64,000 nt of DNA from Klebsiella pneumoniae (GCA_945872365.1 CAMBZJ010000014.1:6370-70369); one strand, 5' to 3'; counted from the first letter of the stretch, positions 1 to 64,000 are shown. Notes: generated by a model from the letters alone, not told the origin. Numbers and translations: made by a program.

Positions 1-888
1 CTCGCGGTGCCCTACTCGGTCGCGTCGCTGTTCTTCTTCAGTTGCTGGGTGCGACCGGACGCCCGCTACCTCGTCGGATTCCACCTCTTCTGCGCGGCAC
101 TCCTGGTCGAGGGGGTGCTCGGCACGCTCGATCTGCTGCGCCGCCTTGCGGGTTCGGGCAACCTCGCTCTGGCGCGCTTCCTCGGGGTCTCCTTCGCGAT
201 CCTGCAACTCGGCGGCACCCTGCTCGCGTCGCGACTCGGGCCGCCTCTCGGCGTGGCGACCTGGATCTGCGCCGGCGTGGGTGCGATCGCCGCGGTCGCG
301 GCCACGAGTTGGCCGCAGCGGCGCATCGCGCGCTTCGCCGCCCCGGCCCTCGGACTCGCGCTGTTCGCGCTGGCGATGAAGACCGACTACGGCTCGATGG
401 GCCGCAACGCCGGCGTCCAGGAGCCTGAGATCCTGCGCGCCAAGGCCACGGTCGAGGCGAAGGTGCCACCCGACGCGGTGATCATCACGACCGAGGACGT
501 CGGCCGCCCCCAGGAGAACCTCGAGATCTACGCCGACCGGCGTGCGATCTACACCACCGACCTGCAGCGCTGGCAGCAGATGCGCCCGGTCGAGGCTGCC
601 TTCCGCCTGTTGCGCAACGGTCAGCGCGTCTTCCTCCTGCTGCCGACGAACCAGCCGGAGACCCAGGGCGTGCTCGACGACCTGCCGTCCGAGAACGTAC
701 TAGTGGTCGAACTGCTCGAAACCATCCCGCCCGAGCGGGCGAAGGATTGGTTCGTCGCCGCCCCCTTCCACCGGGGCGTGGAGCTCGGGCTTTGGGAGGT
801 CCGCGAGAAGGATCCCGGCGTGCACAAGGCGCTGTCGATCGGGCCGGTCCCGCAGTCGTCGCCGTCGGACGCGCCGCCGGTGCCCTGA
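1..888 (+). CDS. C-terminal part of a membrane glycosyltransferase-like protein (ArnT/PMT GT-C-like), 5'-truncated by the window edge
   Basis: Frame is open from base 1. Hydrophobic helices include a DARYL motif, followed by a soluble C-terminal domain (VPPDAVIIT...RRAIY...RVFLLL) typical of ArnT-like proteins. Confidence 0.5.
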   Translation, partial: LAVPYSVASLFFFSCWVRPDARYLVGFHLFCAALLVEGVLGTLDLLRRLAGSGNLALARFLGVSFAILQLGGTLLASRLGPPLGVATWICAGVGAIAAVAATSWPQRRIARFAAPALGLALFALAMKTDYGSMGRNAGVQEPEILRAKATVEAKVPPDAVIITTEDVGRPQENLEIYADRRAIYTTDLQRWQQMRPVEAAFRLLRNGQRVFLLLPTNQPETQGVLDDLPSENVLVVELLETIPPERAKDWFVAAPFHRGVELGLWEVREKDPGVHKALSIGPVPQSSPSDAPPVP

Positions 889-901
889 AGTCGAATCGCG
901 C

Positions 902-1387
902 TCAGGCGGCCTTCTTCGCCTCCGCGAGAGCCGCGTCCATGCCGCCGAGCAGCGAGGCCGGGTCCTTCTCGTCGTAGAAGTGCGGATAGTCCTCGCGCTT
1001 GGCCTTCACGTCCTTCCTGATCTCGCCGTCGGGCGATAGGAAGACCGTCCGGGGAACGTAATCGCCCGAAGGTGCATAGCCGTGGGCCGTCATCGCGTGC
1101 TTGTCCTTGTCCATGCGGATCATGACCAGCTGCCTGGACTTCTCGATCACGCGGGGGTCGTGGAACACGTGACTGTAATTCGTGCAGTGCGGGCACCATT
1201 CCGTGTACACGACGAGACAGACCGGCTTCCCCGACTTCTTCGCCTCGGCGAGCCCCTCGTCGAGGCTGCGCCAAGTGATCGCGCCGTCGTTCCAGTCGCC
1301 CCCGGCGCGGGCCGGTGCGGCGTGGGCGAACAGGACGGCGAGGAAGATGGGGGCGACGGCGGAGAGCAGGCGACGGCTGAGCGGCAT
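902..1387 (-). CDS. Exported thioredoxin-family protein (Thioredoxin_7, ERp18/AGR-like)
   Basis: Signal peptide MPLSRRLL...AHAAPARA; WCPHC active site; cis-Pro segment GDYVPRTVFLSPDG. ATG at 1387 is preferred over 1444. Confidence 0.85.
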   Translation of the reverse strand: MPLSRRLLSAVAPIFLAVLFAHAAPARAGGDWNDGAITWRSLDEGLAEAKKSGKPVCLVVYTEWCPHCTNYSHVFHDPRVIEKSRQLVMIRMDKDKHAMTAHGYAPSGDYVPRTVFLSPDGEIRKDVKAKREDYPHFYDEKDPASLLGGMDAALAEAKKAA

Positions 1388-1442
1388 GCGTCCGTATACC
1401 CCTGCCCGGGCGGTCCGGTCGAGCCTTTCGTGTGCACCCCGC

Positions 1443-1649
1443 ATGATCGGCCTCCTCGGCGCGGGTCGGCGCGTCTACCTGCACTGCAACGCCGGGTTCA
1501 ACCGGGCGCCGACCACGGCCATCGCCTACCTGCGGTGGCACGAAGGACTCTCGCTCGTCGAGGCCACCCGCGCGGTGAAGGAGTACCGCTCCTGCGCTCC
1601 TTACCAGCGGGCGCTGCAACTCGTCTTTCCGGGCGAGACGTTGCGCTGA
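1443..1649 (+). pseudogene. C-terminal half of a dual-specificity phosphatase (SEX4/laforin-like P-loop); N-terminal half absent
   Basis: VYLHCNAGFNRAPTTAIAYL is the HCxxGxxR signature. Only 68 aa, and the upstream in-frame sequence runs into the divergent thioredoxin gene. Confidence 0.7.
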
Positions 1650-1689
1650 AGCCCGCACGCGCGCGCCGGGTCGGGCGCGTCGTCGCGGC

Positions 1690-3510
1690 TCAGGTCTCAC
1701 GCTTGGCCTCGAGTTCGGCCCAGCGCGCGTAGAGCGCTTCGACGTGCTGCCGCGCCTTCCCGAGTTCCCGGTAACGCAGCTCGAGCAGGTCCGCGCGACT
1801 CGCGATCTCCGGATCGGCGGCAGCCGCGCCGCGTCGCTCCGACTCGGCCTCGGCTTCGAGGATTGCGGCCTCCATGCCGTCGAACTCGCGTTGTTCGAGG
1901 TAGGAGAGTCGTCGCGGGCCTGCCGCCCGGGCTCGCTTCGCCGCCTGTACCTCCGCCGGAGCGGCCCCCCTCGTGCCGCGCGGCACCCGCGCGGACCCCT
2001 CGCGTCGGGCGGCCTCCCATTGCGAACGATCGGCGAATGCAGCCGCTCCGCCCGCCCCGTCGAGTCCGATCACATGCGTCGACACCCGGTCGAACAGAAA
2101 GCGGTCGTGCGTCACCAGGATGATCGCGCCCGGGAAATCGAGAAGGCTCTCCTCGAGCGCCTCGAGGGTGTCGAGGTCGAGGTCGTTCGTCGGCTCGTCG
2201 AGGATGAGCAAGTCCGCGGGCCGCAGCATGAGCCGGGCGACGAGCACGCGCGCGCGCTCGCCACCGGACATGCGCCCCACCGGTACCTCGAGCTGGTCGC
2301 TCCCGAACAGGAAGCGCCGTGCCCAGCCCGCGACATGGATCGGTCGATCGCGGAACACCACCTGGTCGCCGTCGGGTGCGAGCGTCCGGCGCAGCGTCAC
2401 CGCGGGGTCGAGTCGTTCGCGGTCCTGATCGAAGTAGACGACGCGCAGGTCGTCGGCGAAGCGCAGCGTGCCGGAGTCCGGCGGGATCTCGCCGGCGAGC
2501 ATCCGCAAGAGCGTCGTCTTGCCGCTGCCGTTGGGGCCGAGGATGCCCAGGCGCATCCCGGCGACGATCGCCAGGTCGAGCGAGGAGATCACCACCCGGT
2601 CCCCGAAGCTCTTGCCGAGCCCTTCGGCGACGGCGAGCCGGCGTGTCTTGCGGTCGGATGCGGAGAAGTCGATCCCCGCCACCGCGGTGTGCGCCCGGTC
2701 GCGGACGTCGGCGAGTTCGGTCTGGAGCCGCTCCGCCCCGTCGATACGGGAGCGCGACTTCGTCGAGCGCGCCTTGGGGCCTCGTCGCAACCATTCGAGT
2801 TCGCGCCGCACCCGGTTCGCGAGCACCTCCTCCCGGCGCGCCTCGGTCTCGAACGACGTGGCCTTGCGCTCCAGGAACTCGGCGTAGCTGCCGCGCGAGT
2901 CGAGAAGCCCGGCGGGGTGGCGCCGGTCGAGTTCGAGCACGCGGTTGGCGATCGCTGCGAGGAAGGCGCGGTCGTGGCTCACGACGAGCCATGCGAACGA
3001 CTCCTCGCGCAGCATCCGCTCTAGCCAGAGGATCCCGTCCATGTCGAGGTGGTTCGTCGGTTCGTCGAGCAGCAGGAACTCGGGCTCACGGGCCAGTGCG
3101 CAGGCGATGGCGAGCCGCTTGCGCCAACCCCCGGAGAGACTCTCCGCCGTCGCCGACGGATCGGCGAATCCGGCCCTTCCGAGCGCGACACGTACCCGTG
3201 TGTGGCGCGTGCTCTCGTCGAGTCCCGTGTCCGCGAGACTCGCCTCGAGGATACCTTCGGCGGTCGTCGATGGCGCGAATGTCGGGTGCTGCGGCACGTG
3301 CGCGAGGACGAGTCCGCGACGCGCCGAGACGGTCCCGGAGTCGGGGCTCTCGAGGCCGGCGAGGATCGCGAGCAGCGTCGACTTCCCGCTGCCGTTGGGG
3401 CCCACCAGTCCGACCCGGTCGCCCTCGAAGAAGCCGAAGGAGAGGTCTCGGAACAGCGGTCCGGCGCCGAAGGCCTTGGTGATCGACTGGCAGCCGAGGA
3501 GAATGGACAC
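1690..3510 (-). CDS. uup: ABC-F family ATPase Uup
   Basis: Two ABC cassettes (GPNGSGKS/GPNGSGKT, LSGG/MSGG, LDEPTNHLD/LDEPTNDLD), linker WLRRGPKARSTKS, C-terminal coiled coil LSYLEQRE...LYARWAELE, no TM segments. Start GTG 3510 or ATG 3537. Confidence 0.9.
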   Translation of the reverse strand: MSILLGCQSITKAFGAGPLFRDLSFGFFEGDRVGLVGPNGSGKSTLLAILAGLESPDSGTVSARRGLVLAHVPQHPTFAPSTTAEGILEASLADTGLDESTRHTRVRVALGRAGFADPSATAESLSGGWRKRLAIACALAREPEFLLLDEPTNHLDMDGILWLERMLREESFAWLVVSHDRAFLAAIANRVLELDRRHPAGLLDSRGSYAEFLERKATSFETEARREEVLANRVRRELEWLRRGPKARSTKSRSRIDGAERLQTELADVRDRAHTAVAGIDFSASDRKTRRLAVAEGLGKSFGDRVVISSLDLAIVAGMRLGILGPNGSGKTTLLRMLAGEIPPDSGTLRFADDLRVVYFDQDRERLDPAVTLRRTLAPDGDQVVFRDRPIHVAGWARRFLFGSDQLEVPVGRMSGGERARVLVARLMLRPADLLILDEPTNDLDLDTLEALEESLLDFPGAIILVTHDRFLFDRVSTHVIGLDGAGGAAAFADRSQWEAARREGSARVPRGTRGAAPAEVQAAKRARAAGPRRLSYLEQREFDGMEAAILEAEAESERRGAAAADPEIASRADLLELRYRELGKARQHVEALYARWAELEAKRET

Positions 3511-3540
3511 GTTTGGCAAAGCGCCCGACCGGCGCATCCC

Positions 3541-4977
3541 CTAGAGGTTGATCGTGCTGCCCGTGACGGCGAGCGCGGCTTCCTTGATCGCCTCGGGCAG
3601 CGTGGGGTGGGCGTGGCAGGTGCGCGCCACGTCCTCGCTCGATGCCCCCATGGCGATGGCGAGCGCGAGTTCGGCGACGAGGTTCGAGGCCTGTGCGCCG
3701 ATGACGTGTGCGCCGAGGATGCGGTCGGTCCTGGCGTCGGCGATGATTTTCACCGCCCCCTCGGTCGCGGCCATCGTCCGCGCGCGCGCGTTGGCGACGA
3801 AGGGCACGCGGCCGATCCGGACGTCGAGTCCCCGCTCGGTGCACTGCTCCTCGGTGAGCCCGACACCGGCCGCCTCGGGCTCCGTGTACACCACGTTCGG
3901 AATCGCATCGTGGTCGACGTGGCCGGCGCGCCCGGCCATGATCTCGACGCAGGCGACGCCTTCCTCCTCCGCCTTGTGCGCGAGCATCGGACCGGGGACG
4001 ACATCGCCGATCGCGAAGACGCCGGGAACGCTGGTCTCGAAGCGCTCGTTCACGAGGACCCGGCCACGCCCGTCCTTCGTCACCCCGAGATCCTCGAGGC
4101 CCACGCCCTCGGACCGGGGTCGACGCCCGACCGCGACGAGCACGACGTCGGCCGCGACATATTCGCGGGTACCGTCCTTCGCGGCTACCGCAAGCCTGAC
4201 GCCGTCGCCCACGAGCTCGGCCGACTCGACCATGGTCTCGAAGCGGAAGGCCATGCCCTGGGCCTTGAGTGCCCGTTCGAGGAGCCGTGCAATCTCGCGG
4301 TCCATGCCCGGCACGCAGCCGGCCGTGAGTTCGACGACCGTCACGTGCGCGCCGAGCCGGCGCCACACCGAGCCGAGCTCGAGCCCGATCGCCCCCGCAC
4401 CCACCACGACCATCTCGCGCGGCACCTCGGCGAGTTGCAGCGCCGCCGTCGAGTCGATGATCCGACGACCGTCGAAGGGCATCCCGGGGAGTTCGATCGG
4501 AACGCTGCCCGTCGCGACCAGGAGGCGCGGTGCCGCGATCTCCCGCGCCGAGCCGTCGGCGCCGGTCACGACCACGGTTCCCGGGAGCGCGATGCGGGCC
4601 TCCCCGGTGATCGGGACGACGCCGTACTTCTTGAACAGCCCCGCGATTCCGCGCGTGAGGACCGTGACCACCTTGTCCTTGCGCTTCATCATCGCACCGA
4701 GGTCGATGCGCACTCCGTCGACGATGATGCCGTGCTCGGCCATGTGACTGGTGGCGAACTCGAAGTGCTCGCTCGAGGCGAGAAGCGCCTTGCTCGGGAT
4801 GCAGCCGACGTTCAGGCAGACCCCGCCGAGGGTCGGGTCCTTTTCGACGCAGGCGGTCCGCAGCCCGAGTTGTGCCGCCCGGATCGCGGCGACGTAGCCG
4901 CCCGGGCCCGCGCCGATCACGATAAGGTCGAAGCTCGATTCGCCGGTCGTCGCCGGTTCGCTGCCACGCGTCGCCAC
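3541..4977 (-). CDS. lpdA: Dihydrolipoyl dehydrogenase (E3)
   Basis: GAGPGGYVAAIRAAQLG, redox CLNVGCIPSK, GAGAIGLE, C-terminal HAHPTLPE. GTG 4977 preceded by GAGGAG. Confidence 0.96.
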   Translation of the reverse strand: MATRGSEPATTGESSFDLIVIGAGPGGYVAAIRAAQLGLRTACVEKDPTLGGVCLNVGCIPSKALLASSEHFEFATSHMAEHGIIVDGVRIDLGAMMKRKDKVVTVLTRGIAGLFKKYGVVPITGEARIALPGTVVVTGADGSAREIAAPRLLVATGSVPIELPGMPFDGRRIIDSTAALQLAEVPREMVVVGAGAIGLELGSVWRRLGAHVTVVELTAGCVPGMDREIARLLERALKAQGMAFRFETMVESAELVGDGVRLAVAAKDGTREYVAADVVLVAVGRRPRSEGVGLEDLGVTKDGRGRVLVNERFETSVPGVFAIGDVVPGPMLAHKAEEEGVACVEIMAGRAGHVDHDAIPNVVYTEPEAAGVGLTEEQCTERGLDVRIGRVPFVANARARTMAATEGAVKIIADARTDRILGAHVIGAQASNLVAELALAIAMGASSEDVARTCHAHPTLPEAIKEAALAVTGSTINL

Positions 4978-5209
4978 GTTCTCTCCTCTTCTCGGGGTGT
5001 GGCTTCGACGATAACCGTCGCGGGGGGAGATCCCAAAGGCCGCCGCGGGCGAAGGGCGCGGCGGCCCGCGCCCCGCCGGTGGCGGGCTCGTGGCCCGGCG
5101 ATGCGAAGCGGGACCGGTCCGGGCACCCCACGCGCCGCGCGGCGCGCCGCTTGCCCGGGGTGCCGCGATCGTCGTACGAGTGCGATTTGTAGGGGACGTC
5201 GAGACGCGC

Positions 5210-6898
5210 ATGGAACGGAGCAATTCGCGCCCCCTGCGCTTCCTGGCCGCCGTCGCCTTGATCGCGCTGCTCTTCGCGGCCGGTTTCGCCCCGGGACTCG
5301 GAGCGCCCTTCGAGCGCGACGAGGGCGAGTATGCGCACGCGGCCGACCTGCTCGCCTCGGGAGGACTGCCCTATCGCGACACCTTCCTGCAGAAGCCGCC
5401 CGGCATCTTCCTGGTCTACGCCGCCGTGCAGTCGATCGCGGGTCGGTCGGACACGGCGATCCACCTGTCGGCGCTCGCTTCCTATCTCGGTGCGGTGCTG
5501 GTGCTCGCGGCGCTAGCACGTCGGCTCGGTGGGGATCTCGCCGGTGTACTCGCCGCCCTGCTCGCGGTTCTCGGGTTCCTCTCGCCGCTGAACGAACCGC
5601 ATCCCGCCAACACCGAGGCCTTCCTCATCCTGCCCGCGACCGCTGCCTACGCGATCCTGGTGCGTGCATGGGACGTCGCGCGTGCTGGCGGCGAACGGCA
5701 TCGCCTGGTCCGGCTCGCATCGGCGAGCGGTCTCTGCCTGGGGATCGCGTCGCTGTTCAAGCAGGTCGCGCTCGCCCATGCGCCGCATCTCCTGCTGGGC
5801 TGGCTGCTCGTCGCACGGCTGCGGCGTGAGCGCTCTATCCTCGCCCTGGCGTTCGTCGCGACCACGATCCTGCCGTGGGCGCTCGCACTCTCCCCCTGGT
5901 GGGCCGCCGGTGCGCTTGGCGATTTCCTCGAAGGCGTCCTCCTCCACAACCTGCGCTACGTCGCTTTCAACCCCGAGGGCGGCTTCGGCGAACTGCTGGC
6001 GCGACGGGTGGCCGTCGCCTCGCTCTTCGATCGGCTGTTCTGGATCGCCGGCGTCGCGGGCGCGGTCGCGCTTGCGGCGCTCGGCCGTCGGCGAGGCGCC
6101 TTCGTCGCGGCGGGATGGCTCGCCACCGCCGTGCTCGGCGTCTCCGCCGGCGGTTACTTCCGGGGCCACTACCTGCTCCAGGCGGTCCCGCCGCTCGCCC
6201 TCTCGGCGGCGCTCGCGGCATCGTCGCTGCCTTCGCCGCTCGCCCTCGTCGCGGCGACCGGGCTGGTCGCCACCTGGGTCGCAGCGCGTCCCGTCGACAT
6301 CGGTGCGGATGCGGCCGCGCAGTCCTTCGCACGCTACGCAGGGATGCGCTTCGCGAACGGCCCGGCGATCGGACGCATCCTGGCAAGCGATGCCGCCGCT
6401 CGCGGATGGCGGACGCTTTTCGTCCTCGGCTCGGAGCCGCAGCTCCTCCACTACTCGGGACTGCTTGCGGTCACGAGGTGGGTGATCGCGAGTCCGCTCA
6501 CCGGTGGTCATGCCGGCTCGCGCGAGCGCCAGGAGGAGACGTGGGAGGCGGTTCGGCGCGCCCACCCGGACTACGTCGTCGTCTCCGTGCCGGCGGCGGT
6601 ACCGATGTTCCGGCATTCCGACACCTTCCTCTGGGGGAGGGTGGTGGACCTCGTGCGGCGCGACTACGAACCTCTGGGCAAGACCTCGGCCGTCCACCGC
6701 GGAGTGATGCGACCGGGCGCCGACGTCCCGCCGGATTTCGTCCCCGACCTCTGGATCTTCCGCCGCCGCGCCGCGGGCGGCCCCACTGTCGATGCGGACG
6801 GTGCACCCGCAACGGCCGTGGCCCCGTCGGAGATCGACTGGCCGCCGTCGGACCCGGCGCCCGAAGCGCTCCTGCGCGGAAATCCCCCTGCGCGCTGA
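5210..6898 (+). CDS. Glycosyltransferase family 39 / ArnT-like membrane protein
   Basis: ERDEGEY after TM1, QKPPG, ANTE, FKQ, HYLLQ motifs; multi-TM with a periplasmic C-terminal domain. Confidence 0.8.
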   Translation: MERSNSRPLRFLAAVALIALLFAAGFAPGLGAPFERDEGEYAHAADLLASGGLPYRDTFLQKPPGIFLVYAAVQSIAGRSDTAIHLSALASYLGAVLVLAALARRLGGDLAGVLAALLAVLGFLSPLNEPHPANTEAFLILPATAAYAILVRAWDVARAGGERHRLVRLASASGLCLGIASLFKQVALAHAPHLLLGWLLVARLRRERSILALAFVATTILPWALALSPWWAAGALGDFLEGVLLHNLRYVAFNPEGGFGELLARRVAVASLFDRLFWIAGVAGAVALAALGRRRGAFVAAGWLATAVLGVSAGGYFRGHYLLQAVPPLALSAALAASSLPSPLALVAATGLVATWVAARPVDIGADAAAQSFARYAGMRFANGPAIGRILASDAAARGWRTLFVLGSEPQLLHYSGLLAVTRWVIASPLTGGHAGSRERQEETWEAVRRAHPDYVVVSVPAAVPMFRHSDTFLWGRVVDLVRRDYEPLGKTSAVHRGVMRPGADVPPDFVPDLWIFRRRAAGGPTVDADGAPATAVAPSEIDWPPSDPAPEALLRGNPPAR

Positions 6899-6921
6899 TC
6901 CGCATCGCGCGCCGCTCGCCC

Positions 6922-7644
6922 TCAGGCGAGGTTGTGGAAGACGCGCTGGACGTCGTCGTCCTGCTCGATCGCGTCGACGAGTTTCAGCACTTCGGTCGCC
7001 TTTTCCTCGGGCAGGCTCACCCCGGTCTGTGCGACGTACTCCGACTCCACCGAGATCGGTGCGAGTCCCCGGTCCTCGATCGCCTTCTGGAGTCGTCCGA
7101 AGTCGGTGAAGCCGCAGCGGATCACGAGCTGCGGCTCGCCCTTCTCGCCGGTGCCCTCGCCCATCTCCTCGAGGCCGTGATCGATCAGGTCGAGTTCGAG
7201 CGACTCCTGGTCGATGCTGTCGGGCTTCAGCCGGAACACGCCCATCCGCTTGAAGAGGAAACCGACGCTCCCCGAGGAGCCGAGGTTGCCGCCGTACTTG
7301 TTGAAGTGCCCGCGCACGTTGGCGACGGTGCGGGTCGGGTTGTCGGTCGCCGTCTCGACCAAAACCGCGATGCCGTTGGGCCCGTATCCCTCGTAGAGGA
7401 CTTCCTGGTAGTCGGCCGCCGACTGTCCGGAAGCGCGCTTGATCGCCGCCTCGATGCGGTCCTTGGGCATGTTCACCGCCCGCGCGTTCTGGATCGAGCG
7501 GCGCAGCACCGGGTTGCCGTCAGGGTTGGGGCCCCCGGCTTTCACGGCGATCGCGACGTCCTTGCCGATGCGTGTGAACGCCTTGGACATCCGGTCCCAG
7601 CGGGCGAACATCGTGGCCTTGCGCGTCTCGAAAATGCGTCCCAT
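6922..7644 (-). CDS. yebC: YebC/PmpR family protein
   Basis: [39 protein letters not shown]. Confidence 0.95.
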
Positions 7645-7806
7645 CGGATCTTCTCTTCCTTCCGTTGCCTGCCTGCTCGGGCGACCGATCGCCGGGGGCT
7701 TTCGCGCGCGGGGGCCGGAGGGGGAGTGTCGCTCGCGGGCCGGCGCGCTTCAACGCGGCGTCGCACCTGCCGGGAGGCGGGTCCGTGAGGTAGGCTCCCA
7801 AGTGCG

Positions 7807-8895
7807 ATGAAAGCCTCGCGTGTCGGCCGGTGGAGGGCCCTGCCCGGCGTGGCGGCCGGCTTGGGTGCGGCCGCGCTCTTCGGCGCCGGCGCGCCGACGG
7901 CGAAACTGCTGCTGCGCGACCTGCCGCCGATCGTCCTGAGTTCCCTGCTCTACCTGGGAGCCGGACTCGGGCTATCCGCGACGTCCGTCGCGCTGCGGCT
8001 CCTCGGTTTCGGCCCATCGCCGGCGCGAATGCGCCGTGCGGACCTCCCGCGGCTCCTCTGGATCGCCCTCTGCGGCGGGGTGATCGGCCCGCTGCTCCTG
8101 CTTTGGGGACTCGCTCGGGTGTCGGCGGTAGCGGGGTCCCTGCTGCTCAACCTGGAGGTGCCGTTCACGATCGCGCTCGCAGTCCTCGTGTTCGGCGAAC
8201 CCTTCGGGCGGCGCGAGAGCGCGGCCACGGCACTGATCCTCGTCGGCCTCCTCGCACTGGCGGCGCGCGGTAGAGACGGCGTTCACGTCGACCCGGCAGG
8301 TGTGCTGGCGATCGTCGGCGCCTGCGCCAGCTGGGCGATCGACAACAACCTGACCCAGCGGCTCTCCTCGCGTGACGCGCTCGGTGTCGCTCGCGCGAAG
8401 GGCCTGCTCGCGGGCACCGCGAGCCTGCTGCTCGCCGTGGCCTCGGGGGCCTCGGTACCGGCGCCGCGCACGGTGGCGCTGGCGCTCTGTGTCGGCTTTG
8501 CCAGTTACGGGCTGAGTCTCGTCCTGTCGGTCATGGCAATGCGTTCGCTCGGCGCCGCACGGCAGACGGCGCTCTTCGCGACGGCTCCGTTCGTCGGCGC
8601 GCTGGTCGCCGTCCCGCTGCTCGGCGAGAGCATCGGCGCACGCGAGGCCATGGCGGCCCTCGGCATGGCGCTCGGCGTCGGCATCCTGGTCTTGGCCGAA
8701 CACCCGCAGCTTCACCAACACGATCCGCTGGAACACGAACACCAGCACCGGTACGACGCCCACCACCTGCACGAGCATCTCGTCTCGGATCCGCCGGGGG
8801 AGCCGCACCGGCACGCCCATCGCCACGGGCTGCTGCGCCATGCGCACCCCTGGACGCCCGACGCCCACCATCAAAGCCCGCGCGAGGAAGACTGA
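7807..8895 (+). CDS. DMT/EamA family transporter with His-rich C-terminal tail
   Basis: Two EamA repeats (LLYLGAGLG, SLLLNLE, WAIDNNLT, LGAARQ..FATAPF); 18 His in the last about 65 aa. Confidence 0.88.
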   Translation: MKASRVGRWRALPGVAAGLGAAALFGAGAPTAKLLLRDLPPIVLSSLLYLGAGLGLSATSVALRLLGFGPSPARMRRADLPRLLWIALCGGVIGPLLLLWGLARVSAVAGSLLLNLEVPFTIALAVLVFGEPFGRRESAATALILVGLLALAARGRDGVHVDPAGVLAIVGACASWAIDNNLTQRLSSRDALGVARAKGLLAGTASLLLAVASGASVPAPRTVALALCVGFASYGLSLVLSVMAMRSLGAARQTALFATAPFVGALVAVPLLGESIGAREAMAALGMALGVGILVLAEHPQLHQHDPLEHEHQHRYDAHHLHEHLVSDPPGEPHRHAHRHGLLRHAHPWTPDAHHQSPREED

Positions 8896-8920
8896 GAAGC
8901 CGGCCCGGCGCGCGCTGGGG

Positions 8921-9616
8921 TCACCAGCCCCAGCGTCGGCTGGTGCGGGTCGGGGACGCCTGCCCAGCGGGCCCGACGGCGGTGGTCGCGGGTGCGTCGG
9001 GCGGCGCGACCACCAGCGGAAACAGCCAGCGCATGCCGAGGCCCAGTCCGACGAGTGCGAGCGGCCAGAGCGATGGCTCGACCCCGGTGGTGGCCACCCG
9101 GTCGCGAAGCGCGTCGAGGTCGAGACCGGCCGGCGCGAGCCAGGACGTTCCCGCGTAGGCTCCGAGCAGAAGAGCCCCGCTCGCGACCAGCAGCCGCGAG
9201 GTCGCTCGGCGCAGGCGGCTTGTCGGGCGGCGTACCATCGCGAAGCCGGCCGCGAGGCCGAGGGCGTAGAACGGCAGAGCCCAGGCGACGAGGAGCAGCC
9301 CCAGCAGGGCGAGTTGCCAGGAGAGCGTCGAGATCGCTTCTCCCTCCGTGCCGGCGAATGCGAGCCACGGCAGCTTGCCGAGCGGCAGCAGCGCGACGCC
9401 GGCGGCCATGAGCAGGGGCTTCGCCGTCGTCGACTGGGCGGCGCGCACTGCGACCGCCGCCAGGATCGCGAAGCCGATCCGCACCAGGTGCGACCACGTC
9501 CCTTGCTCGCCCCGCGCCTGCAGGCGACGCACGCGCTTGCGCGAGAAGAAAAGCGCACTGGCCACGACGGCCGCGTGCGTCAGGACCGTAGACGACGAGG
9601 GAATGGCGAGAGTCAC
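8921..9616 (-). CDS. Hypothetical membrane protein, translationally coupled to sucB
   Basis: GTG start overlaps the sucB stop (GTGA); about 6 hydrophobic segments; no recognised motif. Confidence 0.5.
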
Positions 9617-10884
9617 ACGCGCAACAGGAGGCGGGTCGGGTCTTCGAGGCGCTCCTTGACCCGCACGAGGAAGGTGACCGCTCCCTTGCCGTCGATCAAC
9701 CGGTGGTCGTAGGAGAGTGCCAGGTACATCATCGGCCGCACGACGACCTGGTCGTCGACGACGACAGGGCGCTTCTCGATCTTGTGCATGCCGAGGATCG
9801 CACTCTGGGGCGGGTTGAGGATCGGCGTGGACAGGAGCGAACCGTAGACGCCGCCGTTGGAGATCGTGAAGGTCGCCCCGGCCAGGTCGTCCGGCATGAG
9901 CTTGTTCGTCCGCGCGAGTTCGGCGAGGCGGCCGATCTCGGCCTCGATCCCGGCGAGGGGAAGGGTCGACGCATGGCGCACGACCGGCACGACGAGCCCG
10001 CGGTCGGTGCCCACCGCGACGCCCACGTGGACGCTGCGCGGGTAGACGACATCGGTACCATCGACCCGGGCGTTGGTCTCGGGCACGTCGTTCATCGCCT
10101 CGCAGCAGGCCGCGACGAAGAACGACATGAAGCCGAGCGGCACGCCGTGCTTCTTCTGGAAGGACTCCTTGTAGCGGGCTCGCACCTCGAGGATCGCGCT
10201 CATGTCGACCTCGTTGAACGTCGTGAGCGTGGCGGTGGTCTGCTGCGACTCGACCAGGCGTCGGGCGATCACCTGCCGGAGCCGGCTCATCGGCACCCGC
10301 TCCTCGTCCGCACTCCCGCCGCTCGCGGGCGGTGCCGCGGGAGCCGGTCGGGAGGCGGCGGCGAGGAGCGAACTCGGCAGGAAGCCTCCCGTCGGAGCCG
10401 GCACCAGCGCAGCCGTCGCCGAGCGCTTTTGCTCGGCGAGTTCGAGGACGTCGCCCTTCAGGATGCGGCCGCGCGGACCGCTGCCGACCACGCCGGCGAC
10501 GTCGAGCTGCTCCTCGGCCACGATGCGCCGCACCGCGGGGCTGAGCGGTCGCTCCTCCGCCGGAGGTGCGGCGGAGGTGCGGGACACCGCTTGCGCTGCC
10601 TGCGCTGCCTGCGCTGCCTGCGCGTCGCCGCCGCTTCCCGCGGCGGCGGCCGCCGCCTCGATCCGGCCGACCACGTCGCCGAAGTGCACGGTCGCGCCGG
10701 CCGCGGCTAGGATCTTCAGCGTGCCGGCGGTCTCGGCTGCGAGTTCCATGTTCGCCTTGTCGCTCTCCAACTCCAGGATGGGCTCGTCGGCGGCGACCGC
10801 GGCACCGTCGGGCTTGAGCCAGCGCCCCAGGGTCGCCTCGGTTACCGACTCCCCCAGCGAAGGAATCTTCACGTCTCGCGCCAT
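9613..10884 (-). CDS. sucB: 2-oxoglutarate dehydrogenase E2, dihydrolipoyl succinyltransferase
   Basis: Lipoyl domain ELESDKA, E3-binding SPAVRR...[10 protein letters not shown], catalytic SYDHRLIDG; TGATG overlap with sucA. Confidence 0.96.
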
Positions 10885-13808
10885 CACTCCCCCCCCGCCT
10901 TCTGCGCGGCCCCGCCCGTGCCGGGCGAGAGATGGATTTCCGCACCGTCGCCGGCCGACACCTTGAACCGGGAAGTCGCTCCCGGCTCCGCCACGTCGTC
11001 GCCCTCGGCGCTTGGCGACCGCACGCCCGCCGCTCCCTCGAAGAGCGCTGCGATCAAGGCCGCCTGCTCCTTCGCGTGCATGCGGTAGGACCCGGTCGCC
11101 GGGCTCGCGGCCTCGTCGCGACCGGCGTAGCGCAACGTCCGATCCGGCCCGAGCAGCGACGGCAGGCGCTCGAGCATGTATGACCATGCGCCCATGTTGC
11201 GAGGCTCCTCCTGGACCCAGACGACGTCGCGGGCTTCGGGAAAGGCGGCGAGTGCGGCCTCGATCTCGTGCGTGGGCAGCGGGTAGAGTTCCTCGACGCG
11301 GAAGCAGGCGACGCGCAGGTCGGCGCGCTCCTGGCGTGCCTTGGCGACGTCGTAGAACACCTTGCCGCTGCAGAACGCGAGGGTCGCGACGCTGCCCGGT
11401 TCGAGGGCGACCGGGTCGGGCAGGACGGGTCGGAAGTCGCCGTCGGTCAGGTCCGCGAGGGCCGACGTCGCGGGCGCAAAACGCAGAAGGCTCTTCGGCG
11501 TCATGACGACGAGGGGCTTGCGGTAGGCCCGTCGCATCTGGCGGCGCAGCAGGTGGAAGAGTTGCGCGGCGGTGCTCGGGTAGACGACCTGCATGTTGTC
11601 GTCGGCACACAACTGCAGCCAGCGTTCGAGGCGAGCGCTCGAGTGCTCCGGGCCCTGGCCCTCGTATCCGTGCGGCAGGTACATCACGAGCCCGCTCGAG
11701 CGCTGCCACTTCGACTCCGAGGCCGAGACGAAGGTGTCAATGACCGCCTGCGCACCGTTGGCGAAGTCGCCGAACTGCGCCTCCCAGATCGTGAGGGTAT
11801 GGGGTGCTGCAAGCGAGTATCCGAACTCGAAGCCGAGCACCGCCTCCTCCGAGAGCATGCTGTCGACCACCTCGAAGGGAGCCTTGCGTTCGGCCGCAGC
11901 CGCGAGCGCGTCGAGGGGGACGTGGAGCCGACCGTCGTCCTGGTCGTGCAGCACCGAGTGGCGGTGGCTGAAGGTGCCACGGCCGGAATCCTCGCCGGAG
12001 AGCCGGATCGGCGTCCCTTCGAGCAGGAGCGACCCGAAGGCGAGCATCTCCGCGCAGCCCCAGTCGATCCCGTTGCTGCGGCGCACCATCTCGACACGCG
12101 CTTCGTACTGCTTCACGACCTTCGGGTGGGCCGTGAAATCCGCCGGCAGGACGGCCGCGCGTTCGGCGATCGAGAGGAGGACGTCGGCGGATACGGCGGT
12201 CGTCGCCGCGCGTTCCCCGCCGGCGACGCCGAGACCCGACCAGGCTGCGCCGTAGGTGAAGACCTCCTGGCGTGGCCGGAAGTCGCGCGCGTATTGCAGG
12301 GCGAGGTCGAGGATCTCTCCGAAGTCGCGACGCACGATCTCGAGTGCCGCTGCGTCGAAGCCCGCCTCGACGAGACGTCGCTGGTAGAGCGTGCGCACGC
12401 CGGGGTGCTCGGCGATGCGCCGGTACATGACCGGTTGGGTGAACGTCGGCTCGTCCGCCTCGTTGTGGCCGTGCTTGCGGAAGCAGACGAGGTCGATCAC
12501 GACGTCGCGCCGGAAGCGCTGGCGGAAGGCGAGCCCCAGGCGGATCGCGTGCACCGCCATCTCGGGGTCGTCCCCGTTCACGTGGAAAACCGGGCATTCG
12601 ATGATGCGCGCTATGTCCGTCGCATAGCGGGTCGGACGGCAGGATTCGGGGGGCGCTGTGAAGCCGATCTGGTTGTTGATGACGACGTGGACGGTGCCGC
12701 CGGTGAAGTAGCCGTCGAGCTGCGAGAGGAGTAGGGTTTCGGGCACGACACCCTGGCCGATGAAGGCGGCGTCGCCGTGGATGAGTACCGGCATGACGCG
12801 CCGTCGTTCGAGGTCGCCGGACAGGTTCTGCTTCGCCCGGACCTTGCCTTCGACGACCGGATTCACCAGTTCGAGGTGGCTGGGGTTGGGGGTGAGCGAA
12901 ACGTGGACGACCTCCCCGGTGTCGGCCTTGTGGTCGCGGGAGTAGCCCTTGTGGTACTTCACATCGCCGTCGCCCTGGACCCAGTCGGGCAGGGTCGAAC
13001 CCTCGAACTCGGCGAGGATCATCTCGTAGGGCTTGCGCACGATGTTGGCGAGCACGCTCAGCCGGCCGCGGTGCGCCATGCCCAGGATCACCTGTTCGAT
13101 GCCGACCCCGGCCGCGCCCTCGACGAGCGCGTCGAGCATCGGGATCAGGGTCTCGCCGCCCTCGAGCGAGAAGCGTTTTTGTCCGGGGAACTTGACGTGC
13201 AGGAACTGCTCGAAACTCTCCGCCTCGACGAGTTTGGCGAAGATGCGCTTGCGATCGGCGGGCGAGAGGGCCGGTGCGTTGCGCGTGGACTCCATGCGCT
13301 CCTCGAGCCAGGCGCGCTGCTCGGGGTCGCGGATCCCGGTGTACTCGACACCCATCGTCCCGCAGTAGGTCTCGCGCAGCGCGGCGATGAGTTCGGAGAG
13401 CGTCGGCGGCTGCTCCGGGCTGAATCCGCGGAAGCCGCCGGGGTGGCAGGACATCCGCAGATCGCCCGCATCGAGCGAGTAGTGGGCGATGTCGAGCAGC
13501 GGGTGCTCGGTCGGCGGGTCGGTGAGGGGGTCGATGTCGGCGAGGACGTGGCCCAGGTCGCGATACGAGGAGACGAGTCCGAACGAGGTCGGCCGGTACT
13601 TTCCGGCCGCGGCTTCGGCGATGGCGGTTGCCGGTGCGCCCTTCGCCACGGCCCCGACGCCGCGGTCGGCGGCCGACAGGCCGAGTTCGAGGCCCTCGAA
13701 GAAGGCGCGCCACGTCGGTTCGACAGACTGCGGGTCGGCCTGGAAGCGACGGTAGAGTTCGTCGACCAGGTCGGCGTTGTCGCGGTTCACATAGTCGGAG
13801 GCAGGCAC
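10884..13808 (-). CDS. sucA: 2-oxoglutarate dehydrogenase E1
   Basis: [23 protein letters not shown], ThDP motif HGDAAF...[21 protein letters not shown] 13808 with GAGGAG RBS. Confidence 0.97.
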
Positions 13809-14027
13809 GGTGGCTCCTCTTGCGTTGCAGCCGGGACGGTCCGCAGGGTCGCGGACGGAACGCGTCCCTCCCACGCCTCCCGCGGCGCCCCCGAGTCTAG
13901 CCGTTTTCGAGCGGAAGCATAAACGCGGTCCGACCCGTGGTGCGGTTCGCCCCGAGGGGGGGGCGGGCCCGGGGCCGACGGGCAGAGCCGGACCGCCGCC
14001 GCGGGCGGTGCCGCCGGTCGGACGGCC

Positions 14028-16109
14028 ATGGCATTGGTCCGCCTGCGGGCCGTCCGCTACTCGAAGGGGGGGAGCCCTGAGGTGCCGGTGTGTTCAGTCA
14101 GGGTGCTCCGCGCCGTCGCGCTCTTCTTCGTGCTCGTCGTCGCGCGCGATGCGCATGCCTCCGGCCCCCTCGTGCCGGCCGGACCGGACGCGTCGGCCCC
14201 GTCGGACACGACCTGGGTATCGCCCGTCGCGATCGATCCCGACCGGCCCTGGCGCGTGAAGAGCGTCGACATCGAGGGGGTCAATCCGCTGCGTGCATGG
14301 ACTCTCGCCTCCGGCCTCTCCACCGTCGCCCGGCCCTGGTGGGCCATCTGGCGCAAGGCGCGGCGCTTCCACCCCGCCTTCCTCGCGCAGGACGTCGAGT
14401 CGTTGAAGCGAGCCCTTGAGGCCGACGGCTACTACGACGCGAAGGTCACGGCGGAGGTCCGGGTCCTCCACGCCCCCGACGGCGACTGGAGCGACGAACC
14501 CCTCATGCCGCTTCCCGCCTGGCTCTTCCGACGCGCGCCATGGCTCGTGGGCGGCGACCGCCCCGGTCCGGTGGTCGACGAGTTCGCGGGTCATGAACCG
14601 GGGCTCGTCGCGGTGCGCCTGCGCATCGAGCGCGGCGATCCGACCTACGTCTGCTGGCTCGGCATCGATCTCGAAGGAGGGGGGATTCCGGAGGAGGACG
14701 CGGCGCGGTTCCGCCGCCAGGTGCCGCTCGTCTCGGGTGAAGTCTTCGCCGAGGCGGACTACCGACGTACCGCCGAGTTGCTCGGCGGTTACTACGCCGA
14801 TCACGGCCACCCGACGCCGCTCGTCGAACCCAAGGCCGCCGTGGATCTCGGCACGCGCTGTGCGTGGGTGTCCTACGTCGTGAAACCCGGTCCGGCGGCG
14901 ACGTTCGGCGAGACCGGGATCGACGGGCTCGGCGCGCTCCAGCCGGAGATCGCGACCCGAGAACTCGCCTGGGAGCCGGGCGAGCCCTTCGACGCGCGCC
15001 TGGTGCGCGAGACCGAGCGTCGCCTGCGCGGCCTGCGCGTATTCTCCCTGGCGCGAGTGGAGCCCGGGGCCATCAAGGATGGCAAGGTCCCGATGCGGTT
15101 GTCGCTCGAACCCGGCGACACCCAGGAGGTGCGTCTCGGCGTCGGCTACAGTTCGGAGGAGGGCGTGCGCGGACTCGCCTCCTGGTGGAACTACAACGCC
15201 TTCGGGGGCGGGGAGCAGATCGGCTTCAGCGCCCGGGTGTCGCAGATCAACCGCATCGTCACCGCATCCTACGTCGAGCCCCACTTCCCCGGCCAGCGCA
15301 ACCGTTCCGCGCTCACCTTCAACCTCGGCGTCGACGACGAGACGACCTACCGCGACGACTTCGGGCGCGTCACGCCGCAGATCGACTGGCGGATCGGTCG
15401 CAACCTGACGGGCGCGGTCTTCCTGCGCGGGGCCTACGACTCGCTGTCGCAAGTGAGCGACGCGACGCGCGCCGATCTCGCCGTCTACGAAAACGTCGGC
15501 TTCACGGTTTCCGCGGGCGGCTCGATGCGTTGGACGCACGTCGACGACCTGCTCGATCCGCACCAGGGGTTCGTCCTGAACGTATCGACCGAGGTCGCGG
15601 GCGGCCCGGTGCTGGGCGCCGACTTCAGTTGGCTGCGCACGATCGCGACGCTGCGGGCCTACCGGCCGATCTTCGGCGACCTGCTCGGCGCGATGCGCAT
15701 CACGCTCGGCGCGATCCCGCCCTACGACGGCACGCAGGAGATCCCGCTGTGGAGCCGCTTCTACGCGGGCGGCACCGGCATCTACGGCGTGCGCGGCTAC
15801 GGACGATGGCGTGTCGGGCCGATCACCGGCTCGAACGACCCCCTCGGCGGGCGGACGCTGGCAATCGGCTCGCTCGAAGGGCGCTACCCGATCTGGGGGC
15901 CGCTGCTCGGCGTACTCTTCGTCGACACCGGCGACGTGGAGAAGTCCGCCTGGACGATCTCGCCGCGGAACTTCCAGACCGGCGTCGGCTTCGGCTTTCG
16001 CGCGAACACGCCGATCGGTCCGGTGGAACTCGACCTCGGATTTGGGCTCGACCGGCCCAGGGGTGACTCGCTGGTGCAGCTCGCCTTCTCGATCGGACCG
16101 GAGTTCTGA
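14028..16109 (+). CDS. tamA: Omp85 family TamA/BamA outer-membrane assembly protein
   Basis: POTRA-like repeats, barrel motifs RFYAGG..VRGY and GVGFGFRANTPIGPVELDLG, C-terminal F; directly upstream of tamB. Start may be GTG near 14088. Confidence 0.85.
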   Translation: MALVRLRAVRYSKGGSPEVPVCSVRVLRAVALFFVLVVARDAHASGPLVPAGPDASAPSDTTWVSPVAIDPDRPWRVKSVDIEGVNPLRAWTLASGLSTVARPWWAIWRKARRFHPAFLAQDVESLKRALEADGYYDAKVTAEVRVLHAPDGDWSDEPLMPLPAWLFRRAPWLVGGDRPGPVVDEFAGHEPGLVAVRLRIERGDPTYVCWLGIDLEGGGIPEEDAARFRRQVPLVSGEVFAEADYRRTAELLGGYYADHGHPTPLVEPKAAVDLGTRCAWVSYVVKPGPAATFGETGIDGLGALQPEIATRELAWEPGEPFDARLVRETERRLRGLRVFSLARVEPGAIKDGKVPMRLSLEPGDTQEVRLGVGYSSEEGVRGLASWWNYNAFGGGEQIGFSARVSQINRIVTASYVEPHFPGQRNRSALTFNLGVDDETTYRDDFGRVTPQIDWRIGRNLTGAVFLRGAYDSLSQVSDATRADLAVYENVGFTVSAGGSMRWTHVDDLLDPHQGFVLNVSTEVAGGPVLGADFSWLRTIATLRAYRPIFGDLLGAMRITLGAIPPYDGTQEIPLWSRFYAGGTGIYGVRGYGRWRVGPITGSNDPLGGRTLAIGSLEGRYPIWGPLLGVLFVDTGDVEKSAWTISPRNFQTGVGFGFRANTPIGPVELDLGFGLDRPRGDSLVQLAFSIGPEF

Positions 16110-16112
16110 GCG

Positions 16113-19100
16113 ATGGCCGTGTTGCGTGCACTGATCCGCCCGCTCGCGGCCCTCGCCGCCCTCGGGCTCTTCCTCGCGGGAACGGCCCGAGTCCTGCTCG
16201 ACCAAACCACGTTGCGCGATCGCCTGCGTCCGGCGGCCGAGGCGCTGCTCGGCAAGGTGCTCTCCTCGGAGGTCTCGATCGGAAGGATCGCCGGCGTCGG
16301 CGTCGCCGGGATCGAACTCGAGGACGTCTCGGTCGTGTACGGGGGGGAACCCGCCCTGCAGGTCCCGCGCGCCCGGGTCGGCCTCGCCGTGCAGCGACTG
16401 TTCCCGCCGCGGATCGGGCTCGGTGTCGATCTCGACGACTTCGCGCTCGACCTTCGGCGCGACCCCGCGGGCGAGTGGAACGTCGCGGGAATGTTCGCGA
16501 GCGATTTCGACGAACCCCCGCCGGTCTGGCTGCGCGCGGTGACGCTCGGGCTGCATCGCGGCTCGGCCGCGGTGCACGGCGTCGCCGACCACCCCCTGCG
16601 CTTCCACGATGTCGAGGCTCGCGGCGTGGTCGATCTCGTGGCGGCGGGCGGGCCGCTGCTCGCCGTCGACCGCCTCGATCTCCGCGCGGAAGCGGGATCG
16701 TCGCTCCGTGCGAGCGGTTGGATCGGCTTCGCGGGCGAGACCCCGATGTCGATCGAGCTCTCCGGCGACCCGATCGCCGGCGCGGACCTGCGCCGCTGGG
16801 CTCCGTCCTGGGCCGCCGATCGCGCTGCCACCGGGTGGGCCCTCTTCGACGGATCCCTCGATGCACCAAGGGGCGACGTCCACCTGGCGTCGGGGACGAC
16901 GACGGTCGAGGCGTGGGCCCGACTCGCCGCACCGCCCGACGGGGTGACGGCGCTCGAGCGGCCGCTCTCGCTCTCGGTCGCGGTGCGGGATCTCGACCCG
17001 CGCGTGGTCGCCGCCGATGCGCCCGCGGGCAAGATCTCCGCCGCGGGCTCGCTCGGTGCCGGCCTGGCCGGCGACGGCAGCCTGCGCATGCCGGTGGTCG
17101 AGGCGCGCGCCTGGGCAAGCTCCCTCGGCGAGGTGCGCGCCGACTGGGCCTCGCTGCAGGCGCGTCGCGAAGGCGCGAACTGGAAGATCGCCGCCCAGGC
17201 GGCCGCGCCGAAGGGCGCCTGGCGTGGCGACGCGACCGCGAGCGTCGCCGACGTCGCGCCGCATGCAGCCAGCGCCGAGTTCCGCCTGGAGAGCGACGAC
17301 CCCGGTTCGCTGTCGGCTTCGCTGCGCGAGGCGATGCCCGACGCGGCACTGCGCGTCGAGGGGACGGCGCGCACCGACCGGCTCGACGAGGGGCGAACGG
17401 TCGAGGCCGACCTGCGCCTCGACCGCAGCCGGGTGCGCGGCGTGGTCCTCGACGAGGCACGCGCGAGGCTGCGTGCGAAGGCCGACTTGGTCGAACTGCG
17501 CGACGTGGTGGTGCGCGCCGCCGGCAACGATCTCTCGGGTGCAGGGTGGCTGCGGACCTCGGCGGATCCGAAGCGCCGTGCCCTCGGGGGCGACGTCTCG
17601 GGCACCGCCGACCTTGGCGTGATCCCCGGCTGTTCCGGCCCCGCACCGTTCTCCGCGAAACTGTGGGGCCGACCCGACGATGCGGGCGCACGCATCGACC
17701 TGCGCCCCGGCGGTGCCGTCGACACGCCGGCGGGTCGCGCGCGGCTGCGCGGTTCGATCGACCTCGCCGCCCTCGGCAGCGATCGACCATCGGCGAAGGC
17801 GAAGCTCTCGGGCGGTTTCGAGCCGAAGGGGCCTGCCGGCGAACTGCTCGGGAAGAGCCAGGACGTGGATCTCGCCGGAACATGGGCGCGTGCAGCGGGC
17901 ACCTCCGGCCCTGCGGCACCGTCCGACAGCGGGGACCTCGACGTGACCGCGCACTCGCCCGACGGGCGCCAGCAGCGCGCGGTGCTGCGCTTCGAGCGCG
18001 ACGCGCGTTCGGCCCGCGTCGATCTCTCGCAACTGCGCGTCGCCCCGGTCGAGGGGCCGGCCTGGACGCTCGAGCACCCGGCGAAGCTCGCCCTCGACGC
18101 CGGCGGCCTCGACGTCGGCGCACTCGCCCTGCACACCGGCGCTACGCGACTCGCGCTCGACGGGCGGCTCGTCCGGCCCGGCAGCGATCGGCCCGGTCGC
18201 ATCACCCTCGAAGCGCACCAAGTGGACCTGGGCCCCTTCTGCAAGCTCGCCGGCCGCGGCGAATGCGGCGGCCGGATCGACGCGCACCTCCTGCTCGCCG
18301 GCGCTCAGGCCCGGCCGGAGGTGTCGGGCAGGATCTCGGCCGCGGACCTGTCCTTCGCCGACCAGGTCTTCGGCAACGTGGAACTCGGCCTGCACACCGA
18401 GCACGGCCTCGTCGTCGATGGTCGTGTCGACTCGCCGCTCGGCGGGCACCTGGCGGTGGGCGGCACCGTGCCGCTCGCACCGGGATGGCCGTTGCCGCAG
18501 CCCGCGCTTGAGCACCCGCTCTCGATGCGGGTGCACGGCGAGGAAGTGGACCTCGCAGGACTGCGCGAGTTCGTGCCACCCGGCACGTTCTCCGAGTTGC
18601 GCGGACGCGCGCTCCTCGACGTCTCCGTCGCCGGGTCCGCGGGAGCGCTGCGCTTCTCGGGCGAGGCCAGGGCGTCGGATGTCACGCTGGGACTCGCGGC
18701 GACCGGCATGCGCCTGCGCAACGGCCGGATCGCGCTGCACTTCGCCGGCGATCGTGCCGAGGTCGTCGAGTTCTCGGCGGAAGACGGTAAGCTCACCGGC
18801 GGCGGCCACGTCGAACTCCCGTCGGGCGAGTCGCCCCGGCTCGACCTGTCGATCGACCTCGCGAAGCTCAAGGTCTACGACAAGCCCATCGCGACCGCGG
18901 TGGCGACCGGACGGTTGCGACTGCTCGGCACGCTCGCGGCCCCCGAGATCGAGGGCGACGTGACGCTCGATCCGGTCACGATCCGGCCCTCGCTACTACC
19001 CGGTTCGAGCGGCGCGCAGCGCGACCCGACGATCGTGGTGTGGAACTCGAACGACCCCGGTGCGGTCCGCCCGGGCGACGTCGGCACCGTCGGCGAGGCT

Positions 19101-20090
19101 CTCGAATCCCTCTCGGGCAAGGCTGCGACGGCCTCCGGTCGCGAGGGCGAGACCTACCGGCGCATGCGGGTCGCCGTGCGCGTCCTCCTCGGCGAGAGCG
19201 TCGGCATCCGGCGCAACGACGCCGACATCCGGCTCGGCGGCGAACTCTGGGCGACCAAGGACCCCGGCGACCAGATCCGGATCTCCGGCCAGATCCTCTC
19301 GACCCGGGGCTGGTACGTCTTCCAGGGACGTCGGCTCGAACTCGAGCACGCCTGGGTGACGTTCTCCGGCGAGTCGCCGGTCGATCCCTACCTGAACGTC
19401 GCGGCGATCTACCGCGACGCGCAGTACCGCATCACCGTCGCCGTCCAGGGGACCGCGCAGAAGCCGAGTCTCGACCTTTCGAGCGAGCCGAGCCTAGACC
19501 AGAGTGACATTCTCGCCATGCTGCTGTTCGGAAAGCCGGCTTCGCAACTCACCGGTGGGCAGGGGCAGGGGCTGCAGCAGGAGGCGCTCGGCCTCCTTGC
19601 GAGTTACGTGGCGCCGGGACTCGAGCGCTCGGTCATCGACACGCTCGGGCTCACGAGTCTCACCTTCCAGATGCCGAGCGGGGCCAGCGCCGGGTCGATC
19701 GGCGTCGGCCGCTACCTCGGCGAGGATCTCTTCGTCTCGATCTCGCAGGACCTCGGCGGAAGCCAGACGAGTTCGACGCGCCAGCAACAGGGTCTCGTCG
19801 GCTCCTCGGTGGTCGTGCAATACTACCTGTCGCCGAGCGTGACGATTCAGGGTGCAGCGTCGTCGCAGGGCGAGAGTTCGGTCGACGTGATCTGGCACAT
19901 GCGCTTCGGCGGGGTGAAGGGCGCCGCCACCCCGGCCGCCGAAGGCGGCCCGGAAGCATCCCCGATGCCGTCGGCTCTCCCTTCTCCCGCTCCATCGGTC
20001 GGGCATGCACCGGGCGTCGAGGTTCGCGCCGCCCCACCACCGTCGCCGGCCGTCGCGACCCCGTCGGTCGCACCGTCCCCGCTGCGCTAG
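16113..20090 (+). CDS. tamB: Translocation/assembly module TamB (DUF490)
   Basis: N-terminal anchor, long beta-rich AsmA-like body, DUF490 motifs DPYLNVAA, SSEPSLDQSDILAMLLFG, VGRYL. Confidence 0.85.
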   Translation: MAVLRALIRPLAALAALGLFLAGTARVLLDQTTLRDRLRPAAEALLGKVLSSEVSIGRIAGVGVAGIELEDVSVVYGGEPALQVPRARVGLAVQRLFPPRIGLGVDLDDFALDLRRDPAGEWNVAGMFASDFDEPPPVWLRAVTLGLHRGSAAVHGVADHPLRFHDVEARGVVDLVAAGGPLLAVDRLDLRAEAGSSLRASGWIGFAGETPMSIELSGDPIAGADLRRWAPSWAADRAATGWALFDGSLDAPRGDVHLASGTTTVEAWARLAAPPDGVTALERPLSLSVAVRDLDPRVVAADAPAGKISAAGSLGAGLAGDGSLRMPVVEARAWASSLGEVRADWASLQARREGANWKIAAQAAAPKGAWRGDATASVADVAPHAASAEFRLESDDPGSLSASLREAMPDAALRVEGTARTDRLDEGRTVEADLRLDRSRVRGVVLDEARARLRAKADLVELRDVVVRAAGNDLSGAGWLRTSADPKRRALGGDVSGTADLGVIPGCSGPAPFSAKLWGRPDDAGARIDLRPGGAVDTPAGRARLRGSIDLAALGSDRPSAKAKLSGGFEPKGPAGELLGKSQDVDLAGTWARAAGTSGPAAPSDSGDLDVTAHSPDGRQQRAVLRFERDARSARVDLSQLRVAPVEGPAWTLEHPAKLALDAGGLDVGALALHTGATRLALDGRLVRPGSDRPGRITLEAHQVDLGPFCKLAGRGECGGRIDAHLLLAGAQARPEVSGRISAADLSFADQVFGNVELGLHTEHGLVVDGRVDSPLGGHLAVGGTVPLAPGWPLPQPALEHPLSMRVHGEEVDLAGLREFVPPGTFSELRGRALLDVSVAGSAGALRFSGEARASDVTLGLAATGMRLRNGRIALHFAGDRAEVVEFSAEDGKLTGGGHVELPSGESPRLDLSIDLAKLKVYDKPIATAVATGRLRLLGTLAAPEIEGDVTLDPVTIRPSLLPGSSGAQRDPTIVVWNSNDPGAVRPGDVGTVGEALESLSGKAATASGREGETYRRMRVAVRVLLGESVGIRRNDADIRLGGELWATKDPGDQIRISGQILSTRGWYVFQGRRLELEHAWVTFSGESPVDPYLNVAAIYRDAQYRITVAVQGTAQKPSLDLSSEPSLDQSDILAMLLFGKPASQLTGGQGQGLQQEALGLLASYVAPGLERSVIDTLGLTSLTFQMPSGASAGSIGVGRYLGEDLFVSISQDLGGSQTSSTRQQQGLVGSSVVVQYYLSPSVTIQGAASSQGESSVDVIWHMRFGGVKGAATPAAEGGPEASPMPSALPSPAPSVGHAPGVEVRAAPPPSPAVATPSVAPSPLR

Positions 20091-20677
20091 TCTCGTCCGC
20101 GCGGCCGGCGCTCGAGCAACCACTCGCGCCAGGCGAAGAGCGCGGTCGCGACACCCGGCAGCATGAGCCACGGCCACAGGCGCAGGGGCGCCGGTGCAGG
20201 TGGCTCGACGCGCAGCGTGGTCGTGGTCTCGATCGTCGCGCCGTCGCGCCCGATCGCGACTCGAGCGCGCCAGTCGCCGGCTGCCGGCAAGTCGACGGAT
20301 GCGGCACGCAGGAGCTTGTTCGTCGCCCGTGCCGCGTCCGCCGCAACCGCGATCTCGGCGAGGCCGCTGCCCGAGGGTGGCGACAGGATCAGGGCGACCG
20401 TGCCGTCGAGTCGCGGCGTACCACGCGCCGCATCCTGTAGGAGCACGCTCAGGTCGGCGCGCCCGACGCGCAGGGGGGAAGGCGCACCGAAGAGCGTGAC
20501 GTCGAGTCCGTCGCGGGTGGCGCGCAGGAGTACGGTGCCCCCGTCGGCACGCCCGATACGCGGGGAAGCCAGGAGGGGCGCCAGGACCAGCGCCGTGAGT
20601 ACGAGCGCGGCGCCCGGTGCAGGTACCGTCTGCCCGGCCTTCGGGGGCCGGGTTCGCATCGTCGCGCCGGTTCGCAT
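20087..20677 (-). CDS. Exported Ig-like (YtkA/FixH-like) protein with C-terminal membrane anchor; last gene of the oxidase operon
   Basis: Signal peptide ending GRA-DGG, beta-rich body (PSPLRVG, ATNKLL, LPAAGDW), C-terminal TM. An 18-bp tandem duplication (20651-20683) gives two possible ATGs (20677/20659). Fold assignment is inference. Confidence 0.6.
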   Translation of the reverse strand: MRTGATMRTRPPKAGQTVPAPGAALVLTALVLAPLLASPRIGRADGGTVLLRATRDGLDVTLFGAPSPLRVGRADLSVLLQDAARGTPRLDGTVALILSPPSGSGLAEIAVAADAARATNKLLRAASVDLPAAGDWRARVAIGRDGATIETTTTLRVEPPAPAPLRLWPWLMLPGVATALFAWREWLLERRPRGRD

Positions 20678-20853
20678 CGTCGCCTTCGCCCCGGACTCCG
20701 AAGCCCTTGTGCGGGAGGGGCCCGCAGGACTCTCAGGGTCCTCGCTCCGCCGCTGGTTAGCCCGTGCGACGACGCCGCGAAAGCCGGCCCGCGACGGGGC
20801 CCGGCCTGCGCGGGGTCCGCGACCCTCGGTGCCTCCCCCCGCGTGGAACGCGC

Positions 20854-23190
20854 TCAGTGCACCATCGTGCCGCGCATCTGCATCGGCTGGAGCAGGATCC
20901 ACACGCCGCAGCCCCACAGGCTCCAGGCGAGGATCGCCCATGGCAGGACGGCACCGACGGCGGCGCGCGGGCTTCGCGCGAGGGAACGGGCGATGCGCCA
21001 GGCGACCCAGAGCGTCGCGCAAAGTCCCGCGTCGAGCAGCAGGAGTTTCGCCGGATCGAGCCAGCCCGCGGCGGAGCCCCGTGCCGCGCTCCAGTCGGGC
21101 GGGCCGAGCCGCGCGAACCAGGTCGGCGCCACCGCTTCGAGCGCGCGGCGCGCGACCGGCACGATCGCACCGGCACCGGTCGCGAGGTGGAAGAGCAGGT
21201 GGGCCGCCCACATGCCGACGCCGATCGGCACCAGGGCGAGCGCGAAGCGGCAGGCGAGATCCCGCGGCCGTGCGTCCAGTTCGCCCATACGCCGCGACAG
21301 GAAGGCGCAGGCGGTCACGGTCGCGAGCGGCAGGACGGCGAGTGCGGCCGGGATCCAGGCGCTCCGCAGGAGCGAGTTCGCCACGGCGCTGCCATCGCCG
21401 ATCGGCACGCCCGCCCCGATCATGCCCGCCGCGTTCGCGAATGCGGCGAACACGAAGACCAGGACCAGGGCGGCGAGGTCGGGGCGGCGCGAAGGACGCC
21501 CGATCGACGATCGCCGCGCGTCGCCCGGGAGTTCCGCGAGCGGTGCGCGTGCGACGAGCCCGATCGCGTCGTGCGGACAGGCGCGTACGCAGTCGAGACA
21601 GAATGTGCAGTCGAGATTGCCCGTCTTGCGCGGCAGGAAGAGTTCGGTCTCGCAGCCGCGGCTCGCGGGGCTGCCGCGCAGGCACTCGCGGCCGGTGCAG
21701 GAGGCGCAGGCATCGGGGCGCTGCACCGCGACCACGAATGGCGAGACCGTCGAGGCGACGAAGTTCCACTGCCCGATCGGGCAGACCCACTTGCAGAAGG
21801 CGGCTCCGCGGAAGGCCGCATCCACCGCGAAGGCCGCCGCGAAGTAGCCGAGCACCAGCCACGCGGTCGCACGCGGCGCATCCCACGGAGCGGCTGCTTC
21901 GTAGCCCCAGAACCAGGCGATGAGGAGTACCGCGGCGAACCACTTGCCGCGCAGTCGGCGCGGCCAGCGCGCACGCAGTCGGTCGGGGAACGCACGCTTG
22001 GCGATCTCGCGCGGCAGGACGAACGGGCAGGCGAAGCAGAAGACGTTGCCCGCGACCAGCAGGAGGAGGATCGAGAGCCCGCGGAACCAGGTCCACGGCA
22101 GGACGCCGGCGAGGTTCATCGGCGCCATCGCAGGGCCGCGCAGTCCGTCGGCGACGATCGCGACCGCGAGCCCGAGAGTCGTCGCCTGGGCGACCCGTCG
22201 CGTGACGCGGTGACGCAGGACGCGGCCCAGGACGGGGACGCGCAGCAGGTCGAGGCCGTCGCCGCGCCGACCGTCGGGCGGCGTGGTCGCTCGTACCGCG
22301 CCCGGTCCGCCGCCGTACTTGCGCCGGGCGACGGTCGGGTGCGGCTCGTCGGACCGCTGCGGTGCGAGCAGGCGCGCGACGACGAGTGCGGCCGGCACGA
22401 GCATGGCGACCTGACCCGGGACCCACATCAGGGCCCCGGCGAGGTGCTGGTCGCCGAGCGCGGTCGTGCCGAAGAGCCGCGGCGCGGCGGCATAGGTCGG
22501 GTAGAGCACCCGGTCGGAGAAGGCGAAGATCGCGCACAGGGCGGTGTTCTGCAGGTCCGCCAGCAGGAGCATCGGCGGGATCGCCCAGCGCGGTGTCGAG
22601 TCGAGGGCCGGCCATGGCCGGATGACCGGGAACCAGAAGAGGAGTGCGCCGGCGAGAAACGTCGCATGCTCGACGCGGTGCCAACCGGCGTCGCGGAGTG
22701 CCAGTTCGTAGAGCTCGGGTGCATGCCATGTCCAAAGCGCGAGAGTGAAGGCGAGCAGGCCGACCACCGGGTGGGTGAGCCGGTGCGAGAGGCGTCGCAG
22801 CTCGGGGGCGGCGAGAAACGGTCCGATCGCGCGTGCACCTGCGACCGGCAGCCCGCGCAGGAGCGGGATCGCCGGGGCCGAAAGCCAGGTGAGCGGCGGC
22901 ACCACCATGACGAGCAGGAAGTGCTGCGCCATGTGCACGGTGAGGAGAAGCCCGGAGAGTGCCTCGAGCGGCGAGGCGATCGCGACGAGCAGCATCGCCG
23001 CGGCGGCCGCGAACGCGGCGAGACGAAAGGGGGGGAAGCGGTCGGGGCGCTGGCGGTGCAGCGCCCACCAGCCGCGCGCATAGACGGCGACGCCGAGCAG
23101 GATCGCGGCGGTGCCGAGCGGCGGAAAGCTCCAGGAGCCGAGTGCGGCCGCGAGAACGGCCGGGGCGTCGCTCGCCGGGGTCGGATCCAC
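20854..23190 (-). CDS. Cytochrome c oxidase caa3 assembly factor CtaG fused to a FixG/NapH-like membrane 4Fe-4S domain
   Basis: CtaG motifs HMAQHFLL, WHAP..Y..AL...WH..EH, DQHLAGALMW. Then FCFACP, FCKWVCP, CASC...C...GC and CTFCLDCVRACP, plus further TM helices. GTG start near 23190. Confidence 0.85.
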   Translation of the reverse strand: MDPTPASDAPAVLAAALGSWSFPPLGTAAILLGVAVYARGWWALHRQRPDRFPPFRLAAFAAAAAMLLVAIASPLEALSGLLLTVHMAQHFLLVMVVPPLTWLSAPAIPLLRGLPVAGARAIGPFLAAPELRRLSHRLTHPVVGLLAFTLALWTWHAPELYELALRDAGWHRVEHATFLAGALLFWFPVIRPWPALDSTPRWAIPPMLLLADLQNTALCAIFAFSDRVLYPTYAAAPRLFGTTALGDQHLAGALMWVPGQVAMLVPAALVVARLLAPQRSDEPHPTVARRKYGGGPGAVRATTPPDGRRGDGLDLLRVPVLGRVLRHRVTRRVAQATTLGLAVAIVADGLRGPAMAPMNLAGVLPWTWFRGLSILLLLVAGNVFCFACPFVLPREIAKRAFPDRLRARWPRRLRGKWFAAVLLIAWFWGYEAAAPWDAPRATAWLVLGYFAAAFAVDAAFRGAAFCKWVCPIGQWNFVASTVSPFVVAVQRPDACASCTGRECLRGSPASRGCETELFLPRKTGNLDCTFCLDCVRACPHDAIGLVARAPLAELPGDARRSSIGRPSRRPDLAALVLVFVFAAFANAAGMIGAGVPIGDGSAVANSLLRSAWIPAALAVLPLATVTACAFLSRRMGELDARPRDLACRFALALVPIGVGMWAAHLLFHLATGAGAIVPVARRALEAVAPTWFARLGPPDWSAARGSAAGWLDPAKLLLLDAGLCATLWVAWRIARSLARSPRAAVGAVLPWAILAWSLWGCGVWILLQPMQMRGTMVH

Positions 23191-23201
23191 CGCGTCGGCT
23201 G

Positions 23202-24677
23202 CTAGCGCCCGGGCGGCGCCGCGGGGGCTGCGCCCGGCCGGCTCGCATCGCGCGCCGCGGGCTGGTTGGCGGGTCGCAGGGTCTCCATGAACGCGACCAG
23301 TGCCGTGACCTCGGCCGGACTCAGGTTGCGGCCGTAGGCCGGCATGTTGCCGCCGCCCTGGATCACCTGCCGTATGAGTTGGTCGCGGGTGAGCCGGGTG
23401 GCCACGCCGTCGAGAGCCGGGCCGCGCTGGCCGCCCTCGCCGCCGAGCGCGTGGCAGTTGCGGCATTGCTTGGACTGGAGGACCGCGGCACCGCGCAATT
23501 CGAGCGGGCTGCGGCCGCGCACGTACTCGACGGGCGTGGGCGCGCCGCTCCATGCGTCCATGACCGGCGACCAGGGCGAGGTGACACCGAGCTTCGTCAG
23601 CGTGACCAAAGTGACCAGGACGAGCAGGACGGCAAGCACCGACATCGGGCGTGCCTTCCAGCTCTTCTCGCCGGTGCCGAACAGGAACGGCAGCCCGAAC
23701 AAGAGCCCGATGCCGACGACCGGTGCGACCAGGATGAGCGCCGTCTCCATCCACGGCGGCAGCAGCGCGAAGGCCGCGAACAGCGACAGGAAGAAGAAGT
23801 CGGGGCGGGGCACGGTGCGGATGAGTGTCGGGTCGGGCACGCCGTTGGGTCCGATCGGCCCGAAGATCGCGGCGCAGGCGACGACGGAGAGGGTCGTGAT
23901 CCCGGCGAAGACGAGGTCGCGCTGGGCCGCGTCCGGGAAGAACGGCACGCCGTCCTCGTGGACGAGGCGCTCGTAGTCCTCGCGGTAGGTCTCCCGCCGC
24001 ACCAGGCGACCCGGCATCGGCCATTCGTTGATGCCGAGCTTCAGCACCAGCAGAAGATGCAGCCCGACGAAGGCGAAGAGCAGTCCGGGTACGACGAAGA
24101 CGTGCAGCGTGAAGAACCGCGACAGGGTCTGCGCCCCGATGATCGGCCCGCCGAGCATGAGGTGGACGAGGTAGGGGCCGACCAGCGGCACGCGCGCGAT
24201 CATCGCCGCACCGATCCCGAGACCCCAGTAGGCATCCTGGTCGAAGCGCATGATCTGGCCGGTGAAGGCCATGCCCAGCGTGCTGAAGAGCAGGATCACG
24301 CCGACGATCCAGGTGAGTTCACGCGGGTACTTGAAGGCCCCGAACAGGAATACCTGGACGAGGTGGATCGTCATCATGCCGATCATGAAGTTCGAGCCCC
24401 AGCCGTGCAGCGCGCGCAGGAACCAGCCGAGTGGCTGCTGGTAGTTCAGCCACTCAAGGCTTGCCCACGCTTCGCTCGCCGCGGGCGCATAGACCAAGGC
24501 GAGACAGATGCCGGTCGCGACCTGCAGGAGGAAGAGCACCAGCGTCGCGCTGCCGAAGACGTACCACCAGCTCGCCGTGTCGCGCGGCACGGCGTGGCCG
24601 AGCACCGGGCCGAGTGCCGCGCCCAGGCCCAGACGTTCCTCGAGCCAGCTGCCGATCGATGCGAGGCGTGACTTCAT
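23202..24677 (-). CDS. Cytochrome b (b6 + subunit IV-like) fused to a C-terminal monoheme cytochrome c
   Basis: Heme b His pairs LRALHGW...TIHL and TLHVF...GLHL, YPRELTW, Qo motif PDFF, C-terminal CRNCH...GNMP. Confidence 0.93.
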   Translation of the reverse strand: MKSRLASIGSWLEERLGLGAALGPVLGHAVPRDTASWWYVFGSATLVLFLLQVATGICLALVYAPAASEAWASLEWLNYQQPLGWFLRALHGWGSNFMIGMMTIHLVQVFLFGAFKYPRELTWIVGVILLFSTLGMAFTGQIMRFDQDAYWGLGIGAAMIARVPLVGPYLVHLMLGGPIIGAQTLSRFFTLHVFVVPGLLFAFVGLHLLLVLKLGINEWPMPGRLVRRETYREDYERLVHEDGVPFFPDAAQRDLVFAGITTLSVVACAAIFGPIGPNGVPDPTLIRTVPRPDFFFLSLFAAFALLPPWMETALILVAPVVGIGLLFGLPFLFGTGEKSWKARPMSVLAVLLVLVTLVTLTKLGVTSPWSPVMDAWSGAPTPVEYVRGRSPLELRGAAVLQSKQCRNCHALGGEGGQRGPALDGVATRLTRDQLIRQVIQGGGNMPAYGRNLSPAEVTALVAFMETLRPANQPAARDASRPGAAPAAPPGR

Positions 24678-24690
24678 TGCGGTCGTCCGA

Positions 24691-25284
24691 TCACAACGGC
24701 TGGGTCAGCGTCGGGATCTGGCCGCCGCGCACGACGAGTTGGCCGTCCTCCAGCTTGTACTCGTACTCGTAGAGGCCGCGCGGCGGCGGACCCGAGGCGC
24801 GTTGCCCGTCCTCGTAATAGGCGCCGCCGTGGCAGGGGCACATGAAGAGCCCCGACTCGGGGAACCAGCGCACCGGGCAGCCGAGGTGCGTGCAGTTCAC
24901 GGCGAAGACCTGGAAGCTCGTGTCGGAGATGCAGCGCACCCAGCAGGGAATGTCGGCGGTCACGCCGTCCCAGGGCACGACGAAGGGATTTCGGTAGGTC
25001 GCGAGCCGCGTCTGTCCGACCGGAAATCCCGTCGCCGGGCCGAGCGGGATCCAGGCCTGCCAGGCGCGGCGGCGCATCGGCGCCAGGACATAGCCGACGA
25101 GCGGGAGAGCGAAGGCCGCCGCGGCGACCGCGTTGATCGCGAGTCCGAGCTTGAACAGGAAGCCGCGTCTGTCGACGGGCGGTGGCGGCACGAGGGGCGC
25201 TGTCGAGCCGCCCGAACCATCGGGCCGGAGCGCGTCCTGGCGCGGGATTCCCGCGGTGCCTGTGGTGTCCGGATCACGGGACAT
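24691..25284 (-). CDS. Rieske 2Fe-2S subunit of the Rieske/cytochrome b complex
   Basis: Tat motif DRRGFL plus TM; boxes CTHLGC and CPCHGGAY; GPPPRGL. Confidence 0.93.
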   Translation of the reverse strand: MSRDPDTTGTAGIPRQDALRPDGSGGSTAPLVPPPPVDRRGFLFKLGLAINAVAAAAFALPLVGYVLAPMRRRAWQAWIPLGPATGFPVGQTRLATYRNPFVVPWDGVTADIPCWVRCISDTSFQVFAVNCTHLGCPVRWFPESGLFMCPCHGGAYYEDGQRASGPPPRGLYEYEYKLEDGQLVVRGGQIPTLTQPL

Positions 25285-26092
25285 CTTCGCTCCTCGCGGT
25301 CGTCGTGGTCGTTGTCGTGGCCCCCGTCGGCGCACTCGGGCCTGCCGCCGGTGCCGCTGCACCCGGCAAGGCGATCGGCGCCGGTCGTCGGGCTGCGATC
25401 CAGGCGACGACGTCGGAGACCTGTTCGGCGTCGAGCGGCCGTGCGCCACCCTCGCCACGCCAGTCCGGCATGCCGAGATCCGGGCGACCGACGACCACCG
25501 CCGTGCGCAGCGCCCGGTCGCTCGTGAGCGACAGCCAGGACGGGTCGACGACCGAGCCGCCCTTTGCGCCGCCGTCGCCGTCGGTGCCGTGGCAACCCGC
25601 GCAACTCGCCTGCCAGACCGTCGCGCCGCGCGCGGCGTCACCGGTCGCGGCCGCGTCGATCGGGGGTGGGGGCGGCGTCACGTCGCTTGCCCAGCGCGCG
25701 CGCATTCCCCGGGTCAGCAGGTCGACCTGGTGGTCGGTGAGCGTACCGCCGTATTCAAGTCCGAAGGCCGGCATCGGCGTGCCGGGGATCCCGCGCAAGG
25801 TCAGGTCGCGGATGGCCGCGTCGCTCGCAGCGGCGAGGTAGACCGGGTCGCCGAGCGGAGTCGACGAGCCGAGTTTGCCGTCGGCCCCGTGACAGCCGGA
25901 ACAGTTCTCGCCCCACAGCACGGCGAAGTCGGTGACCTGCGTCGGCGCGAGCGGTCGATCGGCCTCGCGCGGCCGGCCCGGCAGCGAGTCGCAGCCCGCG
26001 ATCGCGAGTACCGTGCCCAGCACCGTGGCCAAGGCACTGCGGCGCGCATGGTCGCGTCTTCCCGGCCCCGTGTGTCGTTGCGCCCGCCGCAT
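25274..26092 (-). CDS. Di-heme cytochrome c lipoprotein (CcoP/QcrC-like)
   Basis: Lipobox LAIAGC; CSGCH...TPMP and CAGCH...GMP (His/Met-ligated class I domains). Confidence 0.88.
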   Translation of the reverse strand: MRRAQRHTGPGRRDHARRSALATVLGTVLAIAGCDSLPGRPREADRPLAPTQVTDFAVLWGENCSGCHGADGKLGSSTPLGDPVYLAAASDAAIRDLTLRGIPGTPMPAFGLEYGGTLTDHQVDLLTRGMRARWASDVTPPPPPIDAAATGDAARGATVWQASCAGCHGTDGDGGAKGGSVVDPSWLSLTSDRALRTAVVVGRPDLGMPDWRGEGGARPLDAEQVSDVVAWIAARRPAPIALPGAAAPAAGPSAPTGATTTTTTTARSEDVP

Positions 26093-26943
26093 CACGCGTC
26101 GTGCTTCCCCTCGCCGAAGCCCGCTGCCTCCACGCCGGCGCGCGCCGCGAAGGGCAGTCCCTGCAGGGTCGAGATCTTCTCGGTGCGCGCCACGAGCCAG
26201 CCGGCCGCGAGTCCGAAGCCGATCTGGGAGGCGACGAACCACGGCCACTCGATGCGCCGGTTGAGCGCCGGATTCAGGACGCCGAGCACGGCCCACAGCA
26301 GGCCGCTCCACAAGAGCGGCGCGAGCAGGCCGCCCACGGCGGCCGGGTGGCGCGGGATCATCGGCAGGATGAGCGCATAGAGCAGTCCGACCACGAGGGA
26401 GGCGGCAAGGTGGATCGCGCTCGCGACGGCGAAGGCCGTAGGATCGAAGGCCTCGAGGGTTGCCGTGCCGGCCGACGCGAGCGTCGGCATCGCTGTCGCG
26501 GCGAGCAGGTTGATCGGATACCAGGGGCTCGAGTGGCCGAGCAGTCCGAAGCCGACGGCGAGCAGCGCCATGACGCCCGCACCGAGGAGACCGCCGCGCA
26601 GCCCGGCCGACCACGGGTGGACCTCGACCGGCAGCCGCATGCGGTGGCCGTCGCGTCCGACTTCGAGGTGCTCGACGACGACGGTGGACCGGCGCACCGG
26701 CTGCGCGCGTTCCGCCGCCGGTCGCAGGGCGATCTCCTCGAGGCGTTGCTGCGGCAGGACATCGCGCAGCCAGCCCGCGCCGGCAACGGCGAAGAGCGCC
26801 GCGCCGGCGAGGCTCACGACGGCGTTGGTCACGAGCCCGGCGAAGGCGAGACAGATCCCGGCGGCAAACAGCATCGGCCATGCGGTCGGGGCGGGCATCG
26901 GGATCGAGTCCCGCTCGTTCGCGCGTCCGGTCGCCATCGCCAT
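26092..26943 (-). CDS. Oxidase-associated membrane protein; N-terminus resembles COX subunit III helices I-II / CtaF
   Basis: GAGGAGG RBS; IPMPAPTAWP followed by two TMs ending GWLRD, then about 4-5 more TMs; TGATG overlap with the next gene. Confidence 0.7.
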   Translation of the reverse strand: MAMATGRANERDSIPMPAPTAWPMLFAAGICLAFAGLVTNAVVSLAGAALFAVAGAGWLRDVLPQQRLEEIALRPAAERAQPVRRSTVVVEHLEVGRDGHRMRLPVEVHPWSAGLRGGLLGAGVMALLAVGFGLLGHSSPWYPINLLAATAMPTLASAGTATLEAFDPTAFAVASAIHLAASLVVGLLYALILPMIPRHPAAVGGLLAPLLWSGLLWAVLGVLNPALNRRIEWPWFVASQIGFGLAAGWLVARTEKISTLQGLPFAARAGVEAAGFGEGKHDA

Positions 26944-26948
26944 CCTCC

Positions 26949-27536
26949 TCAGCGCCCCAGGTAGACGACGGCCAACACCGCCACCCACACCGCGTCGACG
27001 AAGTGCCAGTACCACGAGAGAACCTCGGCGTGCTCCGCATGCTCCGCCCCGAGCCTGCCGCGCAGGGCCGCGCCGAGTACGAAGGCCAGCATCGTGAGGC
27101 CGAGCGTCACGTGCAGGGCGTGGAAACCGACGAGCGCGTAGAAGGTCGTCCCGAACAGGTTGGTCGCGATCGTGAGACCGCGTCCGAAGATCAGCTCGCG
27201 CCACTCCAGCGCCGTCGCGGCGAGAAAGCTCGCGCCGAGCGCGATGGTCGCGAGCCACCAGGTGCGAAAGGCACCGTGCAGGCCCGCGCCCAGCGCCCGC
27301 ACCGCGAGCGAGATCGTGACGCTGCTCGACAGGAGGCAGATCGTCGCGAGCAAGGGCGTCGAAAGCACGTCCGCCGGCTGCGGACCGGTCGCGCTCTTCC
27401 CGCGGTAGAAGAGGTAGGCCACGATGAACACGCCGAAGAAGGAGGTCTCCGCCGCGATCAGGCACGCCATCCCGATCCGGCCCTTCCATGCGTGGAGATC
27501 GTCGACGGCCTCGGCGTCGTGCGCGGAAGCGATCAC
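26949..27536 (-). CDS. ctaE: Cytochrome c oxidase subunit III (short, 5-TM type)
   Basis: LIAAETSFF, LLSSS, FYALVGFHALHV, WYWHFVDAVW; GTG start overlaps the subunit I stop. Confidence 0.92.
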   Translation of the reverse strand: MIASAHDAEAVDDLHAWKGRIGMACLIAAETSFFGVFIVAYLFYRGKSATGPQPADVLSTPLLATICLLSSSVTISLAVRALGAGLHGAFRTWWLATIALGASFLAATALEWRELIFGRGLTIATNLFGTTFYALVGFHALHVTLGLTMLAFVLGAALRGRLGAEHAEHAEVLSWYWHFVDAVWVAVLAVVYLGR

Positions 27537-29215
27537 TCCCACCTCCCGTCGGGATCGTCGGGGTGCTTCAGGTCCCAGAGCGGGCGGCGGCTGTGCACGG
27601 TCGGCACGCTCTCGAAGTTGTACTCGGGTGGCGGCGAGGTCGTCGCCCACTCGAGCGTCCATGCGTCCCAGGGGTCATCGCCCGCAGGGGCGCCGGCGCG
27701 CAGCGACGACACCACGTTCCACAGGAAGAAGAGCAGTCCGATCACCTGGACGGCGACGCCGAGCGTCGTCACCATATTCCAGATCTCCCAGCCGCGTCCC
27801 GGCTGGTAGGTGTAGATCCGTCGCGGCATCCCGAGCAGTCCCGGAACGTGCATCGGCAGGAACGTCAGGTTGAAGCCGAGCACGAACCAGAAGAAGTGGA
27901 GTCGTCCGAGCCGTTCGTCGAGCATGCGCCCGGTCGCCTTGGGGAACCAGAAGTAGATCGCGGCGAAGAGATTGAACAGGAGACCGCCGATCAGCATGAA
28001 GTGGAAGTGTGCGACGACGAAGTAGGTGTCGGAGAGCTGCCAGTCGAAGGGGACGACCGCGAGCATGACGCCGGTCAGGCCCGCGATCACGAACTCGAGC
28101 AGGAAGGCGGTGCACCAGAGCATCGGCACCCGGAAGCGGATACGCCCGCCCCACATGGTGCCGAGCCAGTTGAAGATCTTGATGCCGGTCGGCACGGCGA
28201 TCGCCATCGTCGAGGCGGCGAAGAAGGTATTCGTGGCCGGGTCGAGCCCGACCGTGAACATGTGGTGGGCCCAGACGCCCATGCTGATGAAGCCGATGCA
28301 CACCGTCGCGGCGACCATGACCGGGTAGCCGAAGAGCGGCTTGCGCGAGAACACCGGGATGATCTCGCTCGCGATCGCGAAGGCCGGCAGGATCAGGACG
28401 TAGACCTCCGGGTGCCCGAAGAACCAGAAGAAGTGCTGCCAGAGGACCGCGGAGCCACCGGCCTGGGTGTCGAAGAAGTGCGCGCCGAGGAAGCGGTCGA
28501 AGAGCAGCATGACCTGCGCCGCGGCGAGGGGCGACAGGATGAAAAGCACGAGCGCCGCGTCCACGAGCATGATCCAGACGAAGAGCGGCATGCGGCGCAG
28601 CGTCATGCCGGGGCATCGCATGGTCAGGATCGTCGTGACCAGGTTGATCGCGGTCGCAGTGCTGCCGACGCCGCTCAGGAGGATGCCGAGGATCCAGTAG
28701 TCGGTCGAGTTGCCGCGGGAGAAGGCGCGCGAGGTGAGCGGCGCATAGGCGAACCAGCCGACGTCCGGCGCGCTGCCCGCGCCGTAGAGTCCCTCCGCTC
28801 CGAGGAAGCTGAAGTAGAGCAGGAGCCCGCCGAACAGGAACATCCAGAAGCCGAAGGCGTTGAGCCGCGGGAAGGCGAGGTCGCGCGCCCCGATCTGCAG
28901 CGGGACGAGATAGTTCGCGAAGCCGAAGAACATCGGCATCCCGACGAAGAACACCATCGTCGTGCCGTGCATCGTCATGAGCCGGTTGAAGGTGTTCGGC
29001 CCGAGGAAGCCGTTGAGCGGCACGGCGAGCTGGATCCGCATCAGGGCCGCCATCGAGCCCGCGACCAGGAAGAAGACCAGGGCCGAGGCGATGTACATGA
29101 GCCCGAGCCGCTTGTGGTCGACGGTGACGACCCACTCGTGGAGTCGCGCGGCCAAGGGCAGGCTCTCGCCTTCGCCCGTCCGCACCGTGTCGATGCTCTG
29201 TCCGAGGACCGCCAT
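27533..29215 (-). CDS. ctaD: Cytochrome c oxidase subunit I, A1-type
   Basis: DHKRLG, MHG, GHPEVY, WAHHM, PTGIKIF (K-channel), AHFH, GMPRR. Confidence 0.97.
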   Translation of the reverse strand: MAVLGQSIDTVRTGEGESLPLAARLHEWVVTVDHKRLGLMYIASALVFFLVAGSMAALMRIQLAVPLNGFLGPNTFNRLMTMHGTTMVFFVGMPMFFGFANYLVPLQIGARDLAFPRLNAFGFWMFLFGGLLLYFSFLGAEGLYGAGSAPDVGWFAYAPLTSRAFSRGNSTDYWILGILLSGVGSTATAINLVTTILTMRCPGMTLRRMPLFVWIMLVDAALVLFILSPLAAAQVMLLFDRFLGAHFFDTQAGGSAVLWQHFFWFFGHPEVYVLILPAFAIASEIIPVFSRKPLFGYPVMVAATVCIGFISMGVWAHHMFTVGLDPATNTFFAASTMAIAVPTGIKIFNWLGTMWGGRIRFRVPMLWCTAFLLEFVIAGLTGVMLAVVPFDWQLSDTYFVVAHFHFMLIGGLLFNLFAAIYFWFPKATGRMLDERLGRLHFFWFVLGFNLTFLPMHVPGLLGMPRRIYTYQPGRGWEIWNMVTTLGVAVQVIGLLFFLWNVVSSLRAGAPAGDDPWDAWTLEWATTSPPPEYNFESVPTVHSRRPLWDLKHPDDPDGRWE

Positions 29216-29228
29216 GCTCTCCGTCCCC

Positions 29229-30197
29229 CTAGCGCAACGTGAGCAGGAAGGTGGTCAACTGCTCCACCTCCGCGTCCAGGAGTTTCATCGCCGGCATGAG
29301 CACTCCCGGCTTGATCGCGTGGGGGTCGACGATCCATCCGCGCAGCTTCTCGCGGGTGTTCGGAGCGGCGCCTGCGGCGATCGTCTCGCGCGACATGAGA
29401 TGCGTCAGGTCGGGGCCGAAGGTGCCGTGGGCACCGGTTCCGCCGAGCGCGTGGCAGTTTACGCAGGAGGTCGATTCGAAGATCGCCCGCCCGGCCGCGA
29501 CCGCCGGGTCGCGCGCCTCGGGCTGCTTCTGCGCCGCCACCCAGGCCGCGAAATCTCCGGGCGTATCGACGACCACGCGCAGCAGCATGTTCGCATGCTG
29601 GGTGCCGCAGAATTCGGCGCACTGCCCGAGGAAGGTTCCGGTCTCCGTCGGCTCGACCCAGGTGTGGTTCGACCGGGCGGGGATCACGTCGGTCTTGCCT
29701 GCCAATTGCGGCACCCAGAAGCTGTGGACCACGTCGGCCGATTCCAGCGTGAGGAAGGTCGGCCGCCGTTCGGCGGCGTCGCTCACCGGAACGTGCATTT
29801 CGTTTGCGGTCACGATTCCGAGTTCGGGATAGCGGATCTCCCACCACCACTGGTGGCCGACGACGGTCGCCTGGAGTGACCCGGGGGGCGGCACCATCGC
29901 CTGCACGTCGTAGATCGTGCGCGCGGTCGCGAGGAAGAGCACGAGCACGATGAGCGCGGGGACGAGCGTCCAGGCTAGCTCGATCTGGTTGCTGCCGTAG
30001 ATCTGAGGCGGCTCGCGGTCGTCGCCGGGGCGGGCGCGGAAGCGGACCACGCACCAGAACAGGATTGCCGCAACCGCGAGAAGGATGCCGGCACTGATCC
30101 CGATGACCAGCCAGGAGAGATCGCGGATCGCCTCGGCCGGTGCCGAGACCGGCGAGAAGATCCCCGGGATCGGGTGCAGGGGCGCGCCGGAGTTCAA
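29229..30197 (-). CDS. ctaC: Cytochrome c oxidase subunit II with fused cytochrome c (caa3-type)
   Basis: Two TMs, GHQWWW, CuA ligands DVVHSFW and CAEFCGTQHANM, heme c CVNCH...LMP. Confidence 0.95.
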   Translation of the reverse strand: MNSGAPLHPIPGIFSPVSAPAEAIRDLSWLVIGISAGILLAVAAILFWCVVRFRARPGDDREPPQIYGSNQIELAWTLVPALIVLVLFLATARTIYDVQAMVPPPGSLQATVVGHQWWWEIRYPELGIVTANEMHVPVSDAAERRPTFLTLESADVVHSFWVPQLAGKTDVIPARSNHTWVEPTETGTFLGQCAEFCGTQHANMLLRVVVDTPGDFAAWVAAQKQPEARDPAVAAGRAIFESTSCVNCHALGGTGAHGTFGPDLTHLMSRETIAAGAAPNTREKLRGWIVDPHAIKPGVLMPAMKLLDAEVEQLTTFLLTLR

Positions 30198-30248
30198 GAT
30201 GCCTGCTTCCCCATGGGCCCTCCGGCCGTCGCTCGACGACCGAACTTG

Positions 30249-30278
30249 GGTCTAACCCCGCTCGCGCGGGCAAGTCAA
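30249..30278 (-). promoter_or_regulatory. Candidate sigma70-type promoter of the respiratory operon
   Basis: Minus strand TTGACT-N18-TAGACC about 50 bp upstream of the subunit II start; the -10 is imperfect. Confidence 0.35.
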
Positions 30279-30351
30279 AAGGCCACCGGCACCCGGCGTC
30301 GTCACGCCTCGCCGTCCGCCGGCGCACCGGTTCGCGGAGCGCCGGCCGGGC

Positions 30352-31044
30352 TCAGGGCGGTGGCGGGATCTCGGCGAAAGCCTCGACCCAGCGAGCGCCC
30401 GGCATGTAGATGGTGCGCGCCGCACCCAGCCCGCGGACGACCCGGAGGTAGTCGTTGTAGGCGAGCTGGCTCGCGTAGCGGGCGATCGCGCGCTCCTTGC
30501 GCTCCCAGACGGCGCTCACGTCGAGCACGTGCGTCGCGTGCACGGGAACCCACACGTCGTAGGCGAAGCCGCGCGGCCGCCCGGGTCCCCAGGCGGCGAG
30601 CACCTCCTCCACGACCCGCCCGAGTGCATGGTGGTCGGGATGTACGTCGAGGCGCGGCGGGGCGTAGACGATCTCGGCGCGACTGCGCTCGATCGCCGTG
30701 CGGACCGCCGCGTGCAATTCGCCGCCGCCACGCTCGAGGATCCCGCGCAGGTCGCCGTCGGGGAATTCCCAGAAGACCGGTGGCGATGCGCCCAGGTCGC
30801 CGGCCGCCGTGCGGGCCTCGGCGCGGCGGAGTTCGCGGTAGTCGACGTCGGCGAAGCGCCCCTCGGGGTCGCCGAGTGCGCCGTCGGTCGCGATTGCGAT
30901 CGACACCGGATCGCCCTGCGCGAGGTGGAGGGCGATCGCGCCACCGCAGCCGATCGTCTCGTCGTCGGGATGCGGCGCGAGCACCAGAACGCGACCGCCC
31001 TCGGGCGTCGCGCGCGGTTCGGGAAGGGGAACGGGACCGGGCAT
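30352..31044 (-). CDS. PIG-L/LmbE family deacetylase
   Basis: APHPDDETIGCGG, RRAEA, HPDH, YASQL. Confidence 0.92.
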   Translation of the reverse strand: MPGPVPLPEPRATPEGGRVLVLAPHPDDETIGCGGAIALHLAQGDPVSIAIATDGALGDPEGRFADVDYRELRRAEARTAAGDLGASPPVFWEFPDGDLRGILERGGGELHAAVRTAIERSRAEIVYAPPRLDVHPDHHALGRVVEEVLAAWGPGRPRGFAYDVWVPVHATHVLDVSAVWERKERAIARYASQLAYNDYLRVVRGLGAARTIYMPGARWVEAFAEIPPPP

Positions 31045-31092
31045 GCATCCTCTCTCGTCGGTTCGTTTCGGGGCCGCCCTCGCGCCGGCCGC

Positions 31093-32190
31093 TCAGAAGA
31101 TGTCGGTGTCGCCCATCGTGTAGTGCCACGCGCGGCGCACCGCCGCATTCGGACCTCGGGTCTCGCCGTCCTCCCATAGGCTGGTGAGAAACGGGCTCAC
31201 GCCGGTGGCGAAGCCGCGTCGGGCGAGGATCTCGCGGTCCGGCGAGGTCGCCGGCAGCCAGGCGCGCAGCACCGGGAGGCCCGACTCGCGGGCGATGGCG
31301 CGGGCCCGGTCGAGGAGCGCCCGCCAGGCGGCGTTGGCCGTCGAAGATGGCGGGACGACCCAGTCGACGACGGCCGCGAGCGAGTCGTGCGGCCAGCCCG
31401 GACGCAGCACGAGCAGCCCGAGCGGGCGCCGCGTCGCGCGGTGGCGTGCGAGCAGCAGTGCGTAATCGACGTCGGGACAGTCGGCGTAGCGCCAGCCGAG
31501 GTAGCGCGCGTCTCGCTCGACGGCGACCGGGTAACGCACGCGCGCACGCGCCCACAGCCCATCGACCTCCGCCGGAAAACGCTCGACCCGCTCGACGGCG
31601 ACCAGCGCGTCGTGGAGGCGTGCCGCCAACGAGCGCGACGCATGACACGCACCTCCCGTGCCCGCCTGCGCGGTCGAGGAAAGCGACCAGGTCTCGACCG
31701 GGGCGACCGCCTGCATATCGTAGAGACCGCGCTGGATCCGGTGGATCTCCTCGAGGTTGAAGCCATACCAGGTGGTGCCGGGTGCGGTTGCGACGAAGCG
31801 GCGGTGGAACGCGCGCGCCATCGTGGCGTAGGCGCCGCGGCGGTGCAGCGCCGGATCGACCATGTGGTCGAGAAGCTGCGAGAGCATCGCGTCGCGCCCC
31901 TCGATCCGGGCGCGGTTGGGCAGTGCGGCGAACTGTCCGGCGATGCGACCGTCGCGGTCGACCGCGACCAGCACCTCGCGGCCGGCCGGGTTGTCGAGGA
32001 ACTTCCAGCGCCAGTGCTCGACCGAGCGTTCGACGCCGAACACCCGGCGAAAGAGGTCGAGGATTCCGGTCTCGTCGCCGGGGCGCCATTCGCGCACCGT
32101 CACGACGGCCGTATCGTCTCCGTGGGTCGCGATGCTCAAGGCCTGTCCTCGGCCGCGGCGCTCCGCGACCGGTGGACCGTCGCGCCGCAC
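31093..32190 (-). CDS. GNAT family N-acetyltransferase (tandem GNAT, polysaccharide-locus type)
   Basis: WRWKFLDNPAG, DHMVDPALHRRG, YGFN, RDARYLGWRY, C-terminal GDTDIF. Start uncertain (TTG 32139 possible). Confidence 0.75.
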   Translation of the reverse strand: MRRDGPPVAERRGRGQALSIATHGDDTAVVTVREWRPGDETGILDLFRRVFGVERSVEHWRWKFLDNPAGREVLVAVDRDGRIAGQFAALPNRARIEGRDAMLSQLLDHMVDPALHRRGAYATMARAFHRRFVATAPGTTWYGFNLEEIHRIQRGLYDMQAVAPVETWSLSSTAQAGTGGACHASRSLAARLHDALVAVERVERFPAEVDGLWARARVRYPVAVERDARYLGWRYADCPDVDYALLLARHRATRRPLGLLVLRPGWPHDSLAAVVDWVVPPSSTANAAWRALLDRARAIARESGLPVLRAWLPATSPDREILARRGFATGVSPFLTSLWEDGETRGPNAAVRRAWHYTMGDTDIF

Positions 32191-32200
32191 CCGGTTCGAG

Positions 32201-34429
32201 TCAAGAAGGGCCGGCCGCGGCGGCGTCGGGCGCCCGAGCCCGCTCCCGATTTCGTCGCGGTCGCCACCACCGGGCCGCGGCGGCGGCGAGCGCGACGCTC
32301 GCCCAGCCGAGCGAGAAGGCGACGACCCCCGTCCGCAGGCCGGGGGCGGCGTAGCGGAATTCCACCCGATGCCGGCCCGGCGGGACGACCACGCCGCGCC
32401 CGAGGTGATTCGCGGCGAGCACGGCGGCGGCCCGTCCGTCGATCGTTGCCGTCCATCCGGGTGCGAAGGGATCGGTCAGGACGACGACCGCCGGGTGCTC
32501 GCTGCTCGCCTCGACCACGACGTGCTCGGGGGCGTCGAGTGCGATCCGTGCAGCACGCATCGTTCCCGGCGGCCCGTCGACCAGTCCGGCCCGCTCGGGG
32601 CCGCTCGCCTCGCCGACGAGGACGACCTCGTCGCGCGCCGGGAAATCCAGGGTGCGCACGACCTCGAGCGCTGCGTCGTCGTCAGCCACGAAGCGCGCCC
32701 GCTCGACCAGGTACGCGCGCGGGAAGGCTCCCGGATTGCTCCAGAGAGTCCACCGTCCCCGGGTCCCGAGCGCACGGAAGGGCGGCTCGCGCACCGGCAT
32801 GGAGGCCGTCGCGCGCAGCAGGAGCGTGCGGACCGACGCCATGTCGAGCATCCCGGGTTGTGCGATCGGCTGGGTCATCGGGATCGATCCGGCGAACATG
32901 TCCGGGTCCTCGGGTTTCGGTGTCGGCTCGCCGACGAGTCCGTGGAGGTAGCCCGCGAGCCGACGCGAGGAGAGCGGATTGTAGTCCTGCAGGGCCCGGA
33001 CGCCGTTCATGCCCGCTTGTTTCACGGCGATGCCGTCTTCGGAACCGCTGCCCGTGAGCAGCGTCCGGCCGCCGGCGCTCTGCCGGGCGACGATCGAGAA
33101 GAGTCGCGGCGGCCCCGCGAGGCGATTGCGGGGCATCGTCCACGGCAGGGCCGAGGAGAGCCGCACGGGTCCGAGCAGGCTCGCGGCGATCGCGGCTGCG
33201 CCGACGAGCGCGAGGCCGCGCTCGACCGGGCCCCCGCGCGCGAGCCGGTCGGCCCCGAGGGCCGTCGCGATCGCCGCGAAGAAGCCAACCAGGAAAACGA
33301 GCCGCTCCGGCTGTCGGAAACTCGAGAACCCGGGCAGCACGTGGAAGAGCGCGTAGGCGGGAAAGCCCCGCCCGAGGCACATCGCCATCGTCGTCGCGGT
33401 CGCGACGAGGAGGACCGTGCCGAACCATCCCGTCGACAGGCAGCCGACGAGTCCGAGCAGCACGACGGGCAGCGATACGATGATCGGCGAGGCCGACCCC
33501 CAGGGCGGGAACATCGCGGCGAGGATGTAGTCGGGCAGCGGCCAGAGGTCGAGTTGGTCGTCGGTCAGCGGAATCCCGCTGCGCACGCTCTGCGCCCTCC
33601 AGGCGAGCGTGGGCAGCGCCTGCGGTGCCGCCGTGGCGGCGGCGAGGAGGCCGGCGAGGGCGAGTCGCAGGAGGCCGTCGGGTCGGAGCAGGCAGCCGCG
33701 ACGTGATGGATCGGCGAGGAGCGCGAGGTAGAGCACGGCCAATCCGTAGACCGCGTAGAGCGCGTGCTGGTAGCAGCCGGCGAGCACCACCAGGCCGACG
33801 GAAGCCCCGAGCGCGATCGACCATCGCCACGCCCCGGTCTCGGCCATCCGGACGAGCGCCAGTCCCGCGACGGGGAGCCAGGCGCCGCCCTCGAGGAACG
33901 ACGACCAGTAGACCTGGGGCAGGGCGTAGATGCCCATGTAAACGATGCCGGCCAGAAGCGAAGCCGCACGGCCGACGCGCAGCGCCCGGGCCAGCGCGAA
34001 CGTCGCGACGAAGGAGGCGAGCAGGTGTGCGACGGTGGACACGTGCATCGCGGTCGCGGGCTCGAGCGCGATCAGCAGCAGGCGCGCCGGATAGAGCGTG
34101 CCCGGGAGGAGCGTCGCGAGAAAGGGCTGGCCCTGCCAGGGATTCCAGAGCGCGAGTTGCCCGGCGCGCATGCGCGTCGCGAGGTACGCGTAGTCGGGAA
34201 GGAACTGGAACGGCAGGTCGCTGCCGGCGAAGTCGACGACGTCATGGACGCGCCCGTTCACGCCGAGGAACCAGTAGAGGAGCAGCGCCAGCGCGGCGCC
34301 GGCGAGGCAGAGGACGTCGCGCCCGGACTCCGAGAGGCCGGAGGCCGCCCCGACGGCGGCCCGGTCGGTGCGCTCGCGCCGATCGCCCCCGCCGTGGGAG
34401 CCGACCGCGGGTTGGTCCTCGCCGTCCAC
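32201..34429 (-). CDS. YfhO family membrane glycosyltransferase
   Basis: SD..FQFLP, LWNP..G.P, YP, FR.PER; C-terminal PGWTATIDG...GRHRVEFRY plus TM. Confidence 0.82.
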   Translation of the reverse strand: MDGEDQPAVGSHGGGDRRERTDRAAVGAASGLSESGRDVLCLAGAALALLLYWFLGVNGRVHDVVDFAGSDLPFQFLPDYAYLATRMRAGQLALWNPWQGQPFLATLLPGTLYPARLLLIALEPATAMHVSTVAHLLASFVATFALARALRVGRAASLLAGIVYMGIYALPQVYWSSFLEGGAWLPVAGLALVRMAETGAWRWSIALGASVGLVVLAGCYQHALYAVYGLAVLYLALLADPSRRGCLLRPDGLLRLALAGLLAAATAAPQALPTLAWRAQSVRSGIPLTDDQLDLWPLPDYILAAMFPPWGSASPIIVSLPVVLLGLVGCLSTGWFGTVLLVATATTMAMCLGRGFPAYALFHVLPGFSSFRQPERLVFLVGFFAAIATALGADRLARGGPVERGLALVGAAAIAASLLGPVRLSSALPWTMPRNRLAGPPRLFSIVARQSAGGRTLLTGSGSEDGIAVKQAGMNGVRALQDYNPLSSRRLAGYLHGLVGEPTPKPEDPDMFAGSIPMTQPIAQPGMLDMASVRTLLLRATASMPVREPPFRALGTRGRWTLWSNPGAFPRAYLVERARFVADDDAALEVVRTLDFPARDEVVLVGEASGPERAGLVDGPPGTMRAARIALDAPEHVVVEASSEHPAVVVLTDPFAPGWTATIDGRAAAVLAANHLGRGVVVPPGRHRVEFRYAAPGLRTGVVAFSLGWASVALAAAAARWWRPRRNRERARAPDAAAAGPS

Positions 34430-34545
34430 CTGACGCCAGAAGACCGCTTTCGCGCGGGGAGGTCAACGTGTGCCCTCGATGGATCCAGCGGCTGTCCGGT
34501 CGACCGTTTGCGACGCGCGCGGTGCCGCGGATAGGAATCGCGCCG

Positions 34546-35724
34546 ATGGATCTCGCCTTCTCCACCCCCGCGGAAGAATTCCGCACCGAGTTGCGCGGCT
34601 GGCTCGCCGAACACGCGCCGCGCGGCTACGGCACCGACGAATTCCCGGACTTCGCGACGCTCGAGGAGGAGTTCGCCTTCCTGCGCGACTGGCAACGCGA
34701 ACTCGCGTCGGGGCGCTGGGTGGGCGTGCACTGGCCCGAGCAGTACGGAGGGCGCGGCGCCGGTCCGGAGGAGAATTACGTCTTCCAAGAGGAGATGGCG
34801 CTGGCGCGTGCGCCGGAGGTGATCAACCGGATCGGCGTCAACCTGGTCGGCCCGTCGCTCATGCGGCACGGCACCGGGGAGCAGAAGCGCCGTTGGCTCG
34901 CCCGCATCCTGACCGGCCAGGACATCTGGTGCCAGTTGTTCTCGGAGCCGGGGGCGGGCTCCGACCTGACGGCGCTGCGCACGCGGGCCGTGCTCGACGG
35001 CGATCACTGGGTGGTCACTGGGCAGAAGGTCTGGACGAGTTGGGCGCAGTTCGCCGACTGGGGCATCCTGATCGCGCGCACCGACCCCGGTCGCCCCGGC
35101 GCGCGCGGTATCTCTTACATGGTCGTCGACATGCATGCGCCCGGCGTGAGCGTGCGCCCGCTGCGCCAGATGACCGGCACCTCCGAGTTCAACGAGGTCT
35201 TCCTGGAGGATGTCCGCGTGCCGCGCGACCAGTTGGTCGGCGAGGTGAACCGCGGCTGGGAGATTGCGCAGACGACGCTCGCCCACGAGCGCGGCACCTC
35301 GCCGCGGCAACTCGTGATCCACCGCATGCTGCTCGACGACCTGCGACGGCTCGCGCGCTCCGTTGCACCCGGCGACCCGGCTTGCGCCGACCTGCGCCAG
35401 CGCGTCGCGCAGGCTGCGATCGAGGTGGAGGTCGCGAAGCTCAACAACTGGCGCACGCTCACGCGGCTCGCGCGCGGCGAGCCGCTCGGCCCGGAGAGTT
35501 CCTTCGTGAAGCTCTACTGGAGCGAGATGAGCCAGCGCATGCACGACACGGTCATGCAGGCCATGGGCCAGGCCGCCATCCTCGACGGCGGACCCCGCTC
35601 GGTCGGTCGCGGCCGCCTGATGCGGTCCTGGCTCTACTACCGGGCCGCCTCGATCTTCGCGGGAACGAGCGAGGTGCAGCGCAATATCATCGCGCAGCGC
35701 GTCCTGGGCCTGCCCCGTGGCTGA
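34546..35724 (+). CDS. Acyl-CoA dehydrogenase
   Basis: WCQLFSEPGAGSDL, GQKVWTS, FNEVFLEDV, TLAHERG, IFAGTSEVQRNII. Confidence 0.93.
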   Translation: MDLAFSTPAEEFRTELRGWLAEHAPRGYGTDEFPDFATLEEEFAFLRDWQRELASGRWVGVHWPEQYGGRGAGPEENYVFQEEMALARAPEVINRIGVNLVGPSLMRHGTGEQKRRWLARILTGQDIWCQLFSEPGAGSDLTALRTRAVLDGDHWVVTGQKVWTSWAQFADWGILIARTDPGRPGARGISYMVVDMHAPGVSVRPLRQMTGTSEFNEVFLEDVRVPRDQLVGEVNRGWEIAQTTLAHERGTSPRQLVIHRMLLDDLRRLARSVAPGDPACADLRQRVAQAAIEVEVAKLNNWRTLTRLARGEPLGPESSFVKLYWSEMSQRMHDTVMQAMGQAAILDGGPRSVGRGRLMRSWLYYRAASIFAGTSEVQRNIIAQRVLGLPRG

Positions 35725-37033
35725 ACGCGACGCCGGCACCGGCGGGGCGTCGGCCGCCACCCCGGTGGCGGGGCCGGGTGCCGGGACGGCGCCGTCCGGC
35801 GGCCCGCTCGTCGGGCTGCGCATCCTCGATCTCGGCACGCGCATCGGCGCACCCTTCGCCGCGACGCTGCTCGCCGACTTCGGCGCCGAGGTGATCAAGC
35901 TCGAGCAGCCGGGCGTCGGCGACTTCATGCGCAACATCGGCCCCTTCGAGGACGGCTACTCGCTGTGGTGGGCGGTCGAGGGGCGCAACAAGAAGTCGGT
36001 GACCTGCGACCTGCGCAAGCCCGAGGGCCGGGATTTGCTGAAGCGACTGGTCGTCCACGCCGACGCGCTGGTCGAGAACTTCCAGCCGGGCACGCTCGAG
36101 GACTGGGGCATCGGCCCCGAGGTGCTGCGCACGATCAACCCGCGGCTCGTCGTCTCGCGGGTGAGCGTCTACGGGCAGACCGGGCCCTACCGGTCGCGTC
36201 CGGGCCTCGATCGGAACGGTATCGCGATGGGCGGGTTGCTGCACGTGACCGGCTACAAGGACCGTCCACCGGTCCGCCCCGGCATCATCGTGTCCGACTA
36301 CCTGACGGCGACCTTCAACGCGCTCTCGCTCATGATGGCGCTCTGGGAGCGCGACCGCACCGCCGGCAGCGGGGTCGCCGCGCCCGCGCCGGCCCCGCCG
36401 GCGCAGGGCCGCCCCGGGCAGGAGATCGACCTCGCTCTCTACGGCTCGATCCTGCGCATCATGGAGCACACGGTCGCCGCCTTCGACCGGGTCGGCACCG
36501 TACGCGGTCGCGAGGGCAACCGACTCGCAAACTCGGCGCCGCTCGACAACTGGGAGACCCGCGACGGCCAGTTCGTCGCGATCGTCGCGGCGGGCGACGG
36601 GCTCTTCCCGCGGCTCGCACGGCTCCTCGGTCGCGAGGAGCTCGCGTCCGACGAGCGCTTCGCGACGCTCGCCGCCCGCGTCGCGCATGCCGACGAGATC
36701 AACGGCATCGTCGCCGACTGGTGCCGCGCCCGCGACGCGGCGGAAATCGAGCGCCTGTGCCTCACCGCCGACGTCCCCTTCGCGCGCACCTACACCGTCG
36801 CCGACATCTGCGCCGACCCGCAGGTCGCGGCGCGCGGCGATCTCGCGACGGTGGACGACCCGGTCATCGGACCCGTCCGCATGCAGGGAGTCTACCCGCG
36901 GATGTCGCGGACGCCCGGCTCGATCCGCAGCGGCGCCCCGCGCCTAGGCGAGCACAACGACGAGGTCTATCGCGGCCTGCTCGGGCTCGACGACGCGCAC
37001 CTGGAGCGCCTGCGCGCGGCACGCGCGATCTGA
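35717..37033 (+). CDS. Family III CoA-transferase (CaiB/BaiF)
   Basis: LADFGAEVIKLE, RNKKS, ENFQPG, YGQTGPY, catalytic Asp in VSDYL, APRLGEH; overlaps the ACAD stop. Confidence 0.93.
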   Translation: MAERDAGTGGASAATPVAGPGAGTAPSGGPLVGLRILDLGTRIGAPFAATLLADFGAEVIKLEQPGVGDFMRNIGPFEDGYSLWWAVEGRNKKSVTCDLRKPEGRDLLKRLVVHADALVENFQPGTLEDWGIGPEVLRTINPRLVVSRVSVYGQTGPYRSRPGLDRNGIAMGGLLHVTGYKDRPPVRPGIIVSDYLTATFNALSLMMALWERDRTAGSGVAAPAPAPPAQGRPGQEIDLALYGSILRIMEHTVAAFDRVGTVRGREGNRLANSAPLDNWETRDGQFVAIVAAGDGLFPRLARLLGREELASDERFATLAARVAHADEINGIVADWCRARDAAEIERLCLTADVPFARTYTVADICADPQVAARGDLATVDDPVIGPVRMQGVYPRMSRTPGSIRSGAPRLGEHNDEVYRGLLGLDDAHLERLRAARAI

Positions 37034-37061
37034 GCCGCTCGCCGCCCCGCGCGGGATGCCC

Positions 37062-37430
37062 TCACGCCATCTGCGCGGTGAACTGCTGCATGTCCCAGTA
37101 GTCGCGCCACGCGGCGATGCGGCCGTCGGGTGCCAGGTCGAACGCTCCCATGACCGGCAGTACGATCCGTTTGTCTCCGATCGTCAGTGTGTCCATCCGC
37201 TCGGTGAGGACCGTGCGCCCGGTCGTCGCAATCGCCAGGATCTCGAAGCGGGTCTCCGCGCCCGGCGAGAGGAAGCCCTCCAGCGTCGCGCGGATCGCCT
37301 CACGGCCGACGACCGGGGCCATCGGTATGTTGTGATAGACGGCGTCGTCGGTGAAGCGCGCGAGCAGGGGTTCGACCTCGCCGCCTTCGACCGCCTTGCA
37401 GAAATCGCGCACGGACTGCTCGGGTGTCAT
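37062..37430 (-). CDS. Limonene-1,2-epoxide hydrolase family protein
   Basis: YHNIP, TERMD, PVMG.F, WRDYWD supply the LEH catalytic set (Tyr, Asn, Arg, Asp, Asp). Confidence 0.88.
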   Translation of the reverse strand: MTPEQSVRDFCKAVEGGEVEPLLARFTDDAVYHNIPMAPVVGREAIRATLEGFLSPGAETRFEILAIATTGRTVLTERMDTLTIGDKRIVLPVMGAFDLAPDGRIAAWRDYWDMQQFTAQMA

Positions 37431-37536
37431 GCGGCCGACGATAGCGACGGCGCCGGCGCGGGGAAAGCGGGCCCCGCCGCGGCGCGAAGTGCGGCGAGCC
37501 GTTGCTTTCGGGCCGGCGACGGGCGACGGATGTGCC

Positions 37537-38718
37537 GTGGATCCTGATCGCCCCCCGTCGCCCTTCTCGCCCGGACGCCTCGGACCGATCGAGTTGCGCA
37601 ACCGCATCGTCAAGTGCGGCACGAACGAGGGCCTGTCCGAAGGCGGACTCGTCACCGATCGCCTGGTCGACTGGCATCGCGAATTCGCGGCCGGCGGGGT
37701 CGGCATGACGACCCTTGCCTATTGCTCGGTCGCGGCCGACGGCCGCACCTTCCGCGACCAGGTCTGGATGCGAGAGGAGGCGCTGCCCGGTCTCGCCCGC
37801 TTCGCCGACGCGATGCATGCGGAGGGCGCGCGCGCCGCGATCCAGCTCGGGCACGCGGGCTGGTTCGCGACGCCGCACGCGATCGGCGGTCGTCCGCTCG
37901 GGCCGTCGCGAACGTTCAGCCCGCATGCACAGCGATTCTCCCGCGCGATGACCGAAAGCGACGTCGAGCGACTGGTCGGCGATTTCGGCCGCGCCGCCGC
38001 GCTTGCGGTGCGCGCCGGCTTCGACGCGATCGAGGTGCACGCGGGACACGGCTACCTGCTGAGCCAGTTCCTGTGCCCCTGGAACAACCGCCGCGACGAT
38101 CGATTCGGCGGCTCGCTCGAGAACCGGGCGCGCTTCCCGCGCGAGGTGCTGCGCGCGGTGCGGGACGCCGCCGGGCCGCATGCCGCAGTCTACGCCAAGT
38201 TCAATATGGACGACGGCTTCCGCGGCGGACTCTCCTGCGAGGACGCGATCGAGGTGGCGCGCTGGATCGAGGCCGACGGCTCGGTCGACGCCCTGCAGTT
38301 GACCGGCGGCCACACGACGCGGACGCCGTTCTTCCTCATGCGTGGCCAGGTTCCGCTCGCCGAGATGGCGCGCAACCAGACGAGCCTCGTGCGCCGTCTC
38401 GCGTTCCACTGGTTCGGGCGCCGCATCATCCGCGCGTACCGCTTCGAGGAAGCCTTTTTCCTGCCGCTCGCGCGGCGCTTCCGCGCGGCCCTGCGCCTGC
38501 CGCTCATGCTGCTCGGCGGCGTCACCCGGCTCGACACGATGGAGTCGGCGCTCGCCGAGGGGTTCGACTTCCTTGCCCTCGGCCGTGGCCTGATCCGCGA
38601 CCCCGACCTGGTGCGGCGGCTCGAGGGCGGTATCGCGACCGCGTCGCGCTGCGTGCCGTGCAACCGCTGTGTGGTCGAGATGGACCGCGGTGGGACGCGC
38701 TGCCCGATGCGGACCTGA
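37537..38718 (+). CDS. NADH:flavin oxidoreductase (old yellow enzyme family)
   Basis: LRNRI, QLGHAG, GFDAIEVHAGHGYLLSQFL, N.R.D.FGGSLENRARF, C-terminal CVPCNRC. Confidence 0.9.
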   Translation: MDPDRPPSPFSPGRLGPIELRNRIVKCGTNEGLSEGGLVTDRLVDWHREFAAGGVGMTTLAYCSVAADGRTFRDQVWMREEALPGLARFADAMHAEGARAAIQLGHAGWFATPHAIGGRPLGPSRTFSPHAQRFSRAMTESDVERLVGDFGRAAALAVRAGFDAIEVHAGHGYLLSQFLCPWNNRRDDRFGGSLENRARFPREVLRAVRDAAGPHAAVYAKFNMDDGFRGGLSCEDAIEVARWIEADGSVDALQLTGGHTTRTPFFLMRGQVPLAEMARNQTSLVRRLAFHWFGRRIIRAYRFEEAFFLPLARRFRAALRLPLMLLGGVTRLDTMESALAEGFDFLALGRGLIRDPDLVRRLEGGIATASRCVPCNRCVVEMDRGGTRCPMRT

Positions 38719-38821
38719 GGCGCGGGCATCCTCCCGGCGCGGGCTCCCGCTATCGGGCCGTGTGCGGGTCGTGCTACGGCTGGCGTGCGGCGGCGAGGTG
38801 CGGCCCGTCCGCACTGCCACC

Positions 38822-40768
38822 ATGTCCTCGAACCGGAAACGTCGCAGTCGCAGCCCCGGGCCGGCGATCGCGGGCGGTCGAGTGGACGTTCGCGAACGCG
38901 ACGCGGGCGCGAACAGGTCCGTCGCCGGCGCGATGATACGCGGCGCCGGCGGCTCGCGGCCGGGTGGGGACGGATTCCGGTCGGCGGACCAAGGGGCGGC
39001 GGTCGCCTCGCCGCTCTCGGCCGTCGATGCGGGGCTCGCGGCCCTGCTCGCGGTCGTCACGTTCGCGCTCTTCTCGCGCATCCTCGGCAACGGCTGGGTC
39101 AACTACGACGATCCGGTCTACGTGACCCACAACCCGCACGTCATCGCCGGTCTCGGCTGGGACGGTTTCCGCTGGGCACTCACCTCGGGCGAGGCGACGA
39201 ACTGGCACCCGCTCACTTGGCTGTCGCATATGCTCGACATGACACTCTTCGGCGACGACCCACGCGGGCACCATGCGACGAGCGTGCTCCTGCACTCGCT
39301 CAACGCCGCTCTTGCCTTTCTCGCGATGCGCCGCCTCACCGGGGCGCGCTGGACCAGCGCCGCCTTCGCGGCGCTCTTCGCCTGGCACCCGCTGCGCGTC
39401 GAGTCGGTCGCTTGGCTCTCCGAGCGCAAGGACGTCCTGAGCGGATTCTTCTTCTTCGCCACGCTCTGGGCGTGGGCGGAGTACGCGCTGCGGCTGGGGC
39501 GCCCGGGCACCCACCCGCGTTTCTACTACGTGCTGGCCCTCCTGCTCCTCGGGCTCGGGCTCTGCGCCAAGCCGATGCTGGTCACGGTGCCCTTCCTGCT
39601 GCTCCTGCTCGACGCATGGCCGCTCGGACGGCTCCGTCTGCCCGGCGTCGCCGCCGACCGGCCGCCGGGTCCCGTGCCCGGCCCGCTCTTGCTCGTCCTC
39701 GAGAAGTTCCCGTTCCTGCTCCTCGCTCTCGCTTCCTCGGTCGTCACCTACCTGGTGCAGCGCGGGGGCGGGGCCTTCTCGATCCGCGTCGATCTCGCGG
39801 AGCGCCTCGCCAACGCCCCGGTCGCGATCGCGCGCTACCTCGCGCACTTCTTCTGGCCGTTCGGGCTCTCGCCGATCTACCTCCACCCGATCCACTGGCC
39901 GGCATGGGCGGTCGCGGGGGCGACGGCGCTCGTGCTGCTGCTCTCGCTCGCCGCGCTCGTCGCGGGGCGCCGTCGCCCGTGGGTCGCCGTCGGCTGGGCC
40001 TGGTTCCTCGGCATGCTCGTGCCGGTCATCGGCATCGTGCAGGTCGGCCTGCAGGCGATGGCCGATCGCTACACCTACCTGCCCATGCTCGGCGTCGAGG
40101 TAGCGCTCCTCTGGACGCTGCGCGAGTTCGCGTCGAGCGCAGCACTGCGCCGCACGACCGCCGCAGGGCTCGCCCTGGCACTCGCGGGCTGCGGCGTTCG
40201 CACCTGGCAGCAGTGCGGTGTCTGGCGGGATTCGACGACTCTCTTCGAGCACGCGGTGGCGCTCGACGACGGGAACTACGTCGCCCGGCACAACCTGGCG
40301 ATCGCGCTGCTCGATGCGCAGCGCCCCGAGGATGCAGGGCGACACTTCGCGCGCATGTTCGAGACCTTGGCCCCGTTCGAAGACCGTCTCTCCGACGGCG
40401 TGCGCGCTCTCTACTACGGCGAGGCGAGCAGCCACTACGGCGCGATTCTGGCCATGCAGGGCAAGCTCGACGAGGCACGCGCCCGTTTCGAGACGGCGCT
40501 GCGCCACAACCCGCAGAGCGTCAACGCGCACGGCAATCTGGGCAAGATCTACGCGATGACCGGACGTGCCGACGAGGCGATCGAGCAATTCCGCATCGTG
40601 CTCGAGATCGAGCCGAACGATGCGCGCACCGTGTGCAACCTCGCCGACGCGCTGGCGACCCGCGGGGAGCAGGCGGAGGCGGCGGCGCTCTTCGCGCGCG
40701 GCGTCGAGATCCTCGGCCCGCCGGGCTGCCCGGGCCGCAAGGCGGATACCGGACCCTCCTGCGGCTGA
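38822..40768 (+). CDS. TMTC-like membrane glycosyltransferase with C-terminal TPRs
   Basis: NYDDPVYV, NWHPLTWLSH, HPLRVESVAW.SERKD, AKPM, MADRYTYLP, WRDS..LF followed by TPR repeats. Start uncertain (38822/38933). Confidence 0.85.
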   Translation: MSSNRKRRSRSPGPAIAGGRVDVRERDAGANRSVAGAMIRGAGGSRPGGDGFRSADQGAAVASPLSAVDAGLAALLAVVTFALFSRILGNGWVNYDDPVYVTHNPHVIAGLGWDGFRWALTSGEATNWHPLTWLSHMLDMTLFGDDPRGHHATSVLLHSLNAALAFLAMRRLTGARWTSAAFAALFAWHPLRVESVAWLSERKDVLSGFFFFATLWAWAEYALRLGRPGTHPRFYYVLALLLLGLGLCAKPMLVTVPFLLLLLDAWPLGRLRLPGVAADRPPGPVPGPLLLVLEKFPFLLLALASSVVTYLVQRGGGAFSIRVDLAERLANAPVAIARYLAHFFWPFGLSPIYLHPIHWPAWAVAGATALVLLLSLAALVAGRRRPWVAVGWAWFLGMLVPVIGIVQVGLQAMADRYTYLPMLGVEVALLWTLREFASSAALRRTTAAGLALALAGCGVRTWQQCGVWRDSTTLFEHAVALDDGNYVARHNLAIALLDAQRPEDAGRHFARMFETLAPFEDRLSDGVRALYYGEASSHYGAILAMQGKLDEARARFETALRHNPQSVNAHGNLGKIYAMTGRADEAIEQFRIVLEIEPNDARTVCNLADALATRGEQAEAAALFARGVEILGPPGCPGRKADTGPSCG

Positions 40769-40947
40769 TGGGCGGGCGGCGGCCTGCCCGAAGCGGGGCG
40801 CCGCCGCGAATCGCTGCTTCCCGCCCCCGACCGGTCGCCGCGCTCCATGCGTGAGCAGAAGCGGCGGCAAGGGCGGCTGCCGATTCGCCGGTGGCCGTCG
40901 CGATCGATTCACTTGTCTCGGGCGGAACTCGGGACTAGGCCTCGGGC

Positions 40948-41289
40948 ATGACATCAAAGCCGACGGACGCCGCGCACAAGGGGCGCGCCGACCGCCCCGT
41001 TCCACCCGTCCTCACCGGGGCCCAGCGGCACTCGCTGCGCGGTCGGGCCCACGTGCTGCGGCCCGTCGTACAGGTCGGGCATGGCGGGGTGAGCGACGCA
41101 GTGCTCGACGCGGTCGACGAGGCACTGGAAACGCATGAACTCGTGAAGGTCCGCCTGCACGAACCCGGAAACAAGAAGGGCGATGCAGAAGCGCTTGCCG
41201 CGGGCGCGCGTGCCGTGCTCTGCGGCCTCGTTGGTCACACCGTGATCCTGTGGCGGCCGCGCGAGGAGAAGCCCTCGGTCGTCCCGTGA
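40948..41289 (+). CDS. yhbY: YhbY/CRM RNA-binding protein
   Basis: LRGRAHVLRPVVQVG..GV, HELVKVR, VGHTVILWR. Confidence 0.88.
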   Translation: MTSKPTDAAHKGRADRPVPPVLTGAQRHSLRGRAHVLRPVVQVGHGGVSDAVLDAVDEALETHELVKVRLHEPGNKKGDAEALAAGARAVLCGLVGHTVILWRPREEKPSVVP

Positions 41290-42056
41290 GCCCGCGCGCG
41301 AGTGGGCGAGTCGCGGCCGCGGAGCCGCAGCCGCGGCGCCGGACTGCCGCCCGGAAAACCGGGTCGGGGAAGCCCGCTCTCCCGGAAGCTCCGTCGCCGG
41401 ACACCGGCTCCGCAAGGAGCGACGCTTCCTTCCACACCGCGGCGGAGCGACACCTTCGCCGGGTGGACGCGCGGCTCGGCGCAGTCGTCGAGCGTGTCGG
41501 CCCCTGCAAGCTGCGGCCGCGTATCGATGCCGGCGCCCGGGCGGATGCGCCCTGGGCCGCGCTCGCGCGCGCGATCGTCTTCCAGCAGCTCAACGGGCGC
41601 GCGGCCTCGACGATCTTCGGCCGCGTCCTCGCGCTCTTCCCGGACGGGGAACTCCCGGCACCCGCGCGTCTGCTCGAATTGCCCGACGGCGAACTGCGTG
41701 GCTGCGGGCTTTCGGTCGCAAAGACCGCAGCGCTCAAGGATCTCGCGGCCAAGACCATCGATGGCGTCGTGCCGTCCTCGCGCGAGATCCTCCCGCTCAC
41801 CGACGAGGAGATCGTGGAGAGGATCACCGCCGTGCGCGGGGTCGGCCCGTGGACCGTCCAGATGATGCTCATGTTCGACCTCGGCCGCCCCGACGTGCTG
41901 CCCGCGCGCGATCTCGGCGTCCTGCAGGGCTTTGCGCGCGTCTACGGCAGGCGTGAGCGCCCCGATCCGCGCGAGCTCGAACGGTACGCCGAGCGCTGGC
42001 GTCCGCACCGTACGGTCGCCTCCTGGTACCTCTGGCGCGCGCTGGAACTCGGGTGA
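41286..42056 (+). CDS. DNA-3-methyladenine glycosylase II (AlkA/HhH-GPD)
   Basis: IVFQQL, HhH VRGVGPWT, RPDVLP..DLG, WRPHRTVASWYLW; GTGA overlap with yhbY. Confidence 0.9.
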   Translation: MSPRASGRVAAAEPQPRRRTAARKTGSGKPALPEAPSPDTGSARSDASFHTAAERHLRRVDARLGAVVERVGPCKLRPRIDAGARADAPWAALARAIVFQQLNGRAASTIFGRVLALFPDGELPAPARLLELPDGELRGCGLSVAKTAALKDLAAKTIDGVVPSSREILPLTDEEIVERITAVRGVGPWTVQMMLMFDLGRPDVLPARDLGVLQGFARVYGRRERPDPRELERYAERWRPHRTVASWYLWRALELG

Positions 42057-42127
42057 GCATGCGGACGTGGCCAGTCGGGGCGCGCGGGCGCGGCGCCACG
42101 GCTGTGCGTGCACGGCCCGGACGTGGC

Positions 42128-43792
42128 TCAGCCGAGCGGCGCGCTCGCGACGAGGTAGCGCACGACCGGGGCGCGCACGCCGACGTGGAAGGCAGTCGCC
42201 CGGCGCCCGATCTCCCGGTCGACCACGGTGAGCCGCTCGCGCTGGCGCAGGTAGTCGAGCCACGACTCGACGAGAAAGGACTCGACGTATGTCCCCGGTC
42301 GCTCGGCGTCGGCGAACAAGCCCCACCGCCAGGCGCCGCGCCGCCGGCGCATCCGCCGCACCGCCTGCATGGTCGCGAGGAAGGCCTCGGCGCGTTGCGG
42401 GTCGATCTCGTACTCGATCGTGACCAGCACCGGTCCCTCGTCGTGGTCGATCGCCTGCGCCACGGCTCCGGGCAGCCGGAACTCGGCCGGGGTAAAGTCG
42501 GCGCGCGATGTGTCGGGCAACCGGACGCGGAGCGCCACGAGTCCGCTCGCGAGGAGCGTCGCGGCGGCGAGCGCGAACGCCTGCGGGGTCCCGAGGCGAT
42601 CTGCGGCCCAACCCCAGGTCGCCGAGCCGATGGCGATCCCGCCCTGCATGACCAGCAGCAGGACGGCGAGCGCGCGTGCGCGGACCCAGCCGGGCACGGC
42701 GCCCTGCGCGGCCGCGTTCAGGCTCGACAGCACGGCCATCCAGGAGAGACCGGCCACCACGAGCGCCAGCAGGGCGACGGGCGGAGCGGGAACGGTTGCG
42801 AAGACGGCGAGCACCGCGGCGAAAAGCAGCGTGCAGAGATCGATCGCGCGGTCCACTCCGAGTGCGGCGCGCAGGCGTGGCAGGGCGACCGTGCCCGCGA
42901 TCGCACCGAGCCCGAAGCCGCCGAGCAGCAGTCCATAACCGCCCGCGCCGAGCTGCATCTCGCGACGCGCGAGCACCGGCAGGATCGCCCAGAGGGCACT
43001 CGCGCCCACGACGAAGAGCCCGATCCGGGCGAGGATGCTGCGCAGGCCCGGCGAGTGGCGCGCGAAGCGGAGCCCCGAACGCATCGCTCCGAAGACCTCC
43101 TCGCGCGGCAGCTCGCTCGTCGTCGTCGTCCGTCGCCAGCGCAGCAGTACCGCGATGACCACCGCGAACGACGCGGCGTTCAGCAGGAAGGCGGCGCCCG
43201 TCCCGAGCGTGGAGACCATGAGACCACCGATCGCCGGGCCGACGGCGCGCGCTCCGTTCACCGCCGCCGAGCCGAGTGCGATCGCGGCCGGCAGTTCCGG
43301 CCGCGGCACGAGTTCGGTCTGGATCGCCTGCCATGCCGGCGCGGTCAGGGCGGATCCGATGCCGAGGGCAAAGGTCAAGCCGAGCAGGCTCGACGGAGCG
43401 AGTCGCCCCGCGAACGCGAGGCCCGCGAGAGCGCCGGCGACGAACAGCATCCAGGCCTGGCTCGCGATCAGCAGCCGCCGGCGATCGACCACGTCGGCCA
43501 GAGCGCCCGCGGGCAGGGCGAACAGGACGAGGGGCAGGCTGGCCGCGGTCTGCACGAGTGCGGTCATGCCCGGCGAGGGCGAGAGCGAGGTCATGAGCCA
43601 CACCGCGGCGACGCCCTGCACCCAGGTCCCGACGTAGGACGCGATCGATGCACTCCAGAGGGAGCGGAAGTCGGCGTGGCCGAGCGGTGCCCAGGGCGAG
43701 GGGCCGGGCCCGGGAGCCGTCGCGCCCCCGGCAGCGATGGCCCGTCCGCCCTCGGCGGCGTCGGCGGAGGTTCCTTCCGGCGCACGGTCCAT
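42128..43792 (-). CDS. MFS transporter (MFS_3 type) with C-terminal soluble domain
   Basis: 12 TMs, GALADVVDRRR, PAWQA, ARAVGPAIGG; C-terminal GPVLVTIEY...RRRGA..W..E.F..SW.DYLRQ. Confidence 0.9.
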   Translation of the reverse strand: MDRAPEGTSADAAEGGRAIAAGGATAPGPGPSPWAPLGHADFRSLWSASIASYVGTWVQGVAAVWLMTSLSPSPGMTALVQTAASLPLVLFALPAGALADVVDRRRLLIASQAWMLFVAGALAGLAFAGRLAPSSLLGLTFALGIGSALTAPAWQAIQTELVPRPELPAAIALGSAAVNGARAVGPAIGGLMVSTLGTGAAFLLNAASFAVVIAVLLRWRRTTTTSELPREEVFGAMRSGLRFARHSPGLRSILARIGLFVVGASALWAILPVLARREMQLGAGGYGLLLGGFGLGAIAGTVALPRLRAALGVDRAIDLCTLLFAAVLAVFATVPAPPVALLALVVAGLSWMAVLSSLNAAAQGAVPGWVRARALAVLLLVMQGGIAIGSATWGWAADRLGTPQAFALAAATLLASGLVALRVRLPDTSRADFTPAEFRLPGAVAQAIDHDEGPVLVTIEYEIDPQRAEAFLATMQAVRRMRRRRGAWRWGLFADAERPGTYVESFLVESWLDYLRQRERLTVVDREIGRRATAFHVGVRAPVVRYLVASAPLG

Positions 43793-43878
43793 GCCTCCCC
43801 GGTCCTAGCACGGGTGGTCGGGGCGCCGAGAGTCGCGCCGCTTGTCCGGTCCCGGTCGGGTGTGGTGAAGAGGGAGCC

Positions 43879-45087
43879 ATGGACGTTCTGAAGGGAATCC
43901 GCATCCTCGAAGTGTCGGAATGGGGCTTCGTGCCTTCCTGCGCGACCGCGCTCGGCGACTGGGGGGCCGAGGTCCTGAAGGTCGAGCATCCGGTGCGTGG
44001 CGACGCGATCCGGGGTCTCATCACCTCGGGCATGATCCCCGGGGCAAAGGGCGTGAACTTCTTCGTCGAGCAGCTCTTCCGCAACAAGAAGAGCGTCGGC
44101 ATCGACTTCACCAAGCCCGAGGGCCGCGAACTGCTCTACAAGCTGGTGAAGGTCTCCGACGTCTTCCTCACGAACTTCCTGCCCGACGCGCGCGAGAAGC
44201 TCGGCATCACCCACGCGGACCTGAAGAAGGTGAACCCGCGCATCATCTACGCGAAGGGCCACGGCCAGGGGCAGAAGGGTCCCGATGCGAACCGCGGCGG
44301 CTACGACGGGCTCTCATTCTGGGCGCGCGGCGGCGTGTGCGACATGCTGACGCCGCCGGGCCAGCCCTTCATCCAGCAGCGGCCGGCCTTCGGCGACTTC
44401 ACCGGCGGCATGTTCCTCGCGGGCGGCATCGCGGGTGCGCTCTTCCATCGCGAGCGCACCGGCGAGGCGATCGAGGTCGACGTGTCGCTGCTCGGCGAGG
44501 CGGTCTGGATGCTCTCGCCCGACATGACCGCGGCGATGACCTACGGCTTCGAGCTGCCCAAGGGTGGGTCCGGCGGAACGCCGAATCCGCTGGTGGCAAA
44601 CTACGAGTGCGCCGACGGCAGGACGCTCGTGCTCATGATGCTGCAGCACGACCGTTTCTGGCCGATCTTCTGCAGGGCGGTGGGTCGAGACGATCTGCTC
44701 GCCGACGTGCGCTTCAATCCCGACGCGGCGCGCGCGAAGCACCTGCCCGCGCTCTTCGACGATCTGCGCGCCATGTTCAAGCGCGAGCCGCGGCCCCACT
44801 GGGCGGCGCTCCTGAACGCGACCGAGTGCATCTGGGGCCCGATGCAGACGCCGCTCGAGGTCGTCGCCGACCCGCAGGTCGTCGCCAACGGCTACATTCT
44901 CGACGTCGCGCACCCGGTGCACGGCAAGGTCCGCGTCTGCGCGAGCCCGGTGCAATTCAACGGCGAGCCGCCGGTCGTACGCAACGCGGCCCCCGACTGC
45001 GGCGCCGACACCGAAGCCGTCCTGCTCGAACTCGGCCTCACCTGGGACGACCTTGGCCCCCTCAAGGAAAAGGGTGTCATCTCCTGA
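43879..45087 (+). CDS. Family III CoA-transferase (CaiB/BaiF)
   Basis: LGDWGAEVLKVEHP.RGD, RNKKS, TNFLP, catalytic Asp in FGDFTGG, AP.CGADT; GGAG RBS. Confidence 0.93.
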   Translation: MDVLKGIRILEVSEWGFVPSCATALGDWGAEVLKVEHPVRGDAIRGLITSGMIPGAKGVNFFVEQLFRNKKSVGIDFTKPEGRELLYKLVKVSDVFLTNFLPDAREKLGITHADLKKVNPRIIYAKGHGQGQKGPDANRGGYDGLSFWARGGVCDMLTPPGQPFIQQRPAFGDFTGGMFLAGGIAGALFHRERTGEAIEVDVSLLGEAVWMLSPDMTAAMTYGFELPKGGSGGTPNPLVANYECADGRTLVLMMLQHDRFWPIFCRAVGRDDLLADVRFNPDAARAKHLPALFDDLRAMFKREPRPHWAALLNATECIWGPMQTPLEVVADPQVVANGYILDVAHPVHGKVRVCASPVQFNGEPPVVRNAAPDCGADTEAVLLELGLTWDDLGPLKEKGVIS

Positions 45088-45136
45088 CCTGCGCCGCGCA
45101 CCCCCTTCGGCGGTAACGCAGCCGCCCCGCACCAAC

Positions 45137-45166
45137 GCAGGCGGGGTCGCGCGCGACCCCGCCTGC
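45137..45166. repeat. Perfect 30-bp palindrome between convergent genes (REP-like element / possible bidirectional terminator)
   Basis: GCAGGCGGGGTCGCG|CGCGACCCCGCCTGC is its own reverse complement; no U-tract. Confidence 0.75.
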
Positions 45167-45204
45167 CACAAGAGTGCGAGCGTCCGCCACCCCCAGCGGG
45201 TGCG

Positions 45205-45585
45205 TCAGCGTCGCGCCGTCGCCGTGATCAATTCGATCACGTGTCCGTCGGGATCGCGCACCCAGAGTTGCCCGATCTCCGGCGTTGTTTCGATGACCTC
45301 GAGTTCCCGCTCCCGCACGCACCCGAGCGCCTCCGCGTAGTCGTCCACCGTGAGGGCGAGGTGGCTCGCGAGCGGGCTCAGCGACGGTGCGGGCTGGTCC
45401 ACCGCCAGGCCCTCGGGGGTCACGATCAGGTGGACCTGGGCGTCGCCGACGCCGAGCCAGGCGCCGGCCATCGGGAAGTCCGGGCGCGGGACCTGCGCGA
45501 GCCCGAGGAAGTCGCGGTAGAACGCGAGCGACCGATCGAGGTCGCGTACCGGCAGCGAGACGTGGTTCACTGAACGAACGCGCAT
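45205..45585 (-). CDS. VOC/glyoxalase family protein
   Basis: NHVSL.V.DL.RS..FY, QVHL, HLAL, RDPDGHVIEL. Confidence 0.9.
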   Translation of the reverse strand: MRVRSVNHVSLPVRDLDRSLAFYRDFLGLAQVPRPDFPMAGAWLGVGDAQVHLIVTPEGLAVDQPAPSLSPLASHLALTVDDYAEALGCVRERELEVIETTPEIGQLWVRDPDGHVIELITATARR

Positions 45586-45606
45586 GGCGATGCTCTAGCC
45601 CCGGGG

Positions 45607-45887
45607 TTGATCCGAGCCAAGCCCCGGGCGACGAAGCTCACGCCGCCGTCGCGTCGGCGCTGCACAGACACGCGACTGCTCGCCGACGGACTCGCGAAAC
45701 TCGGCTGGCCGAGGGCGTGCGTCGAACGCCTGATCGAGGAGGCGTCCCCGGCGACCTTCCCGGTGGGCCGCACGACCTGCCGCCACCGCGCGGCATCGCG
45801 GCCTTGGCCGCGCGCGGGCTGGTCCGCCGCCGGCGTCGTGACCTGTTCGTCCGGGTAGGGGAACTGTTCGATCTCTGCGGCGGTTGA
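45607..45887 (+). pseudogene. Possible Crp/Fnr-family regulator remnant with internal deletion and frameshift
   Basis: One frame gives LGWPRACVERLIEEASPATFPVGR, like the start of a cNMP domain. A second frame gives RGIAALAARGLVRRRRRDLFV, like the end of a Crp wHTH. The middle is missing. Confidence 0.4.
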
Positions 45888-46029
45888 CCACCGCGTGTCG
45901 CTTGCGGTCCCGCCGTCGAGCGTGGATCCTGTCGGCGTGCGCTTGGTCGATCGTTTTCGCCGGTCCCCGGATCGCGCGGGGCGCGCGGGGCGCGCGGGGC
46001 GCCGGGAGTGCAAGGCGCACGTGGTCGCG

Positions 46030-48702
46030 ATGGCCGGCGTGGCGCTGCTGGCGACGATCTGCCAGACGCCGCCGGCGCGAGCGCAGTCCGCCGTCCCCGG
46101 AGCGGCGGTCCCCGCGATCGGCGGGGAGCCCGCCGAGACCGTGGCCGCCGTCGCCCCGCCCACACCCGGGACCCAGACTTCGCCGGGGGCCGCGCCGGGT
46201 GATCCGGCCGCGCCTGCGCCCGCGCCGATTCCGGGAGGGACGTCGGCTCCCGTGGCCCCGGACGACCTGGCTTCGATCGCGACGACCGCGACTCCGAAAT
46301 CCGACCCGCGTCGGGTGACCGCACTCCTGCTCAACGGCGGAGCGCGCCCCGCTGTCAACTACCAATCGCACGTGGCCCACCTCCGCTCGATGCTGCACTG
46401 GCTCGAACGGGTCGGGGTGCCGCCGTCGCGGATATCGGTCTTCTCCGGCGATGGCGACGACCCGGCCGCGGACTTAGCGGTGCGCGAGTTCCGCTCGGGA
46501 GAGGGGGACGAGGCCGCGCTGCTCGACGGAACCCGGGTCGAAGGGAGATTCGGCCATCCCATCGAGTATGTGAGCACGCGCATCGAGGGAGTTCGCCTGC
46601 TCCCCGCGAAGAAAGCCGCCCTGCAGCGCTGGTTCGCGACCCGAGGGCGTTCGCTGCGCGCCGGCGACACTCTGCTGCTCCACGTCACGGACCACGGCAC
46701 CCGCGGCAAGAAGGATCCGGACGAAACCCGGATCCTGCTGTGGGGCGAGCACGAGTGGATCACTGCCCGCGAACTCGACTCCCTGCTGGCGCGCGTGCCC
46801 GCGGGGGTGCGGGTCGTCTCGCTCATGTCGCAGTGTTTTTCGGGCGGATTCGCGCGGCTCGGACGGACCGCTCCCAAGGGCGTCGCGGGCCTGCCGACCG
46901 GCCGGTCCTGCGGCTACTTCTCGTCGACCGCCGACCGGCGCGCCTACGGCTGCTACCCGGAGAATCGCGGCAAGGCGAACGTCGGCCACTCGGTGCGCTT
47001 CATCGAGGCACTCGAGCGCACCGGCGACTTCCCGCTGAGCCAGGAGATCGCCCTTCTGAGCGACCGGACCCCCGACGTTCCCCTGCGATCGTCCGACGTC
47101 CAACTCGAGCAATTGCTCGAAGCCGCGGCCGCCGCGCGCGGCCAGACGCTGCGCGAGTACGCCGACGCGATGCTCGAGGAGGCATGGCGCGACCGGGCGG
47201 CATGGGAACCGGAGATCCGGTCGATCGATCGCATCGGTCGCGCCTTCGGGATGGCGTCGCCGCGCTCGGTCGCGGAGGTGGACGAGCGGATCGACGAACT
47301 CCCGCAACTCGCCGGCCCGCTCGCGACCTGGGCGCGCGCCTGGTCCGAGTCGCGCGACGACCTTTCCGAGGCGAACCTCGGGAGATTCATGGAGAAACAC
47401 CCGGAGTGGAGCACGCGACTCGCCTCCCCCCAGGCGACGCCGAAGCCCGCGCCGACACCCGCGACGCCGACTCCCGCGCCGACTCCCGCCGACCCGGCGA
47501 ACGCCGAGTCGGATTCGGTGCGGCACGGCCGCGAATTGCTCGCCGAACTCGTCCCGTTCACCCGTTCCGACGAAGTGACCGATGCGCGCCTGCGTGTCCT
47601 GCGCGAGCGGGCCAGGCTCGCCCACGAAGCCTCCTACAGGATGGAGGTGCGCGAGGCCGCGCTGCGCCGCATGCGCGCCGGCCTGATCGGGATCGCGGGA
47701 AGGGTCCACTTGGCGAGGCACGCGAGCCCGGTCGCGCGGACCGCGTTCGCGAGGCTCTTCTCCTGCGAGGCCTTCGCGCTGCCGCTTGCCGGCGCGACCG
47801 GGGCGATCCCGCCGCTCGAATCCGAACCCGCTTTGCCGCCCTACGCCGAGGACGTGCGGGTCGCGCACGAGGTCGCGCCCGCCTGGATGGGAATCTCGTT
47901 TCACGCGCCGAGCGATGCGCAGCGCTCGCTCGTGCCGGAGTCGGCTCCCGGTGCGATCGCCGTGCGCGAGGTGTACCCGGACTCTCCGGCGCAGCAGGCG
48001 GGTCTCGAGGTCGGCGACGTGATCCTCGGGCCGAGCGGTTCGCCGTTCCGCGAGCCACGCCAGGTGCGCGAGTGGACGATGCTGCGCCCGGTCGGCTCGC
48101 CGGTCGTGCTCGACGTGCTGCACGAGGGAGCTGTCGTGCAGCGGACGCTCGTCCCGGGTCCGCATCCCGGGAAGTTTCCCGAGTTGCCCGGTCCGCCGGA
48201 ACCCGGCTCGCCCGCGCCGCCGCTCGACCTGGCATCCTACCGCGGCTCGGTCCCGGCGTCGCTCGCCGACGGAAAAACGCGACTCCTCTTCTTCTGGGCC
48301 ACCTGGTGCATGCCGTGCAAGGAGTCGCTGCCCGAGGTGATGGCGTTCGCGCGCGAGCGCGGTACCGAGGTGCTCGCCGTGACCGACGAGGAAAGCACCG
48401 CGCTCGATGCGTTCTTCGCCGCATCCGCAGTCGAGTTTCCGCCGGTGGTGCTGCGCGACGTGCGCCGCCGCACCCACCGCACCTGGGGGGTGAGCGGGAC
48501 ACCGACCTTCGTCCTGGTCGACGGGGCCGGCAAGGTGGTGAGCGTCTCGAGCGGATACACGCCGGCGAAGGGCCTCGGCGTGCCGGGGTGGAAGTGGAAC
48601 GGCGCACTTCCCGCGCCGACCGCGGGCGGCTCCCCTGCGGACAGCGCGTCCGCGGATCCGGGAACGGGTATGCGCCGGCAGCCGGCCGCGTCGCCGCGCT
48701 GA
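46030..48702 (+). CDS. Secreted peptidase C13 (legumain-like) + PDZ + TlpA-like thioredoxin multidomain protein
   Basis: Signal-like N-terminus and Pro/Ala linker; NYQSH, HVTDHG, SQCFSGGF; PDZ WMGISF..VYPDSPAQQAGLEVGDVI; Trx FWATWCMPC...GTPTFVLVD. Start uncertain (45895-46030). Confidence 0.8.
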   Translation: MAGVALLATICQTPPARAQSAVPGAAVPAIGGEPAETVAAVAPPTPGTQTSPGAAPGDPAAPAPAPIPGGTSAPVAPDDLASIATTATPKSDPRRVTALLLNGGARPAVNYQSHVAHLRSMLHWLERVGVPPSRISVFSGDGDDPAADLAVREFRSGEGDEAALLDGTRVEGRFGHPIEYVSTRIEGVRLLPAKKAALQRWFATRGRSLRAGDTLLLHVTDHGTRGKKDPDETRILLWGEHEWITARELDSLLARVPAGVRVVSLMSQCFSGGFARLGRTAPKGVAGLPTGRSCGYFSSTADRRAYGCYPENRGKANVGHSVRFIEALERTGDFPLSQEIALLSDRTPDVPLRSSDVQLEQLLEAAAAARGQTLREYADAMLEEAWRDRAAWEPEIRSIDRIGRAFGMASPRSVAEVDERIDELPQLAGPLATWARAWSESRDDLSEANLGRFMEKHPEWSTRLASPQATPKPAPTPATPTPAPTPADPANAESDSVRHGRELLAELVPFTRSDEVTDARLRVLRERARLAHEASYRMEVREAALRRMRAGLIGIAGRVHLARHASPVARTAFARLFSCEAFALPLAGATGAIPPLESEPALPPYAEDVRVAHEVAPAWMGISFHAPSDAQRSLVPESAPGAIAVREVYPDSPAQQAGLEVGDVILGPSGSPFREPRQVREWTMLRPVGSPVVLDVLHEGAVVQRTLVPGPHPGKFPELPGPPEPGSPAPPLDLASYRGSVPASLADGKTRLLFFWATWCMPCKESLPEVMAFARERGTEVLAVTDEESTALDAFFAASAVEFPPVVLRDVRRRTHRTWGVSGTPTFVLVDGAGKVVSVSSGYTPAKGLGVPGWKWNGALPAPTAGGSPADSASADPGTGMRRQPAASPR

Positions 48703-48827
48703 TCGCCGCGCGCGGTCGAAGCCGGTGCTTCTCGCTGGACGGGGCCGTGGTGCTGGGTTAGGACCGCCACGCGCGGGGCCGCTTTCCGGGTGAAGCCATG
48801 CGGCGCAGGACGGCCAACGGAGGACTC

Positions 48828-50303
48828 ATGAATCGCAGGATCGCTTCGCTTCTCGGGCTCTCGCTCGGCTTTTCGCTGCTCGCCGCGGATCCGGTACTGG
48901 CCGACACCTTCACGCCGGACACCTTCGGCGACGCGGCCGATCCCAAGCCCGGGGACGGCATCTGCGGTTCCGGCAAGGGGACCTGCTCGCTACGCGCCGC
49001 CGTGCAGGAGGCCAACGCCTCCACGCACGCCAACCGGATCGAGCTCGGGCAGGGTACGTACTCCCTGAGCATCGACGGGCCGGACGAGTCGCTCGCGGTC
49101 TCGGGAGATCTCGACCTGAACACCGACATCGAGATCGCGGGTCGCGGGGTCGGGGTGACCATCATCGAGCAGCGGGTGAAGCACCGCGTCTTCGAGGTGA
49201 CTCCCAACGGCACGGCGAAGATCGGCGACGTCATGGTGCGCGGCGGCATGTCGCTCGGCGACGACGGTGGCTCGATCCTGAACGACGGGCGGCTTCGGCT
49301 GGAGAACGTCACCATCGACCACGGCCGCGCCAAGACCGATCCGACGAACTCGAACGGACGCGGCGGCGCGCTCCGCAATCGCTCGCAGCTCGATGCGATG
49401 AACCTGATCGTCGGGTCTTCGGTGGCGGACGGGCGCGGCGGCGCCATCAGCAACAGCGGTGTCATGACCCTGACCAACTCCCGGATCGTCGACAACGCCT
49501 CGCGCACCGACGACGGCGGCGCGATCGAGAACGACGGCGACCTCACGATCGCCATCTCCTCCATCGCCATGAACACCGCCGACGACGGCGGTGGTCTCGA
49601 CAACATCGGCGGCAAGGTCCGCATCGTCGACAGCACGTTCGATGGGAACAAGGCCACCGGCGGCACCGGCGGCGGCATCCGCAACAGCGGGACGATCACG
49701 ATCGTCAACTCGACCTTCAACAGCAACGTCGGCCAGAAGCAGGGCGGTGCCATCGCGAACCTCGCGGCCGGCACGATCGACCTGAACAACGCGACGCTCG
49801 CGTCGAACGCGTCGGGCTCCGGCGGCGGCATCTGGGCCGAGAAGGGCGGCACGGTGACCCTCTCGAACACGATCGTCGCCACCAACACGGCGGGCCCGGG
49901 GGGCGCGCCCGATTGCGAGGGCACGGTCGTGTCGCGCGGCTACAACCTGGTGCAGCAGCCCGGGAGCTGCTCCTTCGGGGCGCCCGGAGACCAGACCGGC
50001 AAGGATCCGAAGCTCGGGGAACTCGCCCCCAACGACGGTCCGACGCGCACCCGTGCGCTGCTCGACGGAAGCCCTGCGATGGGCGGCGGCAACCCGAAGA
50101 CACCCGACGGGAAAAACGGTGCCTGTGCGCCGGCCGACCAGCGCGGCGTGAAGCGGCCGCAGGCGTGGGGCAGCAAGACCGTCCCGAGCTGCGACATCGG
50201 CGCGTACGAGGCAAAACCCACCCGGCCGTCACCGTCCCCGTCCCCGTCGTCGAAGAAGACGTCGATGATCGATCCGATGATGCGCACGGCTCGCGAAGGA
50301 TGA
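48828..50303 (+). CDS. CSLREA / choice-of-anchor Q parallel beta-helix surface protein
   Basis: Signal peptide, CSLRAAVQEAN, GDLDL, repeated GGAI.N motifs, DPKLG.LA.N.GPT.T.AL..GSPA, DQRG..R, CDIGAYE. Confidence 0.88.
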   Translation: MNRRIASLLGLSLGFSLLAADPVLADTFTPDTFGDAADPKPGDGICGSGKGTCSLRAAVQEANASTHANRIELGQGTYSLSIDGPDESLAVSGDLDLNTDIEIAGRGVGVTIIEQRVKHRVFEVTPNGTAKIGDVMVRGGMSLGDDGGSILNDGRLRLENVTIDHGRAKTDPTNSNGRGGALRNRSQLDAMNLIVGSSVADGRGGAISNSGVMTLTNSRIVDNASRTDDGGAIENDGDLTIAISSIAMNTADDGGGLDNIGGKVRIVDSTFDGNKATGGTGGGIRNSGTITIVNSTFNSNVGQKQGGAIANLAAGTIDLNNATLASNASGSGGGIWAEKGGTVTLSNTIVATNTAGPGGAPDCEGTVVSRGYNLVQQPGSCSFGAPGDQTGKDPKLGELAPNDGPTRTRALLDGSPAMGGGNPKTPDGKNGACAPADQRGVKRPQAWGSKTVPSCDIGAYEAKPTRPSPSPSPSSKKTSMIDPMMRTAREG

Positions 50304-51853
50304 ATCCCCCGCCGGCCAGTCCGGCGGGGCGCACGGTCCTGGTCCTGACGTTCCGCTGGCCCCCGCAGGGGGGCGGCGGGGTGCAGCGGACGCTCAAGTT
50401 CGTCAAGTACATTTCACGGCTCGGCTGGAGCCCGGTCGTGCACACGGTGAGCAATCCGTTCACCGATCTTTGGGACCCCGGCCTCGGATCCGAGGTGCCG
50501 CCGACGGTCGCCGTCTATCGCACGCCGACCGTCGAGTTCGAGTCGATCGAGTCGGGGATCTCGCGACTCGGGGGCCGTGCGCGCGCCTTGCTGCGCGGGA
50601 GGAAATCCGCGCAGAAGGCCCCGTCGCGGGCCCCGGCGGAAGCCGGAGCGGCGCCCGTCGCGTCGAGCGCCGGCGGGGCCCGCGTCGGACCGACGGTGGG
50701 CGACCCCCGGCGGGAGGGACCTACGCCGGCTGCCGCAGCGATCGTCGTCGGCGAGCGGGCAGCGCGGCTTTCACGCGGCGGGCGACTCGCCCGCGTGCAG
50801 GACTTCGTCTGGTCGCGGCTGCTCGTGCCCGATCCGCAGGTGGTCTGGCTCCCGGGCGCGCTCCTGCGCAGTCTCGCGATCGCGCGCCGTCACCGGGTCG
50901 ACGTCATCTACTCGACGGCGCCGCCGCAGTCCCTCAACCTGCTCGCCCTCGAACTCCAGCGGCGTACCGGGCTCCCCTGGGTCGCCGACCTGCGCGACCC
51001 GTGGACGAGCGGGCTACACCGCAACCAGTGGTACCCGGACCATCCCGGTCGCAAGGCGCGCGAGGAGCGTTGGGAACGGATGATCTTCGAGCGTGCCGAC
51101 CATGTGATCGTCGTGAACGAGGCGGCTCGCGACGAGTTCCTCGCCAAGTACCCCTTCTGTCCGCCGGAGCGGATCTCGGTCATCACGAACGGTTTCGACC
51201 CGGCGGACTTCGCCCATGTGAGCCGGGAGCCGCGCTTTCTCGAGGGCGGCCTGCTGCACGTGACGGTGACCGGACACGTCGAGACCATGTTCGACCTGTT
51301 GCCCTTCTTCGAGGCGGTGCGCCGGGTCGTCGAGGCCGGACCGCGCGATCGTGCGCAGCTGCGCATCGACTTCGTCGGTACGAAGCGCCAGCCGCGCTAC
51401 GACGCCTGGATCGCCGAGCACGAGCTCGGCGACGTGATCCGCTTCCACGCCTACGTGCCGCATGCCGACAGCGTACAGTACCTCACCGACAGCCAGGTGC
51501 TCATGCTCTGCATGACGCCGGTGAAAGAATACGGGGCGGTGAAAATCCTCGGCAAGATGTGCGAGTACCTCTACACCCGCAAGCCGGTGCTCGCGCTCAC
51601 GATCCCCGGCGTCACGAGCCGCATTCTCGAAAGCGCCGGCGTCGGTGTCACTGTGGACCCGAACGACGTGTCCGGGATGAGATCGACCCTCGAGCGCTTT
51701 TTGGCCGACTTCCGGGCCGGTCGCCTGCAGGCGACGCCGAACGAGGAGGTCATCGCGACCTTCGACCGCGAGCGGCAGGCGGCCGAACTCGCCGGGATCC
51801 TCGCCGGCGCGATCGCCCGCCCTGGTCGGAACGGCGCGCTCCGGCCCGCCTGA
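50300..51853 (+). CDS. Glycosyltransferase family 4
   Basis: WPPQGGGGVQR, STAPP, ADLRDPW, ITNGFD, GK..EYL...KPVL; ATGA overlap with the upstream gene. Confidence 0.88.
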   Translation: MNPPPASPAGRTVLVLTFRWPPQGGGGVQRTLKFVKYISRLGWSPVVHTVSNPFTDLWDPGLGSEVPPTVAVYRTPTVEFESIESGISRLGGRARALLRGRKSAQKAPSRAPAEAGAAPVASSAGGARVGPTVGDPRREGPTPAAAAIVVGERAARLSRGGRLARVQDFVWSRLLVPDPQVVWLPGALLRSLAIARRHRVDVIYSTAPPQSLNLLALELQRRTGLPWVADLRDPWTSGLHRNQWYPDHPGRKAREERWERMIFERADHVIVVNEAARDEFLAKYPFCPPERISVITNGFDPADFAHVSREPRFLEGGLLHVTVTGHVETMFDLLPFFEAVRRVVEAGPRDRAQLRIDFVGTKRQPRYDAWIAEHELGDVIRFHAYVPHADSVQYLTDSQVLMLCMTPVKEYGAVKILGKMCEYLYTRKPVLALTIPGVTSRILESAGVGVTVDPNDVSGMRSTLERFLADFRAGRLQATPNEEVIATFDRERQAAELAGILAGAIARPGRNGALRPA

Positions 51854-51904
51854 CTCGCCTCGCCCCGGGCGACGACGGCCGAGCGTGGCGGCGCTGCCGC
51901 CGGA

Positions 51905-52534
51905 TCACTTCGCGAGCAGGCCCTCGCGCGCCATCTCGTCGGCCACGGCCTGGGCGATTTCGGTCACGAAGGAGTCGACCCGGTTCGGGTTCACCGTCTC
52001 GCTCAGGCCGGCCCACAGGATCCCGTCGCGGTGCAGCGAGTAGACCATGGTCTCGACCGAGACGAGGGTCTCGCTGCGGAGGTAGCCCGGCGTGTAGGCG
52101 GCTCGCCAGCCGTAGCCCCAGAAGCCCCACGGCGACGGGCCCGGGTACCCCGGGACGACCGTCGCCTGTTGCCGGCTCCCGACCAGTCGCATCATGACCA
52201 CACCGTCGACGTGCGCGTCGGTGAACTTCTGGCGCGCGACGTTCTCGTCGAGGTCCTCCCTCGAACTCAGGATCTCGTACCCGGGGACGCCGCTCACGCC
52301 GCTCCGGGAGAGGTCGCGGGCGAGAGCGTCCTCCGCGACGTGGCGGGCCCCGTCGTCGTCCGACATGAACACCGCGGCGATCCGCTGCCCAACCAGTCGT
52401 ACGGGCGCCGCGCCCGGTGCCCGCCATGTCGAGCGGAAGGTCGTCGACGAACACGCGGCGAGGAGCAAGGCTAAGAGGAGAGAAGGGCCGACGACCGCCC
52501 CGCGGCGGCGGCCCCTGTTGCCGTTTGCGATCAT
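51905..52534 (-). CDS. Lipoprotein (DUF4136-like)
   Basis: Lipobox LLAAC, STWRAP, Tyr/Gly/Trp-rich loop, LWAG.SET; start uncertain. Confidence 0.65.
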   Translation of the reverse strand: MIANGNRGRRRGAVVGPSLLLALLLAACSSTTFRSTWRAPGAAPVRLVGQRIAAVFMSDDDGARHVAEDALARDLSRSGVSGVPGYEILSSREDLDENVARQKFTDAHVDGVVMMRLVGSRQQATVVPGYPGPSPWGFWGYGWRAAYTPGYLRSETLVSVETMVYSLHRDGILWAGLSETVNPNRVDSFVTEIAQAVADEMAREGLLAK

Positions 52535-52551
52535 CCGACCCGCCCCGGGGT

Positions 52552-53709
52552 TCAGGGCAGTGCGACGATGCACACGCCGCAGGCTTGTGGCGCGCCACCG
52601 ATGTTGTGCGAGAGCGCCACGGTGGGGTTCTTCACCTGCCGCTTATCGGCTTTGCCCTGCAGCTGCTTGTAGTTCTCGTAGATCATGCGCACGCCGGTCG
52701 CACCGGTCGGGTGGCCGAAGGTCTTGAGCCCGCCGTCGGTGTTCACCGGCAGTTCGCCGCCGAGCTCGAAGGTGCCCGAGGCGATGTGCTCCTTCGCCGA
52801 GCCCTTCTCGCAGAAGCCGAGGTCCTCGTAGGCGAGCAACTCGGTGAGCGTGAAGCAGTCGTGCACCTGCGCGACGTGGATCTCCTTGCGCGGGTTGGTG
52901 ATGCCCGCCTGCTCGTAGACCTGGCGCGCCGCCATCTCGGTCGGCTTCCAACGCAGGAAGTCGAAGTCCGGATCCTCCTTAGGGTCGGCCGCGAGCGCGA
53001 TGCCGATCGCGCGGACCAGCACGAAGTCGTCGCGGAAGCCCTTGGCGAGCTCGCGCCGGGTGAGGATCGCGGCGGCCGCGCCGTCGGACTGGGCGGCGCA
53101 GTCATAGAGCCCGAAGGGCCAGGAGATCATCCGCGCGTTGAGCGCCTCCTCGACAGTGATCTCGCGCTTGAGCATCGACTTCGGCGCGAGCGTGCCGTTG
53201 TGGTGGTTCTTCACGGCGATCTTCGCGAGGTCCTCGCGGCCGGCGCCGAAGGTGTCGAAGTAGCGCGCAGCACAGTGCGAGAACCAGCCGGCCGGGGTCG
53301 CGGGCAGTCCTCGCACGCCGGTCACCGCGACGCTCGGGCCCGAGACGCCGCGGTCCTTCGGCTTGTCGAAGCCGACGACCAGCACGGTGTCGTACATGCC
53401 GCTCGCGACCGCGAAGACGCCGTAGCGGAAGGCGTCGGTCCCGGTCGCGCAATAGTTCACGACCATGCTCACCGGGCGGTCGTAAAGCTTGAGGGCGTCG
53501 GCGACCTCGGCGGTGCCCTTCGAGGGGTACTGTGCACCGCAGAACACCGCCTCGATCTGCTTCTGGGGATCCTGCAGCCCGGCGTCGGCGTAGGCCTCGT
53601 AGGCGGCCTCGACGATCATGTCCTGGGGGTCCTTGTCCCAGTTTTCGCCGAACTTGCAGCAGCCCATGCCGACGACGGCGACCTTGTCCCGGATGGCGTC
53701 CTTGTTCAT
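52552..53709 (-). CDS. SCP2-type thiolase (acetyl-CoA acetyltransferase-like)
   Basis: NYCATG, KNHHNG, SDGAAA, HDCF, GHPTGATG, HNIGG; overlaps the upstream gene (ATGA). Confidence 0.9.
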   Translation of the reverse strand: MNKDAIRDKVAVVGMGCCKFGENWDKDPQDMIVEAAYEAYADAGLQDPQKQIEAVFCGAQYPSKGTAEVADALKLYDRPVSMVVNYCATGTDAFRYGVFAVASGMYDTVLVVGFDKPKDRGVSGPSVAVTGVRGLPATPAGWFSHCAARYFDTFGAGREDLAKIAVKNHHNGTLAPKSMLKREITVEEALNARMISWPFGLYDCAAQSDGAAAAILTRRELAKGFRDDFVLVRAIGIALAADPKEDPDFDFLRWKPTEMAARQVYEQAGITNPRKEIHVAQVHDCFTLTELLAYEDLGFCEKGSAKEHIASGTFELGGELPVNTDGGLKTFGHPTGATGVRMIYENYKQLQGKADKRQVKNPTVALSHNIGGAPQACGVCIVALP

Positions 53710-55139
53710 CGCGTCTGCTCCTCCGGCGCGGTCCGCGCCGGCGTGCACTTCCAGAAGTAGTTGGGCGTCCCGCCGGCGTCGTGGATCTTGCGGAAGACCA
53801 GCTCGACGGGGAGGTCGAGCTTGACCTCCTTCGGGTTCACGTCGGTCATCTGCAGGTAGAGCCGCGCGCCCGCTACGTCGGTGACGGTCGCCACGAGCGG
53901 CGGGTTGGGGCTGCCGGCGAAGTTGTCGAAGGTGAAGGACTTGAGCGTCCCGATCCGGTCCGAGAGGCGGACGTGGTCGAACTCGTCCTTCGCGAAGCAC
54001 TTGAAGCAGACGCGCTGGTGCGGGTACTGCACCTGGCTGCACTTGCGGCACTTCTGCGCATGCAGGCTGATCTCGTAGTCGCGGTCGCGGAAGTGCTTGG
54101 TCGCCGAGATCCCGGCGCCGGCGCGACGGTCGTTCTCGGTCGAGAGCAGCTGCCGGAAGCGGATGTACATGTCGTAGCTCGGGAACTCGCCGCGCCGCTC
54201 GAGGTGCCAGCGCACCCCGCGGCGGTCCGACAGCCCGGCGATCGGCCCTTCGACGCGCAGCGCGAGGGCGTCGGCGCCGTCGCCGTAGCTCGCGAGCAGC
54301 AGCGTGTCGCCCGGTTTTGACGTCTCGAGCGCGGCCACCAGTTGCAGCGGCGCCGCGGCCGCGCCCGCATTTCCGACGCGACCGAAGAGTGCGTCCTGCA
54401 ACTGCCTGGCGGGGTCGAAGCCGAGTTCCCTGGCGAGCGCCGCGTGGCTGCGGGCATCCGGCCCGTAGAGCACGAGGCGGGTGAAATCGGCGGGCTTGCG
54501 GTCGAGCTTCGCCAGCAGTCCGCGCACGGCCTCGCGCACGTTGGTGCGATAGCCGTGGTCGATGACGAAGCGGTCCTCCCAGGCGTGGACGAAGGGGTCT
54601 CCCTCGGTGCGCCAGACGTCGATCATCTCGTCGGTGACGGCGTACGCGTCCTCGATCGTGACGGCCGGGTCCCCGTCGCCGACCAGAAAGGCCGCTGCCG
54701 CGTCGCCGAGATTCGCCTCCAGCGCGGAGCGCGGCGAGGCCATGCGGGTGTCACCGACGACGACCAGGACGCGGCTTGCCGAGCCGGCGCGGACCGCGTC
54801 GAGTGCCGCGCGCAGCGCCCCGGTGCCCGCGCGCAGCGAGTCGCCGATGTCGGCGGTCCTGACGTCCCGGCGCAGGTCGAGCGCCTTGGCGATGATCGTT
54901 GCGCCCTGCTTCTCCTTGAAGGCGAACGACGTCGAGGCGAACAGCACGCCGTCGATCGTCGCGCGGTCGTGGCCGCGCAGGCAGTCGATCGCCGCCGCGA
55001 CGGCCATCGTGAGCGCGTCCTCGTCCCAGTTCGCGACGGCCTTCTCAGGACCTCCCTCGACCTTCTTGCCGCCGGCGATGGTCGCGAGCGGCAGGCGCAT
55101 ATAGGGGACGTAGGCCCCGTACGAGATGATGCCTGCCAT
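53706..55139 (-). CDS. HMG-CoA-synthase/KASIII-like domain (catalytic residues degenerate) fused to a DUF35 Zn-ribbon/OB domain
   Basis: GIISYGAYVP, DEDALTMA, GDAAAA, VGNAGAA, SYGDGAD; C-terminal CRKC...CFKC plus an OB fold ending YFWK. GAGGAG RBS. Confidence 0.88.
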   Translation of the reverse strand: MAGIISYGAYVPYMRLPLATIAGGKKVEGGPEKAVANWDEDALTMAVAAAIDCLRGHDRATIDGVLFASTSFAFKEKQGATIIAKALDLRRDVRTADIGDSLRAGTGALRAALDAVRAGSASRVLVVVGDTRMASPRSALEANLGDAAAAFLVGDGDPAVTIEDAYAVTDEMIDVWRTEGDPFVHAWEDRFVIDHGYRTNVREAVRGLLAKLDRKPADFTRLVLYGPDARSHAALARELGFDPARQLQDALFGRVGNAGAAAAPLQLVAALETSKPGDTLLLASYGDGADALALRVEGPIAGLSDRRGVRWHLERRGEFPSYDMYIRFRQLLSTENDRRAGAGISATKHFRDRDYEISLHAQKCRKCSQVQYPHQRVCFKCFAKDEFDHVRLSDRIGTLKSFTFDNFAGSPNPPLVATVTDVAGARLYLQMTDVNPKEVKLDLPVELVFRKIHDAGGTPNYFWKCTPARTAPEEQTR

Positions 55140-55245
55140 GGATGTGGGTCTCCTCAGGTTGAGTCCCGCAGAACTACGACCGTCGACCCGCGGGCGCAAG
55201 CGATCCGCAGGAGGAGTCGTCGGGCGGCGGCCCGGCCGGCGAAGT

Positions 55246-55998
55246 TCAGAGGGCGACGACGAGGCCGTCGTCGGCGAACCGGTCGGGCAGCTCCGCGCTG
55301 CGCCCGCGCATCTCCCGGCCGAGATGGGTGAGCAGGAGATCTCGGCACTCGAAGCGCCGCCGGTTCTCCTCGATCTGGCGCCAGCCCACGTGGCCCGGCA
55401 CGCGACCGTCGAAGCTGGTGCACTCGCACACGAAGAGGTCGGCCCCGCGCGAGTGTTCAAGCAGGTCGTCGGTCCACTCGGTGTCGCCCGAGTAGACGAT
55501 GCTGCGTCCACCTGCGCTCGCACGGAAGCCGTGCGAGCGGCCGCTGCGCACGTGCGGGACGTCGAAGGTCTCGATCCGCAGGTCCGCGAACTCGAACGGA
55601 CGCGCGGCTTGCGCCTCGATGAATCGCAACGGAAAGGTCGTCGGTTCGTCGGAGGCGTCACGGTAGTAGGCGCGGTAGAGTTCCCGGATGCGGCTCTCGG
55701 TGTCCGGCGGTCCGACGATCGCGAGCGGCCGCGTTCGCGGGGTCTCGAAGGTGGCCTTGAGGAGTAGGAACGGGATGCCGCCGAAGTGGTCGCCGTGGAG
55801 GTGGCTCACGACGATCGCGTCGATTTCCTCCGCCTGCTTGTCGTTGCGCGCGAGACCCGACAGCACGCTCGGGCCGGCATCGAGGAGGATCCTCGCGCCG
55901 GGCGTCTCGACCAGGTAGCCGGCGCAGTGGCGCCCGCCGGTCCCGAAGGCGTCACTCGTGCCGAGGCAGGTGAGCGTCATCGCGGGCGGCGGAGTCAT
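55246..55998 (-). CDS. MBL-fold metallo-hydrolase (RNase Z/BN-like)
   Basis: LGTSDAFG, LLDAG, SHLHGDHFGG, YSGDT, LTHL. Confidence 0.88.
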   Translation of the reverse strand: MTPPPAMTLTCLGTSDAFGTGGRHCAGYLVETPGARILLDAGPSVLSGLARNDKQAEEIDAIVVSHLHGDHFGGIPFLLLKATFETPRTRPLAIVGPPDTESRIRELYRAYYRDASDEPTTFPLRFIEAQAARPFEFADLRIETFDVPHVRSGRSHGFRASAGGRSIVYSGDTEWTDDLLEHSRGADLFVCECTSFDGRVPGHVGWRQIEENRRRFECRDLLLTHLGREMRGRSAELPDRFADDGLVVAL

Positions 55999-56032
55999 TC
56001 CCGGCGCCTCGCCACCATGCCCGCGCGTGGAA

Positions 56033-56362
56033 TCAGTGGACCTCGGGCGGCGCATCCGCGGCGGCTGCGGCCGGGGCATGCGCGGCGGGTGCCGCGGCGG
56101 CACCGGTCGCCGTGCCGGCCTCGGGGCGTCCGGCCAGGGCGGCCACCCTCGCTTCGAGTCGCGCCAGGGCCGCGTCGGCTTCTCCGAGTCGCTTGCGCAC
56201 CGCCTCGCGATCGCCTTCCGAAGCCTTCAGGCGGGCTTCCATCTCGAGTACCCGTGGACTCGACCCGATCAGGTAGTCGCCGCCCTTGCCCGTCGTGAGG
56301 AAGAACGCGGTGCCGCCGATGCCGACGAGCATCCCGAGAAGAAGGCCGATGAGGAAGCGCAT
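56033..56362 (-). CDS. Small membrane-anchored coiled-coil hypothetical protein
   Basis: N-terminal TM (MRFLIGLLLGMLVG...), coiled-coil segment, AGGAG RBS. Confidence 0.6.
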   Translation of the reverse strand: MRFLIGLLLGMLVGIGGTAFFLTTGKGGDYLIGSSPRVLEMEARLKASEGDREAVRKRLGEADAALARLEARVAALAGRPEAGTATGAAAAPAAHAPAAAAADAPPEVH

Positions 56363-56866
56363 CTAGGATTCTCCTGGTTCCGGTCGACGGCCCGAGCCCC
56401 CGACCTTGGTAGCGTCACCGATCCGTAGCGGGAGGGACCGCCGGGCTGCAAACCCTTCGAAGCCGGCACTGGCGAAGAGCGCCGAGAGGCCCTCGTCCTC
56501 GCAGGCCGCCTCGATCGACACGCAACCGCGTCTACGCGCCCGTTCGAGGACGCAGTCGAGCAGGAGACCGCCCACTTCGCGGCTCAGGACGGCTCCGGTC
56601 GGGTCGAGGGACGCCAGGACGTCGACTGTCCCGACCAGACCGCCCCGGGCGATGCTGCGGTGGTAGGCCACCATCACGACCCCGCGGGGCCCCGCCCCGT
56701 CGAGTGCCAGGTAGACGTCGGAGGCGAGACTGCCGAGGATTCTGCGCAGGCATCGGATGCGGCCCGCCTCGGGGCCGCCCGTCACGGCGGCGAGAACACC
56801 GATGTCGTCGCGTCTTGCCCGGCGTAGCCGCGGCCCGAGGCCTTTCTCGGCTCCTCCATGGGGCAT
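56363..56866 (-). CDS. GNAT-like protein (degenerate)
   Basis: LRRARRDD, VGGLLL..V.ERARRRGC..IE, LF.SAGF match the GNAT A/B motifs, but the acetyl-CoA R/QxxGxG motif is weak. Confidence 0.55.
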   Translation of the reverse strand: MPHGGAEKGLGPRLRRARRDDIGVLAAVTGGPEAGRIRCLRRILGSLASDVYLALDGAGPRGVVMVAYHRSIARGGLVGTVDVLASLDPTGAVLSREVGGLLLDCVLERARRRGCVSIEAACEDEGLSALFASAGFEGFAARRSLPLRIGDATKVGGSGRRPEPGES

Positions 56867-56932
56867 CGCTTCGCGCCTAGCACGGCGCGTCGGGTGGCGC
56901 AGCATGCCACCCCGGGTCTTGCGAAAGCGCGG

Positions 56933-56962
56933 TTGACTTGTCGAAGACCCGGTCCGTATCGT
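56933..56962 (+). promoter_or_regulatory. Candidate sigma70 promoter for the small protein at 57044
   Basis: TTGACT-N18-TATCGT, with the -35 enclosed by inverted repeat CCGGGTCTT/AAGACCCGG. Confidence 0.5.
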
Positions 56963-57043
56963 GACCGGTGGGAGCACCCTATCTCGGCGCTCCCGCTGCC
57001 GCGATCGCCGGACGAGCCGGAACATCGGCGGAGGGTCATTCGG

Positions 57044-57292
57044 ATGGCGAAGCAGGAAAAATCCCCGGCCAAACCCAAGATCACCATCATCCCCGGGCGC
57101 GGGGTCTCGCAGACCATCAACTATCTGCTCGAGGACCGCGACGATCTGGAGTGGCTGGTGGCGGTGGGCCGCAACAAGAGCGGCGAGATCTTCTTCTACG
57201 ACACCGGCGGCGACATCGTCGAGGACCTGGGCACGCTCGACTACCTGAAGCAGCGAATCATCCGGGCACACTTCGGGGACGAGCCGGACTAG
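57044..57292 (+). CDS. Small (82 aa) hypothetical cytoplasmic protein
   Basis: GGAGG RBS, protein-like composition (MAKQEKSPAKPKITIIPG...), GC3-biased codons. Confidence 0.75.
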   Translation: MAKQEKSPAKPKITIIPGRGVSQTINYLLEDRDDLEWLVAVGRNKSGEIFFYDTGGDIVEDLGTLDYLKQRIIRAHFGDEPD

Positions 57293-57334
57293 AGGTCTCG
57301 TGCTCGTCGCGGCGGGCGGCGCTGCGCCGCCGCT

Positions 57335-57718
57335 TCAGGGAAGCGGGTCGGGGCAGAGGGCCCATACCGCGCCGTCGCGCTCGACCAGCGGCACCCGGAA
57401 GAGCGACTTCCCGCAGGCTGGTCCGGCGATGCACTCGCCGCTGTCGGGCAGGTACATCGCGCCGTGTGTCGGGCAGAGGAGATAGGCACCGTCCTCGGTG
57501 AAAAACTGGTTCTCGACCCAGTCCATCGTCATCGGGACGTGCCGGCACTCGTTCACGAATGCGTGCAGCCGACCGCCGTACCTGACCACGAAGCACTCGA
57601 GTTCGCGCCCGGCGCCGTCGAGCACGAACTTGTGCGAAGTGCCCTCGGCGAGTTCGCCCACTCCGAGGATCCGCGTCCCGGTGGGTGGGGACGCGTGGTC
57701 GTGCGCTTCCGGTTTCAC
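57335..57718 (-). CDS. Rieske-type 2Fe-2S ferredoxin
   Basis: NECRH...CPTHGA, GEC.AGP; no TM or Tat signal. Confidence 0.85.
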   Translation of the reverse strand: MKPEAHDHASPPTGTRILGVGELAEGTSHKFVLDGAGRELECFVVRYGGRLHAFVNECRHVPMTMDWVENQFFTEDGAYLLCPTHGAMYLPDSGECIAGPACGKSLFRVPLVERDGAVWALCPDPLP

Positions 57719-57866
57719 GGGCGCCCAACCTAGCCGAGGACCGCTCGGGTCGCCACGGACGTGCCGGACTCGCCTGCCGCACGTTTCCCGCCGCACCCCG
57801 GCCGCCGAGCGCTGCCGCAGCGGGTCTCTTCCGCCATAGCGCCGTCATCGGCAGTACCCGCGTCGC

Positions 57867-59129
57867 TCAGCGTACTGCCACCGCGCGCAGCGCTCGCAGC
57901 AGTTCTCCGAGCGAGACCGTCTCGAGGAGCAGATCGCAGTGCGGCGCATAGGCGGCGAGCGCGCTGTCGCCGGTGTTCCAGCGCACCCTCGGCTCGGCGA
58001 CCGCGAAGACGACCCCGCGGGCGCGATGGCGCAGCCGAGCCAGCGCGTCGGCGCGATGCGCGAGCCGGTTGTTGCGCCCGTCCCCGAGCAGCAGGAGCAC
58101 GGTCGACCGGTCGACGAGCGCCGCGTGCCGCGCCTCGACCTCGCACAGCACACGGCCGAGGTCGGAGCGCGCCCACAGGTCGATCTCCCCCTCCGGCACG
58201 ACATGGCCGCCCTCGAAGGAGGCAGGTACCGCGCGGTCGACGTAGATGAAGCGCGAGACCCGGCGGAAGGCGGTGTCGGCCGCGCCGAGGATCGAGAGCA
58301 GGATCTCGGTCGCGCGCGACACCGAGCCCGACACGTCGCACAGCACGACGAGTCCGGGCCGACCGGGGCGCCGCCCGCGGCGTTCGAGCCGGAACATGGC
58401 GCCACCGCGTCCGATCGACGCACGGATCGTCCTTCGCACGTCGATCCTGCCGGTTCGTTCGCGTCGCCACCGTCGCCCGGCGCGGGCCGCGAAGCGGCGG
58501 CCGAGTTCACGGGCGAGTTCGCGCGCCGCGTCGAGTTCGTCGGGCGTCATCTCGGCGAGCGGCCGGCGCAGGAGCGCCCGCGGGTCGATCGCACGGGTGG
58601 CGCGCAGTCGGTCCGCACCGCCCGCGGCAGGCGAGTGCGCCGGCGCCTTCGACTCCCGGTCGGACTCGCGCGCCGTCGACTCGGCCCGCGGCCGGTGCTC
58701 GGCCGGCGTCCTGCCGCGCCGAGACGTCGTCGTCTCGGGTCGCACCGGCGGCGCGGCCGACGGTCGTCCCGCGTGTCGGTCCGGGGACGGCTCCGCGTCG
58801 GGCGGAGGCTTGCCGCCCGCGGTCGCGCCCGAGGCCCCCGCGCGACCACCGCCGCGCCCGGCCGACTCGCCGCCGGCGGGGCCGGTTCCCCGTCCGCGGC
58901 CGGGTCGGGTCGGCGTCGCCGGCGCGGCGAAGTACGCGTCGAAGGTGCGCTCGAAAGTCGCGCGATCGAGTTCGTCCTTCACCAGGGTCGCCGAGAGGCT
59001 CTCGCGCAGGCGCACGGGATCGATCCCGACCACCACGACGGCCGCCATGGCGTCGAGGGTCTCGGCGACCGAGACGCGCAGCCCCGCCACGCGCAGCTGC
59101 TGCACGAACTCCACCAACTGCGCGCGCAT
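57867..59129 (-). CDS. CoxE-like VWA domain protein
   Basis: F...LRVAGLRVS..E..DA, GRIDVRRTIR, MIDAS CDVSGSV, LGDGRNN, WNTGDS. Confidence 0.85.
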   Translation of the reverse strand: MRAQLVEFVQQLRVAGLRVSVAETLDAMAAVVVVGIDPVRLRESLSATLVKDELDRATFERTFDAYFAAPATPTRPGRGRGTGPAGGESAGRGGGRAGASGATAGGKPPPDAEPSPDRHAGRPSAAPPVRPETTTSRRGRTPAEHRPRAESTARESDRESKAPAHSPAAGGADRLRATRAIDPRALLRRPLAEMTPDELDAARELARELGRRFAARAGRRWRRERTGRIDVRRTIRASIGRGGAMFRLERRGRRPGRPGLVVLCDVSGSVSRATEILLSILGAADTAFRRVSRFIYVDRAVPASFEGGHVVPEGEIDLWARSDLGRVLCEVEARHAALVDRSTVLLLLGDGRNNRLAHRADALARLRHRARGVVFAVAEPRVRWNTGDSALAAYAPHCDLLLETVSLGELLRALRAVAVR

Positions 59130-59138
59130 GCCCGCTCC

Positions 59139-60305
59139 TCAGGTGCTCGCCCGGCCCGCAGCGTCGTCACGGGGGGGCAGCAGGAGGGCCTTCTCCGGTG
59201 CGAAGTGCGCGCCCACCGCGTCGCCACGGGCGAAGCCCCCGGCCTCGCGCGCGGGCAGGAGCGCGACGATCGCGTCGCCGTTCGCGGCGCGCAGCAGGCA
59301 GCGCACGGTCGGCCCCTCGAAGGCGATCTCCTCGACGTGGGCCGCGACGGCCTGGTCGCCCGCACCGCCGGGTACGGATGCGCTGCGCGCTTCGCCCGCG
59401 CGGCCGACGCCGACGTGCTCCGGTCGTACGACGAGCACGGCGGGGTCGCCCGGAGCGAAGCCGGCGCCGGCGACGCGGACGCGGACCAGCGTGCCCGCCG
59501 CGCGCACCTGCGCCTCGCCCACGCGGCACTCCTCGACCCGCGCGTCGAGCAGGTTCGCCTGGCCGATGAACCCGGCGACGAAGGCGTCGGCCGGCTGCTC
59601 GTAGACCTCGACCGGGCTGCCGATCTGGCGGATGCGTCCGGCTTCGAGAACGGCGATCCGGTCGGAAAGCGCAAGCGCCTCCTGCTGGTCATGGGTGACG
59701 AAGACGAACGCGATCCCGCTGTCGCGCTGCAGGCGCTTCAACTCGATCTGCATCGTGCGCCGCAATTGCGGGTCGAGGGCCGAGAGCGGCTCGTCGAGGA
59801 GCAGCGCCTCGGGCCGGTTCACCAGCGCGCGGGCGAGTGCGACCCGCTGGCGCTGGCCGCCCGAGAGTTCGTCGGGTCGGCGTCGCGAGAGTTCCTCGAT
59901 CCGCGCTGCGCGGAGCGCCTCGTCCACCCGTCGCGCGACTTCGCCGGAGGCCAGACCGCGCGAGCGTGGCCCGAAGGCCACGTTGTCGGCGACCGACAGG
60001 TGGGGAAAGAGCGCGTACTGCTGGAACACCGTGTTGACGTCGCGGCGATGTGGCGGCAGGGCGGTGACGTCGCGTCCCGCGATCCGCACCGACCCGGCGC
60101 TCGGAGCGGCAAATCCCGCGACCACGCGCAGCATGGTCGTCTTGCCGCATCCCGATGGTCCGAGCACCGAGAAGAATTCACCGGGGCGGATGGCGAGTCG
60201 CGCCCGATCGAGCGCGAGCACCTCGCCGTACCGGCAGGACACGTCGAGCAATTCGATCGTCGCCGGTGCTGCCTCCGTGCGCGCGTCGTCGGGGGCGAAG
60301 ACCAT
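59139..60305 (-). CDS. potA: Polyamine ABC transporter ATP-binding subunit
   Basis: GPSGCGKTT, PPHRRDVNTVFQQYALFPH, LSGGQRQR, LDEPLSALD, VTHDQ, TOBE-like C-terminus. Confidence 0.88.
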   Translation of the reverse strand: MVFAPDDARTEAAPATIELLDVSCRYGEVLALDRARLAIRPGEFFSVLGPSGCGKTTMLRVVAGFAAPSAGSVRIAGRDVTALPPHRRDVNTVFQQYALFPHLSVADNVAFGPRSRGLASGEVARRVDEALRAARIEELSRRRPDELSGGQRQRVALARALVNRPEALLLDEPLSALDPQLRRTMQIELKRLQRDSGIAFVFVTHDQQEALALSDRIAVLEAGRIRQIGSPVEVYEQPADAFVAGFIGQANLLDARVEECRVGEAQVRAAGTLVRVRVAGAGFAPGDPAVLVVRPEHVGVGRAGEARSASVPGGAGDQAVAAHVEEIAFEGPTVRCLLRAANGDAIVALLPAREAGGFARGDAVGAHFAPEKALLLPPRDDAAGRAST

Positions 60306-60386
60306 CGCCGCGAGCAAAGCACAGCGCGGCGGATGGTGGAAAGACGCACCGAGGCCGCGGCCCGCGAAAAGACCGGGCTCCGGGGG

Positions 60387-60906
60387 TCAGGCGAGCGGCA
60401 GGAATCGCGGCGCGGTCTCGGCAAGGATCCCCGCGGTGCGCACCTGCACGCCGTCCTTCCGCTCCGGATGGGTGAGGACGTAGAAGCGGGGCTCGTGCCG
60501 GGCTCGCCGGTCGCAGGAGGATCGGCACGAAGGTGCGCACACCGTGGATCACACCCCAGAGATTCATGCCGAGCACCCAGTGCCAGTCCTCGAGTGTCGC
60601 CTCCCAAACCGGCCCGGAGAGCGCGACGCCCGCGTTGTTGAACACGACGTGGACCGAGCCGAATTCCGCCAGCGCCGTATCGGCCAGTCGCACGACGTCG
60701 CCCGGCGACGACACGTCGGTCGGGACCGCGAGCGTGCCCCGGCCTCGTCGCGCGATCTCGTGCGCGGCCTCGTCGAGCGCCGGTCGCTCGACGTCGGCGA
60801 GAACCACTCGCATGCCGGCCTCGGCCAGGCGACGCGCGGTCGCGCGGCCGATGCCGCTCACGGCGCCGGTCACGACCGCGACCTTGTCCTCGAGATCCGC
60901 CATCAC
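60387..60906 (-). pseudogene. SDR oxidoreductase pseudogene with internal deletion and frameshift
   Basis: TGAVSGIG and NNAG are intact to ...FVPILL. The Ser and YxxxK catalytic region is absent. A family-typical C-terminus (RFYVLTHPE...GIL) resumes in another frame and stops at 60387. Confidence 0.8.
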
Positions 60907-60954
60907 GCCACCCCGCCCGGTCCGGGACTCGCCGGGAGCGTCACGGGTTCGAGC

Positions 60955-62514
60955 CTAGCGCGCCGCGCGGGGCGTGGGCGAGGGCAGCGGGGCAGGCGCC
61001 GGTTGGGCCAGGTCCCAGATCGCGACCCGTCCCGAGGTGTCGCCGGAGACCAGGAGGTCGCCGGCGAAGGCGAGTCCGGTCACCTCGGCCCCGTGCCAGA
61101 GCAGGCGCTCGACCGGACGGCCGTCGACGTCGACGATCCGCAGGTCGCCTTCGAGACCGCCGATCGCGATTCGCCCGCGTGCCGCGTCGATCGCGAGCGA
61201 CTGGAAGCCGCGGCCGTGGGGACTCTCGGCGAGCCTGCGCCCGGAGGTCGCATCCCAGGTCGCGACGATGCCCTCGCGCGACGCGGTGACCAGGCGGGTG
61301 CGGTCGAGGAACGCGACCGCGGTGACGGGCCTTCCCGCGGGATCGACCGAGATCGACCGACTCCCGCTCGCGGTGTCGAAGAGGGTGGTGCCGCCCGCCG
61401 CGCCGCCGACGGCGAGCGTCGCCCCGTCCGGCGAGAAGGCGACCGCCCAGGCCTCGCGATCGACCTCGAACCCGGTCGCTGCCGCCCCGCCATCGGTGCG
61501 CAGCACCCGCGCCGTCGGGTCGCCGCGCACGATCGCCGCGAGCCGCTTGCCGTCCGGAGACCAAGCGAGCGCTCGCACCGGGCCCGCCGGCAGGCGCCAC
61601 GCGCCGACCGGGGCGCCGTCGGACATCGACCGCCGCAGGACGCGGTCGCCATAGGCCAGAGCGGCCTCCGCGCCGTCGGGTCGAATCGCGATCGCGTCGG
61701 CTTCGCGGTGCGGCACGGACTCATCGCCCGACGTACCCGATTCCGCAGCCGGCGGGGCGAGCCCGAACAGCAGGCTCGCTTCGGGAAGTTTCCACTCGCT
61801 CACGCCTGCGTCCATGCCGGCGATGAGCATGCGATCGCCGGCGCGCGTCGCCGCGATCGCGACGACGTCGCGCCGGAAGGGCAGGACGCAGCGCGGGAGT
61901 CGACGAGCGCCGCGCAGGATGTGCGGGTCGAGCGGCTGACAGCCTTCCACCGGGATGCCTCCGGCGCCGAGCGTGCGGCCCGACACCGGGAGCCGGAACT
62001 CGATCAGGATCGGTTCGTCGCCGAGCGCGATCTCGAAGCGTGCATCGACGTCGTCACCGGCGAGCTTGGGCCCTTCCGCGACGAGGCCATCGCTCTCGGC
62101 GGCGAGTTCGAGTCGACGCTTCTCGCCGCCGAGGTCGATCGTCACCGTTCCCGCCATGTCGTCGAGCGGCATGGGCGTGCGCCAGAAGTCGGTCACCCAG
62201 ACGCGGATCGTGCCGTTGGCGCGCGCGACGGCTTCGACGTGTCGCTGCCCCGACATGCCGACGACGCCGCCGTGCCGCGGCGTGTGATCATGGACGGCCG
62301 GCCGCGCCGGCGCCTCGGCGACGGCGGCCTGCGGTGTCGGCGTCGGTGTCGCCGCCGGCCCGCCACTCCGGCAGGAGGGCGCCCCGAGCAGGGCGAGGAG
62401 GAACGCGACGCGGGTGGTCGAGGCTAGCCGCGGGCGCGGCAGGGCGTCGCTCGGACGCCCCGTCGTCGGTACGGCGGCGGGTGTTCTCGGCGGATCGGGC
62501 CACGGCGTTCGCAT
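60955..62514 (-). CDS. Putative lipoprotein: His-rich N-terminal domain + WD40 beta-propeller
   Basis: Signal with ...GAPSC; HDHTPRHGG...HVE; repeats LAWSPDG, VAFSPDG, ATWD, AIWD. Confidence 0.75.
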   Translation of the reverse strand: MRTPWPDPPRTPAAVPTTGRPSDALPRPRLASTTRVAFLLALLGAPSCRSGGPAATPTPTPQAAVAEAPARPAVHDHTPRHGGVVGMSGQRHVEAVARANGTIRVWVTDFWRTPMPLDDMAGTVTIDLGGEKRRLELAAESDGLVAEGPKLAGDDVDARFEIALGDEPILIEFRLPVSGRTLGAGGIPVEGCQPLDPHILRGARRLPRCVLPFRRDVVAIAATRAGDRMLIAGMDAGVSEWKLPEASLLFGLAPPAAESGTSGDESVPHREADAIAIRPDGAEAALAYGDRVLRRSMSDGAPVGAWRLPAGPVRALAWSPDGKRLAAIVRGDPTARVLRTDGGAAATGFEVDREAWAVAFSPDGATLAVGGAAGGTTLFDTASGSRSISVDPAGRPVTAVAFLDRTRLVTASREGIVATWDATSGRRLAESPHGRGFQSLAIDAARGRIAIGGLEGDLRIVDVDGRPVERLLWHGAEVTGLAFAGDLLVSGDTSGRVAIWDLAQPAPAPLPSPTPRAAR

Positions 62515-62709
62515 GGGAATCTCCGGACGGCGCCCCACGAGGAAACCCGCTCGCCCCGGCCGGTGCAAACCGCGCGCGCCGTCCCGAGCGGTGCGTGGCT
62601 CCGTACCCGACCGCGCCCCCGCGGGAGCGCGCGGGTCGCAGCTGCGGCGAGACACTGCGGCATCCTCCCTTGAAGCGCCGGGCAAAGGCTGGCTTGGTGG
62701 AAGGGCCCG

Positions 62710-63498
62710 ATGCCGACACTTCTGCGCCGCAGCCTCTCCGCCTGGACCGCGATCGTCCTGCTCTTCCTGTGGCTGCCGATCGGGATTCTGGTCGCATGGT
62801 CGTTCAACGACTCCCGCCTGAACGTGCTCTGGCACGGATTCACTTGGCGCTGGTACGGGGCGGCCTTCTCGGACGCGGGACTCCTGCGCTGCCTCGGCAA
62901 CAGCCTGCAGGTGGCGCTCTGGACGACCCTGCTGGCGGTTCCGCTCGGCACCGCCGCCGCGTTCCTCCTCGAGCGGTTCCGATTCCGCGGACGCATGGCC
63001 CTGGAGACCCTGCTGTTGCTGCCGATGATCGCGCCCGAGGTGGTGATCGGCGTGAGCCTGCTCGCGCTCTTCGTCGCCGTCCACCGCGAACTCGGTGTCG
63101 CCACCGTCGTGATCTCGCACGTGACCTTCTGCATCCCCTTTGTCCTGGTCGCGGTGCGGGCTCGCCTGGCGACGCTCGATCCCGCGCTGGAGGAGGCCGC
63201 GCTCGATCTCGGGGCGACCCCGACCGGGGCGCTCCTGCGGGTCGTCCTGCCGGTCATGGCTCCGGCCATCACGGCGGCCGCGATCCTGTCGTTCATGCTC
63301 TCTTTCGACGAGTTCATCGTCACCTGGTTCACCGCCGGCCCCGGTTCCCGCACCCTGCCGATCGAGATCTACGGCCGCGTGCGCCGCGGCCTCGATCCGA
63401 GCCTGAACGCGATCTCGTCGGTCCTGGTGCTCGCGACGCTCCTGCTGGTCGCGGCGGTGGGCTGGCTGCGCCGACACTCGCCGGGGCCGCGCCGATGA
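62710..63498 (+). CDS. potC: Polyamine ABC transporter permease
   Basis: SFN, GFTWRWY, EEAALDLGA (EAA loop), SFDEF, TLP. Confidence 0.9.
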   Translation: MPTLLRRSLSAWTAIVLLFLWLPIGILVAWSFNDSRLNVLWHGFTWRWYGAAFSDAGLLRCLGNSLQVALWTTLLAVPLGTAAAFLLERFRFRGRMALETLLLLPMIAPEVVIGVSLLALFVAVHRELGVATVVISHVTFCIPFVLVAVRARLATLDPALEEAALDLGATPTGALLRVVLPVMAPAITAAAILSFMLSFDEFIVTWFTAGPGSRTLPIEIYGRVRRGLDPSLNAISSVLVLATLLLVAAVGWLRRHSPGPRR

Positions 63499-64000
63499 GG
63501 AGTCGTGGCGTGCGCCTCGTGCTGGCGGCGGTGCTCTTCGCCTGGGTCCCGGCCGCGGCCTGCACGCGGCGCGAGCCGGCCCCCGAGCTCCAACTCTTCG
63601 CATGGTCCGAATACGTTCCCGACGAGGTCGTGGACGGGTTCACCACGGAAACCGGCATCCGGGTGAATCGCGAGACCTTCGCCTCGAACGAGGAGATGCT
63701 GGCGAAACTCCTCTCGGGCGCCACGCACTACGACGTCGTCCAGCCCTCGGACTACACGGCCGAGGCGCTCGCCCGGGAGGGGATGCTCAGGCCGATCGAC
63801 TGGTCGAAGGTGCCCGGCCTGCGCAACCTGGCGCCGGAGTTCCTGCACCTGCCGCACGACCCCGACCAGAAGTACACGCTGCCCTGGATGGGGGGCACGG
63901 TCGGCATCGTCGTCAATGCGGAGCGGCTGTCGCCCGAGACGGTGCGCTCGTATGCCGACGTATTCCGCGGCGAACACCGCGGACGCATCGCCGTGGTGGA
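63495..64000 (+). CDS. potD: Spermidine/putrescine-binding protein, 3'-truncated by the window edge
   Basis: Not in the supplied ORF track; read by hand as MRSRGVRLVL...WSEYVP...F..ETGI.V...SNEEMLAKL...YDVVQPSDY...PWMGG. ATGA overlap with potC. Confidence 0.9.
   Translation, partial: MRSRGVRLVLAAVLFAWVPAAACTRREPAPELQLFAWSEYVPDEVVDGFTTETGIRVNRETFASNEEMLAKLLSGATHYDVVQPSDYTAEALAREGMLRPIDWSKVPGLRNLAPEFLHLPHDPDQKYTLPWMGGTVGIVVNAERLSPETVRSYADVFRGEHRGRIAVV

Follow-up and report, generated by a model that had tools for sequence, protein, structure and literature searches.

The window (the whole stretch of DNA that was analysed, 64,000 nucleotides) carries nine genes on the minus strand between positions 20087 and 30197, which encode a whole quinol-to-O2 respiratory branch together with copper-loading helpers. 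Genes were called from open reading frames, third-position GC and the choice of start codon, and are given below as genes 1–9.

29229-30197, minus strand: gene 1, ctaC, COX2-c of the caa3 type, 322 aa, the C-terminus carrying a class I cytochrome c domain (CVNCH)
27533-29215, minus strand: gene 2, ctaD, COX1, heme-copper oxidase subunit I of the A1 subfamily, 560 aa
26949-27536, minus strand: gene 3, ctaE, subunit III of the short five-helix type, 195 aa; start codon GTG, overlapping the stop codon of ctaD
26092-26943, minus strand: gene 4, memX, ctaF-like membrane subunit, 283 aa; N-terminal helical hairpin plus four-helix bundle
25274-26092, minus strand: gene 5, diheme class I cytochrome c lipoprotein, QcrC-like, 272 aa (CSGCH, CAGCH)
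24691-25284, minus strand: gene 6, Rieske 2Fe-2S subunit, 197 aa; PF00355, CTHLGCP...CPCHGG
23202-24677, minus strand: gene 7, cytochrome b-c fusion, 491 aa; b6-like N-terminal half, subunit IV-like C-terminal half and class I cytochrome c domain (CRNCH)
20854-23190, minus strand: gene 8, fusion of CtaG (Bacillus type) with a NapH/CcoG-like membrane ferredoxin and a C-terminal helical domain, 778 aa
20087-20677, minus strand: gene 9, YtkA-like beta-sandwich (Ig-like) protein, 196 aa, signal peptide present, membrane anchor at the C-terminus

Genes 1–8 are tightly packed, with overlaps or gaps of at most 13 nt: the COX1/COX3 junction overlaps as GTGA and the membrane subunit/diheme c junction as TGATG, the diheme c and Rieske genes overlap by 11 nt and the remaining gaps are 5–13 nt. 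Gene 9 is separated from gene 8 by 176 nt. Seven of the nine genes were identified by Pfam and NCBIfam, only genes 4 and 9 being without a family match of their own. The open reading frames and these searches confirmed the nine same-strand genes, their order, coordinates and overlaps as they had been given in an earlier reading made from the sequence alone (the sequence-only reading).

In ctaC the domains COX2_TM, COX2 and Cytochrom_C (residues 233–321) were found; the protein scored 173.9 bits against TIGR02866 CoxB (cut-off 147.7), and the CuA pattern H...CxExC...H..M was read in its translation. ctaD matched PF00115 with 537 bits and TIGR02891 with 715 bits (cut-off 670.75), and its translation contains the motif GHPEV, which we take to be the A1 signature. 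ctaE matched PF00510 over profile positions 114–254 only, and its best NCBIfam match was aa3_CtaE_Actin with 104.8 bits, under the cut-off. No Pfam or NCBIfam family was matched by the memX protein of the window; 18 of 24 orthologues matched PF12270 Cyt_c_ox_IV weakly (E ≤ 1, best E 9e-4) and a distant homologue scored 26.8 bits against a cut-off of 26.9. The memX profile found COX3 N-termini in the PDB at E values of 0.055 and 0.066, and a memX model (pLDDT 80) was aligned by VIA-align with 6adq_H (Z 5.9) and with the N-terminal part of a COX3 (Z 5.6); all of these matches, those to PF12270 included, are under usual significance for helical hairpins. On this profile and model comparison the N-terminal hairpin of memX appears to resemble CtaF/COX3 TM1–2. 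Homologues of memX were found in 2102 representative clusters at E ≤ 1e-3; no match to the ctaF-like profile was found among 200 other sampled genomes of the host's phylum. Three memX-cytochrome c fusion proteins were each seen once, with signal peptide and lipobox kept, and may be frameshift artefacts.

The diheme c protein contains two cytochrome c domains behind a signal peptide that ends in a lipobox-like IAGC, and is tethered by its lipid anchor only, without a C-terminal helix. It matched bc1_QcrC_actin with E 1.6e-10 over residues 17–238 (40.7 bits, cut-off 200), and the nearest solved chains were actinobacterial QcrC (E 7e-7 to 4e-6). At least two CxxCH motifs are present in 67 of 67 orthologues and a strict lipobox pattern in 43 of the 67; in each of the ten exceptions listed, a Cys comes directly after a signal peptide. 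The Rieske translation carries the twin-arginine signal RRGFLFKL, and its best NCBIfam matches were b6f PetC models, under their cut-offs. Gene 7 matched Cytochrome_B and Cytochrome_CBB3, the solved chains nearest to its cytochrome b being cytochrome b6 (E 2e-45); H91, H105, H192 and H207 are invariant, and the b-c fusion is kept in all eight aligned orthologues. The Qo motif is PDFF, with rPDFFFL aligning with kPEWYFL of mitochondrial cytochrome b. Elsewhere in the genome a MenB (454 bits, cut-off 343) adjoins a MenA (202 bits, cut-off 102), whereas the best match to proteobacterial UbiA reached 73 bits (cut-off 275); MqnA was searched for in the genome and none was found. Because MenA and MenB score over and UbiA under their cut-offs, and because of the Qo Asp and the Rieske CPCHGG, menaquinol is the likely substrate of the branch, in agreement with the earlier assignment.

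The CtaG domain of gene 8 (residues 35–275) matched PF09678 with 173.5 bits (gathering score 27.7) and the CtaG equivalog TIGR02737 with 54.5 bits, under the cut-off of 279. The ferredoxin part matched the NapH/MauN model TIGR02163 with E 8e-8 (residues 374–544; 32.1 bits, cut-off 213), CcoG's own model gave no match in the NCBIfam search, and the C-terminal half of the protein resembles stand-alone Fer4_5 proteins of 466–513 aa. Across 15 fused homologues 12 Cys residues are invariant (CxxCP, CxxxCP and eight in two cluster-type motifs), as are His/Met motifs; the Cys pattern is presumably that expected for two 4Fe-4S clusters plus CxxCP motifs. Shared with CcoG and NapH are the CxxCP-type motifs near the membrane, the two 4Fe-4S-type Cys motifs and a genetic link to a heme-copper oxidase; the protein of the window differs in lying far under the NapH cut-off, in giving no CcoG match and in the fusion of its ferredoxin to CtaG, as a candidate helper of an A-type oxidase. 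Among the best 80 loci, CtaG is fused to the ferredoxin in 17 adjacent loci and shares one open reading frame with a YtkA-like domain in six.

The gene 9 protein of the window matched no Pfam family, PF13115 included; PF13115 YtkA was matched by eight of 22 orthologues (best E 1.1e-6). The best fold for its model (pLDDT 88) was the copper protein CrdA (E 2.7e-5, TM 0.74–0.76), followed by P19/FtrA, PmoD and FetP. Copper binding by the domain itself is doubtful, because no His, Met or Cys is conserved among the orthologues compared. A YtkA domain/CtaK has been implicated in CuA assembly in Bacillus, YcnJ is a CopD-YtkA fusion and CcoG is described as the cupric reductase of cbb3 assembly (PMC13344008). 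The last two genes would form a copper-loading module consisting of CtaG, a two-cluster membrane ferredoxin and a YtkA-like periplasmic domain, in which the NapH/CcoG-like ferredoxin may reduce Cu(II) to Cu(I).

Genes 1–7 keep their order and strand in all 67 related loci that have at least 5.7 kb upstream, as the synteny proposed at the outset required, and this arrangement is far beyond chance. In 66 of 74 loci CtaG follows at most 1.5 kb downstream; a further locus, L055, where CtaG overlaps the end of cytochrome b, was left out of this count. A full-length cytochrome b-c orthologue is present in 17 of 19 genomes of the same family, and approximately 1700 stored stretches with the cytochrome b-c patterns were estimated among species-representative genomes. 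Acidobacterial names are attached to 58 of the best 80 related loci, and Acidobacteria-labelled loci show 60–67% identity in cytochrome b with full synteny. The host is a diderm of high GC content, and its closest relatives among those with a label are MAGs of Binatia type; the diderm assignment, which the sequence-only reading had also made, rests on TamA/TamB adjoining the cluster.

The sequence-only reading had regarded the cluster as a hybrid that matched neither the actinobacterial nor the Bacillus architecture, and had supposed that similar clusters may exist in other uncultured lineages. Trojan et al. (2021) described the order ctaC-ctaD-ctaE-ctaF-like-petC-petA-petB-ctaG as a 'bc1-A1 caa3 superoperon' of cultured Acidobacteria (ACP_2435-2442; KBS 83, TAA 43 and TAA 166), found it to be transcribed, and already proposed a supercomplex (PMC8407424, Data Set S1). 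The window shares the eight-gene order on one strand, the A1 subfamily and the caa3 type, its diheme c gene corresponding to petC of Trojan et al.; through the Acidobacteria-labelled MAG loci it would be orthologous to ACP_2435-2442 and the other named loci. It differs in host lineage (Binatia-type MAG relatives) and in the CtaG-ferredoxin fusion followed by a separate YtkA-like gene. The cluster type is therefore already known, and a reading of it as undescribed and as restricted to uncultured lineages is refuted by the eight-gene order in cultured Acidobacteria. The mixture of b6-like cytochrome b (E 2e-45), QcrC-like diheme c (E 7e-7) and caa3 oxidase is nevertheless real, and no biochemical or structural study of it was found in a literature search; against an unprecedented hybrid supercomplex, absent from the literature and limited to uncultured lineages, stand the published acidobacterial cluster with its transcriptomes and supercomplex hypothesis, the cytochrome b/cytochrome c fusion clades known since 2014 (PMC4122944) and the predominance of acidobacterial names given above, which make it very improbable. 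What is new here is the host lineage, the CtaG-ferredoxin fusion, the PDFF Qo motif and the copper-protein-like YtkA evidence for gene 9. We consider with good confidence that the cluster is a self-contained menaquinol-to-O2 branch, a copy of the acidobacterial superoperon type, with a copper-loading module.

Three further systems were compared. With actinobacterial bcc-aa3 (the operon named ctaE-qcrCAB, with ctaC, ctaD and ctaF) the window shares the order ctaE...qcrC-like-Rieske-cytochrome b, a QcrC-like diheme c, a five-helix CtaE, a CtaF-like hairpin and, probably, menaquinol. Unlike in bcc-aa3, the cytochrome b is b6-like with a c heme of its own, subunit II likewise bears one, the diheme c has a lipid anchor and lacks the C-terminal helix of QcrC, and the host is a diderm with other small cytochromes c. 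All NCBIfam actinobacterial cut-offs tried were missed: QcrC (40.7 versus 200 bits), QcrB (112.9 versus 500), QcrA (20.1 versus 275), CtaC (141.7 versus 250), CtaD (648.9 versus 880) and CtaE (104.8 versus 190). With the Bacillus b6c (QcrABC) and caa3 (CtaCDEF) complexes it shares the b6-like His spacing, a c heme C-terminal to the subunit IV part, the caa3 subunit II, the Bacillus-type CtaG (PF09678) and a YtkA-like domain (CtaK/YtkA). QcrB and QcrC are separate genes in Bacillus, whereas in the window both halves and the c domain form one 491 aa open reading frame, with no Cys at the position that we take to be the heme ci site; the window adds the diheme c and the ferredoxin domain on CtaG, and has all genes in one cluster in a diderm host. 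A bc-oxidase-c supercomplex has been isolated from Bacillus PS3 (PMC8361435). The ACIII-caa3 superoperons and the ACIII-aa3 of Flavobacterium johnsoniae likewise encode a quinol module together with a caa3-type oxidase in diderms, and association of ACIII with the oxidase has been proposed or shown, the F. johnsoniae complex having been solved (PMC8407424 and references in it). Their quinol-oxidizing module is unrelated to Rieske/b, and the ACIII gene order has the oxidase downstream.

The cluster encodes a complete quinol-to-O2 redox set with tethered c hemes only and its own assembly module, as had been proposed. Menaquinol would be oxidized at the PDFF Qo site and its electrons passed to the Rieske cluster, from there probably to cytochrome b's own fused c heme, then to the two lipoprotein c hemes and on to the subunit II c heme, from which CuA, heme a and heme a3-CuB would be reached in turn. 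Alternatively, the diheme c may receive electrons straight from the Rieske cluster in the manner of QcrC. All c hemes along the preferred path (translated motifs CVNCH, CSGCH, CAGCH and CRNCH) would be membrane-tethered. The statement that no soluble cytochrome c is encoded held within the cluster but not for the genome, in which at least three open reading frames for small monoheme cytochromes c of class I (C6, C20 and C40) lie outside the cluster; they have signal-peptide-like N-termini, judged by eye, without a lipobox Cys. A further small cytochrome c elsewhere in the genome, C10, has lipoprotein form. The genome thus departs from the actinobacterial bcc-aa3 pattern, in which small or free c-type cytochromes are absent.

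The genome also encodes an additional aa3 oxidase and an additional Rieske complex, of split-b6 type, that has an eight-heme cytochrome c; cytochrome c peroxidase-like and other c-type proteins are present as well. The CuA-bearing subunit II of the second oxidase lacks a c domain, so that a separate donor is needed. The Rieske/b module could on this account mainly feed other acceptors, for instance periplasmic enzymes or this second oxidase, through its fused c heme, its adjacency to the caa3 genes being only genomic. This is unlikely in view of the gaps of at most 13 nt and overlapping start and stop codons of genes 1–8, the invariant synteny of genes 1–7 (67 of 67 loci) and the co-transcription of the homologous acidobacterial cluster (PMC8407424).

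It may well be that the bc and caa3 parts form a stable III-IV supercomplex. The analogy is with Actinobacteria, through the gene order and three components, namely the CtaF-like subunit, the five-helix CtaE and the QcrC-like diheme c; the actinobacterial III2IV2 supercomplex, which is obligate, contains cytochrome cc (PMC8361435). It is also quite possible that bc and caa3 are co-expressed but separate, with the diheme c as a two-dimensional shuttle on the membrane surface and the operon securing stoichiometry. The lipid anchor without a QcrC-type C-terminal helix is consistent with such a shuttle, membrane-anchored c shuttles are established (e.g. cy and the Bacillus lipoprotein cytochromes; PMC8361435), the other oxidases and cytochromes c of the genome imply branched electron routes, and the literature search yielded no physical evidence of a supercomplex. 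However, all 67 loci strictly keep the diheme c gene in its place between oxidase genes and bc genes, a series of four tethered c hemes exceeds a shuttle's need, and CtaF-like and QcrC-like parts recall a system in which the supercomplex is obligate. No structure, purification or biochemical study of this complex type was found in the literature, which agrees with the earlier statement that none was known.

The other oxidases, the second Rieske/b complex and the other cytochromes c leave an obligate status of the chain without support. More tentatively still than the stable supercomplex, we put forward an obligate diderm III-IV supercomplex, kin to bcc-aa3, with a fixed wire of four tethered c hemes leading from the Rieske cluster to CuA, in which the six-helix CtaF-like subunit would dock the diheme c and perhaps the bc dimer onto the oxidase, and CtaG-ferredoxin-YtkA would be a dedicated cupric reductase/insertase for A-type oxidases, not recognized before.

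The cluster thus exists as first noticed, but as a set of genes it had been described before. CtaG is repeatedly found fused to a ferredoxin or to YtkA, and these fusions suggest a route of copper delivery to A-type oxidases that has not been studied. The actinobacteria-like parts list (CtaF-like, QcrC-like and the ctaE...qcrCAB-like order) provides a concrete structural hypothesis, and whether a supercomplex forms could be tested directly in a carrier that is in culture. In Acidobacteria abundant in soil the superoperon is an expressed low-affinity oxidase branch (PMC8407424); if the obligate-supercomplex reading is true, the wide distribution of the module in soil Acidobacteria would make it a major route of respiration in soil, and one without a known structure.

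The window has a G+C content of 70–75%, so long spurious open reading frames are plentiful in it, and the gene calls relied on G+C at third positions and on start codons adjoining the preceding stop. Nine genes were placed on the minus strand:

29229–30197 (−), gene 1 (ctaC), COX2 with a C-terminal cytochrome c (Pfam/NCBIfam)
27533–29215 (−), gene 2, COX1 (Pfam/NCBIfam)
26949–27536 (−), gene 3, short COX3 (Pfam/NCBIfam)
26092–26943 (−), gene 4, membrane protein, 283 aa (no family match of its own)
25274–26092 (−), gene 5, diheme cytochrome c (Pfam/NCBIfam)
24691–25284 (−), gene 6, Rieske protein (Pfam/NCBIfam)
23202–24677 (−), gene 7, cytochrome b with a C-terminal cytochrome c, 491 aa (Pfam/NCBIfam)
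20854–23190 (−), gene 8, CtaG–ferredoxin fusion, 778 aa (Pfam/NCBIfam)
20087–20677 (−), gene 9, secreted beta-sandwich protein with a C-terminal anchor, 196 aa

Seven of the nine were confirmed by Pfam and NCBIfam, and the CtaD/CoxB equivalog cut-offs were exceeded by COX1 (715 bits) and COX2 (173.9 bits). Successive genes from 1 to 8 are at most 13 nt apart or overlap (GTGA at COX1/COX3, TGATG at membrane protein/diheme cytochrome c and 11 nt at diheme cytochrome c/Rieske), and a gap of 176 nt precedes gene 9. The reading frames, family matches and junction coordinates bore out the overlapping nine-gene minus-strand cluster at 20087–30197 described by the sequence-only reading, and all four CxxCH heme motifs that it had quoted were confirmed in the translations; the observed gene arrangement is right, well above chance. 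No promoter-like site was found in a scan of 19800–31300, and terminator-like sites occurred there at the shuffled rate (3 versus a mean of 3.4).

A PIG-L family deacetylase (230 aa) and a GNAT acetyltransferase (365 aa) are encoded at 30352–32190 (−), directly upstream of ctaC on the same strand; the pair lies 154 nt from ctaC and has no evident link to the cluster. 2-Oxoglutarate dehydrogenase E1 (974 aa) and E2 (424 aa) are encoded at 9613–13808 (−). A TamA-like Omp85/POTRA protein (693 aa) and TamB (1325 aa), at 14028–20090 (+) and convergent with gene 9, confirm the diderm envelope previously attributed to the host. DNA near-identical to 20087–30086 (77–96% of sampled words) is carried by 20 public runs from nine studies, labelled mostly as lake or freshwater metagenomes and also as marine plankton and sediment; no RNA run was on record among the 20.

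Species-representative genomes were scanned with an alignment of the cytochrome b–c protein; about 1700 matching stretches were estimated, and of the 600 that were looked at, 584 proved to be relatives. The best 80 of these bore 58 acidobacterial names, four of Binatia, four of Deltaproteobacteria or Proteobacteria, two of Thermodesulfobacteriota, two of Myxococcota and ten other or none, these being the depositors' labels as grouped by us. The nine proteins were then searched against these 80 loci by local tblastn. Genes 1–7 kept the same order and strand in all 67 loci with at least 5.7 kb upstream, an outcome that bears on the synteny search proposed by the sequence-only reading; the 80 loci are the nearest to this cytochrome b, so forms further off may be arranged otherwise. 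Of 74 loci, 66 had CtaG no more than 1.5 kb downstream, and in one further locus it overlapped the end of cytochrome b.

This arrangement has been described before. Trojan et al. (2021; PMC8407424) list consecutive ctaC, ctaD, ctaE, ctaF-like, petC, petA, petB and ctaG in KBS 83 (two copies), TAA 43 and TAA 166, and seven genes from ctaC to petB, with no ctaG listed, in Acidobacterium capsulatum; they give transcript levels for these acidobacterial clusters and call them 'potentially functioning as respiratory supercomplexes'. Except for gene 9 and the ferredoxin domain of gene 8, the cluster in the window is the same gene for gene. On novelty the sequence-only reading was wrong, because this superoperon had already been published from cultured Acidobacteria. 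Kao & Hunte (2014; PMC4122944) had earlier defined clades in which a class I cytochrome c is fused to cytochrome b, with members in Acidobacteria, Planctomycetes, Nitrospira, Verrucomicrobia and Firmicutes. No mention of such superoperons was found in the main text of Hausmann et al. (2018; PMC6018796), cited for them by Trojan et al.; the accessible parts of a review of III–IV supercomplexes (PMC8361435) mention neither Acidobacteria nor caa3, and those of the Binatota genome paper (PMC8262859) mention complexes I and II, ACIII and complex IV and not this cluster. The literature searches turned up neither a purification nor a structure for this complex.

Within the oxidase, the short COX3 is a five-helix form that lacks the first two helices of seven-helix COX3, and COX1 carries GHPEV, which we take to be the A1-type signature. 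The 283 aa membrane protein of the window itself matched no Pfam or NCBIfam family. Its counterpart was named ctaF-like by Trojan et al. (PMC8407424), the family is large (2102 representative clusters at E ≤ 1e-3, falling to 294 at 1e-30) and 'cytochrome aa3 subunit 4 family' is among the names automatically given to Atlas clusters like it. Pfam Cyt_c_ox_IV was matched by 18 of 24 orthologues at E ≤ 1 (best 9e-4), and a distant homologue reached 26.8 bits against a cut-off of 26.9; the family profile matched the COX3 N-terminus of Rhodobacter and mouse with E values of 0.055 and 0.066. The predicted model (pLDDT 80) aligned with residues 81–135 of 6adq chain H (Z = 5.9), presumably CtaF, and with the N-terminus of plant COX3 (Z = 5.6). 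CtaF helices stand in for TM1–2 of COX3. These weak matches agree with one another, although none reaches the significance ordinarily expected for a helical hairpin; on them the N-terminal hairpin of the 283 aa protein somewhat more likely than not corresponds to the C-terminal hairpin of actinobacterial CtaF and to the first two helices of seven-helix COX3. Profile–profile comparison of the family with the short ctaE family (probability 0.6) and with the genome's own COX4_pro protein (probability 0.1) gave nothing, and the four-helix C-terminal bundle had no clear fold relative (Foldseek E ≥ 0.1; VIA-align Z ≤ 6.8, the noise range for helical bundles). In three of 12 long homologues scanned (P0070, P0037 and P0069, all distant) the ctaF-like frame continues into a diheme cytochrome c. 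These were not counted as Rosetta-stone evidence; each is a singleton on a single contig with the cytochrome signal peptide and lipobox kept, and hence they may be either real fusions or frameshift or gene-call artefacts.

Among solved chains, cytochrome b6 comes nearest to the N-terminal half of the cytochrome b (E = 2e-45), ahead of bacterial bc1 (about 1e-34) and actinobacterial QcrB (1e-18 to 1e-21); the alignment of the cytochrome b contains four invariant His residues, the spacing of which we take to be of the b6 type. For the diheme cytochrome c the nearest solved chains are actinobacterial QcrC (E = 7e-7 to 4e-6), with 6adq chain C aligned over both domains, and the NCBIfam QcrC model gave E = 1.6e-10, far below the model cut-off. 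This protein carries a lipobox at its N-terminus and lacks a C-terminal helix; two CxxCH motifs are present in all 67 orthologues examined and a strict lipobox pattern in 43 of them, each of the ten printed exceptions having a signal peptide and then Cys. The Rieske protein contains CPCHGG, a motif linked to lower Rieske potential, and low- or middling-potential Rieske systems are linked to menaquinol. Since adjacent MenB and MenA genes are present in the genome (both above cut-offs), MqnA was not found in it and no proteobacterial UbiA scored above cut-off, menaquinol is the likely substrate, as had been proposed. The Qo motif is PDFF [23796–23807 (−), residues 292–295], rPDFFFL aligning with kPEWYFL of mitochondrial cytochrome b, and relatives have PDFF, PDFY or PDFW. 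Kao & Hunte (PMC4122944) report that 96% of cytochromes b have Trp as the third residue, where this protein has Phe, and its motif falls outside their six major patterns; they tie Asp at the second position (PDWY) to low-to-middling-potential Rieske proteins.

With a b6-like cytochrome b, a QcrC-like diheme cytochrome c and a caa3 oxidase, the cluster encodes the complete menaquinol-to-O2 branch of mixed features that had been predicted, and its order of ctaE, ctaF-like, qcrC-like, Rieske and cytochrome b is comparable to that of the actinobacterial operon named ctaE-qcrCAB. On this parts list, gene order and actinobacterial operon it is plausible, at a little short of an even chance, that the encoded parts would form one supercomplex. 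Every c heme within the cluster is membrane-tethered, and to that extent the claim that soluble cytochrome c is absent stood; it did not hold for the genome (97% complete), which encodes three small monoheme cytochromes c, each with an N-terminus resembling a signal peptide (judged by eye), and one lipoprotein form. Separate bc and oxidase complexes linked by a membrane-surface shuttle would be the alternative, the chance of which we put only slightly lower.

A second A-type oxidase (CuA subunit II, COX1, COX3 and COX4_pro) is encoded on contig 3 of the same genome (G000:C3:112646–120157; L091:4646–12157); its subunit II keeps the CuA ligands and has no c domain, and SCO1/SenC lies nearby, as does a prenyltransferase of the UbiA family that is probably the heme O synthase. 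A second bc-type complex on contig 47 (G000:C47:912–6292; L092) comprises a Rieske protein (189 aa), a split b6 (256 aa) and subunit IV (218 aa), beside an 835 aa membrane cytochrome c with eight CxxCH motifs (four in a multiheme stretch and four in class I domains); a b6-like match resembling this complex was found in most genomes of the class. The second oxidase, the second Rieske/b complex and the small cytochromes c make the chain a branched one, whereas Actinobacteria are described in the accessible parts of PMC8361435 as lacking small c cytochromes.

Residues 35–275 of gene 8 match Bacillus-type CtaG (173 bits), and residues 374–544 resemble NapH/MauN ferredoxin-type membrane proteins (E = 8e-8, below cut-off). 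Twelve Cys are invariant in 15 fused homologues (CxxCP, CxxxCP and eight in two cluster-type motifs), as are HMxQH and HxxEH in the CtaG part and HxxxH and MxM in the C-terminal helical part. Similar to the C-terminal half are separate Fer4_5 proteins of 466–513 aa from Acidobacteriota, Chloroflexota and Actinomycetota. The fusion is recurrent, not universal: it adjoins cytochrome b in 17 of the 80 loci, with a partial match 8.6 kb off in one more, and Terriglobia-type loci mostly have CtaG alone. Gene 9 was modelled as a confident beta-sandwich (pLDDT 88), the best structural match of which is the periplasmic copper protein CrdA (E = 2.7e-5, TM 0.74–0.76), followed by P19/FtrA, PmoD and FetP; Pfam YtkA was matched by eight of 22 orthologues (best E = 1.1e-6). 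Homologues of gene 9 were detected in 21 of the 80 loci, and in six of these, all Acidobacteria-labelled (L017, L018, L019, L039, L076 and L087), the CtaG and YtkA-like frames end at the same stop and so form one polypeptide, paralleling YcnJ of Bacillus subtilis, in which a CopD domain is joined to a YtkA domain (PMC13344008). The same source implicates CtaK, a YtkA-domain lipoprotein of B. subtilis, in CuA assembly of caa3 and discusses a dedicated cupric reductase such as CcoG as absent from Firmicutes. From CtaG, the NapH-like domain, the YtkA-like fold and these Bacillus parallels we infer that genes 8 and 9 would constitute a copper reduction and insertion module; the gene 9 alignment contains no conserved His, Met or Cys, which counts against a direct copper role for this protein.

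The fused cytochrome b–c is full-length in 17 of 19 same-family genomes; one of the other two has fragments at contig ends and none was found in the last. Elsewhere in the class the fusion occurs in a few genomes only, and among the matches listed its nearest relatives outside the family are mostly from Acidobacteriota. When 200 other genomes drawn from across the phylum were searched with a profile of the ctaF-like protein, none matched. The distribution is therefore patchy, which suggests that the cluster may have spread laterally. What is new is modest: the host lineage and this patchy distribution, the joining of CtaG to ferredoxin or YtkA domains, PDF[FYW] as a Qo motif and the proposed CtaF/COX3 hairpin in the ctaF-like subunit.
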